Part shown: positions 1-64,000 of the stretch, piece by piece
How the letters are laid out: the number at the start of each line of letters is the position of its first letter
Position numbering within the stretch: position 1 is the first letter of the stretch
NCBI GenBank assembly: GCA_963675245.1
Contig: OY775910.1
Span: forward strand, 1,376,001-1,440,000
From: Acholeplasmataceae bacterium
GTDB lineage: Bacteria > Bacillota_I > Bacilli_A > Acholeplasmatales > Acholeplasmataceae
Length of the DNA stretch: 64,000 nucleotides
Direction of reading: 5' to 3'
Position numbers and translations under genes: made by a program
The notes under the pieces: model-generated
The model's input: the letters and a program-made list of their open reading frames with translations, nothing else
What the model was told of the DNA's origin: nothing
The model's database searches: none

Positions 1-534
1 AAGCGTTTAGTTGATGAAGCGGTTAAGACTTTTGGTGGTTTGGATATTGTAGTAAATAATGCAGGTATCACAGATGATGCATTAATTTTAAGAATGTCTG
101 AAGATCAATTCAATCGCGTGATTGATACTGATCTAAAAGGCGTTTGGCATGTCTGTAAATATGCAGCAAGACCACTTTTAAAATCGACATCTGGTCGATT
201 AATTAACATCACAAGTGTGTCAGGTATGACAGGTAATGTTGGTCAATCTAATTATAGTGCTGCTAAAGCAGGTGTGATTGGATTAACTAAAACATTAGCG
301 AGAGAATTTGCCAGTAGATATGTCACAGTGAATGCAGTAGCGCCAGGTTTCATTGATACAAACATGACAAGTAAACTAAGTGAAGATGTGGTTCATGCGT
401 TCATGGAAACAATCCCACTTAAACGCTTTGGGAAACCAGAAGAAGTAGCTCATGCAGTTTTATTTTTAGCGAGTGATGAAGCGGCGTATATTACTGGACA
501 AGTATTATCTGTAAATGGAGGCATGGTGATATAA
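1..534 (+). CDS. fabG: 3-oxoacyl-ACP reductase (5' truncated by window edge)
   Basis: Frame open from base 1 (KRLVDEAVKTFGGLDIVVNNAG); SDR motifs NNAG, YSAAK, VAPGFIDT; adjacent to fabF and fabZ. Confidence 0.95.
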   Translation, partial: KRLVDEAVKTFGGLDIVVNNAGITDDALILRMSEDQFNRVIDTDLKGVWHVCKYAARPLLKSTSGRLINITSVSGMTGNVGQSNYSAAKAGVIGLTKTLAREFASRYVTVNAVAPGFIDTNMTSKLSEDVVHAFMETIPLKRFGKPEEVAHAVLFLASDEAAYITGQVLSVNGGMVI

Positions 535-1779
535 ATGGAAAAAGAACGTGTTGTGATTACTGGTATGGGACTTGTCAGTCCTGTTGGATTATCAGTGGAA
601 GAATCATTTAATAATATGTTAAAAGGTGTTAATGGTATTGACTATATAACACTCTATAATACCGACAATTGGAAGGTAACGATTGCTGGTGAAGTTAAAA
701 ATATTGATTTTGATCATTATTTAGACAAAAAAGAGTCAAAGCGTAATGACCGTGTGACTAATTTAGCATTAGTTGCTGCACAGGAAGCATGGGCACAATC
801 TAAACTTGAGGGTGTTAAATTAGATCCTTATCGTTTTGGTATGTTGGTTGGTTCTGGTATAGGTGGTCTAAATACGATATTCGAAGAAACGAAAAAGAGT
901 GTCACACGTGATCCTTCACGTATATCACCTTTTTTCATTCCTAATGCGATTATTAATATGGTTGGTGCAAAACTGGGTATGATTTATCAAGCAAAAGGAC
1001 CTAATCTTCCACAAGTTACCGCATGTAGTGCTGCTACAAATTCGCTTGGTGAAGGTTATCGATACATTAAAGATGGTTATTTGGATGTCGTGATGTCTGG
1101 TGGATCAGAATCACCAATCAATGAAATTGGTGTCGGTGGATTTGCGAGTCTTCGTGCACTAGAACCATCAAATGATCCAACACGTGCAAGCCGTCCATTT
1201 GATTTAACGCGTAATGGATTTGTGATTGCAGAAGGTGCTGGTATTTTCATCTTAGAATCATATACACACGCTAAAAAACGTGGTGCGAAAATTCTAGCAG
1301 AAATCGTTGGCTATGGAACAACAGCTGATGCATTTCATATGACCGCACCAGATGAAGAAGCAAATGGTATCACAAGGGCTTTACAAGATGCCTTAAAAGA
1401 TGCTAACATAGAACCTGAAGAAGTTGGCTACATTAATGCACACGGTACGTCAACAACATTAAACGATAAATTGGAAACTTTGGGGATAAAAAGAGCATTT
1501 GGTAAGCATGCTTATGATTTAAACATAAGCAGTACTAAATCGATGACTGGTCATGCACTAGGTGCGTCTGGTGCTATTGAATCGGTTTCCGTGATCAAAG
1601 CATTAGAAACATCAATGATACCACCAACGATTAATTATGAAACCCCTGATCCTGATTGTGATCTAAACTACACTGTTAATAAAGCGGTTAAGAGAGATAT
1701 GACTTACGCAATGAACGTTAATGTTGGATTTGGTGGACAAAATGCGGTGGTCATATTTAAACGAGGAGAAGATGTATGA
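535..1779 (+). CDS. fabF: beta-ketoacyl-ACP synthase II
   Basis: RVVITGMG, TACSAA catalytic Cys, NAHGTST, KSMTGH, GFGGQN. Confidence 0.95.
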   Translation: MEKERVVITGMGLVSPVGLSVEESFNNMLKGVNGIDYITLYNTDNWKVTIAGEVKNIDFDHYLDKKESKRNDRVTNLALVAAQEAWAQSKLEGVKLDPYRFGMLVGSGIGGLNTIFEETKKSVTRDPSRISPFFIPNAIINMVGAKLGMIYQAKGPNLPQVTACSAATNSLGEGYRYIKDGYLDVVMSGGSESPINEIGVGGFASLRALEPSNDPTRASRPFDLTRNGFVIAEGAGIFILESYTHAKKRGAKILAEIVGYGTTADAFHMTAPDEEANGITRALQDALKDANIEPEEVGYINAHGTSTTLNDKLETLGIKRAFGKHAYDLNISSTKSMTGHALGASGAIESVSVIKALETSMIPPTINYETPDPDCDLNYTVNKAVKRDMTYAMNVNVGFGGQNAVVIFKRGEDV

Positions 1780-2195
1780 CAAGAAAAGAAATAGAAGCAA
1801 TCATACCACATAGAGATCCGTTTTTATTACTTGATGAAATCGTTGATTTTGAATCAATGAAACATGGAACTGGTATTAAACATGTCAAGGTTGATGAAGA
1901 CTACTTTAGAGGTCATTTTCCTGAAAAACCTGTGATGCCAGGTGTATTAATTGTCGAAGCACTTGCTCAAACTGGTGCGGTCGTGATTTTATCGAATCCA
2001 GATTTTAAAGGAAAAATTGCTTATTTTACAGGTTTAAAGAGTGTGAAATGGCGTAAAAGTGTCTTTCCAGGCGATACGTTAGAGTTAAATGTCGAAATTA
2101 CTAAAGTACGTGGTTCATTTGGGTTTGGTTCAGGTAGAGCATACGTAGGTGAAGATTTAGTTTGTGAAGCTGAGCTTAGTTTTGCTATTAACTAA
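1776..2195 (+). CDS. fabZ: 3-hydroxyacyl-ACP dehydratase
   Basis: IPHRDPFLLLD and FRGHFPEKPVMPGVLIVEALAQ motifs. Confidence 0.95.
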   Translation: MTRKEIEAIIPHRDPFLLLDEIVDFESMKHGTGIKHVKVDEDYFRGHFPEKPVMPGVLIVEALAQTGAVVILSNPDFKGKIAYFTGLKSVKWRKSVFPGDTLELNVEITKVRGSFGFGSGRAYVGEDLVCEAELSFAIN

Positions 2196-2710
2196 TGTTT
2201 ACATTATTAGAATTTGATGATGTTGACTCAACGTCATCAATATTAAAAGAACACTATAGCTCATTTCCACATTTTACAGTTATTCGTACAAATTATCAAA
2301 AATTTGGCCGTGGTCAATTTGATCGTGTTTGGGATGCTGAAGCTGGCAAAAACGTATTAATGTCTTTACTTTTAAAAGATATTCATATCAATACGATTAA
2401 CAACATTAAAAACCAAACGGTTGCTGTTTTAATGCATGTTCTGAAAACATATGGTATTAAAGCGACATTTAAAGCACCTAATGATTTATACGTGGGTCAT
2501 GAGAAAATTTGTGGTATTTTGATTGAAACAAAAGCCAATCATAATCAATTAGATTATGCCGTTATTGGTATTGGATTAAATGTCAATCAAAAAAAATTTG
2601 GTAATTATAAGGCAACCTCAATGTCAAATATTTTGAATAAAGTATTGGATTTGAAAGTCGTATTTTATGATATATTTATCGGACTTGAAAAAACATTTAA
2701 AGAGGATTAA
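2195..2710 (+). CDS. birA: biotin--protein ligase (short, no HTH)
   Basis: DST, QKFGRGQFDRVW, KAPND, KICGILIE, GIGLNV. Confidence 0.85.
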   Translation: MFTLLEFDDVDSTSSILKEHYSSFPHFTVIRTNYQKFGRGQFDRVWDAEAGKNVLMSLLLKDIHINTINNIKNQTVAVLMHVLKTYGIKATFKAPNDLYVGHEKICGILIETKANHNQLDYAVIGIGLNVNQKKFGNYKATSMSNILNKVLDLKVVFYDIFIGLEKTFKED

Positions 2711-2712
2711 AA

Positions 2713-3600
2713 ATGACTAAAAAAACACAATCGTTACTTATTGTATTTACACTTTATGCGTTAGGTGCTGTCTTAGCAGCATTCACTTTCTTCATGTTAC
2801 CGTTTAGTACGGTAATATCACTTTTGATTGCTGATGTTGTTTACACGTTATTCATTTATGTGTTCAGTCTAATCTTGAAGAATGCAAGTCTATATGACCC
2901 TTACTGGAGTGTTATACCACCTGTATTATTGATATTTGTCGCAGTACAAGTCGGTCAACCTGTGTCAATGGGTGTCATTTTCATGTTATTTGGATTATCA
3001 TTCTGGTCAATCAGATTAACGTATAACTGGATAAAGCATTGGACTGATTTTACGTATTTGGATTGGCGTTATAAAAACTTTCAAGAGGCTAATCCTAAGT
3101 TATATTGGTTATCAAATTTATTTGCGATTCAACTTACACCAACATTGATTGTATTTGCACAAATCGCACTTGGTGTTTATGTAATTGAAGCAAATCCGGC
3201 ATTAAACCTTTTAACGGTTATCGGGACGTTGATGATGATTGTTGCTGCTGTGATTCAATTTATTGCTGATGCACAAATGGATGCTTTCAAAGAAGCAAAT
3301 CAAGGCACAAAGGCATGTATTGATGATGGATTGTGGCGGTACTCAAGACATCCTAACTATTTAGGTGAAGTCACTGTTTGGTGGGGATTATATTTAATCT
3401 ATTATTCAGTTGAAGGCTTTAATCCTTGGATGATATCACCACTCATTATGACGGCATTATTCCTGTTTATTAGTATTCCGATGATGGAAAAGAAAATATT
3501 GAAAACCAGACCTGAATATAAAGCGTATCAAGATCAAGTTTCCATGTTCTTTTTCTGGCCAAGAAAACAAGTCGAAGAGCAAATGGAAGAAACAGATTGA
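2713..3600 (+). CDS. DUF1295 / steroid 5-alpha-reductase-like membrane protein
   Basis: Multi-TM; YDPYWS, DWRY, GLWRYSRHPNYLGE motifs. Confidence 0.85.
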   Translation: MTKKTQSLLIVFTLYALGAVLAAFTFFMLPFSTVISLLIADVVYTLFIYVFSLILKNASLYDPYWSVIPPVLLIFVAVQVGQPVSMGVIFMLFGLSFWSIRLTYNWIKHWTDFTYLDWRYKNFQEANPKLYWLSNLFAIQLTPTLIVFAQIALGVYVIEANPALNLLTVIGTLMMIVAAVIQFIADAQMDAFKEANQGTKACIDDGLWRYSRHPNYLGEVTVWWGLYLIYYSVEGFNPWMISPLIMTALFLFISIPMMEKKILKTRPEYKAYQDQVSMFFFWPRKQVEEQMEETD

Positions 3601-3624
3601 CACTTTCGAATTATTTGCTATAAT
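3597..3624 (+). promoter_or_regulatory. sigma70/sigA promoter for the fluoride riboswitch-antiporter transcript
   Basis: TTGACA (3597-3602), 16-nt spacer ending TGC, TATAAT (3619-3624). Confidence 0.85.
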
Positions 3625-3629
3625 AGACG

Positions 3630-3689
3630 AAGGGAATGACTGTCTCCCTTAGCGAAAGCTAAAACCGCAAAAGCGCTGATGACATCTAC
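3630..3689 (+). ncRNA. fluoride riboswitch (crcB motif) aptamer
   Basis: GGGAATGACTGTCTCCC, hairpin TTAGC-GAAA-GCTAA, AACCGC...GCTGATGACATCTAC match the crcB-motif consensus; 3' end overlaps a terminator. Confidence 0.88.
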
Positions 3690-3714
3690 AACAATTTTTG
3701 TTGTAGATTTTTTT
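3684..3714 (+). terminator. expression-platform terminator of fluoride riboswitch
   Basis: ATCTACAACAA / TTGTTGTAGAT stem followed by a T-tract. Confidence 0.85.
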
Positions 3715-3722
3715 ATAGGAGA

Positions 3723-4928
3723 ATGAATATGTTACTATCTATTGCTTTAATCATCTTAATCAGCCTAAGTCTGGCAACCATTTTTGAAAAGTTAAAATTG
3801 CCAGGTATTTTAGGGATGTTACTATCAGGTGTTCTATTAGGTCCATTTGTGTTTAACCTCATAGATCCAGCGATTTTAGGCATTTCAGGAGATTTAAGGG
3901 AGATTGCTTTAATTGTGATATTGATTAGGGCAGGTCTATCACTTGATTTAAAGGATTTAAGAGAAGTAGGAAGACCTGCGATTTTCTTATCGTTTTTGCC
4001 TGCGACGATTGAAATATTGGCGATTACGTTTATCGCACCACTCTTTTTTGATATTTCTTATTTGACGGCTATGACAATGGGAGCTATTGTAGCAGCTGTA
4101 TCGCCAGCTATTGTCGTACCAAGAATGATCAAATTAATTGAGAAGAAATACGGGAAAGATCATAAAGTACCACAGATGATTTTGGCAGGTGCGTCGATTG
4201 ATGACATATATGCGATTATTATATTCACCGTAGGTATCAATTTAAGTAAAGGTCAAGATTTTAGTTTTCTAACGATATTAAATATACCGTTATCCATTTT
4301 ATTAGGTGCTTTATTAGGTATTAGTGTTGGTTTGGGTTTGGTTTGGTTCTTTAAGACATTTCATTTACGGGATACTGTAAAAGTGATGTTAATATTTGCA
4401 TTCGGCTTTCTATTTATTACGCTTGAGGATCTAGTTCAACCATGGATTGCTGTATCAGGACTACTTGCTGTGATGGCAATTGCAATGACGATCAATCAAA
4501 GACATAATCTTTTATCTAATCGCCTTATAAAGAAGTTTGAAAAGATTTGGGTTACAGCAGAAATTATGCTATTTGTTTTAGTCGGTGCCTTAGTTGACAT
4601 CACGGTATTAGTTGATGCAGGGTTGTTCTCTGTACTATTAATAGTGGTAGCTTTAATGTTTAGAATGTTTGCTGCATATTTATCAACGATAAAAACGAAT
4701 CTTACAGGTAAAGAAAAATGGTTTACGGTATTATCATATACACCTAAAGCGACAGTTCAAGCAGCGATTGGTGCGATACCTCTAGCTCTAGGATTACCTC
4801 ATGGTGATTTGATTTTACTTGTTTCGGTACTTGCTATTGTCATTACTGCGCCATTTGGTGCGATTATGATGGATAGGACCTATAAACACTTACTTGTGCA
4901 AGAAATAGATGAGAATGAGGCAATTTAA
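3723..4928 (+). CDS. cation:proton antiporter (CPA1, NhaP/NHA-like)
   Basis: About 12 TM segments; AAVSPAIVVP, GASIDD, PKATVQAAIG motifs. Confidence 0.85.
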   Translation: MNMLLSIALIILISLSLATIFEKLKLPGILGMLLSGVLLGPFVFNLIDPAILGISGDLREIALIVILIRAGLSLDLKDLREVGRPAIFLSFLPATIEILAITFIAPLFFDISYLTAMTMGAIVAAVSPAIVVPRMIKLIEKKYGKDHKVPQMILAGASIDDIYAIIIFTVGINLSKGQDFSFLTILNIPLSILLGALLGISVGLGLVWFFKTFHLRDTVKVMLIFAFGFLFITLEDLVQPWIAVSGLLAVMAIAMTINQRHNLLSNRLIKKFEKIWVTAEIMLFVLVGALVDITVLVDAGLFSVLLIVVALMFRMFAAYLSTIKTNLTGKEKWFTVLSYTPKATVQAAIGAIPLALGLPHGDLILLVSVLAIVITAPFGAIMMDRTYKHLLVQEIDENEAI

Positions 4929-5049
4929 GGTAAAATAGTAGTTAGATAGCCTTAAGGCTATTTGGGAAAAGATAAAAATAATGTTAAAATAGTGTCAACA
5001 TAGATTTAAAAAGTTAGGCTTGAATTGAAAAGCATACAAGGAGAAATTT

Positions 5050-5469
5050 ATGAAACGCAACAAGTTTGTCGTCATTGGATCAGGAAGATTAGGATCGAAT
5101 ATCGCGACTAAAATGTCAGAACAAGGTGAAGACGTTATTATTATTGATGCGACGGATGATTCTTTTAGAAAATTACAAGAATCCTTTTCAGGTTATCAAG
5201 TTGTTGGTGATGCAACAGATTTATCTGTTTTAGATAATGCGTTTATTAAGCAAGCTAAAGCAACCGTCATCACGACAGATAACGATAATGTCAATATCTT
5301 CTTAGCACATGTTTGTTATTACGTTTATAATGTACCAAAAATTGTTGTTCGCTTAGCAGATACAGATAAAGGTAAATTATTAGAAGGTACGAATATTAAA
5401 GCTATCTATCCGTTTAATTTATCATTATCAGAATTTGATGATTTAAATGAAAGCGAGGAAGAACTATGA
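5050..5469 (+). CDS. TrkA/KtrA-family RCK_N protein (N-lobe only)
   Basis: VIGSGRLG Rossmann motif, GDAT, TDNDNVN. Confidence 0.85.
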   Translation: MKRNKFVVIGSGRLGSNIATKMSEQGEDVIIIDATDDSFRKLQESFSGYQVVGDATDLSVLDNAFIKQAKATVITTDNDNVNIFLAHVCYYVYNVPKIVVRLADTDKGKLLEGTNIKAIYPFNLSLSEFDDLNESEEEL

Positions 5470-6125
5470 AAATCGTTCTAACAGGTGGTAAACACGAGTC
5501 AGATTATATTATTTCATTGCTAAAGAAAAAGCATAATCTCATCGTGATTAACCAAGATCCTTCATTTGCTGAATATATTTCATCACATAATGATATTGAT
5601 GTCTTTCCAGGAGACCCTACAAAGGCGTATACACTTTCAGATGCAGATGCTAAAAATGCGGATGTTTTCTTAGCATTATCAGATAATGATACGGATAATT
5701 ATATCGCTTGTATTACTGCAAAAAGATTATTTAATATTAAACGAACGGTTGCGAAAGTTAAAAATCCTAAAAACGTTGAACTCTTTAAACGTTTGGGTGT
5801 GGACTCTGTAATCAGTTCTACGTATTTACTTGCACAGACCATTTTAAATGAATCTTCAATTGAAAATATCATTAAGACATTATCTATAGAAGATGAAAAG
5901 ATTGTGATGCTTGAATTAGGTATTGAAGCTGATTATCAACTCGTTGATAAAAAGATTATGGATATTCAATTTCCAAAACGCGTTAATATTAGTTGTATTT
6001 TCCGTGATCCTCATGTCATTATTCCTGATGGATCTACTGTCATTCAACCAGATGATAAGTTAATTCTTGTAACAACACCAGATCATCAAGATGAACTGGT
6101 CGACTTCGTACAACGGAAAAGGTAA
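5466..6125 (+). CDS. trkA: TrkA-family K+ uptake regulatory subunit (RCK_N + RCK_C)
   Basis: GDPT, SDNDTDN, LGVDSVIS, IIPDGSTVIQPDD; upstream of trkH. Confidence 0.85.
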   Translation: MKIVLTGGKHESDYIISLLKKKHNLIVINQDPSFAEYISSHNDIDVFPGDPTKAYTLSDADAKNADVFLALSDNDTDNYIACITAKRLFNIKRTVAKVKNPKNVELFKRLGVDSVISSTYLLAQTILNESSIENIIKTLSIEDEKIVMLELGIEADYQLVDKKIMDIQFPKRVNISCIFRDPHVIIPDGSTVIQPDDKLILVTTPDHQDELVDFVQRKR

Positions 6126-6128
6126 ATA

Positions 6129-7616
6129 ATGGATAAAAAGATTACATCAGGATATCCACTTATTTTCAATTATCTTGGGATATTCGCTATTTTAATTGGT
6201 ATTATTAATGCCTTGCCATTGGCGGTTATTTTATTCTATCCGGATGAAGTAACCTATTTATGGCACTTTTTAGCGCCATCTTTAATGACGATTTTTATTG
6301 GACTAGTCATCATATTAATCTTTAAAGGTAGAGAAAAAGGACGTTTAGAGCGTTCTCAAGATGCAATCTTGGTTGTCTCTATTTGGATTATGGGGATTTT
6401 GACATCCGCAGTACCTTTTATGTTAACTGGTACATATAATTTTACACAAAGTGTATTTGAAACAACGTCAGGATATTCTACGACTGGTTTAACGGTCGTT
6501 GATGTGACACAAACAGCACATATATTCTTATTCTTTAGAAGTATGTTACAACTTGTTGGTGGGGTTGGGTTAGTCTTGGTATTAACATCAGCTATTTCTG
6601 ATAAGTTTGGTATGAGACTTTATAGTGCTGAAGGACATAGTGATAAACTGGTTCCTAACTTAATTAAATCTGGACGTATCATCATGTCAATATATTTAGG
6701 GTATATTGCAATAGGTGCAATATTTCTTGTGATATTTGGTATGAATGTCTTTGATGCAATAAACCATTCCATTTGTGCAGTCGCAACCGGTGGTTTCTCA
6801 ACACAAGCAGGTTCTATTGGCGCTTATAATAGTGTTGGTATTGAAACTACGATTATTGTCTTAATGATTTTAGGTGGTACCAATTTCTTCGTCCACTTGA
6901 TGTTATTAAGAGGTAAGCTAAAGAATGTCTTTGGACATGTTGAAATCAAATTATTAGGATTATTACTGATTATCTTTATCCCTCTCATGACCATTAACTT
7001 TATTACTTCTAATGGTGCAGGATTTGGTGAATCATTAAGAATTTCAACCTTCCAGTTTGTCTCAGCAGTGACAGGTACTGGTTATCAAACTGTTGCAGGG
7101 TTCGCACCTGTATCAACAGTCATACCGGTTTTCTCGTTAAGTGTGATTATACTTGTGATGGTTTTAGGTGCAGGTTTAGGCTCAACAGCTGGTGGTATGA
7201 AACAATATCGTGTCGCATTAGCATTTAAGAGTTTATGGTGGCATATTAAGGAACAAACTACCCATCATAAGACGATAAGAACGAGGTTTATATCTAAATT
7301 GGGTACACAGACAGTCGTTCAAAAAGAAGATATTAACCAGAACTATGCATTCTTAATGGTCTATATTCTAGTACTCGTTGCAGGAACATTTGTATTTACT
7401 GCGTATGGATATTCACTCATGGAATCACTTTTTGAATTCTCTAGTGCATTAGGTACCGTTGGACTTTCTGTAGGCATTACAGGTTATAATGCACCAGCCG
7501 GTATTCATTGGACATCTATTATTGGTATGTTTATGGGTCGTCTTGAATTCTTTGTCATATTCGTTGCAATCGCAAGAATCGCAACCGATACCAAAAGAAT
7601 TGTAAGTAAACAATAA
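6129..7616 (+). CDS. trkH: TrkH-family K+ uptake membrane subunit
   Basis: Selectivity-filter repeats STTGLT, ATGGFS, TGTGY, GTVGLS; STAGGMK; GRLE. Confidence 0.92.
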   Translation: MDKKITSGYPLIFNYLGIFAILIGIINALPLAVILFYPDEVTYLWHFLAPSLMTIFIGLVIILIFKGREKGRLERSQDAILVVSIWIMGILTSAVPFMLTGTYNFTQSVFETTSGYSTTGLTVVDVTQTAHIFLFFRSMLQLVGGVGLVLVLTSAISDKFGMRLYSAEGHSDKLVPNLIKSGRIIMSIYLGYIAIGAIFLVIFGMNVFDAINHSICAVATGGFSTQAGSIGAYNSVGIETTIIVLMILGGTNFFVHLMLLRGKLKNVFGHVEIKLLGLLLIIFIPLMTINFITSNGAGFGESLRISTFQFVSAVTGTGYQTVAGFAPVSTVIPVFSLSVIILVMVLGAGLGSTAGGMKQYRVALAFKSLWWHIKEQTTHHKTIRTRFISKLGTQTVVQKEDINQNYAFLMVYILVLVAGTFVFTAYGYSLMESLFEFSSALGTVGLSVGITGYNAPAGIHWTSIIGMFMGRLEFFVIFVAIARIATDTKRIVSKQ

Positions 7617-7617
7617 T

Positions 7618-7646
7618 AACCGTGAATTAAATCACGGTTTTTTTTT
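7618..7646 (+). terminator. intrinsic terminator after trkH
   Basis: AACCGTGA / TCACGGTT stem plus T-run. Confidence 0.85.
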
Positions 7647-7749
7647 GTGATAAAATATGATTGTAAGTTATCGTTTATTAATGCATCTTATCGAAAAATC
7701 CTTTGATTAGTGTACTTTCTATAGTAAGTTAGGGTTAGGAGGAGTTGGC

Positions 7750-8262
7750 GTGTTCAAAATTATTTGGAACAAGTCTGATTATGAATTACTGACAAAAAGA
7801 ATGAGCGAATCTAAACATTTTAAACTTATCGATGATCCAGATTTAATTGAAGCAGGTAAGATTGGTATTATTTGTGAAGAACAAGAGATGGACCAAATCA
7901 AACCTATTCTAGAACAAATCGAATTCGATAAAGCTTTAATGGTTTTTCCGACCACATCTGGTTGGGTACAGATTCCACTCAATCGTATTCTGTTTATCGA
8001 ATCATTTGGTGAGGAGATTGACATGCATTTGGTTGGTAATCGCACAGAGAAGGTTAAACAACCACTCTATCAGATTGAAGACATGTTAGCAAACTATCGT
8101 TTTGCAAGAATAGCGAAATCGTATATCGTCAATTTAAGAAAAATTAAGTATATTAGTCTAAGTATGAATGCTAAGCTTAATTTAGAGTTGACAGATGATT
8201 CGCATCTTTATGTGTCTCGTGCTTACGCAAAATCCTTCAAAGAAATATTAGGGCTTAAATAG
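7750..8262 (+). CDS. LytTR-family DNA-binding protein (no receiver domain)
   Basis: ILFIES...LYQIEDML..FARIAKSYIVNL...VSRAY; GTG start with AGGAGG RBS. Confidence 0.85.
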   Translation: MFKIIWNKSDYELLTKRMSESKHFKLIDDPDLIEAGKIGIICEEQEMDQIKPILEQIEFDKALMVFPTTSGWVQIPLNRILFIESFGEEIDMHLVGNRTEKVKQPLYQIEDMLANYRFARIAKSYIVNLRKIKYISLSMNAKLNLELTDDSHLYVSRAYAKSFKEILGLK

Positions 8263-8273
8263 GAGGTATCTTT

Positions 8274-10262
8274 ATGACAGTATTAGGTTGGATTGTTATC
8301 AGTGTCTTTAGTGTTTTAGCGTTATTAATTACGACAAAAGCAATTGTGGAATTTATTTGGAATAGAAGATTAAATGCATTTAAAGTAAGTGAACATATAT
8401 CAAAAGTTAAAATGCCTGTTGAAAGATGGGTTAAGTACGGGTATAGTTTGGCATTAAGTGCCGCTGTTATCGTCGTATCTGTATTTTCTGGTATGTTCTC
8501 ACCTGTTGTACCACTTGGTGATAAAACGTTAGTTAACGCGAACAGAGTGGGCAATGAAGTCACTTTAAATCATTTAATCAATGATTATCTACGTGATTCA
8601 GGTAATTATAATTATTATCCTGAGTTTGGCGCAGAAGATTTAGCAGATGTTCCGACTGCAGAATCAAGAGATCACACAGATACCAATGTGCAAGTTGAAG
8701 GTGTGGATGAAGGTGATGTATTAAAGACGGATGGTTATCGTGTTTTTTATGCACCAAGATATTATAACGTGATTGAAGTGTTAGATATTGAAGATGATCA
8801 CACGATGACACATGTTGAATCAATGGTCATTGATGACTTTAGAGTGGATTCTCTTTATTTAACTGATGACTACTTGGTAGTCATTGGGTATCGATATGAA
8901 GAAATGATTTATCCGATGGATACACTTGATATGTATTGGGGATTTTACTTCTATGAGCAAACAGCATCAATTATCGTTTTCGATACGGATACACTTGAGG
9001 AAGTATATCGATTAGAAACAGATTTATCATTTATTGATCATCGTTTGATTGATAATACACTTTATATTGTCTCTACAAAATGGTTTTACATCGATCAAGA
9101 ACCAAGACCTGAATTCGATGAAACCGTTAATGGCGAAACATCAAAAAGCTATTTGAGTTATATGGATATGTATTATTTTGATGATGTACCAGCATCTTCA
9201 ATGACGGTGATTACATCTCTTGATTTAAATACGTTTACACAAAGTTCTCAAGGGTTTATTGGAGCAACCTCTCAAATTTACGTCACTGAAAATTCGATTT
9301 ATTCATATTACACGAATTATAATTATACCGAAACAGCTGAAGGATATGATTATAACATTGAAACAAATATTGTAAAATACCATATTAATCAAGAAAATCA
9401 AACGATCGATTACGTGGCATCCACTAGTATTGAAGGTATCGTTGAAGATCGTTACTGGTTAGACGAATCAGGAGATTATCTACGGGTTGTTACAAGTCGT
9501 TCTTGGTGGGGAAATGATTTGCAGAATAGTCTTTATATTTTAAAAGAAAACCCCGAAACAGACACGTTTGATTTAGTGTCACTCATCGATGAAAACATTG
9601 GTCATGAAAATGAACATGTTGAATCTGTTCGTTTCCATGGTGATTATGTCAATATCGTGACATTTGAAAGAACGGATCCTTTATACACGTTTGATTTATC
9701 AGATCCAGAAAATCCTGTCATGTTAGATAATCCTATTGAAGAAGCTGGTTATAGTGAATATCTTCATATCTGGGATCAATCAAATCATGTGTTAGGTTTA
9801 GGCTTTCTAGATGCTAATGAAGATGGTAGAATCGATGGTATGAAATTATCTGCATATGACACAAATACTGGCACAATTCTTGATACAGATCCATATCCAT
9901 ATGAAGATGGTACTGGATGGCGTTATAGTTACACAGAAGCGATGTATAATCCGAAGGCACTCATGGTTAGTGTAGATTTAGGTTTATTTGGATTCCCAAT
10001 GGTTTCATATCATTATGATAATGAAACATATAATTATACGTATCATACATCATTTGTAGTCTATCAAATTGACTTTAGTCAAAATAATGTTTTAGGTGAA
10101 CCGATTATTATTGAACATGAATCAACTGACTGGTATAACCAAGTTGATCGTGGTGTGTATATTGATGGGTATATCTATACATTCTCAGCACATGAAATCC
10201 TCAGTTACAATTTATCTACAGAATTGTCCTTTGAACAATTGTTTATTAATTATGAACAATAA
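8274..10262 (+). CDS. membrane-anchored beta-propeller domain protein (Beta_propel-like)
   Basis: Two N-terminal hydrophobic segments; TNVQVEGVDEGDVLKTDG, VTFERTDPL, GYSEYLH motifs. Confidence 0.8.
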   Translation: MTVLGWIVISVFSVLALLITTKAIVEFIWNRRLNAFKVSEHISKVKMPVERWVKYGYSLALSAAVIVVSVFSGMFSPVVPLGDKTLVNANRVGNEVTLNHLINDYLRDSGNYNYYPEFGAEDLADVPTAESRDHTDTNVQVEGVDEGDVLKTDGYRVFYAPRYYNVIEVLDIEDDHTMTHVESMVIDDFRVDSLYLTDDYLVVIGYRYEEMIYPMDTLDMYWGFYFYEQTASIIVFDTDTLEEVYRLETDLSFIDHRLIDNTLYIVSTKWFYIDQEPRPEFDETVNGETSKSYLSYMDMYYFDDVPASSMTVITSLDLNTFTQSSQGFIGATSQIYVTENSIYSYYTNYNYTETAEGYDYNIETNIVKYHINQENQTIDYVASTSIEGIVEDRYWLDESGDYLRVVTSRSWWGNDLQNSLYILKENPETDTFDLVSLIDENIGHENEHVESVRFHGDYVNIVTFERTDPLYTFDLSDPENPVMLDNPIEEAGYSEYLHIWDQSNHVLGLGFLDANEDGRIDGMKLSAYDTNTGTILDTDPYPYEDGTGWRYSYTEAMYNPKALMVSVDLGLFGFPMVSYHYDNETYNYTYHTSFVVYQIDFSQNNVLGEPIIIEHESTDWYNQVDRGVYIDGYIYTFSAHEILSYNLSTELSFEQLFINYEQ

Positions 10263-10352
10263 ATTGAGAATGTAAAGATTTTATAAAGGAAGGTTATTCT
10301 AGCCTTCCTTTTTGTTTTCCGTATGGTAAGATATGTATGAAGAGGTGTATGT

Positions 10353-10775
10353 ATGAAAAAAGTTATCGTTGGCTATGTGTGTGTTCATAACAGTTGCAGA
10401 AGCCAAATGGCAGAAGCATTAACAAAAAAATATTACGGTGATTTCTTTGAAGTCTACAGTGGTGGCACTGAAACAAAACCACAAATCAACCAAGATGCCG
10501 TTAAGACTATTTTGACTTATCATGATATTGATATGAATCAAACGCAACGTTCAAAATTGATTGATGAATTACCACCACAACTCGACGTTTTGGTGACGAT
10601 GGGGTGTGCTGTTGAATGTCCTTTTATACCCACAAAACATAGAGAAGACTGGGGATTAGATGATCCTACAGGACATCCAGAGCAGGCATTTGTTGATACA
10701 ATGCATCTGATTGAAGATAAGATTAAAAATCTAAAAAAACGTATTGAAAATAAAGAAATTAATTTAGATGAATAA
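10353..10775 (+). CDS. arsC: thioredoxin-type arsenate reductase / LMW phosphatase family
   Basis: CVHNSCRSQMAE P-loop, MGCAVECP, DWGLDDP. Confidence 0.8.
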   Translation: MKKVIVGYVCVHNSCRSQMAEALTKKYYGDFFEVYSGGTETKPQINQDAVKTILTYHDIDMNQTQRSKLIDELPPQLDVLVTMGCAVECPFIPTKHREDWGLDDPTGHPEQAFVDTMHLIEDKIKNLKKRIENKEINLDE

Positions 10776-10844
10776 GGCGATAAAATCGCCTTTTCTTTTA
10801 TGATATAATGTGTGTATACATAAAAAAGAAAAGAGGTAATTCTT

Positions 10845-11804
10845 ATGAAAGATCTCATCATTATAGGTGCTGGACCAGTTGGCTTATATGCTGGATTTTG
10901 TGCGGGATTAAGAAAGCTTGACGCGATGATTTTAGAATCATCATATGAAACAGGAGGGCAACTTTCTTTATATCAAGAAAAAGATATTTTAGATGTCCCT
11001 GGATTTACAAGTATTAAAGCAAAAGATTTAGGACAAGCATTACTTAAACAATACAAGACTTATGAAAAAGATGTGCCATTACACATTGGTGAAGATGTCT
11101 TAGAAATTCAAAAAACAGAAACACATTTTGAAGTAAAAACAGATAAGGGTAACTACCAATCCAAAAAGATTTTAATCGCTAATGGTGGTGGTAAGTTTTC
11201 ACCTCGTCTCGTTGAAGGGTTAGAAGCTTCAAATTTGTATTATCATATTTATAAAGTCAGTGAATTTCATGGTCAAAATGTCGCGGTTCTAGGTGGTGGT
11301 GATTCGGCTGTTGATTGGGCAATCGCGCTACTTGAAGAAGCGAAATCTGTGACCTTGATTCATCGTAGAGAAGAATTTAGAGCACATCAATCCTCACTGG
11401 ATATCTTTAAACAACGTGGTGGTAAGATTATCACCAATCATATCGTATGGGAATACGTGATGGACGAACGTCATATCACGTCATTAAAGCTTATGTGTAA
11501 TGCCGATGAGTGTGTTAGAGCAATTAAGGTTGATGCTGTATGTGTTTTTTTTGGGCTTGCGAAAACAAAAGTAAATTATGCACCATGGCAAGTTGAATTT
11601 GACCACAAAGGTATTCGTGTTAATCAAGAGATGGAGTCATCTATTAAAGGTATTTACGCAGTTGGTAATGCAGCATCTTATGAGGGTAAGCAAGATATGC
11701 TTACCAGTGGGTTTGGAGAGGTTGTTACGGCAATAGGTGCGATTAATTTCGCGATTCATCCTGAACAAAAAGTACCGAGATACTCTTCAATGTTGAAGAA
11801 ATAG
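10845..11804 (+). CDS. thioredoxin-reductase-like ferredoxin--NADP+ reductase (YumC-like)
   Basis: GAGPVG, GGQL, GGGDSAVDWA, HRREEFRAH; no active-site CxxC before the NADP motif. Confidence 0.8.
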   Translation: MKDLIIIGAGPVGLYAGFCAGLRKLDAMILESSYETGGQLSLYQEKDILDVPGFTSIKAKDLGQALLKQYKTYEKDVPLHIGEDVLEIQKTETHFEVKTDKGNYQSKKILIANGGGKFSPRLVEGLEASNLYYHIYKVSEFHGQNVAVLGGGDSAVDWAIALLEEAKSVTLIHRREEFRAHQSSLDIFKQRGGKIITNHIVWEYVMDERHITSLKLMCNADECVRAIKVDAVCVFFGLAKTKVNYAPWQVEFDHKGIRVNQEMESSIKGIYAVGNAASYEGKQDMLTSGFGEVVTAIGAINFAIHPEQKVPRYSSMLKK

Positions 11805-11813
11805 AGGGTTATT

Positions 11814-12377
11814 ATGTGGGACATTATTGTTAATTTTTTTACAGCTGCACCATGGTGGGAATTGTTACTTATATTTTTTGCTAAGCTGGTTGAAGTAACC
11901 ATTGGTACGATGCGCATTATTCTCATATCTAAAGGTTATCGTAAGCCGGGTACGATTTTAGCTATTTTCGAGATTTTATTATGGGTCTTTGTTGCATCAT
12001 CAGTGATTAGTGGTATTTTAGAAGCACCTATTAAAGGGGTTGTTTATTCACTTGGTTTTGCAGTTGGTGTTTATATTGGGTCTTTAATTGAAGGAAGACT
12101 TGCGATTGGTCGTATGATTATTCATGTCATTACATCTGTTAAAAATGCACCTTTAATCACGAGTGTCCTAAGAGAACAAGGACATGGGGTTACTGAAATC
12201 AACGCGAAAGGTAAACAATCTGATCGCATAGTATTGTTGTTATTTGTGAACCGTAAAAATAGACCAATTGTCATGAAATTAATTGAAGAGACAGATCCTA
12301 AAGCTGTTATAGCAGCAAATGAAGTCTCATTAATTCAAGGTGGCTTTGTCAGTCCTTGGCGAAAACTCGCAAAATAA
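11814..12377 (+). CDS. UPF0316 / DUF2179-type membrane protein
   Basis: VTIGTMRII, FEILLW, GFAVGVYIG, GHGVT, DPKAVI. Confidence 0.75.
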   Translation: MWDIIVNFFTAAPWWELLLIFFAKLVEVTIGTMRIILISKGYRKPGTILAIFEILLWVFVASSVISGILEAPIKGVVYSLGFAVGVYIGSLIEGRLAIGRMIIHVITSVKNAPLITSVLREQGHGVTEINAKGKQSDRIVLLLFVNRKNRPIVMKLIEETDPKAVIAANEVSLIQGGFVSPWRKLAK

Positions 12378-12432
12378 TGATTGTAAGTTTTGGTTGCATT
12401 AATTAAATAAATATGTATAATAAATAGTGCAT

Positions 12433-12507
12433 GGAGTTATAGCTCAGCGGGAGAGCACCTGCTTGACGTGCAGGGGGTCGTGGGTTCAATCCCCTCTAAC
12501 TCCACCA
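12433..12507 (+). tRNA. tRNA-Val (GAC)
   Basis: Acceptor GGAGTTA/TAACTCC + ACCA; anticodon arm CCTGC-TTGACGT-GCAGG; T-loop TTCAATC; terminator follows. Confidence 0.95.
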
Positions 12508-12598
12508 TGCACATATGTAAAACCTATGCAAATAGGTTTTTTCTTTCCATCTCTTCAGGGTTATAAGATTATGGCGTATTGTTAGAAAAAGGTGAATT

Positions 12599-13987
12599 AT
12601 GAATCAAGAACGTGAGCAGATGCTTGGTACTTTGAATGTAAAAAAATTGTTATTTAAACTTTCCGTTCCTGCAACATTTGGTATGGTTTTTAATGCTTTA
12701 TATAATTTGGTTGACACGATATTTGTTGCACGTGGTGTGAATGAATTAGCTATTGGTGCGCTAACATTCGCCTTCCCTGTACAAATGATTTTACTAGCAA
12801 TCGGATTAATGATTGGTATTGGTTCTGCATCGGTATATAGTCGTGCTTTTGGCAGAAAAGACTATGGAAAAATGGATAAAGCGGTAAATACAGCATTAGG
12901 TATCGATATTATTTTGGCTGGTATTATCATGCTTTTAGGTTATATCTTTTTAGATGATTTATTAAGATTCTTTGGTGCAACCGATATCAATATAGGTTAT
13001 GGTCGAGATTATTTAAGCATTATTTTATTAGGTTTATTACCTATGACATTATCGATGGTTTTAAACAATCTTAGTCGCGCTGAAGGAAGACCTCAAGTCG
13101 CGATGATTACGATGATCATCGGTGCAGGTTTGAATATCATATTAGATCCTATCTTTATTTTTGGATTTGGTATGGGTGTACAAGGCGCAGCTATAGCAAC
13201 TGTGATTGCACAAACTATGGCGTTTATATTCATTTTCACGACAACTTATGGCAAAAAATCATTATTGAAGATTCATATAACTCATTTCTTTAAATTCGAT
13301 TTTCCACTCATACGTGAAACCTTAAGTGTTGGTTTTCCAACATTCTTAAGAAACGCAACTGCTGCTGTATTAGTGATTATTATTAATCGTCTTATAAATC
13401 GATATGTAGCCGTTGATCCGGCATTAACGATATCGATTTATGGCATCATTAATCGCGTCATTAATTTCACGTTTATGCCTGCCTTTGGAATCATTCAGGG
13501 ATTGACACCAATAGTAAGTTATAATTATGGTGCGAAAAACTATAAGCGTCTAAAGGAAGCTATCACATTCGCAACTGAATTAATTGTTATTTATTTCATA
13601 TTAGGATTTGTGTTCGTCATGACTTTAGCACCTCAGATATTCTCGATTTTCTCTGAATCTAATAATCAAACCTTTATTAGTGACGGAGCACAGGCAATCA
13701 GAATCATATCAATTGGATTCTTATTGGTCGGTTTCCAAGTCATTGTTAGTTCTGTTATGCAAGCATTCGGATATCCTATAAGGGCACTTATTGTAACGAT
13801 ATCAAGACAGGTGATTTTCTTCATACCATTCGTTTATATTTTAACTGCCTTGTATGGCTCTGTAGGTATTTGGATTGCATTTCCTGCCGCTGATATCTTG
13901 GCAGGCATTGTAGGACTAGTGATATTAATATTAGAAATGAAACATATTCATAATAAATCGTTAGAAGAACATATCGCGTTCGCATAA
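12599..13987 (+). CDS. MATE family efflux transporter (MepA-like)
   Basis: ALYNLVDTIFV, NIILDPIFIFGFGMGVQGAAIATVIAQ, YNYGAK. Confidence 0.9.
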   Translation: MNQEREQMLGTLNVKKLLFKLSVPATFGMVFNALYNLVDTIFVARGVNELAIGALTFAFPVQMILLAIGLMIGIGSASVYSRAFGRKDYGKMDKAVNTALGIDIILAGIIMLLGYIFLDDLLRFFGATDINIGYGRDYLSIILLGLLPMTLSMVLNNLSRAEGRPQVAMITMIIGAGLNIILDPIFIFGFGMGVQGAAIATVIAQTMAFIFIFTTTYGKKSLLKIHITHFFKFDFPLIRETLSVGFPTFLRNATAAVLVIIINRLINRYVAVDPALTISIYGIINRVINFTFMPAFGIIQGLTPIVSYNYGAKNYKRLKEAITFATELIVIYFILGFVFVMTLAPQIFSIFSESNNQTFISDGAQAIRIISIGFLLVGFQVIVSSVMQAFGYPIRALIVTISRQVIFFIPFVYILTALYGSVGIWIAFPAADILAGIVGLVILILEMKHIHNKSLEEHIAFA

Positions 13988-13997
13988 AAAAAAGGCT

Positions 13998-14321
13998 TTA
14001 AGCCTCTTCAACCCAATTTTGACTCCATTGATCAATGGCATCCATGACTGGTTTAAGAGCATAGCCTTTTTTTGTTAATGCATATTCAACCCGAACCGGT
14101 ACTTCAGCATACACCGTACGCGTTATGATATCTTCAGCTTCTAATTCTTTTAAACGTTCAGAGAGAACTTTTCCACTCACTTGGATTTCTGATTCCAATA
14201 AACTAAATCGCTTAGCACCTTCCATCAGTTGATTAATGATTAGTCCAACCCAACGTTTGGATAATAATGTGCTTGCTTTTTCAAATTTGACACAAATAAC
14301 AGGTTCCACCATCGTCATCAC
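13998..14321 (-). CDS. HxlR-family winged-helix regulator
   Basis: N-terminal Cys, KRW, RF, LSERLKELE, VPVRVEYALT. Confidence 0.9.
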   Translation of the reverse strand: MMTMVEPVICVKFEKASTLLSKRWVGLIINQLMEGAKRFSLLESEIQVSGKVLSERLKELEAEDIITRTVYAEVPVRVEYALTKKGYALKPVMDAIDQWSQNWVEEA

Positions 14322-14422
14322 CTCTTATATTTATCTTAGCATAAAACTTTTTATAAGCAAATGATTTTACATTATCAAGTAACAAATATATAATAGGTTA
14401 CGTAAAGTAAGTAAAGGAGGTC

Positions 14423-14965
14423 ATGATGATGACAAACACTTTAAAAATAGGTATTATATTAGGTTCAACAAGAGAAGGACGTGTTTCACCACAAGTTGGT
14501 GAGTGGGTTAAAGAACAAAGTTTAACACGCGATGCATCATATGAAGTTGTCGATATTAGAGATTTCAATCTTCCATTATTGGGTGAAGATGGTGATCTAT
14601 CAGGAACTAAAAAGTGGCAAGCTAAAATTGCTGAATTAGACGGTTATATATTCATTACTCAAGAATATAATCATGGATTAGCTGCATCATTAAAGAATGC
14701 GCTTGATTACTTGACTAGTGAATGGAACAATAAAGCAGCAGGCATCGTCTCATATGGTTCAATTGGTGGCGCAAGAGCAGCAGAACACTTAAGAGGTGTA
14801 TTAGGAGAATTGCAAGTAGCTGATGTTCGTACTCAAGTATTGCTCTCTTTATTCACTGATTTTGATAATGGGGCATTTAAACCACAAGATTTACACTTAA
14901 CCAATTTAAACACATTATTTGATCAAGTTGAAACATGGGCAACTGCTCTAAAAGCAATTCGCTAA
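14423..14965 (+). CDS. NADPH-dependent FMN reductase
   Basis: GSTREGRVS, EYNHG, LKNALDY; divergent from the HxlR regulator. Confidence 0.9.
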   Translation: MMMTNTLKIGIILGSTREGRVSPQVGEWVKEQSLTRDASYEVVDIRDFNLPLLGEDGDLSGTKKWQAKIAELDGYIFITQEYNHGLAASLKNALDYLTSEWNNKAAGIVSYGSIGGARAAEHLRGVLGELQVADVRTQVLLSLFTDFDNGAFKPQDLHLTNLNTLFDQVETWATALKAIR

Positions 14966-15066
14966 TAACATCTTTATAGATGATTATGATAGCACTCGTT
15001 AGTTAATACTAACGGGTTTTGTTTTTTATATTGACATGTAAATGATAAGTGCTATAATGATTTAGT

Positions 15067-16479
15067 ATGGAAAACACTATAACAAAAGATGAGAAGAAAC
15101 GTCGGTTAATATTATATGATAAGAATATTTATAAAGGTCTTATCATCATGGCATTACCGCTCATGCTTAACAATTTTATAAAGACGATTCATGACATTAT
15201 TGACATGTTTTTCGTCGGTCGAATACCTGGTTCTGGCATTGAAGCGATTAATTCAATTCAACTGACATTTCCTGTCTTTTTTACATTCATTTCTCTGGGT
15301 ATTGGGTTATCAGCAGCAGGGACAGCAATTGTTAGTCAACTTGTAGGTGCGGGTCAAATGGAAAAAGCGAAACAATATGCTGGAAATTTACTTATTATCG
15401 CGATTGTATTAGGCGTATTACTCAATGTGTTCGCTTTCTTTGTTGGTCCTGAAATCATGCGTTTAATGGGTGCAGAAGGTTTTGTATTGCAAGAAAGCTC
15501 TACATATATTAGAATTAGATCATTTGAATTAATATTTGTCTTCTTATTCTTCGCGTTTACTGCCATCAGACAAGCCAGTGGTGATACAGTGACTGCGGTC
15601 ATCTATGGTGTCATTACAGTCATTGTTAATATCGTTTTATCACCAACACTTATTCAAGTGTTTCATATGGGTGTATCTGGTGCGGCTTACGCGACATTAG
15701 CAGCGAATATTTTAATCGTTCCATTCTTTGCTAGACAATTATTTGTGAATAAAACAGGCATTACAATCACTATATCGGATCTAAAAACAAGATGGGACCA
15801 AACAAGAGAGTTGATTAGAACAGCTATACCTGCATCACTTGGTCAATCAATTACGGCAATTGGATTTATCATTATTAATACGATTATTTATACGTTTGGC
15901 GATCAAGTATTAGCAGCCTTTACAGTCGGTAATAGAATCAATTCTATGATTCTACATCCTGTTATGGCAATTGGTGGTGTTGTTGCTGCTTATATTGGTC
16001 AAAATATTGGTAATAATAACCCTCAAAGAGCACGTGAAACATTCAAGAAAGCCATGATATTATCAGTAGGAATTTCAGTCTTTTTTACGGTCTTATTCAT
16101 GTTTCTTAGAACACCGCTAGTATCGATCTTTTTAAAAGAAGATCCAGAAGCCGTTAAACTAGCTTCCCAATATATGATCTATGTTTTATCAAGTATTCCT
16201 TTAATGGCAATTTTTCAGACATTTGTTGGTACATTTAATGGGAATGGAAGAACTGGATTTACATTCTTAATATCGATAACGAGATTATGGGTTTTACGCA
16301 TTCCTATTGTCTTATTATTTACCTATGTTACACAGATTGGTGCTTCTGGAATTTGGATCGCGATGACGATTTCAAATGTCGTGATTACAATTCCAGGAAT
16401 TATTCTTTATAAGCAGTTGAAGTTCTCACCAGTCGTTAAAACATTACGGACACGTGAACCACTTGAAAAAGTGGTATAA
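15067..16479 (+). CDS. MATE family efflux transporter
   Basis: IIDMFFVG, MGVSGAAYAT, GQNIG; about 12 TM. Confidence 0.88.
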   Translation: MENTITKDEKKRRLILYDKNIYKGLIIMALPLMLNNFIKTIHDIIDMFFVGRIPGSGIEAINSIQLTFPVFFTFISLGIGLSAAGTAIVSQLVGAGQMEKAKQYAGNLLIIAIVLGVLLNVFAFFVGPEIMRLMGAEGFVLQESSTYIRIRSFELIFVFLFFAFTAIRQASGDTVTAVIYGVITVIVNIVLSPTLIQVFHMGVSGAAYATLAANILIVPFFARQLFVNKTGITITISDLKTRWDQTRELIRTAIPASLGQSITAIGFIIINTIIYTFGDQVLAAFTVGNRINSMILHPVMAIGGVVAAYIGQNIGNNNPQRARETFKKAMILSVGISVFFTVLFMFLRTPLVSIFLKEDPEAVKLASQYMIYVLSSIPLMAIFQTFVGTFNGNGRTGFTFLISITRLWVLRIPIVLLFTYVTQIGASGIWIAMTISNVVITIPGIILYKQLKFSPVVKTLRTREPLEKVV

Positions 16480-16497
16480 TCATCTTGGTGATAAGAC

Positions 16498-17025
16498 ATG
16501 AAAGAGAAACTTAAAAAAGCGAATACTATCTATAAAGGATCATTCATGAACGTCTATGAAGATGAGGTTATACTACCTGATAAAAAACTCGGAAAACGGC
16601 TTTATATAGGTCATCCTGGTGGTTCAGGTGTGCTTGCTATTACACCTGATGATAAGGTCATCTTAGTCAAACAATATCGATACGCAATTAAATCATATTT
16701 GATTGAAATACCTGCTGGAAAACATGATGCAAATGATGATCCATTTTTAACGGCTAAAAGAGAATTGGCTGAAGAGACAGGTTATACATCTGATGATATA
16801 TCTTATCTGACTGCGATTTATCCAACACCTGGTTATTCAGGTGAAATTATTACGATTTATCTTGCCAAAAACGCTTATTTGATGACCGAAAAAATCAAAG
16901 GCGATGACGATGAATTTATTACAGTTATGTGCTATGATAAAGCACAAGTCAATATGTTAATATCTTCAAATGAAGTCATTGATTCTAAGACGTTAATTGC
17001 ATTACAAATGTTTATGAATATGTAG
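16498..17025 (+). CDS. nudF: NUDIX hydrolase, ADP-ribose pyrophosphatase-like
   Basis: QYRY, EIPAG...AKRELAEETGY Nudix box, PGYS, DDDEFI. Confidence 0.8.
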   Translation: MKEKLKKANTIYKGSFMNVYEDEVILPDKKLGKRLYIGHPGGSGVLAITPDDKVILVKQYRYAIKSYLIEIPAGKHDANDDPFLTAKRELAEETGYTSDDISYLTAIYPTPGYSGEIITIYLAKNAYLMTEKIKGDDDEFITVMCYDKAQVNMLISSNEVIDSKTLIALQMFMNM

Positions 17026-17033
17026 GTGACAAG

Positions 17034-17492
17034 ATGATTGGATATTATAAAAGTCATATAGGTTATATCAAATATAGTTATGAAGGTCATACCATTTCTA
17101 GTATGTCATTTGTTGATGAAATACCACGTGAAATCACGTCAAATGATCTAATTAATCAATCCTTAGAGGCTTATTTTAATGGCATACAAAAAACGTTTAA
17201 TTTTTCCTATGATTTTACTGGATTTACTGCATTTCAAATAGATGTCTTTAAAGCTATGCTAAACATTCCTTTTGGCGAAACCAGAAGCTATGCACAAATT
17301 GCTAAAGCGATTGGTCGACCAAAAGCATTTCGAGCAGTAGGTCAAGCATGTAAAAGAAATCCAGTTGGTATAATGGTACCTTGTCATCGTGTGATTGGTA
17401 GTGACCACTCATTAACTGGTTACTCAGGAAAAGATTATATACATGTGAAAAAAATGTTGCTCGATTTAGAAAAAAAATATAGCACGACTTAA
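17034..17492 (+). CDS. ogt: methylated-DNA--protein-cysteine methyltransferase
   Basis: IPFGETRSY, RAVGQAC, PCHRV active site. Confidence 0.9.
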   Translation: MIGYYKSHIGYIKYSYEGHTISSMSFVDEIPREITSNDLINQSLEAYFNGIQKTFNFSYDFTGFTAFQIDVFKAMLNIPFGETRSYAQIAKAIGRPKAFRAVGQACKRNPVGIMVPCHRVIGSDHSLTGYSGKDYIHVKKMLLDLEKKYSTT

Positions 17493-17505
17493 TAATATAT
17501 TATTA

Positions 17506-17531
17506 ACGGTCTTCGGACCGTCTTTTTTTTA
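17506..17531 (+). terminator. intrinsic terminator
   Basis: ACGGTC-TTCG-GACCGT plus T-run. Confidence 0.85.
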
Positions 17532-17623
17532 TATAAATAAGATTGAATTGACTTTTTTTTAAAGAACTTGTGTGATATATTTAAGATGTAATCGTTTCAA
17601 TCAGGTCGAGAAGGATCGTTTCA

Positions 17624-20203
17624 ATGAAGAAGTTCACTTGGAAACTCGCTATCACGGTCGTTGTTGCGTACTTGTTATTGACATCCGTTGTCTTATTGTC
17701 CTATACATTCATTTCGAATGGCTTTATTATGGGACAAGCAGAACAAGAACTCTCAACGATAGGAGAAGAAATTGCAAATTCCTTTTCGCTCCAAGTCACC
17801 TATGACTACAATCGCTTTGTCGATGAAATTGAGTCATTAGATGACCCACTAAATGAGTTTGTTCCTGCAAGCTTTTCTTTACTTAGTCAGAACATGCTTG
17901 GTTTTGGGCAAATCGTGGATCGTGAAGCAACTATTGGCGAAGATGTTTATACATACGATGCCAGTTTTTATAATTTAGATTTCCAACAAAACGTCGCCAT
18001 CTATAGATTTAGTGACGCTTTTTCAATGTGGACTGATGATACGAACCTCATGGTATTCAATTACAATAACTATATTGGCTATTTTGAGGCATCCAGTTAT
18101 CTACAAACATTTTTCTCAGGCAATAATATTGTATATGACTTCTATGTGATCGGGGCAGATTCCAGATTATACTATGATCATGTAAATACAACATATGAAC
18201 GATTTACAACGATTTTTAGAAATGAAGGTTATTCTGAGGCTTATCTAGCTGAAATGACAGGTATTCTTTCAAATGGTGAATCAGGTGTAATGCAATCTGA
18301 ATTATATGATTCAGCACAGCTTATATCATTTACACCCATTTCAATTTCGCTTAGTCAGATGACAAAACCACTTTATTTTGCAATCATGTATGAACGAACT
18401 GATGTGATTGCAACTGTCTCAACATTGAGTAATTTATTATGGGCAGTATTTGCAGTTATATTTGTTATTTTCTCTGTAACGATTGTAGTGATTTACCGTG
18501 TTCTTGCATCACGTATTGAAGATATTGATAATGCGAGACTCGCGTTATATTATGCAAAACCTTATATCATTAAAATTAGTAAAAAGGGTAAAATTAAGGG
18601 CTATAACAGAACATTTAGAAATTTTTTAGGTGATTTTGATATTTATGATGATGTAAGAGATTTTAAAGTCAAGAATGTCATTAACAAGGAAAGTATCTTA
18701 GAAATGGCAAGACGTCAACAATCCATGACGTTCTTATTTGAAATTGATAATGACGAAAAATATATCCTTTTTATTCCGACACGTACAACAGGTGGCATTC
18801 TTTTAATTGGTAGTGACACAACACATATTGAAGGACGTTTTGATCAATATCGTAGACTAGCATTAATGAATAGTGTTACAAATCTTCCCAATCAAAATCA
18901 ATTGATGCAAGACTTAGATGACATGTTAGATGATCCTGAAAGAGCACATCTAAACAATTCACTTATCACCTTTGATATCGTTAACTTCTCAAAAATTAAG
19001 CTTATTTTAGGACAACGCTCATCTGATCGTTTCCTTTCACTTGTTTCGGAAATGATTAATTCATCACTAGATGGTTATCCATCAACCTTATATAATATTG
19101 AAGCAGATCACTTTGTCGTCTTACTTCAAAATATTGAAACATATAAATGGACGGATCGTTGGATCGATAAAGTCATGCAAGTCTTTGATAAACCAGTAAC
19201 GATTGAGCGTAACTTCTTAAACGTTGAATTCAATTTTGGTATTTTTAATATTGAATATGATCGTTATGAGATTTTAAATAATTATGTATGTTATGAAAAT
19301 ATAATGCTTGCACATAAACATAGTAAGGATTCTACAAGATATAATAAATTCACATACGATGTATCACTATCCATCATCGCATCAAGAGAACACAAGATGG
19401 AACTTGATCTTGCTAATGCGATTAAGAAAAATGAATTTAAAATGGTATTACAAGCGCAACTTAACAATCAGACAAATAAGATTGTTGGTTTTGAAGCATT
19501 GATTAGATGGACAAATCCATCTTATGGTAATGAATCACCACTAAAATTTATTAAAATGGCAGAACAAAACGGTATGATTATCGATATCGGTCGCATTGCC
19601 CTTCATGAAACATTTACAATTGCTAAAGAAATGGAACCATATAATATCACAATTTCACTTAATATATCACCAGTTCAAATGCTTCAGGCAGGATTTGTTA
19701 ATGATTTAATCACAATCTTTGAACAATACGATTTAAAGAAAGGGTCAATTGCATTAGAAATTACCGAAACATTCTTAATTGATTCATTTGAACTTGTCAT
19801 TAACAAATTAAATCTATTAAAAAGACATGGTTTCCATATTCATTTAGATGATTTTGGAACAGGGTATTCATCACTTCAATACTTAAGAGATTTACCAATC
19901 AATGCACTCAAAATTGACAAGACGTTCGTCGACGAAGTAGAAACAGATGCCCATGCAAGAGCCATTGTAAGCATGATGTCTGACCTCGCTAAAAATATTG
20001 AACTTGACGTTATCGCAGAAGGTGTTGAAACAGCGAGGCAGAACTTTATTATCAAAAAAGCAAACTGTCATATCATTCAAGGATATCTAGTTTCAAAACC
20101 AGTTGATAAACAAGTTGCAATCGAACTCCTCAAGGCTTATAATATAGACCATACAGCAGATGTAAGTGCACTTTTACCTAAGGCAAAGGAGGGAAGAAAA
20201 TGA
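17624..20203 (+). CDS. membrane sensor with degenerate GGDEF and intact EAL domain (probable c-di-GMP phosphodiesterase)
   Basis: Two TMs flanking an extracellular region; GGDEF site reads EADHF; EAL motifs FEALIRW, EITE, DDFGTGYSS, KIDK, AEGVET, QGY. Confidence 0.88.
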   Translation: MKKFTWKLAITVVVAYLLLTSVVLLSYTFISNGFIMGQAEQELSTIGEEIANSFSLQVTYDYNRFVDEIESLDDPLNEFVPASFSLLSQNMLGFGQIVDREATIGEDVYTYDASFYNLDFQQNVAIYRFSDAFSMWTDDTNLMVFNYNNYIGYFEASSYLQTFFSGNNIVYDFYVIGADSRLYYDHVNTTYERFTTIFRNEGYSEAYLAEMTGILSNGESGVMQSELYDSAQLISFTPISISLSQMTKPLYFAIMYERTDVIATVSTLSNLLWAVFAVIFVIFSVTIVVIYRVLASRIEDIDNARLALYYAKPYIIKISKKGKIKGYNRTFRNFLGDFDIYDDVRDFKVKNVINKESILEMARRQQSMTFLFEIDNDEKYILFIPTRTTGGILLIGSDTTHIEGRFDQYRRLALMNSVTNLPNQNQLMQDLDDMLDDPERAHLNNSLITFDIVNFSKIKLILGQRSSDRFLSLVSEMINSSLDGYPSTLYNIEADHFVVLLQNIETYKWTDRWIDKVMQVFDKPVTIERNFLNVEFNFGIFNIEYDRYEILNNYVCYENIMLAHKHSKDSTRYNKFTYDVSLSIIASREHKMELDLANAIKKNEFKMVLQAQLNNQTNKIVGFEALIRWTNPSYGNESPLKFIKMAEQNGMIIDIGRIALHETFTIAKEMEPYNITISLNISPVQMLQAGFVNDLITIFEQYDLKKGSIALEITETFLIDSFELVINKLNLLKRHGFHIHLDDFGTGYSSLQYLRDLPINALKIDKTFVDEVETDAHARAIVSMMSDLAKNIELDVIAEGVETARQNFIIKKANCHIIQGYLVSKPVDKQVAIELLKAYNIDHTADVSALLPKAKEGRK

Positions 20204-21630
20204 TGCCATATATATTTGAAATCAGCCCAGCTATACAGATCTTAATTTCTGTCGGAATTGTTGTTATTCTTGGCATACTCATTTATTTTCTCGCAATGTC
20301 GTTCTTCAAGGAAAGACAACGTTTAAAAGATGAAAAGTCACTAACAATTGAAGGTATTTTGACTAAAACTGAAATGATTTCGTTAATTTCCAGTTTAATC
20401 TCTAGAGCATCTGGAGATATGCAGTTTTCACTTATTTATATCGATTTAGATAAATTTACGGATTACGAAAATGCATTTGGTAATATCGAATCTGAACGAA
20501 TCATCGAACGTATTGTAAGAAATATCGAAGCAGTCATCCCAAGAAACATTAAAATTGCGCGTATGCAAAAAGATGAACTCATTTTAACGTTGCCTTATGA
20601 GTATGATCGAACTGAATCTATGGAAATCGCAAATAAGATTAAAAAAGCGATCGCTAAACAGATTAGATTGTTTGGCGATACGACGATTAACGCGACAGCC
20701 TCAATCGCAGTTGCTTTCTATCCTGCACATGGTTCACAAGTTAAAGAATTGCTTAATTCACTACAAATAGCAACATATATCATTAAGAAAAATGGTGGAG
20801 ATGCCGTTCGTATCTACTCAGAAGAAATGAGCAGTGAAGAAGGTGAGCATGTTGAGTATTATTATCAGATTAAGCATGCCATTCAACATAAAGAATTCCA
20901 ATTGTTTTATCACCCTATTATTGATGTTGAACATCAAACGATTTATGGTGCAGAAGCACTTATTCGTTGGAACCACCCAGAACACGGTTTACTTTCACCA
21001 TTTAAATTCTTAGGTATCATGGAACAATCAGGTGATATTCACTGGATTGGTTTGTGGGGATTAGAAACCATCATTAAAACTTATCAAGAAATTTCTCAGA
21101 TGTTTCCAACGATTGATTTCAGAGTCACAATGAACTTATCACCGAAACAGTTGATGAGTGATACGATTTTCCAGGATTTCCAAAAAATCTTAAAAAAATA
21201 TCGTATGAATGCAAAACACATTGTTTTAGAAATTGTTGAGTTTACATTGTTTGACCGGCAAGATGTCATTCGCAAAAACTTAAGTTTATTAAAACAGTTA
21301 GGCTTTTTAGTCGCGATTGATGGTTTTGGCTTAGATTTTAAAACATTAGAGAAGGTCGCTGCTCTAAATGTAGATATCATTAAACTTGATTCAGGATTCT
21401 TATCAGAAGAAGAAGATTTCATGAGAAGTAAATTTGCAAATCTATTAGTTGATTTTGCTAAGAACAATAATTGTGATGTCGTTTGTGAACTTATTGAAAC
21501 AAAAGAACTCATGGAAGCCGCTAAAGGGTATGGCATTCATTTGTTGCAAGGGTACTATTTTAGTCAACCTGTATCTGCAGAAGCATTACGTGGTTATATT
21601 GGCGTATCTTCATGGGATCAAAAATTATAA
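20200..21630 (+). CDS. single-TM GGDEF-EAL protein, both domains degenerate (possible c-di-GMP receptor)
   Basis: GGDEF site reads QKDEL; AEALIRW retained but DDFGTGYSS replaced by DGFGLDFKT and AEGVE by CELIE. Confidence 0.8.
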   Translation: MMPYIFEISPAIQILISVGIVVILGILIYFLAMSFFKERQRLKDEKSLTIEGILTKTEMISLISSLISRASGDMQFSLIYIDLDKFTDYENAFGNIESERIIERIVRNIEAVIPRNIKIARMQKDELILTLPYEYDRTESMEIANKIKKAIAKQIRLFGDTTINATASIAVAFYPAHGSQVKELLNSLQIATYIIKKNGGDAVRIYSEEMSSEEGEHVEYYYQIKHAIQHKEFQLFYHPIIDVEHQTIYGAEALIRWNHPEHGLLSPFKFLGIMEQSGDIHWIGLWGLETIIKTYQEISQMFPTIDFRVTMNLSPKQLMSDTIFQDFQKILKKYRMNAKHIVLEIVEFTLFDRQDVIRKNLSLLKQLGFLVAIDGFGLDFKTLEKVAALNVDIIKLDSGFLSEEEDFMRSKFANLLVDFAKNNNCDVVCELIETKELMEAAKGYGIHLLQGYYFSQPVSAEALRGYIGVSSWDQKL

Positions 21631-21660
21631 GAAAGACGGTTTATTGAGCCGTTTTTCTTT
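21631..21660 (+). terminator. intrinsic terminator after the GGDEF-EAL pair
   Basis: GAAAGACGGTTT / GAGCCGTTTTTC stem with T-rich tail. Confidence 0.7.
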
Positions 21661-21777
21661 ACTGAATCATAAAAAAATCATGATTTTGAACTATTCTTTA
21701 CAAAACTCATATAAATGTTCAAAAAAGCCATCTATATATAGATGGTAAAAAAATATGGGAAAATGTGTAGAAAAGTA

Positions 21778-21806
21778 TTGACAATTTGTGAAAACGGTAT
21801 TAAAAT
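21778..21806 (+). promoter_or_regulatory. sigma70/sigA promoter of the SipW-type operon
   Basis: TTGACA (21778-21783), 17-nt spacer, TAAAAT (21801-21806), directly upstream of riboswitch 1. Confidence 0.85.
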
Positions 21807-21814
21807 CATGTTAC

Positions 21815-21924
21815 AAGTTGAAAAAGGCAAAGCTGAAGGAATTCAGTGACGCAAAGCTAAAGGGCCTAGATCAGGTAGCCAGTTACCATTTGTTAAGACA
21901 AAGTGGTGCTGGTATTTTTATTTT
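21815..21924 (+). ncRNA. c-di-GMP-I (GEMM) riboswitch 1 with terminator, G20 type
   Basis: GGCAAAGCTGAA-GGAA-TTCAGTGACGCAAAGCTAAAGGGCCTAGATCAGGTAGCCAGTTACC; 3' part forms a terminator with TGGTGCTGG + T-tract. Confidence 0.92.
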
Positions 21925-21932
21925 CCAGAATC

Positions 21933-22033
21933 TGATATGTTAAAAGCAAAGCTGAAGGAACTCAGTGACGCAAAGCTAAAGGGCCTAGAACAGGTAGCCA
22001 GTTGCCATCAAGATTGATGACTGCTGGCTTTTT
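21933..22033 (+). ncRNA. c-di-GMP-I (GEMM) riboswitch 2 with terminator, A20 type
   Basis: AGCAAAGCTGAAGGAACTCAGTGACGCAAAGCTAAAGGGCCTAGAACAGGTAGCCAGTTGCC; terminator AGCCAGTTGCCATCA / TGATGACTGCTGGCT + TTTT. Confidence 0.92.
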
Positions 22034-22068
22034 CTGTAAAATAAAAAAATATAATTTATAGATTTTTA

Positions 22069-22170
22069 AAATGTAAAAAGCAAAGCTGTGGGGAACCCAG
22101 TGACGCAAAGCTATAGGGCCTAGTAAGGTAGCCAGTTGCCATCGACTATTTGATGACGGCTGGCTTTGTT
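22069..22170 (+). ncRNA. c-di-GMP-I (GEMM) riboswitch 3 with terminator, A20 type
   Basis: AGCAAAGCTGTGGGGAACCCAGTGACGCAAAGCTATAGGGCCTAGTAAGGTAGCCAGTTGCC; stem with TGATGACGGCTGGCT + TTGTT. Confidence 0.9.
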
Positions 22171-22188
22171 GTCGTAAGGAGTGATCCG

Positions 22189-22911
22189 ATGCATAGACTT
22201 TCAACCGTTACAGCGGCGAAAAAGATAAAAACTAGAAATCGCATATTTTCAATCGGTATCATTGTTAGTGGTATTTTATCAATCGTTCTAGGTGTTGTTA
22301 CATTCTATGGTCAACAAACAGGGAATTTCGTGATGAATGTCGATTATGATGCCTTCAATAGAGGAATAGTCATTGCTGATAATAGAACAATGGAAGACGC
22401 TGGGCCACAATTAATTAGTGAATCTATCACAGATGCAAAAGATGTGACGTATAGATGGTTAGATATTTCAAGTGCAAGTGAAACTGATGGTAATTTCTTT
22501 GATCCAGACCTTACATATATGGCGTATACATTCTATTTACAAAATGTGGGGTCAGAAGTTGTTGACATCACATATTCTATGAGAATTACTGATGTTTATA
22601 AAGGTTTAGATGAAGCAGTCAGAATTTTAATTATAGACGACGGCGTAGAAACACTTTATCAAAAAAGAGATGAAGCAGATGAATTTGGTGAACTTCCGAC
22701 TTATCCATTATCGATGCCTCCTGCATTAATGTTCCTAGATGATGATACAGTTGTCAGGAGGACAATATTAGGATTTGTACCAAATGAAATAAGAAAATTC
22801 ACAATAATGGTTTGGTTAGAAGGCGAAGATCCTGATACAAACGACGAAGTCTTAGGTGGACTCATTAAATTCAGATTGACATTCTCCATTGAGGAGGACG
22901 TAATCGCATGA
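22189..22911 (+). CDS. membrane-anchored extracellular protein related to the downstream SipW-cognate proteins
   Basis: Start moved to ATG 22189 (AAGGAG RBS; the longer ORF overlaps the terminator); one N-terminal TM; C-terminal VWLEGEDPD motif shared with neighbours. Confidence 0.75.
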   Translation: MHRLSTVTAAKKIKTRNRIFSIGIIVSGILSIVLGVVTFYGQQTGNFVMNVDYDAFNRGIVIADNRTMEDAGPQLISESITDAKDVTYRWLDISSASETDGNFFDPDLTYMAYTFYLQNVGSEVVDITYSMRITDVYKGLDEAVRILIIDDGVETLYQKRDEADEFGELPTYPLSMPPALMFLDDDTVVRRTILGFVPNEIRKFTIMVWLEGEDPDTNDEVLGGLIKFRLTFSIEEDVIA

Positions 22912-23885
22912 GACCAATTAACAGATTAAGATACTCCATATTACTTATGATTATCATGCTAATGGCACTAGGAACAGTGACATATGCATGGATAAGCTTA
23001 TCAACAATCAATAATATTGAAGGATTATCACTTAGTGCTACCTCTGGAGAAGAATTAGAAATTTCAATTGACGGTATTAATTATTACAACAATCTTAATA
23101 CTGATGAATTGTTGGATTTATTTGAAAATATTGTATTGACAGATGTCACAAGCAGAGATGGTATTAATTTTCAATCAGGTGGATTGAGAACTGGTCAAAA
23201 CATATATGCAAACGAAGATTATTTATCATTTGATTTGTACTTCAGAACAGTTTATGATGAACATCATGTCTATTTAATTAACAATGTAAGTGAACAAGTG
23301 AGTTATGATGTTTCAGCAAGAGGAACCTATGTAGTTTCAAATGGTATGGATTGGGTTAATCGTGTAGGATTCTTAAATGGTCCTGATCCAACAGATTATA
23401 TTGAGTCTGGTACACAAGCAAGATATTATGCAAGTGATACCATCAGAATGAGTTTCATTGAGCAACATGATGAAACGAATCCACTAGATACAAGAGATGT
23501 AAGTGAGTTAAGTCGTTGGATATTTGATCCATCGGGTGATGAAATGAGGGGTTATGGCAAGAGTTATGGTGCATATAGTTATTACATTCAAGTAACAAAT
23601 AACTATATCACTATTCCAAATGTCATACCAGAAGTAATATATGATTTAACAGAAACAGATCCAGAAAACCCATATATTACACATGATACTAATTCCTTAG
23701 TAACTATACTTCAAGCGTCAAATGAAACGAACGAAGAAGGTGAAGTTTACTACAAAGGTAAAATCACAGTTAACATTTGGGTTGAAGGATGGGATGCAGA
23801 CGCGTTCGATGCTGTAGATAAAGATCGTGTAAAAATCCAATTGCAATTCAAATCAACAAGATATATTCCAGATGATCAATCTTAA
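22908..23885 (+). CDS. SipW-cognate signal peptide protein (TasA/CalY-like candidate filament subunit)
   Basis: Signal peptide ending GTVTYA^WI; C-terminal IWVEGWD. Confidence 0.72.
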   Translation: MRPINRLRYSILLMIIMLMALGTVTYAWISLSTINNIEGLSLSATSGEELEISIDGINYYNNLNTDELLDLFENIVLTDVTSRDGINFQSGGLRTGQNIYANEDYLSFDLYFRTVYDEHHVYLINNVSEQVSYDVSARGTYVVSNGMDWVNRVGFLNGPDPTDYIESGTQARYYASDTIRMSFIEQHDETNPLDTRDVSELSRWIFDPSGDEMRGYGKSYGAYSYYIQVTNNYITIPNVIPEVIYDLTETDPENPYITHDTNSLVTILQASNETNEEGEVYYKGKITVNIWVEGWDADAFDAVDKDRVKIQLQFKSTRYIPDDQS

Positions 23886-23947
23886 GGATTAACTTAACGA
23901 GAGTTAATTAAAATAAAAAAGAAAACAAGTTTAAGGAGACTAGAAAA

Positions 23948-24916
23948 ATGAGTAAAATTACAAGAAAGCTCGTATTATCACTTTTAACGGTTGTGTTAAC
24001 AGTCGTCGCACTGGGAACATCAACATTTGCGTGGTTCACAGTTACAAACCAAGCGTCAGTTCAAGAATTCCAAGCGAATATCGCTGCTGATTCTGGGATT
24101 GAAATTGCATTACCACAATTTGGAGAAGCAGATCCTCTTAATTGGGGATGGAAATCGTATCTTGATGCAACAGATATCGCAACATATATTTCAGATTACA
24201 TCAATTCAAGTTTCACATTTGATCATTTGTCATCAGAAAATGGTGTTGCCTTTACAAACATCGATGGTAATAGTACAACAACTGGTTTTTTAAATATTCC
24301 TGTATACTTCAGATCAGACAATATTTCAGCTATCAATTTAAATGCATTAACTTTACGTGCAGATGATGTACCAGCTTGGCGTACAACAGTTGGATTTACG
24401 AATGAACATGGTACTGCTATATCAGCAAATGGCACATTTGCAGTCAATGCTGCAGATGCATTTAGAATTTCACTTACTGATGTTACTGGTTCGAATGGTA
24501 CTTCAATCTTTGAATTAGAAGGTACTGCTACTAATGTCGTATTAGGAGAAATTGCAGGATTAGACATTCTTGATGTAGCTAACACAAATCCAACAACATC
24601 AGAACCATATACTTATGGTGCGATTGAATATTACTATGCTGCAAATAGCGCATATCCATCTGATGGTGATGGCGATGGCAGTGTTTTGGTTAATATTCCA
24701 GATACAACATTAATTCCTGAATATGCATCACCAGCTACACCGCTTGTATCACCAATGACAGTGCTTGGTTTAATTGCAGATGCTGGTTCAGTTTATGGTA
24801 AAGCTAATTACGGTCTATTAAGAATTCGTGTTTGGTTTGAAGGTTGGGACCAAAATGCATACAATTCATTATTAGGTGAAACAATTTTCACATCATTCAG
24901 TTTTGAAGCTGCTTAA
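23948..24916 (+). CDS. SipW-cognate signal peptide protein, candidate major subunit
   Basis: GTSTFA^WFT; C-terminal VWFEGWD; AAGGAG RBS with A-rich leader; followed by a strong hairpin. Confidence 0.75.
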   Translation: MSKITRKLVLSLLTVVLTVVALGTSTFAWFTVTNQASVQEFQANIAADSGIEIALPQFGEADPLNWGWKSYLDATDIATYISDYINSSFTFDHLSSENGVAFTNIDGNSTTTGFLNIPVYFRSDNISAINLNALTLRADDVPAWRTTVGFTNEHGTAISANGTFAVNAADAFRISLTDVTGSNGTSIFELEGTATNVVLGEIAGLDILDVANTNPTTSEPYTYGAIEYYYAANSAYPSDGDGDGSVLVNIPDTTLIPEYASPATPLVSPMTVLGLIADAGSVYGKANYGLLRIRVWFEGWDQNAYNSLLGETIFTSFSFEAA

Positions 24917-25047
24917 TTCTAAAACATTTAGATTTATAGCTCAATTATACTTCTAGTCTGGTAAGTGTGGTAGACAGTGTTTTTAACCACACTTACCAAT
25001 CCTTCATGGATTAGTACTAGATCACGACTTAATTCAAGGAGTTACGT

Positions 25048-25746
25048 ATGAAACAAACAAAATGGAATGTTAAGCGAATTGTTAAAATTGGCTTAAATAC
25101 CATATTCTATGGTGTAATTGTATTTTTGATGTTGTTCTCAGTTGCTAATATGAGACTTAGAAGTGAAAACAATATCGCAAATATATTTGGTGTTGGCTTA
25201 CTATCTGTACAAACAGATTCCATGACAGGAACATTTGATCCTGGTGACATGCTATTTGTAAGTATGCTTGATGAATCAGACTTTGAAGATCTTGAAGTTG
25301 GGGATATAGTAACCTATTTTGATGTTCAATTAGGTGCTTTTAACACACACAGAATTGTTGAAATTAATCTTGATGAACAATTTTTAACAACAAAAGCTGA
25401 TTATGCAGGTGGAAATGGTTCCGTAGCTGTACCGGATCAACCAGTTGCCTTTGATCGTGTTATTGCAAGATATGATGGTCAAATGATTGCAGGATTGGGA
25501 TCAGGACTTGATTATATGCAAACATCAGTTGGATTCGCCTTATTTGTTATTCTTCCTGTATTGATCGTGTTGATCATCGAGGGTGTTATTTTAGCAAGAC
25601 ATATCATGGCTATGAACCGTGAAAAGTTGGAGCAAAAATATGCGGAAGAACGTTTACAGGTTGCGCAAAGTTTAGAATCAGAACGTGAAAAACTTCGTGC
25701 TGAAATATTGGCTGAAATGACGAGAGAAAAGGCATTACACGCATAA
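25048..25746 (+). CDS. sipW: signal peptidase I, SipW/S26B type
   Basis: VQTDSM (Ser), PGD, GDIVTY, THRIV (His), TKAD; N- and C-terminal TMs plus charged tail. Confidence 0.85.
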   Translation: MKQTKWNVKRIVKIGLNTIFYGVIVFLMLFSVANMRLRSENNIANIFGVGLLSVQTDSMTGTFDPGDMLFVSMLDESDFEDLEVGDIVTYFDVQLGAFNTHRIVEINLDEQFLTTKADYAGGNGSVAVPDQPVAFDRVIARYDGQMIAGLGSGLDYMQTSVGFALFVILPVLIVLIIEGVILARHIMAMNREKLEQKYAEERLQVAQSLESEREKLRAEILAEMTREKALHA

Positions 25747-25782
25747 AATTAACATATTAATGATACTCACAGGAGTTATATT

Positions 25783-27321
25783 ATGGTAGAGTTCGCTCGT
25801 TACTATATTGACCTGTTACGAAACTTTTTCATTAATGTCGGTGAATTTTTTGGAGCTATATTTCAAGCATTTGCCGATTTCTTTGTTCGTAGTGTAGGTG
25901 AATATTTTAATAGTTTTGTTATAGCAACAGCTCAATTTGGACTACTTGACTGGGTAATGGCATTTGTCGTTATTGTGATCAATTTAGTCTTTTTGGTGTT
26001 CTTGGTTTTAAAACTCTATCAGTGGCTTTCTAAATACGCGCGCTTCGTCGGGCGCGAGATTGAAAAAGACGAACTACTTGAAGAAATTGCGTTCTTAAAC
26101 CAAAAGACAGTTGAACTAGTTGATGAACGTAATAAAATCTTAGCACTTAAGGTTTCAAACTTGGGGTTAAGTCCTGAAGAAGAAATCAAAGCAGAAGAAA
26201 AAATCTTGGAAGAAGAAATTAAAGATCAAGGTCCTTCTCGATTTGTTAAACTCATTGCAGTTGACAAAGAATACGAAAATCGCGTGACACAAATTCACAT
26301 GCGAGAAGAAGACATGTTGAATTTGAACGAAATCGTGACAAGATTCATTAACTTTTCAGCAAATAAGCTTGGTTTATTCTACAATAGAAAAATAATTTCT
26401 GCATTCTTTGCTGGTATGGCATCTTCTAAAACAATGATTTTAGAAGGGATATCGGGTACTGGTAAAACATCACTACCATATGCCATGGGTAAATTTTTTA
26501 ATAACGATGCACATATCATTGCCGTTCAACCTTCTTGGAGAGATAGAGCTGAAATGATGGGTTATCTAAATGAGTTTACGAAGCGATTCAATGAAACAGA
26601 ATTCTTAGAAGCGATATATGAAACGACTTATCACAACGATATCAACATCATCGTTCTAGATGAAATGAACTTAGCACGTGTTGAATATTATTTTGCAGAA
26701 TTCTTATCACTACTTGAAATGCCAGATGTCGATAAATGGCTTGTTGATATTGTTCCTGATGAGCAACCTTCAGATCCTGTACATTTACATCGAGGCAAAA
26801 TGCTACTTCCACAAAATGTGTGGTTTATTGGTACAGCCAATAAAGATGATTCAACATTTACAATTACGGATAAAGTATATGACCGTGCCACATCTATTGT
26901 TATCAACACAAAAGCAGATTTCATTGATGCACCTGAAACAGATAGTATCACACTAAGTCATGACTATTTACAAGAGTTATTTAGATCCGCAATGGATGAA
27001 CATCAACTTACCTTAAAGGCATTAAAAAATCTTGAAAAACTTGATAGCTATGTTACAGTAAATTTTAAAGTCACATTCGGTAATCGTATCATGAAACAAA
27101 TCAGAGCATTCGTTCCTGTATTTGTTGCATGTGGTGGCTCTGAAAATGATGCATTAGATTACATGGTTGCAAACAAAATATTTAGAAAATTTGAAGGATT
27201 AAATTTACCGTTCTTGCAAAAAGAAATCACTGAATTATCAACATTGCTTGATCGCTTATTTGGTAAAAACTCTTTCCCAGAGTGTCAAGCATATCTTGAT
27301 TCGATAAAGAAAACATTCTAA
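25783..27321 (+). CDS. membrane-anchored McrB-family AAA+ NTPase
   Basis: N-terminal hydrophobic helices, coiled coil, Walker A GISGTGKT, VQPSW, Walker B IIVLDEMNLARVEYYF, GTANKDD (NxxD), KVYDRA, FGNR. Confidence 0.85.
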   Translation: MVEFARYYIDLLRNFFINVGEFFGAIFQAFADFFVRSVGEYFNSFVIATAQFGLLDWVMAFVVIVINLVFLVFLVLKLYQWLSKYARFVGREIEKDELLEEIAFLNQKTVELVDERNKILALKVSNLGLSPEEEIKAEEKILEEEIKDQGPSRFVKLIAVDKEYENRVTQIHMREEDMLNLNEIVTRFINFSANKLGLFYNRKIISAFFAGMASSKTMILEGISGTGKTSLPYAMGKFFNNDAHIIAVQPSWRDRAEMMGYLNEFTKRFNETEFLEAIYETTYHNDINIIVLDEMNLARVEYYFAEFLSLLEMPDVDKWLVDIVPDEQPSDPVHLHRGKMLLPQNVWFIGTANKDDSTFTITDKVYDRATSIVINTKADFIDAPETDSITLSHDYLQELFRSAMDEHQLTLKALKNLEKLDSYVTVNFKVTFGNRIMKQIRAFVPVFVACGGSENDALDYMVANKIFRKFEGLNLPFLQKEITELSTLLDRLFGKNSFPECQAYLDSIKKTF

Positions 27322-27338
27322 ATGACTAGGAGTAAGCA

Positions 27339-29192
27339 ATGAAACATCAACAAGAACTAAAAGAATTTCATCAAGCAATCACCGATGCTTACTATCAAAT
27401 CGAAATGGAACAGGTTTTTCCAAATCGTTTCTATGATGCATTTCTTGCTGGTGAGAATGAAATGTATCAAAAATCCATTACTGAGTTGAAGGCATTCCAT
27501 GTAGATTGGATACCTACGCTTGAGTCATATTTACCATCTTTGAATAAGATTATTATGAATCCTAAATCAGGATTAAGATATGAACAACCAGTTGTCGCAA
27601 TTGAAAAAGCAAAAAAAGTTAATGCGCAGTCAATCAGGCACTTATCCATGCATTCTCATCTTGTTAAGGAAGTTAGAGAAGACATGGTTATTCCTAAAAA
27701 AATTATGACGACTCAAGCTGAAATTGACTATGCCATTTATGAAAATCGTTTTATTAAAACATTGGTTGAACGCTTATTTGATTTTGTGTTTAGAAGATAC
27801 AATATTATTAAGGCGAATATTGATTCTTTCAATAAGAGACACTTTGATTTAAAAAGCAAATTTGATATGCAAGATACAGATATTGATTTGGATATTCATG
27901 TAACATTTACTGAACGAGCAGATGATGAAAATGCGATTGAAAAAAACAATGAAATGCTTAAACGTATCGAAGCTTTAATGAAACAAATCAATGGGTTTAT
28001 GTCTACAGCATTTTGGGCTGAAGTTAAAAATGCTAAAAATGTAACACCACCGATTATGCAAACATCTATTCTTTTAAAGAATATTGACTATAAAAATTGT
28101 TATACACTGTGGCTTTTTCTAGACCGATTTAGCAATCTTGATTTTGATAATGATGTTAAAGAAAAGAATCTAACATTTGATAATTACTATACAAAAAATG
28201 TATATCAAATTGCCTTACAAACTGTAGCGATGATATACGGTAATCAGTTAGCACTAGATGAACATTATCAGTATCTGAATGAAAAAGAGTACAAAAGAAG
28301 AAGTCCAAAAATTATCAATAAACGACTTGATGAATTACTGACACATGATCAAGTAATAGAAATGGAAGATTTTTCATTAAACGAGTATTTCTTAGAGCAA
28401 AGTAAAAAGCAATTTACTAAATTACTTGAAGAAAAACAAGAAGAATCATCTAATTATGATGTCGCCTTACGTCGAGCATTACGTGATACAATTCAAATTA
28501 CCAATTCATTATTTGAATCCTATTTTAATTTGAATGATCAACCCGAAGGCGAAGATTTCATGTTTAGGTCACTCGTCAAAGAGTCTACATACGATCAACT
28601 ACAAACCGCAAGACAGCGAACAAGAATCATGAAGATTATAAGAGAAACAAAAGAAGTAGACTATAACAATATGATGAGACTAGAAAAGCGATTATTAAAA
28701 GAAGTAGAGTATCTTAATAAACAGTATCTTGATGAAGAAAAATCAAATATTAAGATAGTCGCAAAACGAAAAGGTTTAGAAGAAAAATTAAAGATTGAAA
28801 GACGTAATGCAGCGAAAGATCAAGCAAGAGTAACTAGATATTTGAAATACGTTTCTGATCAACATAAAAAACTTGAAGAAAATCACAGAAAGACGACTGA
28901 AAAAATCAGAAAGACAAGAGAAAAGGTTAAACTTACAGAAAAACAAGTTATTGCAGCTGAAAAGAGAAAAGCAAAAGCGGCATATCAAGCAGAACTTAAG
29001 CGCATTAAGGAACAACATAAAGCTGATAAGAAGAGATTAGAGACTCAATTAGCAAAGCAGACACAAAGTGATAAAACAAGATTAGAACAACAATTGTCAA
29101 ATATCGAAAAGGCATCTAAAAAACGGATTGATAAAGAAATGAAAACAATTGAAAAACGATATCAAAAGAAATTAAATAAAGTCAAAACTTAG
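27339..29192 (+). CDS. DUF2357/McrC-N-like protein with long C-terminal coiled coil
   Basis: DYAIYENRFIKTL and NIDYKNCYTLW motifs, directly after the McrB-like gene; last ~200 aa are K/E/R/Q-rich helix; no clear PD-(D/E)xK seen. Confidence 0.65.
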   Translation: MKHQQELKEFHQAITDAYYQIEMEQVFPNRFYDAFLAGENEMYQKSITELKAFHVDWIPTLESYLPSLNKIIMNPKSGLRYEQPVVAIEKAKKVNAQSIRHLSMHSHLVKEVREDMVIPKKIMTTQAEIDYAIYENRFIKTLVERLFDFVFRRYNIIKANIDSFNKRHFDLKSKFDMQDTDIDLDIHVTFTERADDENAIEKNNEMLKRIEALMKQINGFMSTAFWAEVKNAKNVTPPIMQTSILLKNIDYKNCYTLWLFLDRFSNLDFDNDVKEKNLTFDNYYTKNVYQIALQTVAMIYGNQLALDEHYQYLNEKEYKRRSPKIINKRLDELLTHDQVIEMEDFSLNEYFLEQSKKQFTKLLEEKQEESSNYDVALRRALRDTIQITNSLFESYFNLNDQPEGEDFMFRSLVKESTYDQLQTARQRTRIMKIIRETKEVDYNNMMRLEKRLLKEVEYLNKQYLDEEKSNIKIVAKRKGLEEKLKIERRNAAKDQARVTRYLKYVSDQHKKLEENHRKTTEKIRKTREKVKLTEKQVIAAEKRKAKAAYQAELKRIKEQHKADKKRLETQLAKQTQSDKTRLEQQLSNIEKASKKRIDKEMKTIEKRYQKKLNKVKT

Positions 29193-29215
29193 TTTTATTT
29201 GAGGAGGATGAGACG

Positions 29216-29980
29216 ATGAATAAGTTAAAAATTAAAGATCATAGAAAACTGACAATCGTTTCATTACTATATGTATTATTTGCCTTCTTTATGTTAGTGG
29301 TTGTGACATATGCTTGGTTTGCAAATACAAATCATAATAATGCTAGTCTAATTCAAAATGTTGCAGCAGTTGAAGCAGAATATCAATATTTTGTTTATAA
29401 TGATACATCTCATACTGGTTCACAAGAATTAACATTAATAAATAATACTACGACAACAGGGGAAGACTTAGCTTATGAATTTGTACCAAATCCCACAGTC
29501 GCTAGCTTTATTGATGGTTATATCGCACCAGGCGAAAGATTTTCATTTGCGATTAAAATTACAAATGTTGGATCGGGAACTGGCTATTTAGAAATACAAT
29601 TTGGAAATGTCACATCAATCAATTATGATTTAGAGATTAATCGTATTCAAAATGCAATTTACTTTGAAGTTACTAAAATTGTAAGTTCAGATGGTGTCAC
29701 GGAAAGTGATGATATCAAGGACATTAGTCCTGCACAACATTTTAGTTCATATTTTAACGGTGATATATTTCAACGATATCAAATGTTGAGAAATATTCCA
29801 TTGGGTTATACATCCTCAGATGAAGTCACAATTATATTCTTTGATATTGTATTTGATCCAACGATTTATGGCGAAGATGAATTTGGTATACCTTATACCA
29901 ACTCAAATATTTTCATGGGTCAAACAATTACGGTAAATAATATATATATGTATATTACTTCCAACGAGGTGACACCATGA
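29216..29980 (+). CDS. SipW-cognate signal peptide protein
   Basis: VVTYA^WF; IAPGE...ITNVGS segment resembling the TasA/CalY PG...NxGS pattern. Confidence 0.75.
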   Translation: MNKLKIKDHRKLTIVSLLYVLFAFFMLVVVTYAWFANTNHNNASLIQNVAAVEAEYQYFVYNDTSHTGSQELTLINNTTTTGEDLAYEFVPNPTVASFIDGYIAPGERFSFAIKITNVGSGTGYLEIQFGNVTSINYDLEINRIQNAIYFEVTKIVSSDGVTESDDIKDISPAQHFSSYFNGDIFQRYQMLRNIPLGYTSSDEVTIIFFDIVFDPTIYGEDEFGIPYTNSNIFMGQTITVNNIYMYITSNEVTP

Positions 29981-30684
29981 GAAATATAGCACCTAAATTG
30001 TTTACTTCTTTAGCCATTATCATTTTCATTTTTGCGATTGTTATTATGATTTCTGGCACTTATGCGATTAGAAGGAATGAACCAGTTTATATCTTTGGAT
30101 ATGCACTTGCTGTTGTTCCTACTGAATCAATGGTTGGTGAACATGAAGATTCACTTGATATGAATGATCTCGTTATTATTAGAAAAATTGATATTAGTGA
30201 CATCCATGTTGAAGAACATCCAGTGATTGTCTATCAAGGTACAGGAAATAATAATGCTGATATTCTCATTATTCACAGAGTGATTGGCGAATCAAATGAA
30301 GGTTTAATCACTAAAGGTGATAATGAAGATACGAACGATGTCGCTGATCAATTATTAGTTAATGGTGCTCAAGCATATATTACAGATGATAATATTCAAG
30401 GTATATATGTCGCGAAAATCACTTTTTTAAAACCAATAGCAAATATTATGACGAATTCAAGATCAATGATATTTGCAATAATTGCAGTTATTTTATCGGT
30501 CATTCTCATTTCTGAGTTAATTCATTTTGTTAAAACGCTAGAGGATAAGAAAAAAGAAGATATGGCAAAGCAACACGCATCTTATTTAGCTATAATGAAT
30601 GACGTCACAAGGAAGTCAATCAAAGAGGAAATTAAAAAAGAGTATTTGGCAAACCTAGAGCAATCTAGGGACGCAAAGCTATAG
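29977..30684 (+). CDS. sipW: second signal peptidase I, SipW/S26B type
   Basis: VPTESM (Ser), IIHRVI (His), ITKGDN; flanking TMs. Confidence 0.85.
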   Translation: MRNIAPKLFTSLAIIIFIFAIVIMISGTYAIRRNEPVYIFGYALAVVPTESMVGEHEDSLDMNDLVIIRKIDISDIHVEEHPVIVYQGTGNNNADILIIHRVIGESNEGLITKGDNEDTNDVADQLLVNGAQAYITDDNIQGIYVAKITFLKPIANIMTNSRSMIFAIIAVILSVILISELIHFVKTLEDKKKEDMAKQHASYLAIMNDVTRKSIKEEIKKEYLANLEQSRDAKL

Positions 30685-30734
30685 GGCCTTTCTAAGGTAG
30701 CCAGTTGCACCATTATCGTTGGTAGCTGGCTTTT
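30640..30734 (+). ncRNA. c-di-GMP-I (GEMM) riboswitch 4 with terminator, G20 type, overlapping the 3' end of the second sipW
   Basis: GGCAAACCTAGA-GCAA-TCTAGGGACGCAAAGCTATAGGGCCTTTCTAAGGTAGCCAGTTGC; terminator with TGGTAGCTGGC + TTTT. Confidence 0.9.
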
Positions 30735-30759
30735 ATGCTTTTATAAGAAGAGGAATAAC

Positions 30760-31416
30760 ATGAGAAAATCAAGTCTAATTATCATGTTAATAGTAGCAAC
30801 TTTCACACTTATTGGTAGTGTGTCTTATGCTTGGTTCACGTACGTTGAGAAGAAAAGCTTAGCGACTTTTGAAGCAGGCGTTTTGGCTATTCAAACAAAG
30901 ATAAATGATGATGTTTTCTCAGTCACATATGAAATTTCCGATATTGCTTATATAGATTTTGATAAGGATGTCGTTAATGATAGTTCTAACACGTTTGATT
31001 ATATGGCATCGTCAAACGTTCTCGAAATTGCGCTTGACCCTCAATCACCACTTGCTGTTCACACAGTTACAATTAATGAACCTATTGGACAAGAAGGTTT
31101 GCTATTGTTATTAATTAATGAAGGACTAAATCTAGAATCTGGAGCTCAAATCACGTCTAATTACCACGATCTGATTGAGACGATTACAACCGGTTCTAGC
31201 ACACCAGAAGAAATGAGACTAGCAATCGATTTGTACAATCAAAGTGTTTTAGATGATGTTTATGAGACGATTATGACAGCTTCTGATACACTTTATTTGC
31301 AAGTGGTGGTATGGGGTGATTATGATGAATTATCTGATCAATCAAATTATTTAGATTTGACATTTTCACTAACTGTAACCATTGAGACAATTAATGCAAG
31401 AGGTGCAACACCATGA
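30760..31416 (+). CDS. SipW-cognate signal peptide protein
   Basis: GSVSYA^WFT; FEAGVL; C-terminal VVWGDYD. Confidence 0.72.
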   Translation: MRKSSLIIMLIVATFTLIGSVSYAWFTYVEKKSLATFEAGVLAIQTKINDDVFSVTYEISDIAYIDFDKDVVNDSSNTFDYMASSNVLEIALDPQSPLAVHTVTINEPIGQEGLLLLLINEGLNLESGAQITSNYHDLIETITTGSSTPEEMRLAIDLYNQSVLDDVYETIMTASDTLYLQVVVWGDYDELSDQSNYLDLTFSLTVTIETINARGATP

Positions 31417-32090
31417 GAATAATAGATCGAATACTTCTCATTGCGATGACATTTATGCTGGGTTTGATGGTTGCAGTTATATCAACATATGCATATTTTC
31501 AAATAGCGGAAATACATGGCATCACGCTTTCAGCAGGTGAGTTTGATGTAGAATTACTTGTTAAATTTGATGGTGTGGTTGTTACATATGATAGTCCATT
31601 TTATGATATCGATCGAGGAAAAATTATTGCTAATGCATTTGACAATGCATCAAGCAATTATATCGGAAACATGACAATTGACTTATTAATAACACCTGAG
31701 GTTGCTGCAAGAATGAGATTTAAAATTCAACAGGAATGGATTCTTCAAAGATATTATTTAGATCAAGATCCAGAACATCCAATTGATCCAGTATTTGAGT
31801 CTATCTATCATTCTCAAAAAGCGAGTACATATTACCCATATTCATTGATGTTATGGGCGAATGGTATGACGACCATCTATGAACAAAATGGTATGAACTA
31901 TTATACAAATATTATCCCTAGTAGCACAGAAACGATAATACCAATTATAAATGGTGGAGATTCTTATACCGTGAGAACAAATAGTGTTCTATACGAGGAA
32001 TGTTATGTCTATTTTGATGTATATATTGATTTAGTTCAAGCCAATAGATTCTCTGAAGTATGGGGAATTGATCCAACATATTTCAACTAG
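31413..32090 (+). CDS. SipW-cognate signal peptide protein
   Basis: ISTYA^YFQ; LSAGEFDV; C-terminal VQAN...WG. Confidence 0.72.
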   Translation: MRIIDRILLIAMTFMLGLMVAVISTYAYFQIAEIHGITLSAGEFDVELLVKFDGVVVTYDSPFYDIDRGKIIANAFDNASSNYIGNMTIDLLITPEVAARMRFKIQQEWILQRYYLDQDPEHPIDPVFESIYHSQKASTYYPYSLMLWANGMTTIYEQNGMNYYTNIIPSSTETIIPIINGGDSYTVRTNSVLYEECYVYFDVYIDLVQANRFSEVWGIDPTYFN

Positions 32091-32109
32091 CTAAGGAAAG
32101 GTAATAAAT

Positions 32110-35100
32110 ATGAAACGTGTTATAAAGCGAGTTGCAAGTGTCATTTTAATCATATTAATTGCACTGTTTGCCAGTTCGTTTTTAGGACGCGATTTAATCT
32201 ATGCTGATGGTTATCAAACATCATCAGCTTGGATGGGAGAAGATGTTGGTGTTGCTCCACTATCAGACATATCATTCGATAGTGAATATCGTCCTTTTTC
32301 ATCTGTTATTGATAATTATTTACTAGTTGATACGAATAAGAAGTATGTGATAGAAACAGCGAAAGATCTCTATATGTTTTCAGAACTTTCGAGAGGTGAT
32401 CATTCTGCTCTTTATTTAAGTCTGGATTATGTTTTAGGAAAAGATATTGACTATTTTGCTGCTTTACAAGAAAATATTACCTATTTGTTTACACCTATAG
32501 GTTTTAATACACCATTCACTGGCACATTTGATGGACAAGGTTATGAAATAACAAATTTGATCTTCAGATCAGTAAATTCTACTGAAGATTATGATACATA
32601 TATGCCAGGTTTAGTATTTTATTCTATGTTTTCAAAAACGTCTTCAACAGCTGTCATTGAAAATTTAGGTTTAATCAATCCTTTAATAGTACAAGCAATT
32701 GAAGAAGGTGCTATGACACATGTCTCAGTTTTAGTCGGAGAAAATAGAGGATTAGTTAAAAATGTTTACTACTTAGATAATCGTGGTGACTCATCAGGAA
32801 TCAATGCAGAAGGTAATTTCTTTATATCTGGGTTGGTTTCTAGAAATCTCGGTACAGTGACTAACGCATTTGTTTCATCACCACATATTCGAAGTCTCGC
32901 TATTATCAACAATTTAGCAACATCGGTATTAATTTATTCAAACTCTGGCACCATTGAAAATCTTTATTATGATAGTGATGTATATGAAGATGAAGCAACA
33001 ACATCAGTCACAAATGGTACTGGATTAAGTACATTGGACTTTCAAAATCCAAACAATTTTAATAGTGATTGGTATTTCAGTGATTCATATACAGGATTAA
33101 CAACTGATCCTAATCTTATTAGTCAAACCATCATTGATGCTACATATCCAACGCTTCAAGGTATTGAAGTTGAAAATGGCACTATTCTAATAAATGATGC
33201 TGTTGATTTTGTTTACATGAATGAATTACTTCAAGTGTCTGGTTTATTTAGATCGTCTGATTATATTGTGACACATGATATTGATATGAACCAAGTCTCA
33301 CGTAAAGCTTATCAAGCAGCAAGTGTGGGTTTTTCTGGTTCATTATCAAGTCGATTGGCAGCACCTGAAACAACGCTTTATACGCATCAATCTACACAAG
33401 GTGGATCTTATTTATATCATACGATTATTGGTTTAAAAATCAGTGAAGCGACATTAATTGGTAATTATGCTAGTTATGCATTATTTAGTTCATTATTTGG
33501 TCAAATAAGTCATTTGAACTTATGGGACTTAACAATTATTCCAGAAAATATAATTGAAACAGTGAATCGCGATAAAATTTTAATTGGTGGATTAGCTGCG
33601 AAAGCAACGACAGCGACGATTAATGATGTACATCTTCAAATAACGATTGATATACCAAATGAAATGACGGCACTAGGACAATTGTTAATCGGTGGTATGA
33701 TTGCTGAAGGCTCAGCAACAATTGATTATGTATCAACAACGGGTACTATTGATGAAATGAATTTGACATATAGTTCAAGAGCTAATTATTCTGCTATTGC
33801 TGGTTTAATCGCACATCCAACAAATGCAAGCGCTACACACGCATTAAATCATATAGACATACTTGGACTAAGCTATATAAATACAACAACAGGTACGACT
33901 TATTATGGTGGATTGTTCGGTTTTGGTTCTGTGAACACCTTAGAACGTGTTGTTAATCACGGTGATATCACAACCCAATCTTCCGGATATGTTTATGAGA
34001 CATATGTGGGCGGTATTATTGGTTATCAAGAAGATCTACTTGAAGATATTCAATACGCATATAATAGTGGTAACTTATTACAACACATCAATCAAGAACA
34101 ACATTATCACTTAGCCGGATTTGGTACCGTTGAAGATCTTGAAGATGATTTGGATATTGTTTCAATAACGAATAGTGGATTAATTCAAGTCGATATGATT
34201 ACGGAAATGTCTGAAGCAAATTTACTTGCTATTGATGGTTATGTTTCAGGTGTTCTAATTAGTTATGCTGATGGTGAGATTACAGGTTTATTTCAAACAA
34301 GAAATCAAGATATTGATATTTCAGCCATTTCTTATTTTGCTGGGACACTTTTAGCACTAGATCAAACTGATTTAGTCATGAAACAATCTTATCAAACAGG
34401 TAACCTTGATTTTTATAGTTCGAATATATTGACTCATGATGAATTACATATATCATTGAATGTTTTTGGCACAAATTTGACACAGGAACATTTACGACAA
34501 GAAGGAGATGCAAGTATCTATCTAACAGAAGACTCTTCATCATCTTTAGTCAATGCTAAATTCTTTATTTATGGTGTCATACAAGAAGTTAGTCAAAATT
34601 ATTACGCGAAAGATCTATTTAATGGTGGTAATATCACGTTAGATAAAGATAGTGGTGCTGATATTGTATATGACATCTATATAGGGGGAATTGCTTTTCA
34701 AAATAGAAATACTAATTTTTACTCAGAACATAATATAGATCATGCATCCATCGATATTGAGACCATTGATGGACCTATAAATACAGTTTTAAATAGTGGA
34801 AATATCACGGTTCGCGGTGACTTTGATGGACATGTAAAAGTAGCTGGTATTTTAGTCATGAATGAATCTTTGTTAACTAATGCCATTAATTTAGGAGACA
34901 TTGATATTAGAAATGATGCACAAAGCGCAAATGACCAAATTGAAGCAGCTGGTATTGTATATTTAATGACAAGTGAGTATTCTCAAGTAAGAGATACTGC
35001 AAACAATGGCGATATCGTTGTTGTATCTACATCAAGTGTCGGCTATACACATGCTGCTGGTATTGTCCTAAGGAATGATTTAAATGAGGATTTATCGGTG

Positions 35101-38100
35101 AATTCAATTGGTAGTAATAAGCAGCTTGGTAAAGTGATGTTTAGCATTAATTATGGCAATATTTTTTCATATAATGGTACCAATGAAAGTAGTTATACGA
35201 TTACGTATGAAACACGGTCAAAAGCATCAAGTATATTTGGTATTGGTTTATTATCAGTAGTTAATAATTTCAATTATGGTAATGTCTTTAGTCGCTATTT
35301 AGGTGCTGGTATATTTGGATTTATTTATTATAATCGTTTTGGTGCAATTAATGCAGATGAAGTCTATATATCCAATAATATTAATTATGGTAAAGTTCGT
35401 CAAGTGACGGGTTATAGCAAGAATTCTGAGGTATTCACATATAGTATGTCAACCACACCAAATGAAAGTGAACCTTATGCTTTTGGTGCGATTGTTGGCA
35501 AAATACATATCGGAACTAGTACATGGACATTTCTAGGTAACACGACATACGCCATTGATCGTATCTATTTTGGTTATTTACTAAACTTTGATCCACTAAT
35601 AAATATGTTCGCAAGCGCACCAAGTCCTACTGGGTCCTGGTATGATTTGTTAGGAGGAGATTCAGAAGACGCTAACGCTATATTATTACAAATGTTAGAA
35701 TATATGGCAACTACTAATCCTGCAGATGAATCGGCAGCGCCTTTTACAAGATTTGAAACTGGTGGCTGGATTTCAGGTGAATTCAGTAAAGTCATTACTT
35801 ATCTTGGTGTTTCTGAAAATGAAGATGGTATGTTTTATGAAGGCTTTGGCTTCAGAAGCCAACGACCAGTTTTTAGTGGTACGGATCAATATATAGCTGA
35901 TTACATTGATTATATTCCTGTTGAAAAAGTGAATAATAATTTACTAACTACCATTGAAACCGATACATCATATGCGTATCCTGGTATTTATACATTAGCA
36001 TCCTCAACAGGTATTGGTAATGGGATTTTTATTCCTGATAATTTTACTTTAGAAGGTTTACATCCTTACGATATTGATAGTTCAAATCCTGACCTATCAT
36101 GGGTAGGTGTGACAACAGATCCAACATCAATTAGTTATGCATTATATGAAGAAATGAGACAAATAAATGTCTCATCTGCAACAACAATATATAATTTAGA
36201 GATTATTCAAACTGACATAAATGGCAATCCAATTCAAGACGGATTGACATTATCAAATCCTGTTATTGATGAAGAACGGGGATTGTTGACATATTATATT
36301 CCAAGTAATGCGGTAATTTTAAGTGGTAATACACCAACGTTAAAAGATGTTGACACATACACTGAAGCTGGCCCTGGTGTGACAGGTGTTAGAGTGATTC
36401 CTGAAATACCAGGTAGTGGTTCGATTGAATATGCATATGTTGGCACTCATGTTCGAAGTGGTACTTCGATGATTCCAATTGGACCATATGCAAGTACTGG
36501 TATATATAATCTAACCAACGATCCTAGTAATCCATATGGATATCCACGTGTTGATTCAGTATATAATACATTACCTGAAGCACTTTATGATTGGGTCATT
36601 GCAGGAGATGCATCAGGATCTGGTATTACAGGTAATTTATTTACACATGTACCACACACTAGAACACGTGTCTTATTTTGGTATCGATATGATGCAACTG
36701 GATATCGTGTAGATCGAGTAGGTGGTGCTCAGTCAGCTGGCTATGGTGCTTATAAATATGTCAATTACACCTATTCTTGGGGTACTACTATTCAACGCTA
36801 TGAATATGTTGGTCCAAACCCTGCTTTGGAAACATATGTTTATTCTGGGACAATCAGTGATGTTGATATTTATAATGATTCATCTGTTCGTTTTAAGGCG
36901 AATACAGAAAGTGAATCATATAGTATATCTGAAAATGCGAGTTTAACATATATGGATTCAGATATTCAAACACTTGTATCAATTCCTAGAGCATATGGTA
37001 TTTATGAAAGCATGTATGAAGGAACAACATATATTGATTCAGTAAGTGATCACTATGGTTCTGTTAGAGTTTTCTCTGCGTCATACAATCCTTTAGATTC
37101 ATCTACCTATAGAGATTATGAAATAAGAATCATTCGTACTGCAAATGAATCTATTACAGATTTATCACTACTTAATGTCAATTATCAAAATGGGTTAGAT
37201 ACACCATATAATTATCAAGACGCAACCAGTACAGTAGATCTCTATTATGAGTATGATGGCATTAATGGCACAATCGTTTGGGCATATGATACATACAACA
37301 TACCAGATTTATATAACATTAGACCACTGGTTGAACTCTTTGATAATAATACTCAAGTTAAAGTCAGTTCAAGCTATTATCGATTATCTCAAGGTATCGT
37401 AGAAACTGAAAGTACATTCAACAATCTGACGGGTAGTTGGGGTGTTGGTAGTGTACAAACGAGATTTGAAATTAAAGACGATTTTCCAAGTGGTAATTAC
37501 ACATTATCACTCACTTTAGTGAGTGGATTATCCTATGATATCACCTTCGATAAGATGGAGAGTGCAAACACTTCCGTATTAGAAATCGTTTATCAAGATG
37601 AAGTCATTACACCTACTGGAATGAGTTATACATCTGAGATTCCATATGGTATATATTATCAAATAGGAAATGAAGAAACAGACATTGTTAATTTTACAAA
37701 TTTATCATCATTAACTGATATATATTATACTGACGTTTCAACAAATTTACCTGATTATCTTGAGGGTTTAACGCTATCAACGTTTACGACGATTGATGAC
37801 ATATCTCTTTCAGTAAGCATTATTAATGGTTATCAACATCAATATGCTATTGCATATCATTTAAGTGCTGAAAATGGTTCAACTGCAACCTTTACGCACT
37901 ATTTAGTAGAAGCACCAATGTCTGTCACACCACAGAACATTTATAAAAATGGTGGTGCGTTATCATCCGTTATTGATCCTGTTAATATTGGATATGAAGA
38001 AGCCCCTACCATGCGTGTTGAGTATGCGTTTAATAAAGTATTTTTCCCAGGTGATTCAGTTTTGTCATTGGTTCAAGGATTCACACCGGATAACATTGGT

Positions 38101-39609
38101 GAAACAGCAGTCGAAAATGAAGATTTCTATATGCAAACGATTGATGATGTCGGTTATGAAATTGATTTTGATCGTGATACACCAAAGGGTGAATATACAT
38201 TTCAATTAACGTATAGCAATAGTGTTTTAATATGGGGTCAAACGATTTCTTGGAACTATGTGATGGATACGATTTATGCAGAAAAACTTCCAAATGATAA
38301 TTCACATTTAACCAATATATTATTCGCTTCTGAGTCAGTGTTTGATGAAGTATTGGATGCTTTTAATACCATTATTGAAATTGATGAAGTCACACCATTA
38401 GAATATGAGCAATATTATAATCCGGAAAATCCAACACAACGTGAAATCGTTGCACTACCAACGAGTGGTATTGACTATGATATTTATTATGACTATCCAG
38501 CTTATTGGGTTGTAGGGCAAGTACAACAAACAAACTTGTCAGCTTATTTACCTACATTTTATTTGCCGGATGGTGCATCAATTTATCGAGTAATTGATGA
38601 AGTGAATGTTGGTCCAGAATATCAATCAACATTACTCGCAGCAGATTTTGCAGACTTTGGTACAGGTGAGAGCTTAAACTTTGTTCACTATCGTATCTAT
38701 GCAGAAGATTATGTAACGTATCCTACACATTATACGGATTATTATATTGCTGTTCAAGATACGACAAATAACATTAAGTTTGATGTCACAGTCATTAACG
38801 ACACAGATCAACGTATTGATGAAGTCTTTATTCATGTAAACGTTGCTCAAGTTGGACCAGATTATGAAGATGAAATTACAAATGACATGATTGCAGTATC
38901 CATGAACCTATTTTCTTATTATGATCCAGCATCCATGAGTTACACAAATAATCAATTTATGACATCGATGTATGGTAGATATATGGTTCATGTGGATTTA
39001 CCTGAAGGATTTACTGTAAGCATCGTGTCTCAACAGTTAATTGATCCAGCATCTATGTATTTAGAATCTTCGCGTATTCCTAGAAGATATTATGTAACCA
39101 TTCATATCATTGAAGATACACCAACATCAAGTGAATGGGGATATCAAGAAATTTATGAATTTTCATTATATGAAGATGCTTTAGTCCAAGGGTATACATA
39201 TCATCAAGGAGACAGATTCTTATACAATAATCAAACCTATGAAGTTCAACCTGGATATACATATATATATGATGGCTCAACAAATGCACCAGATACATTT
39301 TCAGCAATTGGATTAAGAAATGTTGATATAAACTATGATCAATTTTCGACCTATTTAATGGGTGATATCGTGTATCATAATGGTGCTTATTATCAAGCAC
39401 TTAGCAGTGTGATAAATGATATCACACCAGATCAAATAAGTGTTGGTAGTGGTACATGGTATGAATTGTCAGAAGATTGGCTAAGTTATAATCATTATGC
39501 TATAGGTGCTAGAGTTTATTACAATGGTGATTATTATATTGCAATAACCAGTAATTACAATGCAAATCCAGAGACTAGTCCATTAGATTGGGAACTTCAA
39601 ATTGTTTAA
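32110..39609 (+). CDS. giant (2499 aa) secreted adhesin-like protein with GLUG-like repeats and C-terminal CBM5/12-like repeats
   Basis: N-terminal signal peptide; FTGTFDGQGYEITNL; many GG(I/L)xG and N(S/Y)G(N/D)I repeats; C-terminal YHQGDRFLYNNQTYEV, YLMGDIVYHNGAYYQA, YAIGARVYYNGDYYIA. Confidence 0.75.
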   Translation: MKRVIKRVASVILIILIALFASSFLGRDLIYADGYQTSSAWMGEDVGVAPLSDISFDSEYRPFSSVIDNYLLVDTNKKYVIETAKDLYMFSELSRGDHSALYLSLDYVLGKDIDYFAALQENITYLFTPIGFNTPFTGTFDGQGYEITNLIFRSVNSTEDYDTYMPGLVFYSMFSKTSSTAVIENLGLINPLIVQAIEEGAMTHVSVLVGENRGLVKNVYYLDNRGDSSGINAEGNFFISGLVSRNLGTVTNAFVSSPHIRSLAIINNLATSVLIYSNSGTIENLYYDSDVYEDEATTSVTNGTGLSTLDFQNPNNFNSDWYFSDSYTGLTTDPNLISQTIIDATYPTLQGIEVENGTILINDAVDFVYMNELLQVSGLFRSSDYIVTHDIDMNQVSRKAYQAASVGFSGSLSSRLAAPETTLYTHQSTQGGSYLYHTIIGLKISEATLIGNYASYALFSSLFGQISHLNLWDLTIIPENIIETVNRDKILIGGLAAKATTATINDVHLQITIDIPNEMTALGQLLIGGMIAEGSATIDYVSTTGTIDEMNLTYSSRANYSAIAGLIAHPTNASATHALNHIDILGLSYINTTTGTTYYGGLFGFGSVNTLERVVNHGDITTQSSGYVYETYVGGIIGYQEDLLEDIQYAYNSGNLLQHINQEQHYHLAGFGTVEDLEDDLDIVSITNSGLIQVDMITEMSEANLLAIDGYVSGVLISYADGEITGLFQTRNQDIDISAISYFAGTLLALDQTDLVMKQSYQTGNLDFYSSNILTHDELHISLNVFGTNLTQEHLRQEGDASIYLTEDSSSSLVNAKFFIYGVIQEVSQNYYAKDLFNGGNITLDKDSGADIVYDIYIGGIAFQNRNTNFYSEHNIDHASIDIETIDGPINTVLNSGNITVRGDFDGHVKVAGILVMNESLLTNAINLGDIDIRNDAQSANDQIEAAGIVYLMTSEYSQVRDTANNGDIVVVSTSSVGYTHAAGIVLRNDLNEDLSVNSIGSNKQLGKVMFSINYGNIFSYNGTNESSYTITYETRSKASSIFGIGLLSVVNNFNYGNVFSRYLGAGIFGFIYYNRFGAINADEVYISNNINYGKVRQVTGYSKNSEVFTYSMSTTPNESEPYAFGAIVGKIHIGTSTWTFLGNTTYAIDRIYFGYLLNFDPLINMFASAPSPTGSWYDLLGGDSEDANAILLQMLEYMATTNPADESAAPFTRFETGGWISGEFSKVITYLGVSENEDGMFYEGFGFRSQRPVFSGTDQYIADYIDYIPVEKVNNNLLTTIETDTSYAYPGIYTLASSTGIGNGIFIPDNFTLEGLHPYDIDSSNPDLSWVGVTTDPTSISYALYEEMRQINVSSATTIYNLEIIQTDINGNPIQDGLTLSNPVIDEERGLLTYYIPSNAVILSGNTPTLKDVDTYTEAGPGVTGVRVIPEIPGSGSIEYAYVGTHVRSGTSMIPIGPYASTGIYNLTNDPSNPYGYPRVDSVYNTLPEALYDWVIAGDASGSGITGNLFTHVPHTRTRVLFWYRYDATGYRVDRVGGAQSAGYGAYKYVNYTYSWGTTIQRYEYVGPNPALETYVYSGTISDVDIYNDSSVRFKANTESESYSISENASLTYMDSDIQTLVSIPRAYGIYESMYEGTTYIDSVSDHYGSVRVFSASYNPLDSSTYRDYEIRIIRTANESITDLSLLNVNYQNGLDTPYNYQDATSTVDLYYEYDGINGTIVWAYDTYNIPDLYNIRPLVELFDNNTQVKVSSSYYRLSQGIVETESTFNNLTGSWGVGSVQTRFEIKDDFPSGNYTLSLTLVSGLSYDITFDKMESANTSVLEIVYQDEVITPTGMSYTSEIPYGIYYQIGNEETDIVNFTNLSSLTDIYYTDVSTNLPDYLEGLTLSTFTTIDDISLSVSIINGYQHQYAIAYHLSAENGSTATFTHYLVEAPMSVTPQNIYKNGGALSSVIDPVNIGYEEAPTMRVEYAFNKVFFPGDSVLSLVQGFTPDNIGETAVENEDFYMQTIDDVGYEIDFDRDTPKGEYTFQLTYSNSVLIWGQTISWNYVMDTIYAEKLPNDNSHLTNILFASESVFDEVLDAFNTIIEIDEVTPLEYEQYYNPENPTQREIVALPTSGIDYDIYYDYPAYWVVGQVQQTNLSAYLPTFYLPDGASIYRVIDEVNVGPEYQSTLLAADFADFGTGESLNFVHYRIYAEDYVTYPTHYTDYYIAVQDTTNNIKFDVTVINDTDQRIDEVFIHVNVAQVGPDYEDEITNDMIAVSMNLFSYYDPASMSYTNNQFMTSMYGRYMVHVDLPEGFTVSIVSQQLIDPASMYLESSRIPRRYYVTIHIIEDTPTSSEWGYQEIYEFSLYEDALVQGYTYHQGDRFLYNNQTYEVQPGYTYIYDGSTNAPDTFSAIGLRNVDINYDQFSTYLMGDIVYHNGAYYQALSSVINDITPDQISVGSGTWYELSEDWLSYNHYAIGARVYYNGDYYIAITSNYNANPETSPLDWELQIV

Positions 39610-39619
39610 GTTGAATGTC

Positions 39620-39660
39620 AAAAAAACACTCCTATAAAAGAACTTATAGAGGTGTTTTTT
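39620..39660. terminator. bidirectional terminator closing the operon
   Basis: AAAAAACAC...GTGTTTTTT inverted repeat between convergent genes. Confidence 0.75.
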
Positions 39661-39674
39661 ATATATTAAATCAG

Positions 39675-40340
39675 TTACCGATCCTTTAATAATTTCGAAT
39701 AAATTACTGCAGAACATATACAAGGTGGTTCGCCACAAACGGAACAATGACATCCACTTTCTAAACTTGATTGATACCAGTAGTGTGGAATTTCAAAGTC
39801 TCTTTTAAACCCAGTTTTCATAAGTACACCATGAAGGTTTGTTCCTAATTTTGATTTCCAAGCAATCGTAAAGACGGTTTTTCTTTCTTGGGTTTTGAAA
39901 GTGTTAAGGGCATCTTGTATCAGACTTGTACCAATACCTAAACCCTTAAAATGTTTATTAATCGCGATTGTCTTTATCACACCTAAATCATCAGCGCCAG
40001 ATAAGGGATATGGAATAGCTTCTTGATCAATATTTAGCAATTCGGGGAGTTCTTCATCATCTAATATAAATGAAATACAAAAACCAAGCACTTTATAGGT
40101 TCTCATATCAACAGCAGTTCTACCGATATAACCACTGTTTGGTGTAATGCATTTTGTAAGTAAGTCATGTGTGACGTAATCTTGACCGAGTTGTTTGTCA
40201 GCAATTCTATATATCTCTGAAAAATGTCTACTCGTCATATCAATAATTGTGAATGTATCGACCGTTGGTCTCGTTGCACGTTTATTTAATATTAAGTCTG
40301 TGGCATTTTCTTTTTTATCGATAGGTTTAAAATAGTACAT
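39675..40340 (-). CDS. GNAT-family acetyltransferase with Cys-rich C-terminus
   Basis: KHFKGLGIGTSL acetyl-CoA motif; CHCSVCGEPPCIC; start set to ATG 40340 after GGGAGG. Confidence 0.75.
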   Translation of the reverse strand: MYYFKPIDKKENATDLILNKRATRPTVDTFTIIDMTSRHFSEIYRIADKQLGQDYVTHDLLTKCITPNSGYIGRTAVDMRTYKVLGFCISFILDDEELPELLNIDQEAIPYPLSGADDLGVIKTIAINKHFKGLGIGTSLIQDALNTFKTQERKTVFTIAWKSKLGTNLHGVLMKTGFKRDFEIPHYWYQSSLESGCHCSVCGEPPCICSAVIYSKLLKDR

Positions 40341-40437
40341 AATCATACCTCCCTGAAATGAAAACAACCGATTGTACGGTTGTATTCTTGTTGTAATTAT
40401 AGTATATATGAAAAGTGAATGAATGTAAAATGTTGGA

Positions 40438-41406
40438 TTAAGATTCAAATGGAAACTTCAAACCAATCTGAGATCTAATTTGATCCATCAATTTCATGGT
40501 TTCTAACGTTTTTTGAAGTGGTATGATCTGATTTTCTAACTGTTTGTTCTCAATCGTATGGACGAATGATCTAATTTCATGAACAAATCCTTCACCTTCA
40601 TAAGGAAATTTCATCTTTTTACCATTAATGGTTAGCGATTGACATTCATGAAAATGATTCATGACAACAGTCGCTTTTTCAAATTTAAATGTCGCGTAAT
40701 TCCCTTTAGCACTAGTCATACTATGCTCAATCTTATATGTCGTACCGTTTTCTTCGGAAATATTTATTATACCTTTTTTATCTACACCAGTTCTAGTAAA
40801 AGAAGCCTTAGCTTGTAAGTGAGTGAGTTTTGATTTTTCTAGTAACGATATAAAGCTAACTGGATATATGCCTAAATCTAATAAACTACCACCAGCAAGA
40901 TTAGGATTTAATAAACGTCCATCGGTTGATTTGAAATGAGCAATCGGCAAACAAAATACAAATTTAGCTTTTAGTAAATTACCAAAATGATTTTCTTTTA
41001 TCTTAGAAAGCAAGTAGTTTACAGAAGGTAAAAAATGCGTCCACATCGCTTCCATGAGGAGGACTTTGTTTTTTTCAGCAACTTGTTTCATTTCCATAAA
41101 TTCATCGGCATTAACAGATGCGGGTTTCTCTACTAAAACATGTTTACGATGTTTTAAAAATAAGATAGCATGCTCTTTATGAAAACGATGAGGTGTTGCA
41201 ATATAGACTGCATCAATTTTATCACTTTTTGCCATATCTTCATAACTACCAAATGCATATTTACACTGATAATAAGCCTTATGCGCTTCAGCACTTTCTA
41301 ATGATCTTGCTGAAACTGCTGTGAGTTCAGCATGTGCTACTAATTTAAGATCTCTTGCAAATTTCTTTGCAATACCACCAGCACCGACAATACCAAATCT
41401 AATCAT
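40438..41406 (-). CDS. Gfo/Idh/MocA family oxidoreductase
   Basis: GAGGIA, YIATPH, VEKP, EAMWT, GGSLLDLGIY. Confidence 0.9.
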   Translation of the reverse strand: MIRFGIVGAGGIAKKFARDLKLVAHAELTAVSARSLESAEAHKAYYQCKYAFGSYEDMAKSDKIDAVYIATPHRFHKEHAILFLKHRKHVLVEKPASVNADEFMEMKQVAEKNKVLLMEAMWTHFLPSVNYLLSKIKENHFGNLLKAKFVFCLPIAHFKSTDGRLLNPNLAGGSLLDLGIYPVSFISLLEKSKLTHLQAKASFTRTGVDKKGIINISEENGTTYKIEHSMTSAKGNYATFKFEKATVVMNHFHECQSLTINGKKMKFPYEGEGFVHEIRSFVHTIENKQLENQIIPLQKTLETMKLMDQIRSQIGLKFPFES

Positions 41407-41429
41407 TTAAAACACCACCTTTTATATGT

Positions 41430-42173
41430 CTATTCAAATAATAGTCTCGTAAGATATAAGGATATTTTTTCCTGAATAAGAGATTGTTGAGTTTGTGTTG
41501 TGATGGTTGCTTCACCATCACTAGATTGAGGACCATAAAAACCAAAACCAGCATGATTACCACCATCTATGATGACGATTTCTACTTGATCGTTATAATT
41601 AATCTGACTATTATCAAAGTTTTCTTGATCTAATACTAAATCGTTTGAAGCGGTAATCAGTAAGACGTTTTTATCAGTTAAATCAACCGTTGAATAACTA
41701 CCAAGTAAAATAACTGTACTGATGTCATCATGTTTTGCAGCCACCATACTCGCGACAACACCACCTAAAGAATGACCAACAATGACATTATCCAAATCTT
41801 CATCAATATATCTTGCTGCTTGATTTGGTGATAAAATCGCTAGATTGAATAATGGTTTAACTATGGTGACGTTATTATTTGATAAAGCAAGAATAGAAGC
41901 TAAAAATTTATAACTATCAGGTGACACTAACCCACCTGGGATAATAATTATATGCCTTAATGGTTGATTGTTTGTATAGGTAATTGAAAATGTATTTTCT
42001 TCTATAACGATTTGATCCATATCAAGCATGTCGATATAGTCATACATCTCATCTGATGGTTCATAGGAAAAGCTCGAATAAATCCATAATGAGATCACGA
42101 GTAATGTGACAATAAAAACAAGAGATAAACCAATTTTTATGAAGATGTTTAACTTTTTTTTATGTGCTATCAT
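41430..42173 (-). CDS. membrane-anchored alpha/beta hydrolase
   Basis: PGG oxyanion motif, GHSLGG, GGNHAGFG. Confidence 0.85.
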   Translation of the reverse strand: MIAHKKKLNIFIKIGLSLVFIVTLLVISLWIYSSFSYEPSDEMYDYIDMLDMDQIVIEENTFSITYTNNQPLRHIIIIPGGLVSPDSYKFLASILALSNNNVTIVKPLFNLAILSPNQAARYIDEDLDNVIVGHSLGGVVASMVAAKHDDISTVILLGSYSTVDLTDKNVLLITASNDLVLDQENFDNSQINYNDQVEIVIIDGGNHAGFGFYGPQSSDGEATITTQTQQSLIQEKISLYLTRLLFE

Positions 42174-42319
42174 ATATGACCTTTGAAAGAGTTGTTTTAC
42201 AGTTTAATTATACACAGTAAATCATTTAAAAGCAAAGATACCATATAATGATAAAGATGACGTTATAACGAAGTTATCTGTAAGATTTAAATAGTGGTAT
42301 ACTACAAATAGGAGGCGAT

Positions 42320-43576
42320 ATGATGAAAAATAATTTAGTTTATTACATCATGACCTATATTATGTTTTTGTATCCTCCATTTATCTATTTTATGGTCATG
42401 ATAAATTTTGATGATATTAGTGATCAAAATACTTGGATTATTGGGATTATTGTTAATGTCATCCTTGTTTTAATAACGACATTAATCCTTTATCTTTTGG
42501 CATTAAAGAAAAAAATTCCAAAGATTGAAAGTGATGAAAAAAATCATGTCATTTTTGGTTATATTGGTAATCTGATTGTCTTTTTATATGTATATCAATA
42601 TTTGATGAATATTGAAATGTATGTTTCAGTATTTAGCTTAGTTTTCATTCTTGTATTAGCATATAAATATTTAATATCAAAAAAGGTTTCTTTCAAAGAA
42701 ATTTTAATATTTAGTATTGTATTTGGTGTGATTGACTACATTGTTATTATCTTTTCTGGTAATACGTTATTTAATGAATATGTACCATTTACTGATGCAC
42801 AATCTATTACCTTTCAAATATTTTTGTTAGGTGCTTTATTATTTACCATCGGTTGGTATGGATTAAAATTATATAGAAACCATCACTGGAATGTGCTTAG
42901 ATATGTGTTGTTAGGCTTTATTGTCGCATCCATATTCACATTTTATGCTGATATGCAGGAAGAAGTTATCGCAACCATAGCTATTATTTCCGTTTTTACG
43001 TGGCTCATTGATATTATCTTAAGATTGATTCATAAAGAATTTAAAGTTACGGATCTTGTATTTTATGCAAGATTGATTATGTTAGTAGTTGTTATTTTAA
43101 TGATTAAAGTTCTAGATCTTTATGAATTCCCAAATTTTGATATTGAAATGATGTTTTTATTAATTTCTATATTCTATGTCACTGCTTTTTCTGATATCAT
43201 TATGAACATCACACCAAAGAAGCAAGAAGCTATTAATCTTAACTTAACAGTCACTGAATACATTAAACAACTTTATAATCCAGTTACATCCAGATATAAA
43301 GATGTCTTAGTCTTTACAAAATGTGACATGTTAGATCTTGATCTAAGTAAATTGGGACGTAATATTATTCTCAAACATGATATGAATGACATTGAGCAAT
43401 TTGAAAAGAATTCATTATCATTTGTCATTGTCTATGAAGATGAACTAAAAGATATTGAACGCATTAGGAATCAATTTGGTAACTTAAATATATGTGTGAT
43501 CAGTGCTAAAAATTTAACCAACCCATTATTTAAATCAAGTTATACTGATTATCAAAACTATATATATACACTTTAA
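42320..43576 (+). CDS. hypothetical multi-pass membrane protein
   Basis: Long ORF with AGGAGG RBS; about 10 hydrophobic segments plus soluble C-terminus. Confidence 0.7.
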   Translation: MMKNNLVYYIMTYIMFLYPPFIYFMVMINFDDISDQNTWIIGIIVNVILVLITTLILYLLALKKKIPKIESDEKNHVIFGYIGNLIVFLYVYQYLMNIEMYVSVFSLVFILVLAYKYLISKKVSFKEILIFSIVFGVIDYIVIIFSGNTLFNEYVPFTDAQSITFQIFLLGALLFTIGWYGLKLYRNHHWNVLRYVLLGFIVASIFTFYADMQEEVIATIAIISVFTWLIDIILRLIHKEFKVTDLVFYARLIMLVVVILMIKVLDLYEFPNFDIEMMFLLISIFYVTAFSDIIMNITPKKQEAINLNLTVTEYIKQLYNPVTSRYKDVLVFTKCDMLDLDLSKLGRNIILKHDMNDIEQFEKNSLSFVIVYEDELKDIERIRNQFGNLNICVISAKNLTNPLFKSSYTDYQNYIYTL

Positions 43577-43635
43577 ACCGTATGCATTCAAGAATGATCC
43601 TTATATAGTTACAAAAATATAAAGGTGGATAAACG

Positions 43636-44613
43636 ATGAAAGTAATGTATTGTCAGAAGTATGGTGGACCTGAGGTATACCAATTAAAAGAATTGGATAA
43701 ACCCACACCGAGAGAAGATGAACTTCTAGTGAAAGTTTATCGAGCGATAGTATCTCCAACAGATGCTAATTTTAGAAGTGGAAGTCCTTTTATTGCACGT
43801 TTATTTAGCGGACTGTTTTCACCGAAAAAGAAAGTTCATGGTGAAATGTTTGCCGGTATCGTTCATGGTATTGGTGAATCGATAAAAGATTTTAAAGTGG
43901 GTGATATCGTTTATGGAACAAATGGTATGGCACTTGGTGCTTATGCAGACTATCTGACTGTTAATATTAAAGAAGCAATTAAGAAAGTTCCAAAAGATTT
44001 AAATTATAAAGAGGTTTTACCATTACTTGATGGCGGAATTACTGCTTTACCTTTCTTAAAAGAATTAGGAAAAGTAAAAGAAGGAGATCATGTATTGGTT
44101 AATGGAGCAAGTGGTGCTGTGGGGAGTATGGGCGTGATGATAGCGAAACACTTAGGCGCAACAGTGACAGGTGTATGCAGCACGAAAAATGTTGATTTAG
44201 TTAAATCATTAGGTGCAGATCATGTTATTGACTACAAACAAGAGGACTTTACAAAACAAGAAAACACTTATGATCTTATATTTGATGCCGTTGGAAAATC
44301 TAATTTCTCTATTTGCAAGAAATCATTAATAGAACATGGCATGTATATCACTACAGTTCCAACACTTGGCGTCATGTGGCAAGCTATGACAAAAAAGAAT
44401 TCGAACAAGAAAAAGACAAGCTTTATGGCTGCTGGTCTTAGAAAACCAGATGTTAAAATTAGAGATCTTGAGTATCTAGAAGAACTCGTAAGACAAAAAG
44501 AAATAAAGGCACTACATAGCCAAGTCTTTCCATTTGAGAAGCTTGGTGAAGCACAAGCTTATGTTGAGACTGGTCATAAGGTAGGCAATGTCACTTTAAG
44601 TGTTAACGAATAA
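43636..44613 (+). CDS. NAD(P)-dependent MDR-family (quinone oxidoreductase-like) dehydrogenase
   Basis: YGGPEV, NGASGAVG, LGADHVIDY, FDAVG, GHKVGNV. Confidence 0.85.
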   Translation: MKVMYCQKYGGPEVYQLKELDKPTPREDELLVKVYRAIVSPTDANFRSGSPFIARLFSGLFSPKKKVHGEMFAGIVHGIGESIKDFKVGDIVYGTNGMALGAYADYLTVNIKEAIKKVPKDLNYKEVLPLLDGGITALPFLKELGKVKEGDHVLVNGASGAVGSMGVMIAKHLGATVTGVCSTKNVDLVKSLGADHVIDYKQEDFTKQENTYDLIFDAVGKSNFSICKKSLIEHGMYITTVPTLGVMWQAMTKKNSNKKKTSFMAAGLRKPDVKIRDLEYLEELVRQKEIKALHSQVFPFEKLGEAQAYVETGHKVGNVTLSVNE

Positions 44614-44616
44614 AAT

Positions 44617-44648
44617 AAAGGAATGAGCATCGTTGCTCATTCCTTTTT
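44617..44648. terminator. bidirectional terminator
   Basis: AAAGGAATGAGCA / TGCTCATTCCTTT perfect stem between convergent genes. Confidence 0.85.
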
Positions 44649-44733
44649 AATGCGATTCATGTTATTGTTAAACTTTGAGTAATAGAGTTATTTGTATATT
44701 TAGGAATGCCAAACCACTCATTTAAGCCATCAA

Positions 44734-45831
44734 TTACTCATAAACTGTTTTATTACGACCACTTGCTTTTGCTTTATACAAGTTCGTATCAGCTCGAAAG
44801 ATAATATCTTTAACATCATCATTAGGTGAAATGTTGGTCACACCAATACTAATTGTAGCAACATGCTTTTCTTTAGCGGTTATTTCTGAAACTCTTTTTC
44901 TTAATCTTTCAGCAAGATCAAATGTTGATTTTTCACTAAAAAACTTAGTTAAAACAATGAATTCTTCACCACCATACCTACCAATTACATCATTATTAGG
45001 TAATGAATTTTTAATAGTATCAGCGATTTTCTTTAAAATATCGTCACCATATTGATGTCCCCAGGTATCATTAATTGTTTTAAAGTGATCAACATCAATC
45101 ATCATTAAAGAGATTTTTTCATCGGTCTTTTTAATTAAATTTAGTTTGTCTTCCAAAACACCAAAAAAAGTTTGACGTTGATAAACACCAGTTAAATGAT
45201 CTATAGATGATAATTCTTCCAATAACGTATTCTTGACTTCTAAACTCTTAACTAAATTAATATTTTGATCTCTCTCATATATATAACGATTAAGAGTAAG
45301 ATGACTTACGATGACAAGACTGATACCAGCTGCCAATACACCGAAAATATTATCAATCAAGACTGAGCTTTCATCTGTATAAGTAATAACCAAATTAGGA
45401 TAATGAAAAGAAAGAATCATGATAGAAGTATAAATAGTAGATAGTAAGATGGTTGTAAATATAGTACTTTTCATTGATTCAGTATATAAGGCAAAATAAG
45501 CAATAATCATTACGAAATATAGAGGAGAAGCACCGTTATAACCACCGTTAATAAAATAATTGAAGGGTATATATAACAAAGCAAATAAATAAATAATAAC
45601 TAACGCAAACTTTTCAATTTTTTCAGGTAATAGTGATATGAAAATTATACACATTAGCATGATAACGAGATTTGGTATATTCATCCAAAAAGGAATGTCA
45701 AAGAAAAAATTCATGACAAATGCTAACGAAGACATCAGAAGTCCAGTCAGAATATAAATAACCGCCAGTTTTTGTCGGTAACTTAACTCGCGATAATTAA
45801 ATATTGGTAATGATTTTAATGATTTCATCAA
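44734..45831 (-). CDS. membrane-bound diguanylate cyclase (intact GGEEF)
   Basis: About 6 TMs; DHLTG, DVDHFKTINDTWGHQYGD, RYGGEEF, TISIG, AKASGRN. Confidence 0.9.
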   Translation of the reverse strand: MMKSLKSLPIFNYRELSYRQKLAVIYILTGLLMSSLAFVMNFFFDIPFWMNIPNLVIMLMCIIFISLLPEKIEKFALVIIYLFALLYIPFNYFINGGYNGASPLYFVMIIAYFALYTESMKSTIFTTILLSTIYTSIMILSFHYPNLVITYTDESSVLIDNIFGVLAAGISLVIVSHLTLNRYIYERDQNINLVKSLEVKNTLLEELSSIDHLTGVYQRQTFFGVLEDKLNLIKKTDEKISLMMIDVDHFKTINDTWGHQYGDDILKKIADTIKNSLPNNDVIGRYGGEEFIVLTKFFSEKSTFDLAERLRKRVSEITAKEKHVATISIGVTNISPNDDVKDIIFRADTNLYKAKASGRNKTVYE

Positions 45832-46038
45832 CTACCTCCATAAATATGCAAGATTCTCATGTATGTATTTACTTTGATATTAGAATTATATATGTAATTC
45901 AGATGAAACACAAGTAAATCTATCAACGCCTATTCAATTAAATCAAAAGATTCGTTACGAATTCCATAAAAAAATACCCAGTTATTTGGGTATTAGTTCA
46001 TAATCACTTCTAGAGTAAAAGTGAACTTTGAGTTTATT

Positions 46039-46381
46039 TGGTGGAGATGAGGGGATTTGAACCCCTGTGCAAGACACTTCCTAAAATACTTTCTACATGT
46101 TTAGTCCGTTTCTGTATTCACCTAGCAACTTAAACGAACAAAGCTTTACTAGACTAGCCTATTTAGTTCTTCATTGAGCCTAGGCTACTCAATGGGATAG
46201 CTTGCTAAGTGTTAGGCTTAAATAGCATCACAAGCAAATGCTAAATCAGCTCGCTAGTCCTTTTCTTAGGCAGCGTAAGTTAATTGAGTGTTTCCGGTTA
46301 TTAAAACCTCGGCTTTTTTACATGAGCAACCATGACATGCTTATATTTAATTTCATGCCGTGACGAATCCAGAACATCCCC
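46039..46381 (-). ncRNA. ssrA: tmRNA, tag (A)GNTQLTYAA
   Basis: 5' GGGGATGTTCTGGATTCG; 3' GGGGTTCAAATCCCCTCATCTCCACCA with G3.U70; ATAACC-GGA resume context, then AAC ACT CAA TTA ACT TAC GCT GCC TAA. Confidence 0.93.
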
Positions 46382-46701
46382 AGCGAACATATCATACATC
46401 AAAAGAAATGAAATGTAAAGATATGTTCTTGATTAAGTGGTAAAATAATTGAATATGCTGTTAAAATGCAATGAATTAGTAATAAAATAGCAAATCGGAC
46501 ATAAACGCCCTACTAAAAATGCTTTAAATATCATATGATAATTAAGTGGGGGGATGTCCGGGGGGATATTTCGGTATCCACGCATTCTCCAATATTATGT
46601 GTGATACCAGAGGCATTGCTCGCAATGTCTCTTTTTGTTTTTGATAGATTGATATACCATATAATGGTATAATAAATTAAACTAACAAGGAGTGTGTATA
46701 T

Positions 46702-47355
46702 ATGTTAAAATCGATCATCTTTGATATGGATGGCACAATACTCGATACAATTCAAGATCTTACGACAAGTGTTAATTTTGCACTTAAAAAATATGATCTA
46801 CCTTTAAAATCAATATCTGAGGTGAAATTGGCAGTAGGTAGTGGGGCAAAAGAACTCATCAGACGTGTTATAAAAAATGGTTATGATAACCCTATGTTTG
46901 AGGAGATTTATCAGACCTATCAAACGTATTATGATGCACATCGTATGGTTAAAACTGCACCTTATCCCGATATATTGGCACTTTTACGTCAATTGAAGTA
47001 TGATGGGTATAAGCTAGCAGTAGTTTCTAATAAACATGATTATTTAGTAAAAACACTAAATGACCAGCTATTTGAAGGATTATTTGAAGTTGCTGTAGGT
47101 GAAACCAAGGAAAGACCACTTAAACCAGCTCCAGATGTGATATATGATGTATTAAATATGTTGAATATCACAGTTGAAGAAGCTGTTTTTGTTGGCGATT
47201 CTAATGTCGATATTATTACAGCAAAGAACGCCGGTATGACATCAATTGGTGTCACCTGGGGTTTTAGAGGATATGAAGAACTTAAAGATGAAGGGGCTAC
47301 CTATATTATCGATAAACCACTTCAATTGCTAGATACAATAAAGGAGATTAAATAG
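46702..47355 (+). CDS. HAD-family phosphatase (Gph-like)
   Basis: FDMDGT, VSNK, KPAPD, VGDSNVD, GVTWGF. Confidence 0.88.
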   Translation: MLKSIIFDMDGTILDTIQDLTTSVNFALKKYDLPLKSISEVKLAVGSGAKELIRRVIKNGYDNPMFEEIYQTYQTYYDAHRMVKTAPYPDILALLRQLKYDGYKLAVVSNKHDYLVKTLNDQLFEGLFEVAVGETKERPLKPAPDVIYDVLNMLNITVEEAVFVGDSNVDIITAKNAGMTSIGVTWGFRGYEELKDEGATYIIDKPLQLLDTIKEIK

Positions 47356-47356
47356 T

Positions 47357-49672
47357 ATGTCACTGATTAAATTAGAGAATATAGCAAAGTACTATAAATC
47401 AGCAGAAACTGTTTCAGTTGGTATGAAACATGTCAGTCTCAATTTTGATATTGGTGAATTTGTCGCGATCACTGGTGAATCTGGTGCAGGGAAATCTACC
47501 TTATTAAATGTTTTATCAGGACTTGATAAATATGAGGAAGGCGAATATTTTCTTAATGGCGAAGAAACGTCACATTTTACCATTCGTGATTGGGAGAAAT
47601 TTAGAGGTGCGTACATCGGCTTTGTCTTCCAGGATTACAATATCATTGATAGTTATACGGTATTACAAAACGTTTTATTAGCCTTAGAAGTACAGGGTTA
47701 TGATCCTAAAACAAGGAAACAAAGAGCGTTAGAATTAATTGATCGTGTTGGATTGACGAGCCACAAGAGTCATAAAGCTTCTAAACTTTCTGGTGGTCAG
47801 AAACAACGATGTGTGATTGCGAGAGCACTTGCAAAAGACTGTCCGATTATTGTTGCTGATGAACCAACTGGTAACCTTGATTCAAAATCGGGAGAACAAA
47901 TTATCAATTTACTTCATGAGGTATCAAAAGATAAATTAGTGATTATTGTAACGCATGATTATAATCACGTCGAACAATATGTCACAAGAAAAATTTTGAT
48001 GCATGATGGCGAAGTAGTTGAAGATAAAAAAATTAAATCAACAGAAATCTTAAAAGCCAAAGAGGTACCTCATATTAGAAATATGAATGTCCTCATGTTA
48101 TTAAAGTTCGCTTTTAGAAATTTATTCTCAACACCCAAAAAACTTATATTTATAATGTTAATGCAAATCATCGTGGTGGCTGTGTTTACAGTTGTCTATA
48201 CCAATCAGATTAGTCAAATCAGAGAAACTGGTCTTGATTCAAGTTATACCCAGATTTATCCGTCAGTACCGGAAACAAGATTAGTTGTTGAAAAACGTGA
48301 TGGTACGCCTTTTACAGACGCAGAAATAACATCTATTAATCGTAATCGATATGTGAATAATGTTTATGAATATGGATTAAATTTCTTTAATGAACGTACG
48401 ATTTATTATGGCATAACGGAATATGAATATACATATTATAGAGAATTAGGAGATACAGATACATCCAAAACGTTGATTCAAAGTGATGTTGATGGTAATC
48501 TTCCAGTTGAAATGAACGAAGTAGTTCTTACGAATTATCGATATTATGACTTCCAAATTGGTCAAACCATTGAATTATTTGCAGGTCCAAACAACTATTT
48601 TGGTCCTTTTGGTAATGACGTTGATGTCTATTATGGTAACAACTCATTTAGTTATGAATCAATTGGTGAATTTGAAATTGTTGGATTTGATAACTTAAGT
48701 AGAGATGTGATATATTTTTCAGAAGCATTTTTAACACAAAACTATTATGATGACGCATATTTAGATAACGATCCACTCATTAATCCATATATTGATCAAA
48801 GTGCCTATAGTAGATTGTTTCAAACGATCTACGATAGTATGGAGATTACAGTTGATGATGTAACATTCAGTTATTTTTCAACTGATGTGAATAATACATA
48901 TGATGTGGTTATTAATTCATATGAAGATACGACCGAAACCGTCATGGAACACAATGATTTTACATTCTCATTCATGGATCCAACATATGGAATGTATACG
49001 ACATCACTGACTAATTTATCAGTTTATCGTAGAGGACCCTTATCGTTTAATTCATATATAACGATTGATGAAGAGATTATGCATTCTGTCATGAATGAGA
49101 TGATGACTCATTTTGAAGAATTCTATACATTGGAAGTTCCAAAATCAGTTGTATCAGTTAGTGTCGATGGTTATCATAATGGTACAAGATTTATCGAAAC
49201 CATTGATCAATCCGTTTATAAAGTCTATTATCCAGCTAATTTAGCTGATCCGATGCGTGATTTTCTTGTTTTCTTGTATAGCGTATTGGCTATTTTCTTC
49301 TTGGGTATATTTGGTATGTTCTTATATTCTATCGTACATGCGGTCACCAAAAATGTTATGGCAGCTAGAAAGCGAGATTTCGCTATTTTCAGATCGGTAG
49401 GAACAAGTGAAACGACATTAGGAAGACTAGTTGTTCTAGAACAGATCATCATGAATGTTGTAGCGTTTGTGATTGTTGTAGTAGGTATTCAAATATTAAG
49501 AGCAAACGTATCACTAATCAGAGCAGAATTATCTTACATGGAATTACAAGATTATATTATATTACTTGTTGCCTTTGCATTATTCGGTGCATGGTTAGGC
49601 TTAAGATTTAATAAGAAGGTCTTTAAACAAACCGTTATCGAGTCATTAACATCAAGTAAGGGTGGTGAGTAG
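47357..49672 (+). CDS. ABC transporter ATP-binding/permease fusion (MacB/FtsX-like)
   Basis: [25 protein letters not shown]; extracellular domain; C-terminal FtsX-like TMs. Confidence 0.88.
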   Translation: MSLIKLENIAKYYKSAETVSVGMKHVSLNFDIGEFVAITGESGAGKSTLLNVLSGLDKYEEGEYFLNGEETSHFTIRDWEKFRGAYIGFVFQDYNIIDSYTVLQNVLLALEVQGYDPKTRKQRALELIDRVGLTSHKSHKASKLSGGQKQRCVIARALAKDCPIIVADEPTGNLDSKSGEQIINLLHEVSKDKLVIIVTHDYNHVEQYVTRKILMHDGEVVEDKKIKSTEILKAKEVPHIRNMNVLMLLKFAFRNLFSTPKKLIFIMLMQIIVVAVFTVVYTNQISQIRETGLDSSYTQIYPSVPETRLVVEKRDGTPFTDAEITSINRNRYVNNVYEYGLNFFNERTIYYGITEYEYTYYRELGDTDTSKTLIQSDVDGNLPVEMNEVVLTNYRYYDFQIGQTIELFAGPNNYFGPFGNDVDVYYGNNSFSYESIGEFEIVGFDNLSRDVIYFSEAFLTQNYYDDAYLDNDPLINPYIDQSAYSRLFQTIYDSMEITVDDVTFSYFSTDVNNTYDVVINSYEDTTETVMEHNDFTFSFMDPTYGMYTTSLTNLSVYRRGPLSFNSYITIDEEIMHSVMNEMMTHFEEFYTLEVPKSVVSVSVDGYHNGTRFIETIDQSVYKVYYPANLADPMRDFLVFLYSVLAIFFLGIFGMFLYSIVHAVTKNVMAARKRDFAIFRSVGTSETTLGRLVVLEQIIMNVVAFVIVVVGIQILRANVSLIRAELSYMELQDYIILLVAFALFGAWLGLRFNKKVFKQTVIESLTSSKGGE

Positions 49673-49673
49673 A

Positions 49674-52097
49674 ATGATTCAATTAAAAGCACTCCATAAG
49701 TATTTTAACAGAAGAAAACGTAATGAAATTCACGTCTTAAACGACATTACATTAGACTTGCCAGAAAAAGGACTTGTTGTCTTATTAGGGCCATCTGGTT
49801 CAGGTAAAACAACGCTTTTAAACGTACTTGGTGGTTTAGACAGTGTCCAAGAAGGTACGATTATCTTTGGTGATAAAACGTTAAAAGGCTATCATGCACA
49901 AGCATGGGATAAAATCAGAAACGAACATGTCGGATATATATTCCAAAACTATAATTTATTACCTGATATGAGTGTCTTTGAAAATATTGCTTTTGTCTTA
50001 AAAATGATGGGTATTAATGACCAAGAGATTATTAAAGAACGCGTAGAATATATTTTAAAAGCAGTTAATATGTTCCCGTTTAGAAAGAAAAAAGCAACAC
50101 AATTATCTGGTGGACAACAACAGCGTGTCGCAATCGCAAGAGCAATTGTTAAAAATCCTAATGTGGTCATTGCTGATGAACCAACAGGTAATTTAGATTC
50201 TAAAAATACACTAGATATCATGAATATCATTAAGCAAATTTCTGAACAAACACTTGTTGTATTAGTGACACATGAAAAGAATATTGCTGAATTATATGCG
50301 GATCGTATCATCGAAATTAAAGATGGTGAGATTATCAGCGATGTTGAAAATAGCTCTGATGGTCATCATGACTTTGGACCTGATGAGACCATCTATTTAA
50401 AAGACTTAAACAAAGTTGATGGCCAAATTGATGACTATTTAAATGTCAATTATTATTCAGATCAAAAACAATCTACACCGATCGAAGTTAGACTTATTGT
50501 TAAGAATAAAACATTGTATTTAGATGTTGACTCTAAGTTTAATAAAGTTAAACTCGTAGACAAAGGATCAGGAATTAAAATCGAAGATGCTCATTATGTT
50601 AAAAAAACAAGAGCAGAACTGATGGAAACAACGTTTAATCGTGATGAAATTGATAATACTAATGTGCCAAGACAAAGACATAGCATAGTCAGTATTAAAC
50701 AATCATTATGGTTAGCGGTTAAGAAAATATTACAAGCAACTAGACGTGGCAAGTTAATGTTATTTGCTTTTGCAGTTGCAGGAATGGTGATTGCATTATC
50801 CATTTCCATGTTTGCCACAGCCGTTATTATTGATCCTGAGCCGAGTATGGTATTAGATCGAGGTTATGTTCGTGTGAACAGTTCCGTTTATTTTGATACT
50901 GCTGATATCAATTATTTAGAAGGTTTAACAGATACAGATGACTCATACTTTATCAATCCTTATGGATCAATTTCAGCCTATTTCTTAACACCACAGGGCA
51001 CTAATGGTTCATTAACTATTTCAGGAAATATCAATTTATTTAAAGTATTGAATGATAGACAATTAGATAAAGGGTCTATACCTGAAGAAGGTAGTTTAGG
51101 TATCGTTGTTACTAGAGCATTAGCAGATAATTTAATTGCTTCATACCAAGGACAAGATTTTGGGATTTGGAATGATGATGCATTGTTAAATGAATCAGTG
51201 AACATTGCTGGTTTAACAGTACCAATCACGGGAATTGCAAAATCTGGCATTGAAATGATTTATATGAGTGATGAATTAGCAGCAACATACTTATTATCGC
51301 TTAGTAACCAATATGCGGTTATAACAAATGAATTTTTAGATGAGTATAGTTCTGCAGATTTAGCATACGGTGATTTGCCAACCTCTAGTGTTGGACAAGT
51401 CATTTCAACCACGTTGTTTACATCGTTATTACCGCTTACTAATCCTGCTACTGCATCTTTTCCAATTACGACAGATGGATATGTGATCACTGGTCTAATT
51501 GAAAGTGATGACATGATCATTTACATGTATAAAGATGCATTTATTCGCTCTTATTTAGAAAGCAGTAGAACGTTATTCATTCATTCTAATGATGCACCTG
51601 AACTCATTGAAAAATTAAAATCAGATGGTGAACTTACTGGTACATTTACGGATATCTATCAAACCGCATTTGATTCGTTGAGACAACAACAACAATTAAT
51701 TCTTGCCTCATCAATTACAACATTTGCTATTCTCATTGGTGCATCACTGATCGGATTTTATTTCGTTATAAGATCATCATTGATTTCGAGAATATATGAA
51801 GTCAGTGTCTATCGTGCATTAGGTGTACACAAACGAGATATATTCAGTAGTTTCCTTGTTGAAATATCAATCTTAACAACAGTATCAACATTATTAGGTT
51901 ATTTACTAGCAACCATGTTATTAAGCCGATTAACTCAAGGTTTACTTGGTGATTTAAACTTTATTTTGGTGACACCACTTACGATTGGTGCAGGGTTAAT
52001 ATTAGTGTATGGGTTAAATATTTTAGCGGGGATCGCACCAGTTTATTTCCTCTTAAGAAAAACACCTGCACAAATCTTATCACAATACGATATTTAA
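49674..52097 (+). CDS. second ABC transporter ATP-binding/permease fusion (MacB/FtsX-like)
   Basis: [30 protein letters not shown]; start set to ATG 49674. Confidence 0.88.
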
Positions 52098-52098
52098 C

Positions 52099-52124
52099 AA
52101 AAAAAGGCTCTATGGAGCCTTTTT
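52099..52124. terminator. bidirectional terminator
   Basis: AAAAAGGCTC-TATG-GAGCCTTTTT. Confidence 0.85.
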
Positions 52125-52128
52125 CTTT

Positions 52129-52737
52129 TTATAACCAAGTCGTTACTGTATCAGCATCAAGTCTTACTGAAGGATAACCGTCTTCAGCTTTTTTACCGAT
52201 TGATATGATCAATATCGGACGATATCTTTTAGGATCCAACCCTAAACTCTCAGCTAATAGTTCATGTTTAAAACCACCAATAGGGCATGTGTCATAACCG
52301 TATGATCTAGCTACATGCATGAGTTGCATCGCGATCAAACCACCATCTAGCAAACCTGTTTTTTCTAAAGCCGATGGGGTTAGATCATCTGCAAAATTGG
52401 CTATGTTTCTTAGTTGCCTATCTCTGACATCTTCAGGCATTAATCCATGTTCAACTGCTTTATTATAAATCGTTTCTGCATATTCAAATTTCTCTAAGTC
52501 AGTAAACAAACAAATCATCGCTGCTGAAGTTTCTAATTGTGCTTTATTACCATGTAGAACATGTCTTAATTTTTCTTTGGCTTCATGTGATACGACAATA
52601 AAGAAACGTGTTGGTTGCATATTCATAGAAGATGGTGCACGCAAAGTATCATTAATGATAGCGGTCATTTCTTCTTTTGTAATTTTGATGTTTTCATCAT
52701 AAACTCTTATTGATCTTCTTGATATTAATTGATTCAT
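52129..52737 (-). CDS. nitroreductase family protein
   Basis: RRSIR, APSSMNMQP, GYDTCPIGGF; start set to ATG 52737 after AAAGGAGG. Confidence 0.9.
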   Translation of the reverse strand: MNQLISRRSIRVYDENIKITKEEMTAIINDTLRAPSSMNMQPTRFFIVVSHEAKEKLRHVLHGNKAQLETSAAMICLFTDLEKFEYAETIYNKAVEHGLMPEDVRDRQLRNIANFADDLTPSALEKTGLLDGGLIAMQLMHVARSYGYDTCPIGGFKHELLAESLGLDPKRYRPILIISIGKKAEDGYPSVRLDADTVTTWL

Positions 52738-52834
52738 CTTTCTTCCTCCTTTAATCCACAAGAATTATATCACTTTGTGGTAATTAAGAGGAAATAATGT
52801 ACTTATGAATATGCTATAATGTAGGCAAGGTGAA

Positions 52835-53380
52835 ATGATGAGCACAACATTTATATTAGTAAGACATGGCGAACCAAGATATGATGAACTCATGGTTGAT
52901 AATCAATATGGGATCGCTTGGGATTTTGGAAGATTAACTGATGCTGGGATTGAACAAGCTTTAGAAAGAGCTAAAGATCCTCGTTTTTCAGATGCTGATT
53001 TGATTCTTTCATCTCCTTATACGAGATCTCTTGAAACTGCAGCAATCATCGCGTCTAAAACAGGATTAAGCGTTCGCGTGGAAACGAATCTACATGAATG
53101 GTCTCCTGATTTAACATTCAATTATCGATTTGGTCGTGAAAAAGAAGATGAAATCAAAGCCGTCATGGATGAATATTTTACTCATAAAGGGGAAAGACCA
53201 GTAGATTCTAAGCTTCAATGGGAATCTATTTCTAATGTTAGAAAACGTGTGATGGACGTTTTAAATAATTATTTATCCTATCAAAAAGTGATTGTTGTTT
53301 GTCATGGAATCGTGATGAATTCAGTCACCGAATTTAATGATAAAGTACCATTTTGTGGTGTTAGGGAAATTCAGATATAA
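52835..53380 (+). CDS. histidine phosphatase family protein
   Basis: LVRHGE, SSPYTRSLETA, VVCHG. Confidence 0.88.
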   Translation: MMSTTFILVRHGEPRYDELMVDNQYGIAWDFGRLTDAGIEQALERAKDPRFSDADLILSSPYTRSLETAAIIASKTGLSVRVETNLHEWSPDLTFNYRFGREKEDEIKAVMDEYFTHKGERPVDSKLQWESISNVRKRVMDVLNNYLSYQKVIVVCHGIVMNSVTEFNDKVPFCGVREIQI

Positions 53381-54390
53381 TGCAAACAAAAAAACTAGAA
53401 CAATGGTATTTAAAAAATCATACGGCTTTCCCATTTAGACTAACGAAAGATCCATATCATATATGGGTTTCTGAAATTATGCTTCAACAAACACAACTAG
53501 AAACGGTAATTCCATATTACGAACGATTCATCAAATTATATCCTGATGTTTATCAACTTGCAAATGCAACAGATGATGCATTAAAGAAAGCTGTCGAAGG
53601 GATAGGTTATTATCGTAGATTTGCTTTAATGAAAAAAGCTGCGAACATGATTGTTAAGACATTTGATGGTGTTTTTCCAAAAACGTATGAAGAAGTTATC
53701 AGTTTACCTGGTATTGGTTTATATACAGCAGGTGCGATTATGTCTATTGCTTATAATAAACCTTATGGTGCAGTAGATGGTAATGTAATTCGTATTTTAT
53801 CTAGGCAATTAAACATTCAAGCTGATATGCGTATAGAGAAGAATAAAGATCTGATTAGAAATATCAATCAAGCATTAATTGAACATACACATCCAAAAAT
53901 CTATACACAAAGTTTGATGGATTTAGGTAGAATGATATGTACACCAAAACAACCAAAATGTGAATCATGTCCAATTGCAGAAACGTGTCAAGCTTATGCG
54001 TTAAGCATTCAAAATGAACTTCCGTTTATGTCCAAAAAGAGTGCTGTAAAAGACATTCATTATGTTGTCCTAGTGATTCATACAAAAGATGGTCTCATTC
54101 TAAGGAAACGAACAGAATCGTTATTAGAAGGTATGTATGAATATCCTCAATTTGAGGGTGAGAGCATTCAATTTATTATTGATATGCTAGATGAAAAACA
54201 AATTATGATTGATGTTTTAAGTGATGAAATACTGAAAACTCATATATTTACACATCAAAAGTGGTTTATGCATATATATGAATGTCGTTTAATTGGTAAT
54301 CACATGGATGATTCATGGCAAGTTTTTGATGAATCAATCATTCAAACGTTACCGATGGCAACGGCACATAAAAAAGTAAGAGGAATATAA
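53380..54390 (+). CDS. mutY: A/G-specific adenine glycosylase
   Basis: WVSEIMLQQT, GIGYYRR, LPGIGLYTA, VDGNV, Fe-S motif C-x6-C-x2-C-x5-C. Confidence 0.93.
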   Translation: MQTKKLEQWYLKNHTAFPFRLTKDPYHIWVSEIMLQQTQLETVIPYYERFIKLYPDVYQLANATDDALKKAVEGIGYYRRFALMKKAANMIVKTFDGVFPKTYEEVISLPGIGLYTAGAIMSIAYNKPYGAVDGNVIRILSRQLNIQADMRIEKNKDLIRNINQALIEHTHPKIYTQSLMDLGRMICTPKQPKCESCPIAETCQAYALSIQNELPFMSKKSAVKDIHYVVLVIHTKDGLILRKRTESLLEGMYEYPQFEGESIQFIIDMLDEKQIMIDVLSDEILKTHIFTHQKWFMHIYECRLIGNHMDDSWQVFDESIIQTLPMATAHKKVRGI

Positions 54391-54392
54391 CT

Positions 54393-55412
54393 ATGACAAA
54401 TATCGAAATTACAAATGTTGAAACGAGTGTTGGTAAAGTTAAATTAATAACACTTAAAACGAAAAAATTAGAAGTTGTCTTATCATCTTATGGGGCTGGT
54501 ATTTTTAAATTAATATACGATGGTAAAAGTATCGCAACCACACCAGAAAAGTTAGAAGATTATTTAACATCAAAAGCGTATTATGGCAAAACGATTGGAA
54601 GACATAGTGGTCGACTTTTTGGACCTAACTACGATATTGATGGAGATGTTTTTGATGTTCAAGCAGATGAAAATGAAATAAGTCAGCTTCATGGCGGTAA
54701 AACTAGTTTGGCTTTTCAACATTTCACATTAACTGGTTATGAGAGAATGGGGGATGCAACGAGCGTAACATTTCAATGTATCACAACCAATGATGGGTTT
54801 CCAGGTAAACTAAAATTAGATGTCACTTATGAAGTCACTAAAGATGATGCCCTTATGATCAGTTACCACGGTTCTTCAACCGCACCAACGATTTGTAATA
54901 TTACAAACCACATATATTTAAATGTTGGACATCCAGAGAGTATACTAGATCAATCATTATATTTGGATAGTGATTATTATCTTGATATAGAAACTTCCTA
55001 TCGTCTTAAAAGTATTAAACAAACAGTTAATACACCATATGATTTTAGATTACCTAAACGATTAGCATCTAGTATCTATCTTGTTAAACAACCTGATATT
55101 GCTGGTTATGATAATTGCTTCTTATTAAATAAACATGATGATCAAGAAGCCATATTTAGATTAGCAAATGAAATATCTAATTTAACAGTTGATGTATTCA
55201 CTGATTATCCTAGTGTCGTGGTGTATACGCATAATCATCCTGCACTTGTCAAACTAGAAAATGTTTCAACAAATGGTGTCCATTCAAGCGTGACAGCTGA
55301 ATGTCAATATCCACCAGATGGCATTCATAACGAACATTTAGATAGTGGCATATTAAGACCTAGAGAAGTATTTAAAAAATTCATTAAAATTAAACCTTAT
55401 TATAAAAAATAA
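54393..55412 (+). CDS. galM: aldose 1-epimerase
   Basis: GKTIGR, LHGG, GFPG, NITNHIYLN, GYDNCF. Confidence 0.85.
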   Translation: MTNIEITNVETSVGKVKLITLKTKKLEVVLSSYGAGIFKLIYDGKSIATTPEKLEDYLTSKAYYGKTIGRHSGRLFGPNYDIDGDVFDVQADENEISQLHGGKTSLAFQHFTLTGYERMGDATSVTFQCITTNDGFPGKLKLDVTYEVTKDDALMISYHGSSTAPTICNITNHIYLNVGHPESILDQSLYLDSDYYLDIETSYRLKSIKQTVNTPYDFRLPKRLASSIYLVKQPDIAGYDNCFLLNKHDDQEAIFRLANEISNLTVDVFTDYPSVVVYTHNHPALVKLENVSTNGVHSSVTAECQYPPDGIHNEHLDSGILRPREVFKKFIKIKPYYKK

Positions 55413-55419
55413 TGGAGAC

Positions 55420-55899
55420 TTAAATCTCCATTATTTCTTTAAAGTAAGTATTTTGATTTAATAATCGATAGATAGGATATCCGACGATATATAAGACTGC
55501 AGCTTCACCAAGACCGACTTGTAAAGCAGATAACCAGTATGGTAAGTCTAAGAAGTAATAGAGCATGGCTGCTATCACAAAGGCATTAATAATGACAGGG
55601 AATATAAGTGCAATCAATGGTTTCTTTCTTGTTAGTATCATTGGGATTAGCGCAATGATGGTTGCAAGTGTGCCAAATAATACATCAACAATCGATATTG
55701 TTGAAAATAGATTAGCCACCAAAGTACCAATGACTATACCTATCGCATGTCTGGGATTGAAAAAGACTAGAATAAGTAAAACTTCTGCAATTCTAAATTG
55801 CCAATTACCAAAACTCATAAACTGAAATGCATACACTAAGACGACATAAATCGTTGCAATCATCGCTTCAAAGATGATCAATTTTAAATCTTTATTCAT
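55420..55899 (-). CDS. queT: QueT family queuosine-precursor transporter
   Basis: QFRIAEVL, ANLFS, DVLFG, GLGE; divergent from tgt; preQ1-like leader. Confidence 0.85.
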   Translation of the reverse strand: MNKDLKLIIFEAMIATIYVVLVYAFQFMSFGNWQFRIAEVLLILVFFNPRHAIGIVIGTLVANLFSTISIVDVLFGTLATIIALIPMILTRKKPLIALIFPVIINAFVIAAMLYYFLDLPYWLSALQVGLGEAAVLYIVGYPIYRLLNQNTYFKEIMEI

Positions 55900-55906
55900 A
55901 AAAAAG

Positions 55907-55945
55907 CTCCTTGTTTTTTTAAGCTGGTTTCCTAGGATACAGCTT
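55907..55945 (-). ncRNA. preQ1-I riboswitch (translational type)
   Basis: Minus strand AGCTG-TATCCTAGGAAAC-CAGCT stem-loop followed by TAAAAAAACAAGGAG A-rich tail that runs into the queT RBS. Confidence 0.7.
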
Positions 55946-56000
55946 TTTGTTTTTACCGGTCTATTCTACCAAAAACGTGCTATAATTACAATACAAAGGA

Positions 56001-57125
56001 ATGATAGAATTGAGTATTAAATTTGAAGTGTTACATACATGTAAACAAACAGGTGCAAGACTTGGTCGATTAACGACACCACATGGTGTATTTGAAACAC
56101 CTATTTTTATGCCAGTGGGGACACAAGCAACCGTTAAAACATTAGAGCCGAGTGAAATAAAAGAAGTGTCAGAAGGTCTCATTTTAGGAAACACCTATCA
56201 TCTTTGGTTACAACCAGGTGAAGAGATTGTTAAAGATCATGGTGGGATAAGAGGGTTCATGGATTGGGATGGTGCATTATTAACCGATAGTGGTGGTTTC
56301 CAAGTATTTTCTCTTACTGATATGAGAAAAATTACAGAAGAAGGTGTCTATTTCAAGCATCATAAAAATGGCTCTTCATTATTTTTATCACCAGAAATCG
56401 CGATTCGTATTCAAGAGAGTCTTGGTGCGGATATCATCATGAGTTTTGATGAATGTCCACCTCCTTATGCAGAATTTGATTATATGAAGGACAGCGTAGA
56501 GCGTACATTGCGTTGGGCTAAAAGAGGAAAAGAAGCACTTTCTACTGATCAAGCACTTTTTGGTATTGTACAAGGTGGATTAAATAAAGATTTAAGAAAA
56601 TATAGTGCTGAAGAACTCATCAAAATGGATTTTTCAGGGTACTCTATTGGTGGACTATCCGTTGGTGAAAAAAAACATGAAATGTATGAGATTACCAACT
56701 ATTTAAATAATATATTACCATCCGATAAACCACGCTACTTAATGGGTGTTGGTGCACCAGATGATTTGATAGAAAATGTCATGAATGGGATTGATATGTT
56801 TGATTGTGTTTTACCGACAAGAGTCGCTAGACATGGTACGGCTTTAACCACTGAGGGTAAAGTAGTGATTAAAAATCAAACGTATGAAAAAGATTATCGT
56901 CCACTAGATTTAAATCTAGAAACGAAGGTTTCGAGATATTCAAGAAGTTACATTCGTCATTTATTTAAAGCGAATGAAATGTTAGGTATGCGCTTAGTGA
57001 CCTATCAAAACCTAGCTTATCTCAAACATTTGATGGCTGAAATAAGACAAGCTATTAAAGAAGATCGCTTAGGTGATTACTATCAAGAAATGAAGAAAAA
57101 GACGAATTATTTTAAATCACGATAA
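56001..57125 (+). CDS. tgt: tRNA-guanine transglycosylase
   Basis: [32 protein letters not shown]. Confidence 0.95.
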
Positions 57126-57186
57126 ATGTCTTTATTTTAATGTATATTTCGTGTAAAATAGAGTTAGTTAACCGAGGAGGGATTAT

Positions 57187-58329
57187 ATGGTATTCGGCGA
57201 ATCTGATAACTTTAATCAAAAACCAATCATCAAAGTCATCGGTGTTGGCGGCGGTGGCGGTAATGCCATCAATAGAATGATCGAAAACGACGTAAAAGGC
57301 GTTTCTTTTGTCGCGATAAATACAGATGCTCAAGTACTTAAAGTTTCAAAGGCTGATACAAGAGTCCAAATTGGTAAATATTTAACACGTGGATTAGGTG
57401 CTGGAGCAAAAGCTGAAGTAGGTAAAGAAGCTGCTTTAGAATCTATTACCGAGATTGAAGAAGTACTATCAGATGCAGATATGGTCTTCATTACAGCTGG
57501 CATGGGTGGCGGTACGGGTACAGGTGCAGCACCAATCATTGCGCAAAAAGCAAAAGAACTTGGTTGTTTAACGATTGGAATTGTGACTAAACCATTCGCG
57601 TTTGAAGGACCTGCTAGAATGCAAGCAGCCGTTTATGGTTTAGAAGAACTTAAACCACACGTTGATACCTTAATCGTTATTCCAAATGAACGTTTATTAG
57701 CAATCTCTGGACCAACAACACAATTATTAGATGCCTTTAGAGAATCTGATAATGTCTTACGTCAAGGTGTTCAGGGTATTGCTGAAATTATTGCTATTCC
57801 TGGGTTGATCAATGTTGACTTTGCGGATGTAAAAACCGTGATGGAAAACAAGGGTACTGCATTAATGGGTATCGGTATTGCATCAGGTGAAGATAGAGAG
57901 ATTGAAGCGGCTAGAAAAGCAATTCACTCTAAATTATTGGAAGTATCAATTGATGGTGCGACAGATGCAATTGTTAATATCACATCGGGAACAAATATTA
58001 CACTTTTTGAAACAGAACGTGCATTAAATGAAATTAGAAATGCAACAGATCACAGTTTAAATATTATTTACGGTACAACCGTTAATGCAGATTTAGAAGA
58101 TGAAATGATTGTGACGGTTATCGCAACAGGATATGAACTAAAAGCAAAAGGTTCAACAGTTGAAAATCTCGCGTCTGAAATCTTTAATAAGACATCTGAT
58201 GAGCAAATGACATTAACAAAACAAGGTCTTAAACAATCTGAAGATGATGTTTTAGAAGACGGTATTGTTGATGAACAACCAAAAAAACGCAATGTACCTA
58301 CGTGGTTATTAAAGAAAAACAAATTTTAA
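57187..58329 (+). CDS. ftsZ: cell division protein FtsZ
   Basis: [16 protein letters not shown] tubulin signature, NVDFAD. Confidence 0.97.
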
Positions 58330-58356
58330 AAGGCGTAAGCCTTTTTTATTGAAAGG

Positions 58357-59463
58357 ATGAATGCCATGTTGAAAGCAGGCATTGTTGGTTTACCAAATGT
58401 TGGTAAATCCACATTATTTAATGCCATCACCAAAGCAGAAGCTTTAGCTGCAAACTATCCGTTTGCGACAATTGAACCTAATGTTGGTGTGGTGTATGTT
58501 CAAGATGAAAGACTTGATGTATTAGAAAAGATTTATAAACCAAAAAAAGTAGTACCTACCGCATATCAATTTATTGATATTGCAGGTCTTGTTAAAGGTG
58601 CTTCAAAAGGTGAAGGTTTAGGGAATCAATTTTTATCACATATTAGAGAAGTAGATGCAATTTGTCAGGTGATTCGTTGTTTTGTTGATGAAAATATTAC
58701 ACATGTGGATGGTAGTATTGATCCTATTCGTGATATCGAAACGATTCAACTTGAACTTAATTTAGCAGATATGGATTCAATTGATAAGAGACTTGCCAAA
58801 CTTCAAAAAAAAGTAAAAGCCAAAGCACCTGACTCTAAAGAAGAATATGATGTATTAAAACGTATTAAAGAAGCTTTGGATCAAGATGGGAATCCTAGAT
58901 TATTATCATTTACAAAAGATGAAGAAAAACTTGTTAAGAGTTTTAATTTGTTGTCATTAAAACCAATGATCTATATTGCAAATATAGCTGAAGATGATTT
59001 AATAGATCACACACAAAATACGTTTTATAAGCAATTAGTAGATTATGCTGAATCGACTGAAACGAAGCTTGTCTTCATTTCTGCGCAAGTTGAAATGGAA
59101 ATTGCAGCATTAAATCCTGAAGAACAAGTCTCGTTCTTAGATGCATATGGGATGACAAAATCAGGTTTGAATGAAGTCATTGAACAAAGTTATGATCTTC
59201 TTGGCTTGCAAACGTATTTCACAGCAGGAGAACCTGAAGCAAGAGCTTGGACATTTAAAAAAGGTATGAAAGCACCTGAATGTGCAGGTATCATTCATAG
59301 TGATTTTGAAAGAGGCTTTATTAAAGCAGAAACACTATCTTATGACGATTTGATTAAATACGGATCACCTCAAGCTGCTAAAGAGGCTGGTCGTGTACGT
59401 CTTGAAGGTAAAGATTATGTCGTCCAAGATGGCGATATTATGCTATTTAGGTTTAACGTATGA
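58357..59463 (+). CDS. ychF: redox-regulated Obg-like ATPase YchF
   Basis: GLPNVGKST, ANYPFATIEPN, DIAGLVKGAS, TGS domain. Confidence 0.95.
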   Translation: MNAMLKAGIVGLPNVGKSTLFNAITKAEALAANYPFATIEPNVGVVYVQDERLDVLEKIYKPKKVVPTAYQFIDIAGLVKGASKGEGLGNQFLSHIREVDAICQVIRCFVDENITHVDGSIDPIRDIETIQLELNLADMDSIDKRLAKLQKKVKAKAPDSKEEYDVLKRIKEALDQDGNPRLLSFTKDEEKLVKSFNLLSLKPMIYIANIAEDDLIDHTQNTFYKQLVDYAESTETKLVFISAQVEMEIAALNPEEQVSFLDAYGMTKSGLNEVIEQSYDLLGLQTYFTAGEPEARAWTFKKGMKAPECAGIIHSDFERGFIKAETLSYDDLIKYGSPQAAKEAGRVRLEGKDYVVQDGDIMLFRFNV

Positions 59464-60050
59464 TGTTTCCAAACTATCACGAAACAATTATTTGTGCATC
59501 TAAATATTTTAGTGCTGAAGAGATTAAGCATTTTTATAAGTTAGGTTATCGTGATTTTGGTGAGAACAGAGTGAATGATTTTCTAGCTAAAAAATCTTTA
59601 TTAAGAGATCTAGATGTCTCATGGCATTTTATAGGTCACTTACAGACAAATAAAGTGAAAAAAGTAATTAATGAAATTGATTATTTGCATACATTAGATT
59701 CACTTCATTTAGCGGAAGCAATTCAAACGTTAAGAAACACACCATTATCCTGCTTTATTCAATTGAATTTAACGGAAGAGCCGCAAAAAAGTGGTGTTTT
59801 ACTATCAAATTTAGGTCATTTCATGAATGAAATGAAAAAATATGATAAAATAAAGCCAGTCGGTTTTATGACTATGGGTAAGCTAGATGATACCGTTGAG
59901 ACAGAACGTGTATTCATACTTTTAGATGAATTAGCGAATCAATATCACTTACCTTTTAAATCAATGGGTATGTCCGACGATTATGAACTAGCCATTAAGC
60001 ATCATACAACACATCTTAGAATTGGTAGAAAATTTAAAGAATTACTCTAA
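59460..60050 (+). CDS. yggS: PLP homeostasis protein YggS/YlmE
   Basis: ASKY, FGENR, WHFIGHLQTNK, SMGMSDDY. Confidence 0.92.
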   Translation: MMFPNYHETIICASKYFSAEEIKHFYKLGYRDFGENRVNDFLAKKSLLRDLDVSWHFIGHLQTNKVKKVINEIDYLHTLDSLHLAEAIQTLRNTPLSCFIQLNLTEEPQKSGVLLSNLGHFMNEMKKYDKIKPVGFMTMGKLDDTVETERVFILLDELANQYHLPFKSMGMSDDYELAIKHHTTHLRIGRKFKELL

Positions 60051-60061
60051 GAGGAGGCATT

Positions 60062-60394
60062 ATGGGACTTTTTAGCAAAAAGAAAAAATCTGATCAAACT
60101 ACTGAACCAGACATGACGACCTATGATCGCCTAATCTTCGAGAAATTAGAATCGGATGATGATCATTATTTGATTGGTTTAGTTGAAAAAATGATGAAAG
60201 GTTCACCACTCATTTTAAACTTTGACTTATTAAACATCGATCAAGCAAATAAAGTAATTGCCTTTTTATCTGGTGTCGTATATGCGATTAAAGGTGAGAT
60301 AGTGCATATCCAAGAAAAAGTATTTCTTTTTGCCAATCAAGACGTTTATAAAGATGGTACGATTGAGGAGTTTTTAAAAGAAATTGTCGAATAA
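60062..60394 (+). CDS. sepF: cell division protein SepF
   Basis: MGLF start; ILNF...AFLSGVVYAIKG...VFLF; position between yggS and ileS. Confidence 0.85.
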   Translation: MGLFSKKKKSDQTTEPDMTTYDRLIFEKLESDDDHYLIGLVEKMMKGSPLILNFDLLNIDQANKVIAFLSGVVYAIKGEIVHIQEKVFLFANQDVYKDGTIEEFLKEIVE

Positions 60395-60404
60395 ATGAAT
60401 ATTG

Positions 60405-60594
60405 TGATGAAGAGAACACATAGATGTGTAAAAGTTTAAAGCGAGTTGGAGATGGTGTAAGTCCAGCAACATAATAAACAAGCTATATCACCTCGGAGCA
60501 AATGATATAATGAGGGCTAAGCAACGCTTAGAACTAAGGTGGTACCGCGGATACATATTCGTCCTTAGCATTGACTAAGGACTTTTTATTTTTT
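60405..60594 (+). promoter_or_regulatory. Ile T-box leader with terminator
   Basis: AAGGTGGTACCGCG T-box (60536-60549); candidate ATC specifier 60487-60489; GTCCTTAG / CTAAGGAC + T-tract. Confidence 0.9.
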
Positions 60595-60604
60595 AGGAGG
60601 AATT

Positions 60605-63307
60605 ATGAATTACAAAGACACATTACACATGCCGAAAACAGATTTTCCAATGCGTGGAAATCTTGGGCAAAAAGAACCCGAGATGCAAAAGCACTGGGAA
60701 GAATTAAAATTATACGAAGAAAATTTAAAGAAAAATGAAGGAAATCCATCGTTTATCTTACATGATGGGCCACCATATGCGAATGGTGATATTCACTTAG
60801 GGCATGCACTAAATAAAATCTTAAAGGATTTTGTTTTGCGTTATCAAACCATGCTTGGTAAATACACAAGATACATTCCAGGTTGGGATACGCATGGTCT
60901 TCCGATTGAAACCGCACTAGCTAAAAAAGGTGTAAAACGTAAAGAATTAGAACTTTATGAATACCGAGAACTATGTTATCAGTATGCGATGGAACAAGTT
61001 GAAAGACAAAAAGAACAATTCAAAAGACTTGGTGTTTTAGGCGAATGGGATAAGCCATATATCACTTTAACAGCTGATTATGAAGAAAGACAAATTAATG
61101 TATTTGCTAAAATGGTTGAAAGAGGTTTAATCTATAAAGGATTAAAACCTGTTTATTGGTCACCATCTAGTGAATCTGCATTAGCAGAAGCAGAAATTGA
61201 ATATCAAGATCATACATCAACCTCTATTTATGTTGCTTTTCCAGCTGATTCAAACAATCCATTATTAAAAGATGCACATTACATTATTTGGACGACAACA
61301 CCTTGGACGATTCCTGCAAATTTAGCGATTGCAGTTCATCCTAAAATGGCGTATGCAATCTTTACTGTCAATGGTAAAAAGTATGTTGCTGCACAAGAGT
61401 TACTCAGTAAATTAGCATCTGATTTTGGATGGGATGCTTACGATGTTGTTAAGACCCTATTTGGTAAAGATCTAGAATTGGAAAGATATGTACATCCCCT
61501 TTATGGACGTGTTTCTCCAGTTATCCTTGGTGATCATGTCACTGCTGAAGATGGTTCAGGACTTGTTCATACAGCCCCTGGTCATGGTGATGATGACTAT
61601 AAAGTAGGTCGTCAATATAATCTAGACATTCTAAGTCCTGTTGATCATCGTGGTTTTATGACTGCAGAAGCAGGTAAAAAGTTTGAAGGGCTGTTCTACG
61701 AAGAAGCTAACGATAAAATAGTTGAAGCACTAGAGGAACAAGGAGTTCTATTAAAAGCACAGAAATTTTCACATTCATACCCACATGACTGGCGAACTAA
61801 AAAACCAGTTATCTTCAGAGCGACGCCTCAATGGTTCGCATCTATATCCAAACTAAAAAAAGAGTTATTAGAAGAAGTTAAAAAGGTTAGTTGGTTACCT
61901 ACATGGGGTGAAGTTAGATTAGCAAACATGGTACAAAACCGAGAAGACTGGGTCATTTCAAGACAACGTGCATGGGGTGTTCCAATTCCTGCTTTTTATG
62001 CTGAAAATGGTGACGCAATCCTCGACCCTGTTATTATTAAGCATGTTGCTAAACTATTTGGAGAACACGGTTCAAATGTTTGGTATAAGTGGGAAGCGAA
62101 TGATTTACTTCCTAAAGGATTTAAACATCCTTCAAGTCCAAATGGTATCTTCAAAAAAGAAATGGATATTATGGATGTTTGGTTTGATTCTGGGACATCA
62201 CATCAATTGATGGAAGCACGCGGTGAAAGCTATCCAGCAGATTTATATTTAGAAGGTTCTGATCAATATCGTGGTTGGTTTAATTCATCACTCATAACTG
62301 GGGTTGCTGCTTTTGGTAAAGCACCATATAAAAAAGTTGTTTCACATGGTTTTACGTTAGACCCACAAGGTAGAAAAATGAGTAAATCTTTAGGTAATAC
62401 AGTAGATCCAATCAAAGTGATGAAACAACAAGGGGCAGATTTACTACGTTTATGGGTCGCATCTGTTGATTATCAAGCAGACGTTAAAAATTCTAATGAA
62501 CTCATGGTTCAGATTGCTGAAAGTTACAGAAAAATTAGAAATACATTTAGATTTATGCTTGCGAATATCAGCGATTTTAATCCTGAAGAAGATTTTATCG
62601 GATATTCTATGCGCGGTAATTTAAATCGTGTCATGACTATTAAGTATGAAGCACTTAAAAAAGCAATCTTAGACGCGTATGATAATTATCAATTTGATCA
62701 TGTTACACGGCTTGTGATGCCATTTATGATCAATGATTTATCCGCTTATTATCTTGACTATACAAAAGATATCCTCTATATTGAAGGTAAGAAATCTTTT
62801 GAACGTTTAAGTGTTCAATCAACAATCTATGAAATCTTATACGGTTTACTTGTTTTATTAACACCAATTATGCCTCATACGACATCAGAAGCGTATGCTT
62901 ATTTACCAGGTCCTAAAGAAAAAGATGTTTACTTAGAACGTATGCCAGAAAACTACGTTCATGAAAATAAGCCATTAATGGACGCATTTAACGAATTTGA
63001 AACAGTTAGAACTGCTATACTTAAAGTACTAGAAGATGCGAGAGCAGAAAAAGTAATTGGTAAATCACTTCAAGCAAAAGTGTCATTATCTGTGACTCAA
63101 GCTCAGATGGATGCAATCAATTATTTAGATATGAAACTTCATCAAGTGTTAATCGTTTCATCAGTTGATGTAAAGGTTAGTGATCAACTCGCTATTGAAG
63201 TGAGCGTAGCTGAAGGTGAAACTTGTGCTCGCTGTTGGAATGTCGTTGATCATGTGCATGATGATGAACTTTGTGATCGTTGCCATCACATTTTAGAAGG
63301 AGAATAA
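60605..63307 (+). CDS. ileS: isoleucine--tRNA ligase
   Basis: HDGPPYANG, HLGH, WTTTPWT, KMSKS, C-terminal CARCW Zn site. Confidence 0.97.
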   Translation: MNYKDTLHMPKTDFPMRGNLGQKEPEMQKHWEELKLYEENLKKNEGNPSFILHDGPPYANGDIHLGHALNKILKDFVLRYQTMLGKYTRYIPGWDTHGLPIETALAKKGVKRKELELYEYRELCYQYAMEQVERQKEQFKRLGVLGEWDKPYITLTADYEERQINVFAKMVERGLIYKGLKPVYWSPSSESALAEAEIEYQDHTSTSIYVAFPADSNNPLLKDAHYIIWTTTPWTIPANLAIAVHPKMAYAIFTVNGKKYVAAQELLSKLASDFGWDAYDVVKTLFGKDLELERYVHPLYGRVSPVILGDHVTAEDGSGLVHTAPGHGDDDYKVGRQYNLDILSPVDHRGFMTAEAGKKFEGLFYEEANDKIVEALEEQGVLLKAQKFSHSYPHDWRTKKPVIFRATPQWFASISKLKKELLEEVKKVSWLPTWGEVRLANMVQNREDWVISRQRAWGVPIPAFYAENGDAILDPVIIKHVAKLFGEHGSNVWYKWEANDLLPKGFKHPSSPNGIFKKEMDIMDVWFDSGTSHQLMEARGESYPADLYLEGSDQYRGWFNSSLITGVAAFGKAPYKKVVSHGFTLDPQGRKMSKSLGNTVDPIKVMKQQGADLLRLWVASVDYQADVKNSNELMVQIAESYRKIRNTFRFMLANISDFNPEEDFIGYSMRGNLNRVMTIKYEALKKAILDAYDNYQFDHVTRLVMPFMINDLSAYYLDYTKDILYIEGKKSFERLSVQSTIYEILYGLLVLLTPIMPHTTSEAYAYLPGPKEKDVYLERMPENYVHENKPLMDAFNEFETVRTAILKVLEDARAEKVIGKSLQAKVSLSVTQAQMDAINYLDMKLHQVLIVSSVDVKVSDQLAIEVSVAEGETCARCWNVVDHVHDDELCDRCHHILEGE

Positions 63308-63308
63308 A

Positions 63309-64000
63309 ATGAATATACTAGTTGTTAATGATGACGGCTATCAAGCCGAAGGATTAGCATTACTTGTTAGAGCATTATCACCTTTTGGTAATCTTTATGT
63401 GTCTGCACCAAAAAATCACCAAAGTGGTATGAGTCAAGCGATTACGTTTAATCGTCGTATTGATACATTTATGATTGAACCAATGCATGGTACATTAGCG
63501 ACATTAGTTGTTGATGGGACACCTGTTGACTCAGTAAGACTAGGTTTAAAGTTGTTTGATGTTGATTTTGATCTTGTTGTATCAGGTATCAATTACGGAC
63601 AAAATATTGCAAAAGACATCTTATATTCTGGAACGGTTGCAGCGGCATATGAAGCGAAGATACTAGGTATAGATGCGATTGCTATATCAGCAGCTAGAAC
63701 AGATTTAAGTTATTTATATGATGAAACGATTAAACTAATGGATGAAATATTAGAAACTGGTATTTATAAAGGTTCTGGTATTCTTAATATTAATTTTCCA
63801 AGAGCAGACTATCAAAAACCTAAAGGTGTTAAAATCACAAGGCAAGGTGAACGTTATCAACATGCTGAATATGTGAAAAGTGAAACACCTGACAGTTATC
63901 ATGTCAAGAGTTCTATTATTCAGTATGAAGAGCATGTAGATTCTGATGTAGAAGCCTATGAAACAGGCTTTATATCAATAACGCCACTTATGATTAACAG
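63309..64000 (+). CDS. surE: 5'/3'-nucleotidase SurE (3' truncated; absent from the ORF track)
   Basis: ATG 63309: MNILVVNDDGYQAEG, SAP..HQSG, DGTPVD, VSGINYG, YSGTVAAA; open to the window end. Confidence 0.92.
   Translation, partial: MNILVVNDDGYQAEGLALLVRALSPFGNLYVSAPKNHQSGMSQAITFNRRIDTFMIEPMHGTLATLVVDGTPVDSVRLGLKLFDVDFDLVVSGINYGQNIAKDILYSGTVAAAYEAKILGIDAIAISAARTDLSYLYDETIKLMDEILETGIYKGSGILNINFPRADYQKPKGVKITRQGERYQHAEYVKSETPDSYHVKSSIIQYEEHVDSDVEAYETGFISITPLMIN

Follow-up and report, generated by a model that had tools for sequence, protein, structure and literature searches.

McrBC is the textbook GTP-driven restriction motor. Why a McrB-like protein and a McrC-like partner should lie among genes for signal peptidases and secreted proteins is the question raised by a 64,000-nucleotide stretch of DNA from an Acholeplasmataceae bacterium (contig OY775910.1), referred to below as the window. 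We call the two proteins McrBm and DUF2357cc. They are best explained as the McrB-like and the McrC-like half of a system of the CoCoPALM type, a kind that has already been named. We think it probable that together they are an integral part, facing the cytoplasm, of a machine for a surface fibre or adhesin, and not a restriction enzyme.

The locus and the paired proteins

The original prediction drew two open reading frames here, and both are real, on the plus strand at the positions given in Table 1. They are flanked by two SipW-type signal peptidases, SipWa immediately on the 5' side and SipWb two genes away on the 3' side, and around them lie six proteins with N-terminal hydrophobic segments (the T proteins; five of the six with TasA-class signal peptides) and an adhesin-like protein of 2499 aa. 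The operon is downstream of two GGDEF-EAL genes, an orthologous pair of which precedes it in related loci too, and of three tandem c-di-GMP-I riboswitches; a fourth riboswitch is internal. The flanks of the operon are mostly housekeeping genes. As had been predicted, no methylase, integrase or convincing defence gene was found in the window with Pfam, or with PADLOC, which returned generic-domain cross-hits only.

Table 1. Features of the operon and its upstream region (window positions)
Feature	Position	Strand	Description
GGDEF-EAL protein 1	17624..20203	+	859 aa; Pfam EAL 3.7e-61, GGDEF 2.3e-14
GGDEF-EAL protein 2	20200..21630	+	476 aa; Pfam EAL 1.4e-56, GGDEF 2.4e-16
Promoter-like site	21778..21806	+	TTGACA-17-TAAAAT, 11/12, consensus match only; directly 5' of aptamer 1
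c-di-GMP-I riboswitch 1	21816..21925	+	aptamer 21816-21890, hairpin, U tract; RF01051 60.9 bits
c-di-GMP-I riboswitch 2	21935..22036	+	aptamer 21935-22009, hairpin, U tract; RF01051 53.5 bits
c-di-GMP-I riboswitch 3	22069..22172	+	aptamer 22069-22143, hairpin, U-rich tract; RF01051 52.7 bits
T253	22189..22911	+	first gene of the operon, conserved; N-terminal hydrophobic helix, then TFYGQ motif
T325	22908..23885	+	secreted, subunit-like; signal motif GTVTYA/WI (slash, cleavage point); C-terminal WVEGWDAD motif
T322	23948..24916	+	secreted, subunit-like; signal motif GTSTFA/WF; C-terminal VWFEGWD motif
SipWa	25048..25746	+	archaeal/ER-type signal peptidase I; C-terminal TM helix, charged cytoplasmic tail
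McrBm (P0001)	25783..27321	+	512 aa; membrane-anchored McrB-family AAA+ GTPase-like protein
DUF2357cc (P0002)	27339..29192	+	617 aa; McrC N-terminal-domain protein, basic helical tail, no recognisable nuclease
T254	29216..29980	+	secreted; signal motif VVTYA/WF
SipWb	29977..30684	+	second signal peptidase I; C-terminal TM helix, charged tail
c-di-GMP-I riboswitch 4	30638..30745	+	aptamer 30638-30712, hairpin, U tract; RF01051 57.6 bits
T218	30760..31416	+	secreted; signal motif GSVSYA/WF
T225	31413..32090	+	secreted; signal motif ISTYA/YF
Giant protein	32110..39609	+	2499 aa; N-terminal hydrophobic segment, weak CBM_5_12-like C-terminal repeats; probable adhesin

McrBm is, judged by its sequence, an N-terminal membrane anchor joined to a complete McrB-type NTPase core. 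A Kyte-Doolittle scan finds a single hydrophobic stretch, residues 44-83, followed by a charged, acidic linker (residues 84-150; net -7), and an N-terminal hydrophobic 19-mer occurs in all 77 full-length relatives. There is no Pfam domain N-terminal of the AAA core, and so no DNA-binding N-terminal domain was found. Hydrophobic helices and a coiled coil had been proposed to replace the DNA reader; the anchor stands, whereas a crude test lent the coiled coil no support, the heptad periodicity of residues 84-150 being no higher than that of shuffled sequences (z = -0.6). The core carries Walker A (GISGTGKTS), Walker B (LDEMN) and the string GTANKDDS, intact as foreseen. Within the last of these, N353-K-D-D356 fits NxxD literally in a HMMER alignment to E. 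coli McrB and fits equally the variant 'NxD followed by D/E'; a McrBm paralogue in the same genome has NRDE at this motif, which favours the NxD reading. Close homologues keep these motifs: Walker A, Walker B and N-x-D-D occur in 119-120 of 120 (N-x-D-D in all 120), and GTAN-x-D-D, searched as a regular expression, in 72 of 80 loci. A second McrBm paralogue has a large polytopic membrane domain.

McrBm matches Pfam AAA_5 at E = 6e-4, under the gathering score, and the E. coli McrB structures at E = 0.011 by itself and at 2.7e-4 with an 18-sequence profile. The PADLOC defence-candidate model PDC-M26A is matched at 2.7e-41 by the AAA core only, the best stretch being residues 154-314 against profile positions 272-432 of 724. 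We rejected membership of PDC-M26: component A is not matched at full length, and DUF2357cc and the neighbours have no PADLOC match. NCBIfam has no match for McrBm, DUF2357cc or any T protein.

DUF2357cc keeps the McrC N-terminal domain (Pfam DUF2357, E = 4.9e-12, residues 4-151), with no nuclease detectable in its sequence. Pfam matches DUF2357 in 29 of 48 aligned orthologues and nuclease families in none of the 48, and the predicted lack of a nuclease in the partner is borne out as far as sequences and profiles reach. Conservation is confined to residues 26-275, with no conserved residue after 258 among 84 orthologues. For residues 150-420 the only Atlas lead is DUF2357, and a DUF2357cc profile run against PDB sequences returned low-complexity helical noise only (best E = 0.048). 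The tail (residues 421-617; 197 aa) has a net charge of +31, a pI of 10.2, 46% charged residues, no proline and one glycine. Its basic character and length are thus as predicted; its supposed coiled coil was not confirmed by the same crude heptad test (z = 1.5, not above shuffles), and both the McrBm linker and this tail may be charged single helices instead. One DUF2357cc orthologue carries a Rho_N domain.

Peptidases, secreted proteins and riboswitches

SipWa matches NCBIfam TIGR02228 at 52.4 bits (cut-off 51.85) and the SipW model at 8.1e-18, below that model's cut-off. SipWb matches TIGR02228 at 1.4e-10, also below cut-off, and both peptidases fall short of the cut-off for the Bacillus SipW equivalog (64.7 against 190 bits). 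The catalytic residues are kept: in SipWa, S58 and H101 in 86 of 87 sequences and D118 in 81 (the C-terminal TM helix likewise in 86 of 87), and in SipWb, S51 and H100 in 55 of 55 and D121 in 54. For this reason both are probably true peptidases, and not SipA-like chaperones. A sortase-type pilus with a SipA-like chaperone was rejected on the same grounds; moreover, Pfam finds no sortase among the window's open reading frames or in the distant flanks that were scanned.

With their TasA-class signal peptides, the T proteins are likely substrates of SipWa and SipWb. The signal peptides end in a small-residue/aromatic motif like that of TasA. T253 has TFYGQ in place of the AW(F/I) motif; its likely start is the ATG at 22189, after AAGGAG at 22177, where the list of open reading frames gives TTG 22150. 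In the T322 family, A28, W29, F30, G299 and D301 are invariant in 36 aligned sequences, and the profile finds 6743 representative relatives at E<=1e-3, of which the 150 strongest gave no link between the T family and TasA. The T proteins have no Pfam match, PF12389 was not found in this genome at E<=1, and the T322 profile has no meaningful relative in the PDB (best E = 0.44). Aligned to TasA with hhalign, the T family matches over the signal peptide alone (probability 7%). The nearest named Atlas cluster to T325 is Peptidase_M73, at 0.86, a lead only; a genuine member of Peptidase_M73, the TasA family, lies inside the orthologous operon of one relative (G031). The giant protein matches CBM_5_12 at 0.0044, below cut-off. 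That the surface structure is a fibre we infer, the T proteins being without sequence homology to TasA.

All four RF01051 aptamers exceed the Rfam gathering score (52.7-60.9 bits against 35). Behind each come a hairpin of -15 to -20 kcal/mol and a U tract, which share the aptamer's 3' end. For riboswitches 1 to 4 in turn, the hairpins have energies of -15.8 (z -3.4), -16.5, -19.8 (z -4.0) and -15.1 kcal/mol (z -2.2); the fourth aptamer overlaps the end of the SipWb gene. Because the terminators need the aptamers' own 3' ends, they could not form with the aptamers stabilised. High c-di-GMP would stabilise the aptamers and block the terminators, and would thereby switch the operon on. Aptamers lie 5' of T253 in 8 of the 8 Acholeplasmataceae fibre-operon loci tested, relatives carrying from one to four tandem copies, and they occur in three of six distant loci. 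EAL, GGDEF or PilZ genes adjoin the module in six of ten distant loci.

Conservation and possible functions

The order of the module is kept across Acholeplasmataceae and related Mollicutes, Erysipelotrichaceae and Clostridia. We compared the 34 related loci whose sequence extends at least 4 kb in either direction, Clostridia and Erysipelotrichaceae among them. A SipW-like gene is present in all 34, T253 lies upstream in 32, and T genes are likewise present in 32. DUF2357cc is next to McrBm in 30, the pair being fixed between signal-peptidase genes; the other four loci are second operon copies without a McrC-like gene. No protein of the operon is as well conserved as McrBm, with 49-77% identity to family orthologues versus 23-57% for the subunits, and the McrBm tree (FastTree) largely follows taxonomy. 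Among 81 family genomes, read by hand and including kin that are not independent, McrBm and T322 are both present in 41, McrBm only in 1, T322 only in 4, and neither in 35. McrBm was not found in 36 of the 81, including all seven g2 genomes, seven of g12 and six of g15; the genomes of these three groups are about 0.6-1.0 Mb.

The pair is not confined to this setting. Some relatives have a tandem second copy of the operon with McrBm, without a McrC-like gene and without the second peptidase. Stand-alone McrBm and DUF2357cc pairs, without T genes or riboswitches, also exist in relatives, so that the operon is not needed for the pair to persist; elsewhere in relatives there are B-C-B triplets. 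We checked whether orthologues lie mostly in defence islands, which the original prediction had named as evidence against itself: besides the window, housekeeping genes flank nine of ten distant loci, and L088 alone has an endonuclease and a resolvase upstream.

Fixed synteny, co-occurrence with T322, top conservation, c-di-GMP riboswitches and the absence of defence islands are the grounds on which the genomic evidence favours the recruitment of a restriction-type motor by a system for surface structures. This context, read from sequence, supports in part the earlier idea of a motor repurposed for filament assembly or secretion, an idea that already appears in the CoCoPALM text of Bell et al. 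(PMC11090510). We consider it rather likely that the pair works in the biogenesis or anchoring of a surface structure, and its most likely function would be the GTP-driven assembly or anchoring of a surface fibre. Subunits would leave through Sec, and their signal peptides would keep them in the membrane. At the inner face, GTP would be hydrolysed by a McrBm hexamer that is tethered to the membrane and activated by the DUF2357 domain; through its anchor, and through the charged tails that the two peptidases have in the cytoplasm, the hexamer would time or position cleavage by SipW. Cleaved subunits would then join a fibre still attached to the cell. Such gating of the SipW peptidases by McrBm is a doubtful step, and we propose it as a possibility only.

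Several observations count against this mechanism, namely the T proteins' want of sequence homology to TasA, the McrC-less second operon copy, the stand-alone pairs, the PDC-M26A match, and the failure of the crude heptad test to confirm the coiled coils that would mediate contacts. No NTPase is known to be required for the SipW/TasA fibres of Bacillus, which leaves the need for a motor unexplained.

Improbable, in our estimate, is a regulatory nucleotide switch, in which the pair senses GTP, c-di-GMP or the state of the envelope and toggles SipW activity or operon output, with no mechanical work. Strict conservation extends to every AAA+ catalytic motif, which argues for real cycles of hydrolysis, though a switch could have them too, and Pfam finds no known c-di-GMP-binding domain in McrBm or DUF2357cc. 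In favour of a switch, the module has c-di-GMP genes, PilZ and riboswitches around it, a signal could be received by the charged tails of both peptidases in the cytoplasm, and the second operon copy, having no McrC-like gene, hints that hydrolysis need not always be stimulated in cis.

Quite improbable is a role in defence or surveillance, with the module carried along in the fibre operon and co-induced with the biofilm state. The pair would then be a CoCoNuT-like McrBC derivative at the membrane (e.g. at the base of a phage-receptor fibre), in which the basic tail of the McrC-like protein would sense invading nucleic acid and infection would be blocked. Descent from McrBC agrees with this, the class being placed among CoCoNuT-like systems where Bell et al. 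(PMC11090510) discuss it, as do the PDC-M26A match of the AAA core, a basic tail (net +31) that could bind nucleic acid, Rho_N in one orthologue, and the pairs and triplets found elsewhere. Yet no nuclease or other effector was found in the pair or its neighbours, DUF2357cc has no PADLOC match, and the pair keeps its place in the operon in different classes of Bacillota. The top conservation of McrBm and its taxonomy-following tree are unlike the typical patchy, fast-evolving defence gene, and the flanks are housekeeping in the window and in every distant locus but L088. Finally, a role in membrane remodelling or division, unrelated to the neighbouring secreted proteins, is very improbable: it would fit a wall-less host, the second paralogue with its polytopic membrane domain, and an FtsB-like HHpred match of the N-terminal region (E = 1.2 only, in supplementary file 2 of PMC11090510), but that similarity is not significant, the hydrophobic stretch, if it is a single span, would put the NTPase in the cytoplasm and make the topology opposite to that of FtsB, linkage to T and SipW genes is strict, and McrBm, not found in so many family genomes, is on that account not a core division gene.

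If the pair powers or times fibre assembly, as the preferred reading has it, pilus biogenesis would have a route so far unrecognised, and a motor from defence would have been put to work in building the cell surface. A McrBC derivative without a DNA reader or recognisable nuclease is a fixed, highly conserved part of a surface-structure operon, behind c-di-GMP riboswitches, from Acholeplasma to gut Clostridia. More tentatively, CoCoPALM operons might encode a hitherto uncharacterised, NTP-powered surface-fibre pathway in Bacillota, including the wall-less Mollicutes. In it a McrBC-derived membrane GTPase ring, activated by a nuclease-less McrC domain, would couple GTP hydrolysis in the cytoplasm to cleavage by SipW in an ordered way and to the polymerisation of subunits of a new family, under direct control by c-di-GMP riboswitches. 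Pili would then be built by a machine of a new class, and the McrBC motor would for the first time be seen at work outside defence. Since the culturable Acholeplasma species A. laidlawii, A. hippikon and A. granularum carry the operon, the question is directly testable.

Comparison with known systems

The locus resembles several known systems, each in part. With the McrBC of E. coli (6hz4, 6ut6, 7vsr) it shares an AAA+ core, in which both Walker motifs and the N-x-x-D position align, and a partner with the McrC N-terminal (DUF2357) domain. In McrBC that domain inserts into the McrB hexamer and stimulates GTP hydrolysis, as related in PMC11090510. E. coli McrB has a DNA-binding N-terminal domain where McrBm has a membrane anchor, and its partner a PD-(D/E)xK nuclease where none is detectable here; there is no defence-island context here, and the similarity is weak (E = 2.7e-4 with the profile). 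We rejected a canonical restriction system, since no DNA reader, nuclease or methylase was found by sequence.

With TapA-SipW-TasA of Bacillus subtilis and SipW-dependent matrix proteins (e.g. BsaA of C. perfringens; PMC11580942), the operon shares a dedicated archaeal/ER-type signal peptidase beside several secreted proteins. A relative's orthologous operon even includes a Peptidase_M73 member. The main T proteins, in contrast, have no detectable sequence homology to TasA, there are two peptidases, and the host has no cell wall. An McrBC-like NTPase pair is embedded in the operon here, and none is known in the Bacillus SipW/TasA system. The regulatory leader has its parallel in Bc3-5 of Bacillus thuringiensis, where, according to PMC4759541, a single 5' leader holds a tandem of three complete class I c-di-GMP riboswitches; organism and regulated genes differ, and here a fourth riboswitch lies inside the operon.

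The closest counterpart is CoCoPALM, named by Bell et al. (eLife 2024; PMC11090510) in one paragraph that links the arrangement to pilus assembly and defers its analysis to a later publication; our literature search found neither this nor a dedicated study. Their HHpred rows for CoCoPALM include, beside FtsB, the SipA pilus chaperone 4N31 at 8e-8, and their branch is defined by the 'NxD followed by D/E' variant. That description and the present locus agree in a McrB-like GTPase whose N-terminal fusion is a transmembrane and helical segment, a McrC homologue extended by a long, charged helical stretch, associated genes of the signal-peptidase family, and a motif compatible with the NxD branch. 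Compared with the CoCoPALM text of that paper, the present locus adds SipW-type peptidases with catalytic residues, TasA-class signal peptides on the neighbouring proteins, and tandem c-di-GMP-I riboswitches over the operon.

The McrB-type protein and its partner

McrBm (P0001, 512 aa) opens with 43 aromatic-rich residues, has a single hydrophobic stretch (residues 44-83) and a charged, acidic segment (84-150, net -7), and carries an AAA+ core with the motifs GISGTGKTS, LDEMN and GTANKDDS. The core is matched by E. coli McrB structures at E 0.011 with the single sequence and at E 2.7e-4 with an 18-sequence profile; Pfam AAA_5 falls just under its cut-off, and the match to PADLOC's candidate model PDC-M26A is confined to the core. 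The membrane-tethered, McrB-like NTPase of the original prediction is thus borne out. Its NxxD motif stands with a qualification: N-K-D-D fits NxxD and also the 'NxD plus D/E' variant that, in Bell et al. (eLife 2024, PMC11090510), defines the branch containing the class named CoCoPALM. By its sequence, McrBm is an NTPase of McrB type, anchored in the membrane and with its motifs intact.

The partner, DUF2357cc (P0002, 617 aa), was proposed to be DUF2357-like and apparently nuclease-less, and both proposals hold, the second at the level of sequence. Pfam DUF2357, the N-terminal domain of McrC, matches at 4.9e-12. Across 84 orthologues (451-998 aa), conservation is limited to residues about 26-275, at G38, W57, E62, E89, H101, P119, Y134-E-N-R137, R153, F225, P238, T242, N248 and W258, and no conserved residue lies beyond 258. 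DUF2357 is matched in 29 of 48 aligned orthologues and a nuclease family in none of them; a profile of these found no PDB relative. An Atlas match for residues 150-420, a lead only, is again DUF2357. The tail, predicted to be a basic coiled coil, is basic (residues 421-617: net +31, pI 10.2, no proline, one glycine) and is net positive in 62 of the 84 orthologues; the coiled coil was unconfirmed by a crude heptad test. DUF2357cc is, then, an McrC N-domain partner without detectable nuclease.

Features of the operon region, and its variants and relatives elsewhere (positions without a locus or contig prefix are those of the window)
Feature	Position or locus	Strand	Remarks
Two GGDEF-EAL genes, then 520-bp leader	17.6-39.6 kb region	+	head of region
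T253, T325, T322, SipWa, McrBm, DUF2357cc	17.6-39.6 kb region	+	after leader
T254, SipWb, T218, T225, 2499-aa protein	17.6-39.6 kb region	+	after DUF2357cc
c-di-GMP-I aptamers 1-3, tandem	21816-21890, 21935-22009, 22069-22143		leader; Rfam
SipWa	25048-25746	+	signal peptidase
McrBm	25783-27321	+
DUF2357cc	27339-29192	+
SipWb	29977-30684	+	signal peptidase
c-di-GMP-I aptamer 4	30638-30712		before T218; Rfam
2499-aa protein	32110-39609	+	N-terminal hydrophobic segment; C-terminal aromatic repeats
GGDEF-only protein, 365 aa	44734-45831	-	5 kb downstream of operon
Second operon copy, McrC-less	L012, L013, L015, L035, L036, L038, L039, L045
Stand-alone pairs	L018, L022, L024, L029
Triplets	L025, L026
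Second membrane McrB-like/McrC-like pair, own genome	G000:C1:1617880-1622149 = L111:7880-12149	-	outside window
Peptidase_M73 (TasA/camelysin family) member, 189 aa	L114:1165-1731	-	related genome G031; above PF12389 cut-off; GGVLAWLTD signal

Signal peptidases, likely substrates and riboswitches

The place of the pair is fixed: it lies between two peptidases of SipW type and their likely substrates. SipWa scores 52.4 bits against the archaeal-type signal peptidase I model TIGR02228 (cut-off 51.85), and SipWb matches it under the cut-off. Ser, His and Asp of the catalytic site persist in 81-86 of 87 SipWa-like and 54-55 of 55 SipWb-like sequences, and by sequence both peptidases are catalytically intact. 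A C-terminal transmembrane helix is present in 86/87 and 55/55, respectively; the tail that follows it in SipWa and SipWb comprises roughly 35-45 residues, about half of them charged.

Five secreted proteins of the operon (T325, T322, T254, T218 and T225) begin with a hydrophobic helix that ends in (G)T-x-(T/S)-(Y/F)-A, then W/Y-(F/I), a motif similar to that of the TasA and camelysin class of signal peptides. In T253, encoded by the conserved first gene, TFYGQ follows the helix instead; this protein shares a C-terminal W-x-EG-(W/E)-D motif with T325 and T322. The T proteins had no match in Pfam, NCBIfam or PDB sequences, and PF12389 (Peptidase_M73) was not found in the genome. The Peptidase_M73 gene of G031 lies inside the orthologous operon, adjoining a third, short SipW gene; hhalign aligns its product with the T322 profile over the signal peptide only.

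The four c-di-GMP-I aptamers score 52.7-60.9 bits (gathering score 35). The 3' end of each (AGCCAGUU...) also forms the 5' arm of a hairpin (-15 to -20 kcal/mol) that runs into a U tract, so by the usual logic these would be ligand-ON terminator switches. The three leader riboswitches (21816-22172) are complete, each with its own terminator-like hairpin. A TTGACA-17-TAAAAT site lies upstream of the first aptamer, and T253 probably starts at ATG 22189, where AAGGAG and ATG can be read. Aptamers precede T253 in 8/8 Acholeplasmataceae fibre-operon loci tested and in 3/6 distant loci, and tandem copies in relatives number from one to four. Triple-tandem c-di-GMP-I riboswitches are uncommon but known in Bacillus thuringiensis (PMC4759541).

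Together with the two GGDEF-EAL genes, the GGDEF-only gene gives the region three c-di-GMP enzymes. Of 10 distant loci, 6 have EAL, GGDEF or PilZ genes beside the module. The repeats of the 2499-aa protein resemble CBM_5_12 weakly (E 0.0044, under the cut-off); the protein is a probable adhesin that the sub-operon of riboswitch 4 would express. Large LRR, CBM or Glug proteins lie downstream of the module in distant loci, where counterparts bear LRR_5, CBM_2, Glug or Listeria-Bacteroides repeats.

Host, distribution and variants

The window (GC about 33%) is a chromosome segment of a 1.63-Mb single-contig genome, and the remainder of it is housekeeping (fab, trk, MATE, FtsZ, SepF, IleRS, tmRNA). 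Close homologues of the proteins are labelled Acholeplasma or Acholeplasmataceae, so the host is a wall-less Mollicute. One 88%-identical homologue of protein P0007 appears in EukProt as part of a eukaryote transcriptome (Anaeramoba ignava), an entry that probably derives from an associated or contaminating Acholeplasma-like bacterium.

The feature is real and well conserved. Of 81 sampled family genomes, 45 have a P0001-type gene, as do 13 of 20 genera; none was found in the sampled genomes, about 0.6-1.0 Mb, of genera g2 (7), g12 (7) and g15 (6). The order GGDEF-EAL (twice), T253, T325, T322, SipWa, McrBm, DUF2357cc, (T254), SipWb and onward is kept in 11 of 20 fetched loci, across which McrBm is 49-77% and the T proteins 23-57% identical. 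Strong McrBm and T322 occur together in 41 genomes and are both absent from 35; McrBm stands alone in 1 and T322 in 4, of which two sit at contig ends and two are weak, counts in which kin are non-independent samples. When each species was represented by a single genome, 602 relatives came to light, the best 80 loci belonging to Acholeplasmataceae, Anaeroplasma, Izemoplasmatales, Erysipelotrichaceae and several Clostridia families. In the 34 loci that extend 4 kb or more on both sides, a SipW-like gene is always present, DUF2357cc comes immediately downstream in 30, and T253 and T genes are each present in 32. Acholeplasma laidlawii is among the culturable relatives with the operon. Six records labelled Bacteroidales, Bacteroidaceae, Bacteroides uniformis or Treponema also have the module (L044, L050, L068, L082, L095, L104); they cluster with Bacillota and Mollicutes in the tree, and are probably mis-binned contigs rather than cases of gene transfer.

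Several arrangements depart from this plan. At eight loci a second, tandem operon copy has McrBm without DUF2357cc and SipWb; at L013 it lies directly upstream of a full operon with four tandem riboswitches. The eight second-copy McrBm form one clade, sister to the window's (FastTree, 103 sequences), which fits one duplication, then loss. Stand-alone McrBm-DUF2357cc pairs form a separate clade nested among Acholeplasmataceae, and there are also McrB-McrC-McrB triplets whose B proteins are shorter. Neither has T genes or riboswitches nearby; two of the pairs adjoin GGDEF/EAL-like genes. The genome's second pair comprises a 903-aa McrB-like protein, with a polytopic membrane domain of roughly 520 aa before the AAA core and the motif GTANRDE, and a 521-aa partner with weak zinc-ribbon matches and an N-domain homologous to that of DUF2357cc (hhalign probability 98.5%). 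GNAT and ArgRS genes lie on either side of this pair, and SipW and T genes are absent. Six relatives have similar 890-910-aa ORFs.

Proposed role and relation to CoCoPALM

We lean towards a role for the pair in the biogenesis or anchoring of a surface structure. c-di-GMP would switch the operon on, and the T subunits would be exported by Sec and retained via their signal peptides. McrC activates McrB, and the DUF2357 domain might likewise activate an McrBm hexamer under the membrane. McrBm would use GTP to position or time SipW cleavage, whereupon subunits would polymerise as a fibre, still tethered; tethering may be especially important in a wall-less cell. Candidate contact surfaces are the charged tails of SipWa and SipWb, the acidic McrBm linker and the basic DUF2357cc tail.

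That the pair is purely a regulatory switch we consider unlikely. Defence or surveillance seems distinctly improbable: restriction- or resolvase-like genes are nearby in one distant locus only (n=10). An unrelated membrane role is very improbable. The original prediction, a restriction motor repurposed for filament assembly or secretion, was correct in its description and largely so in its interpretation.

Section 7 of Bell et al. (PMC11090510) names a clade of CoCoNuT-like systems CoCoPALM, in which the GTPase carries, as a fusion, an FtsB-like transmembrane and coiled-coil domain, coiled coils occur on the McrB and McrC homologues, and signal-peptidase-family 'pilus assembly' genes are associated. 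That section leaves the class to a later paper, and the corresponding part of the supplement gives only FtsB (HHpred E 1.2) and SipA (4N31, 8e-8). Literature searches on CoCoPALM, on McrBC with pilus assembly and on c-di-GMP riboswitches with sipW and McrB turned up no other study. The operon is a member of an already named class for which we found no published characterisation. To that class it adds catalytic SipW-type peptidases, a subunit family that bears TasA-class signal peptides but is otherwise unassignable, conserved c-di-GMP riboswitch control including a triple tandem, duplicate operons that lack McrC and a further paralogue pair that is polytopic: a refinement of CoCoPALM, not the founding of a new class.
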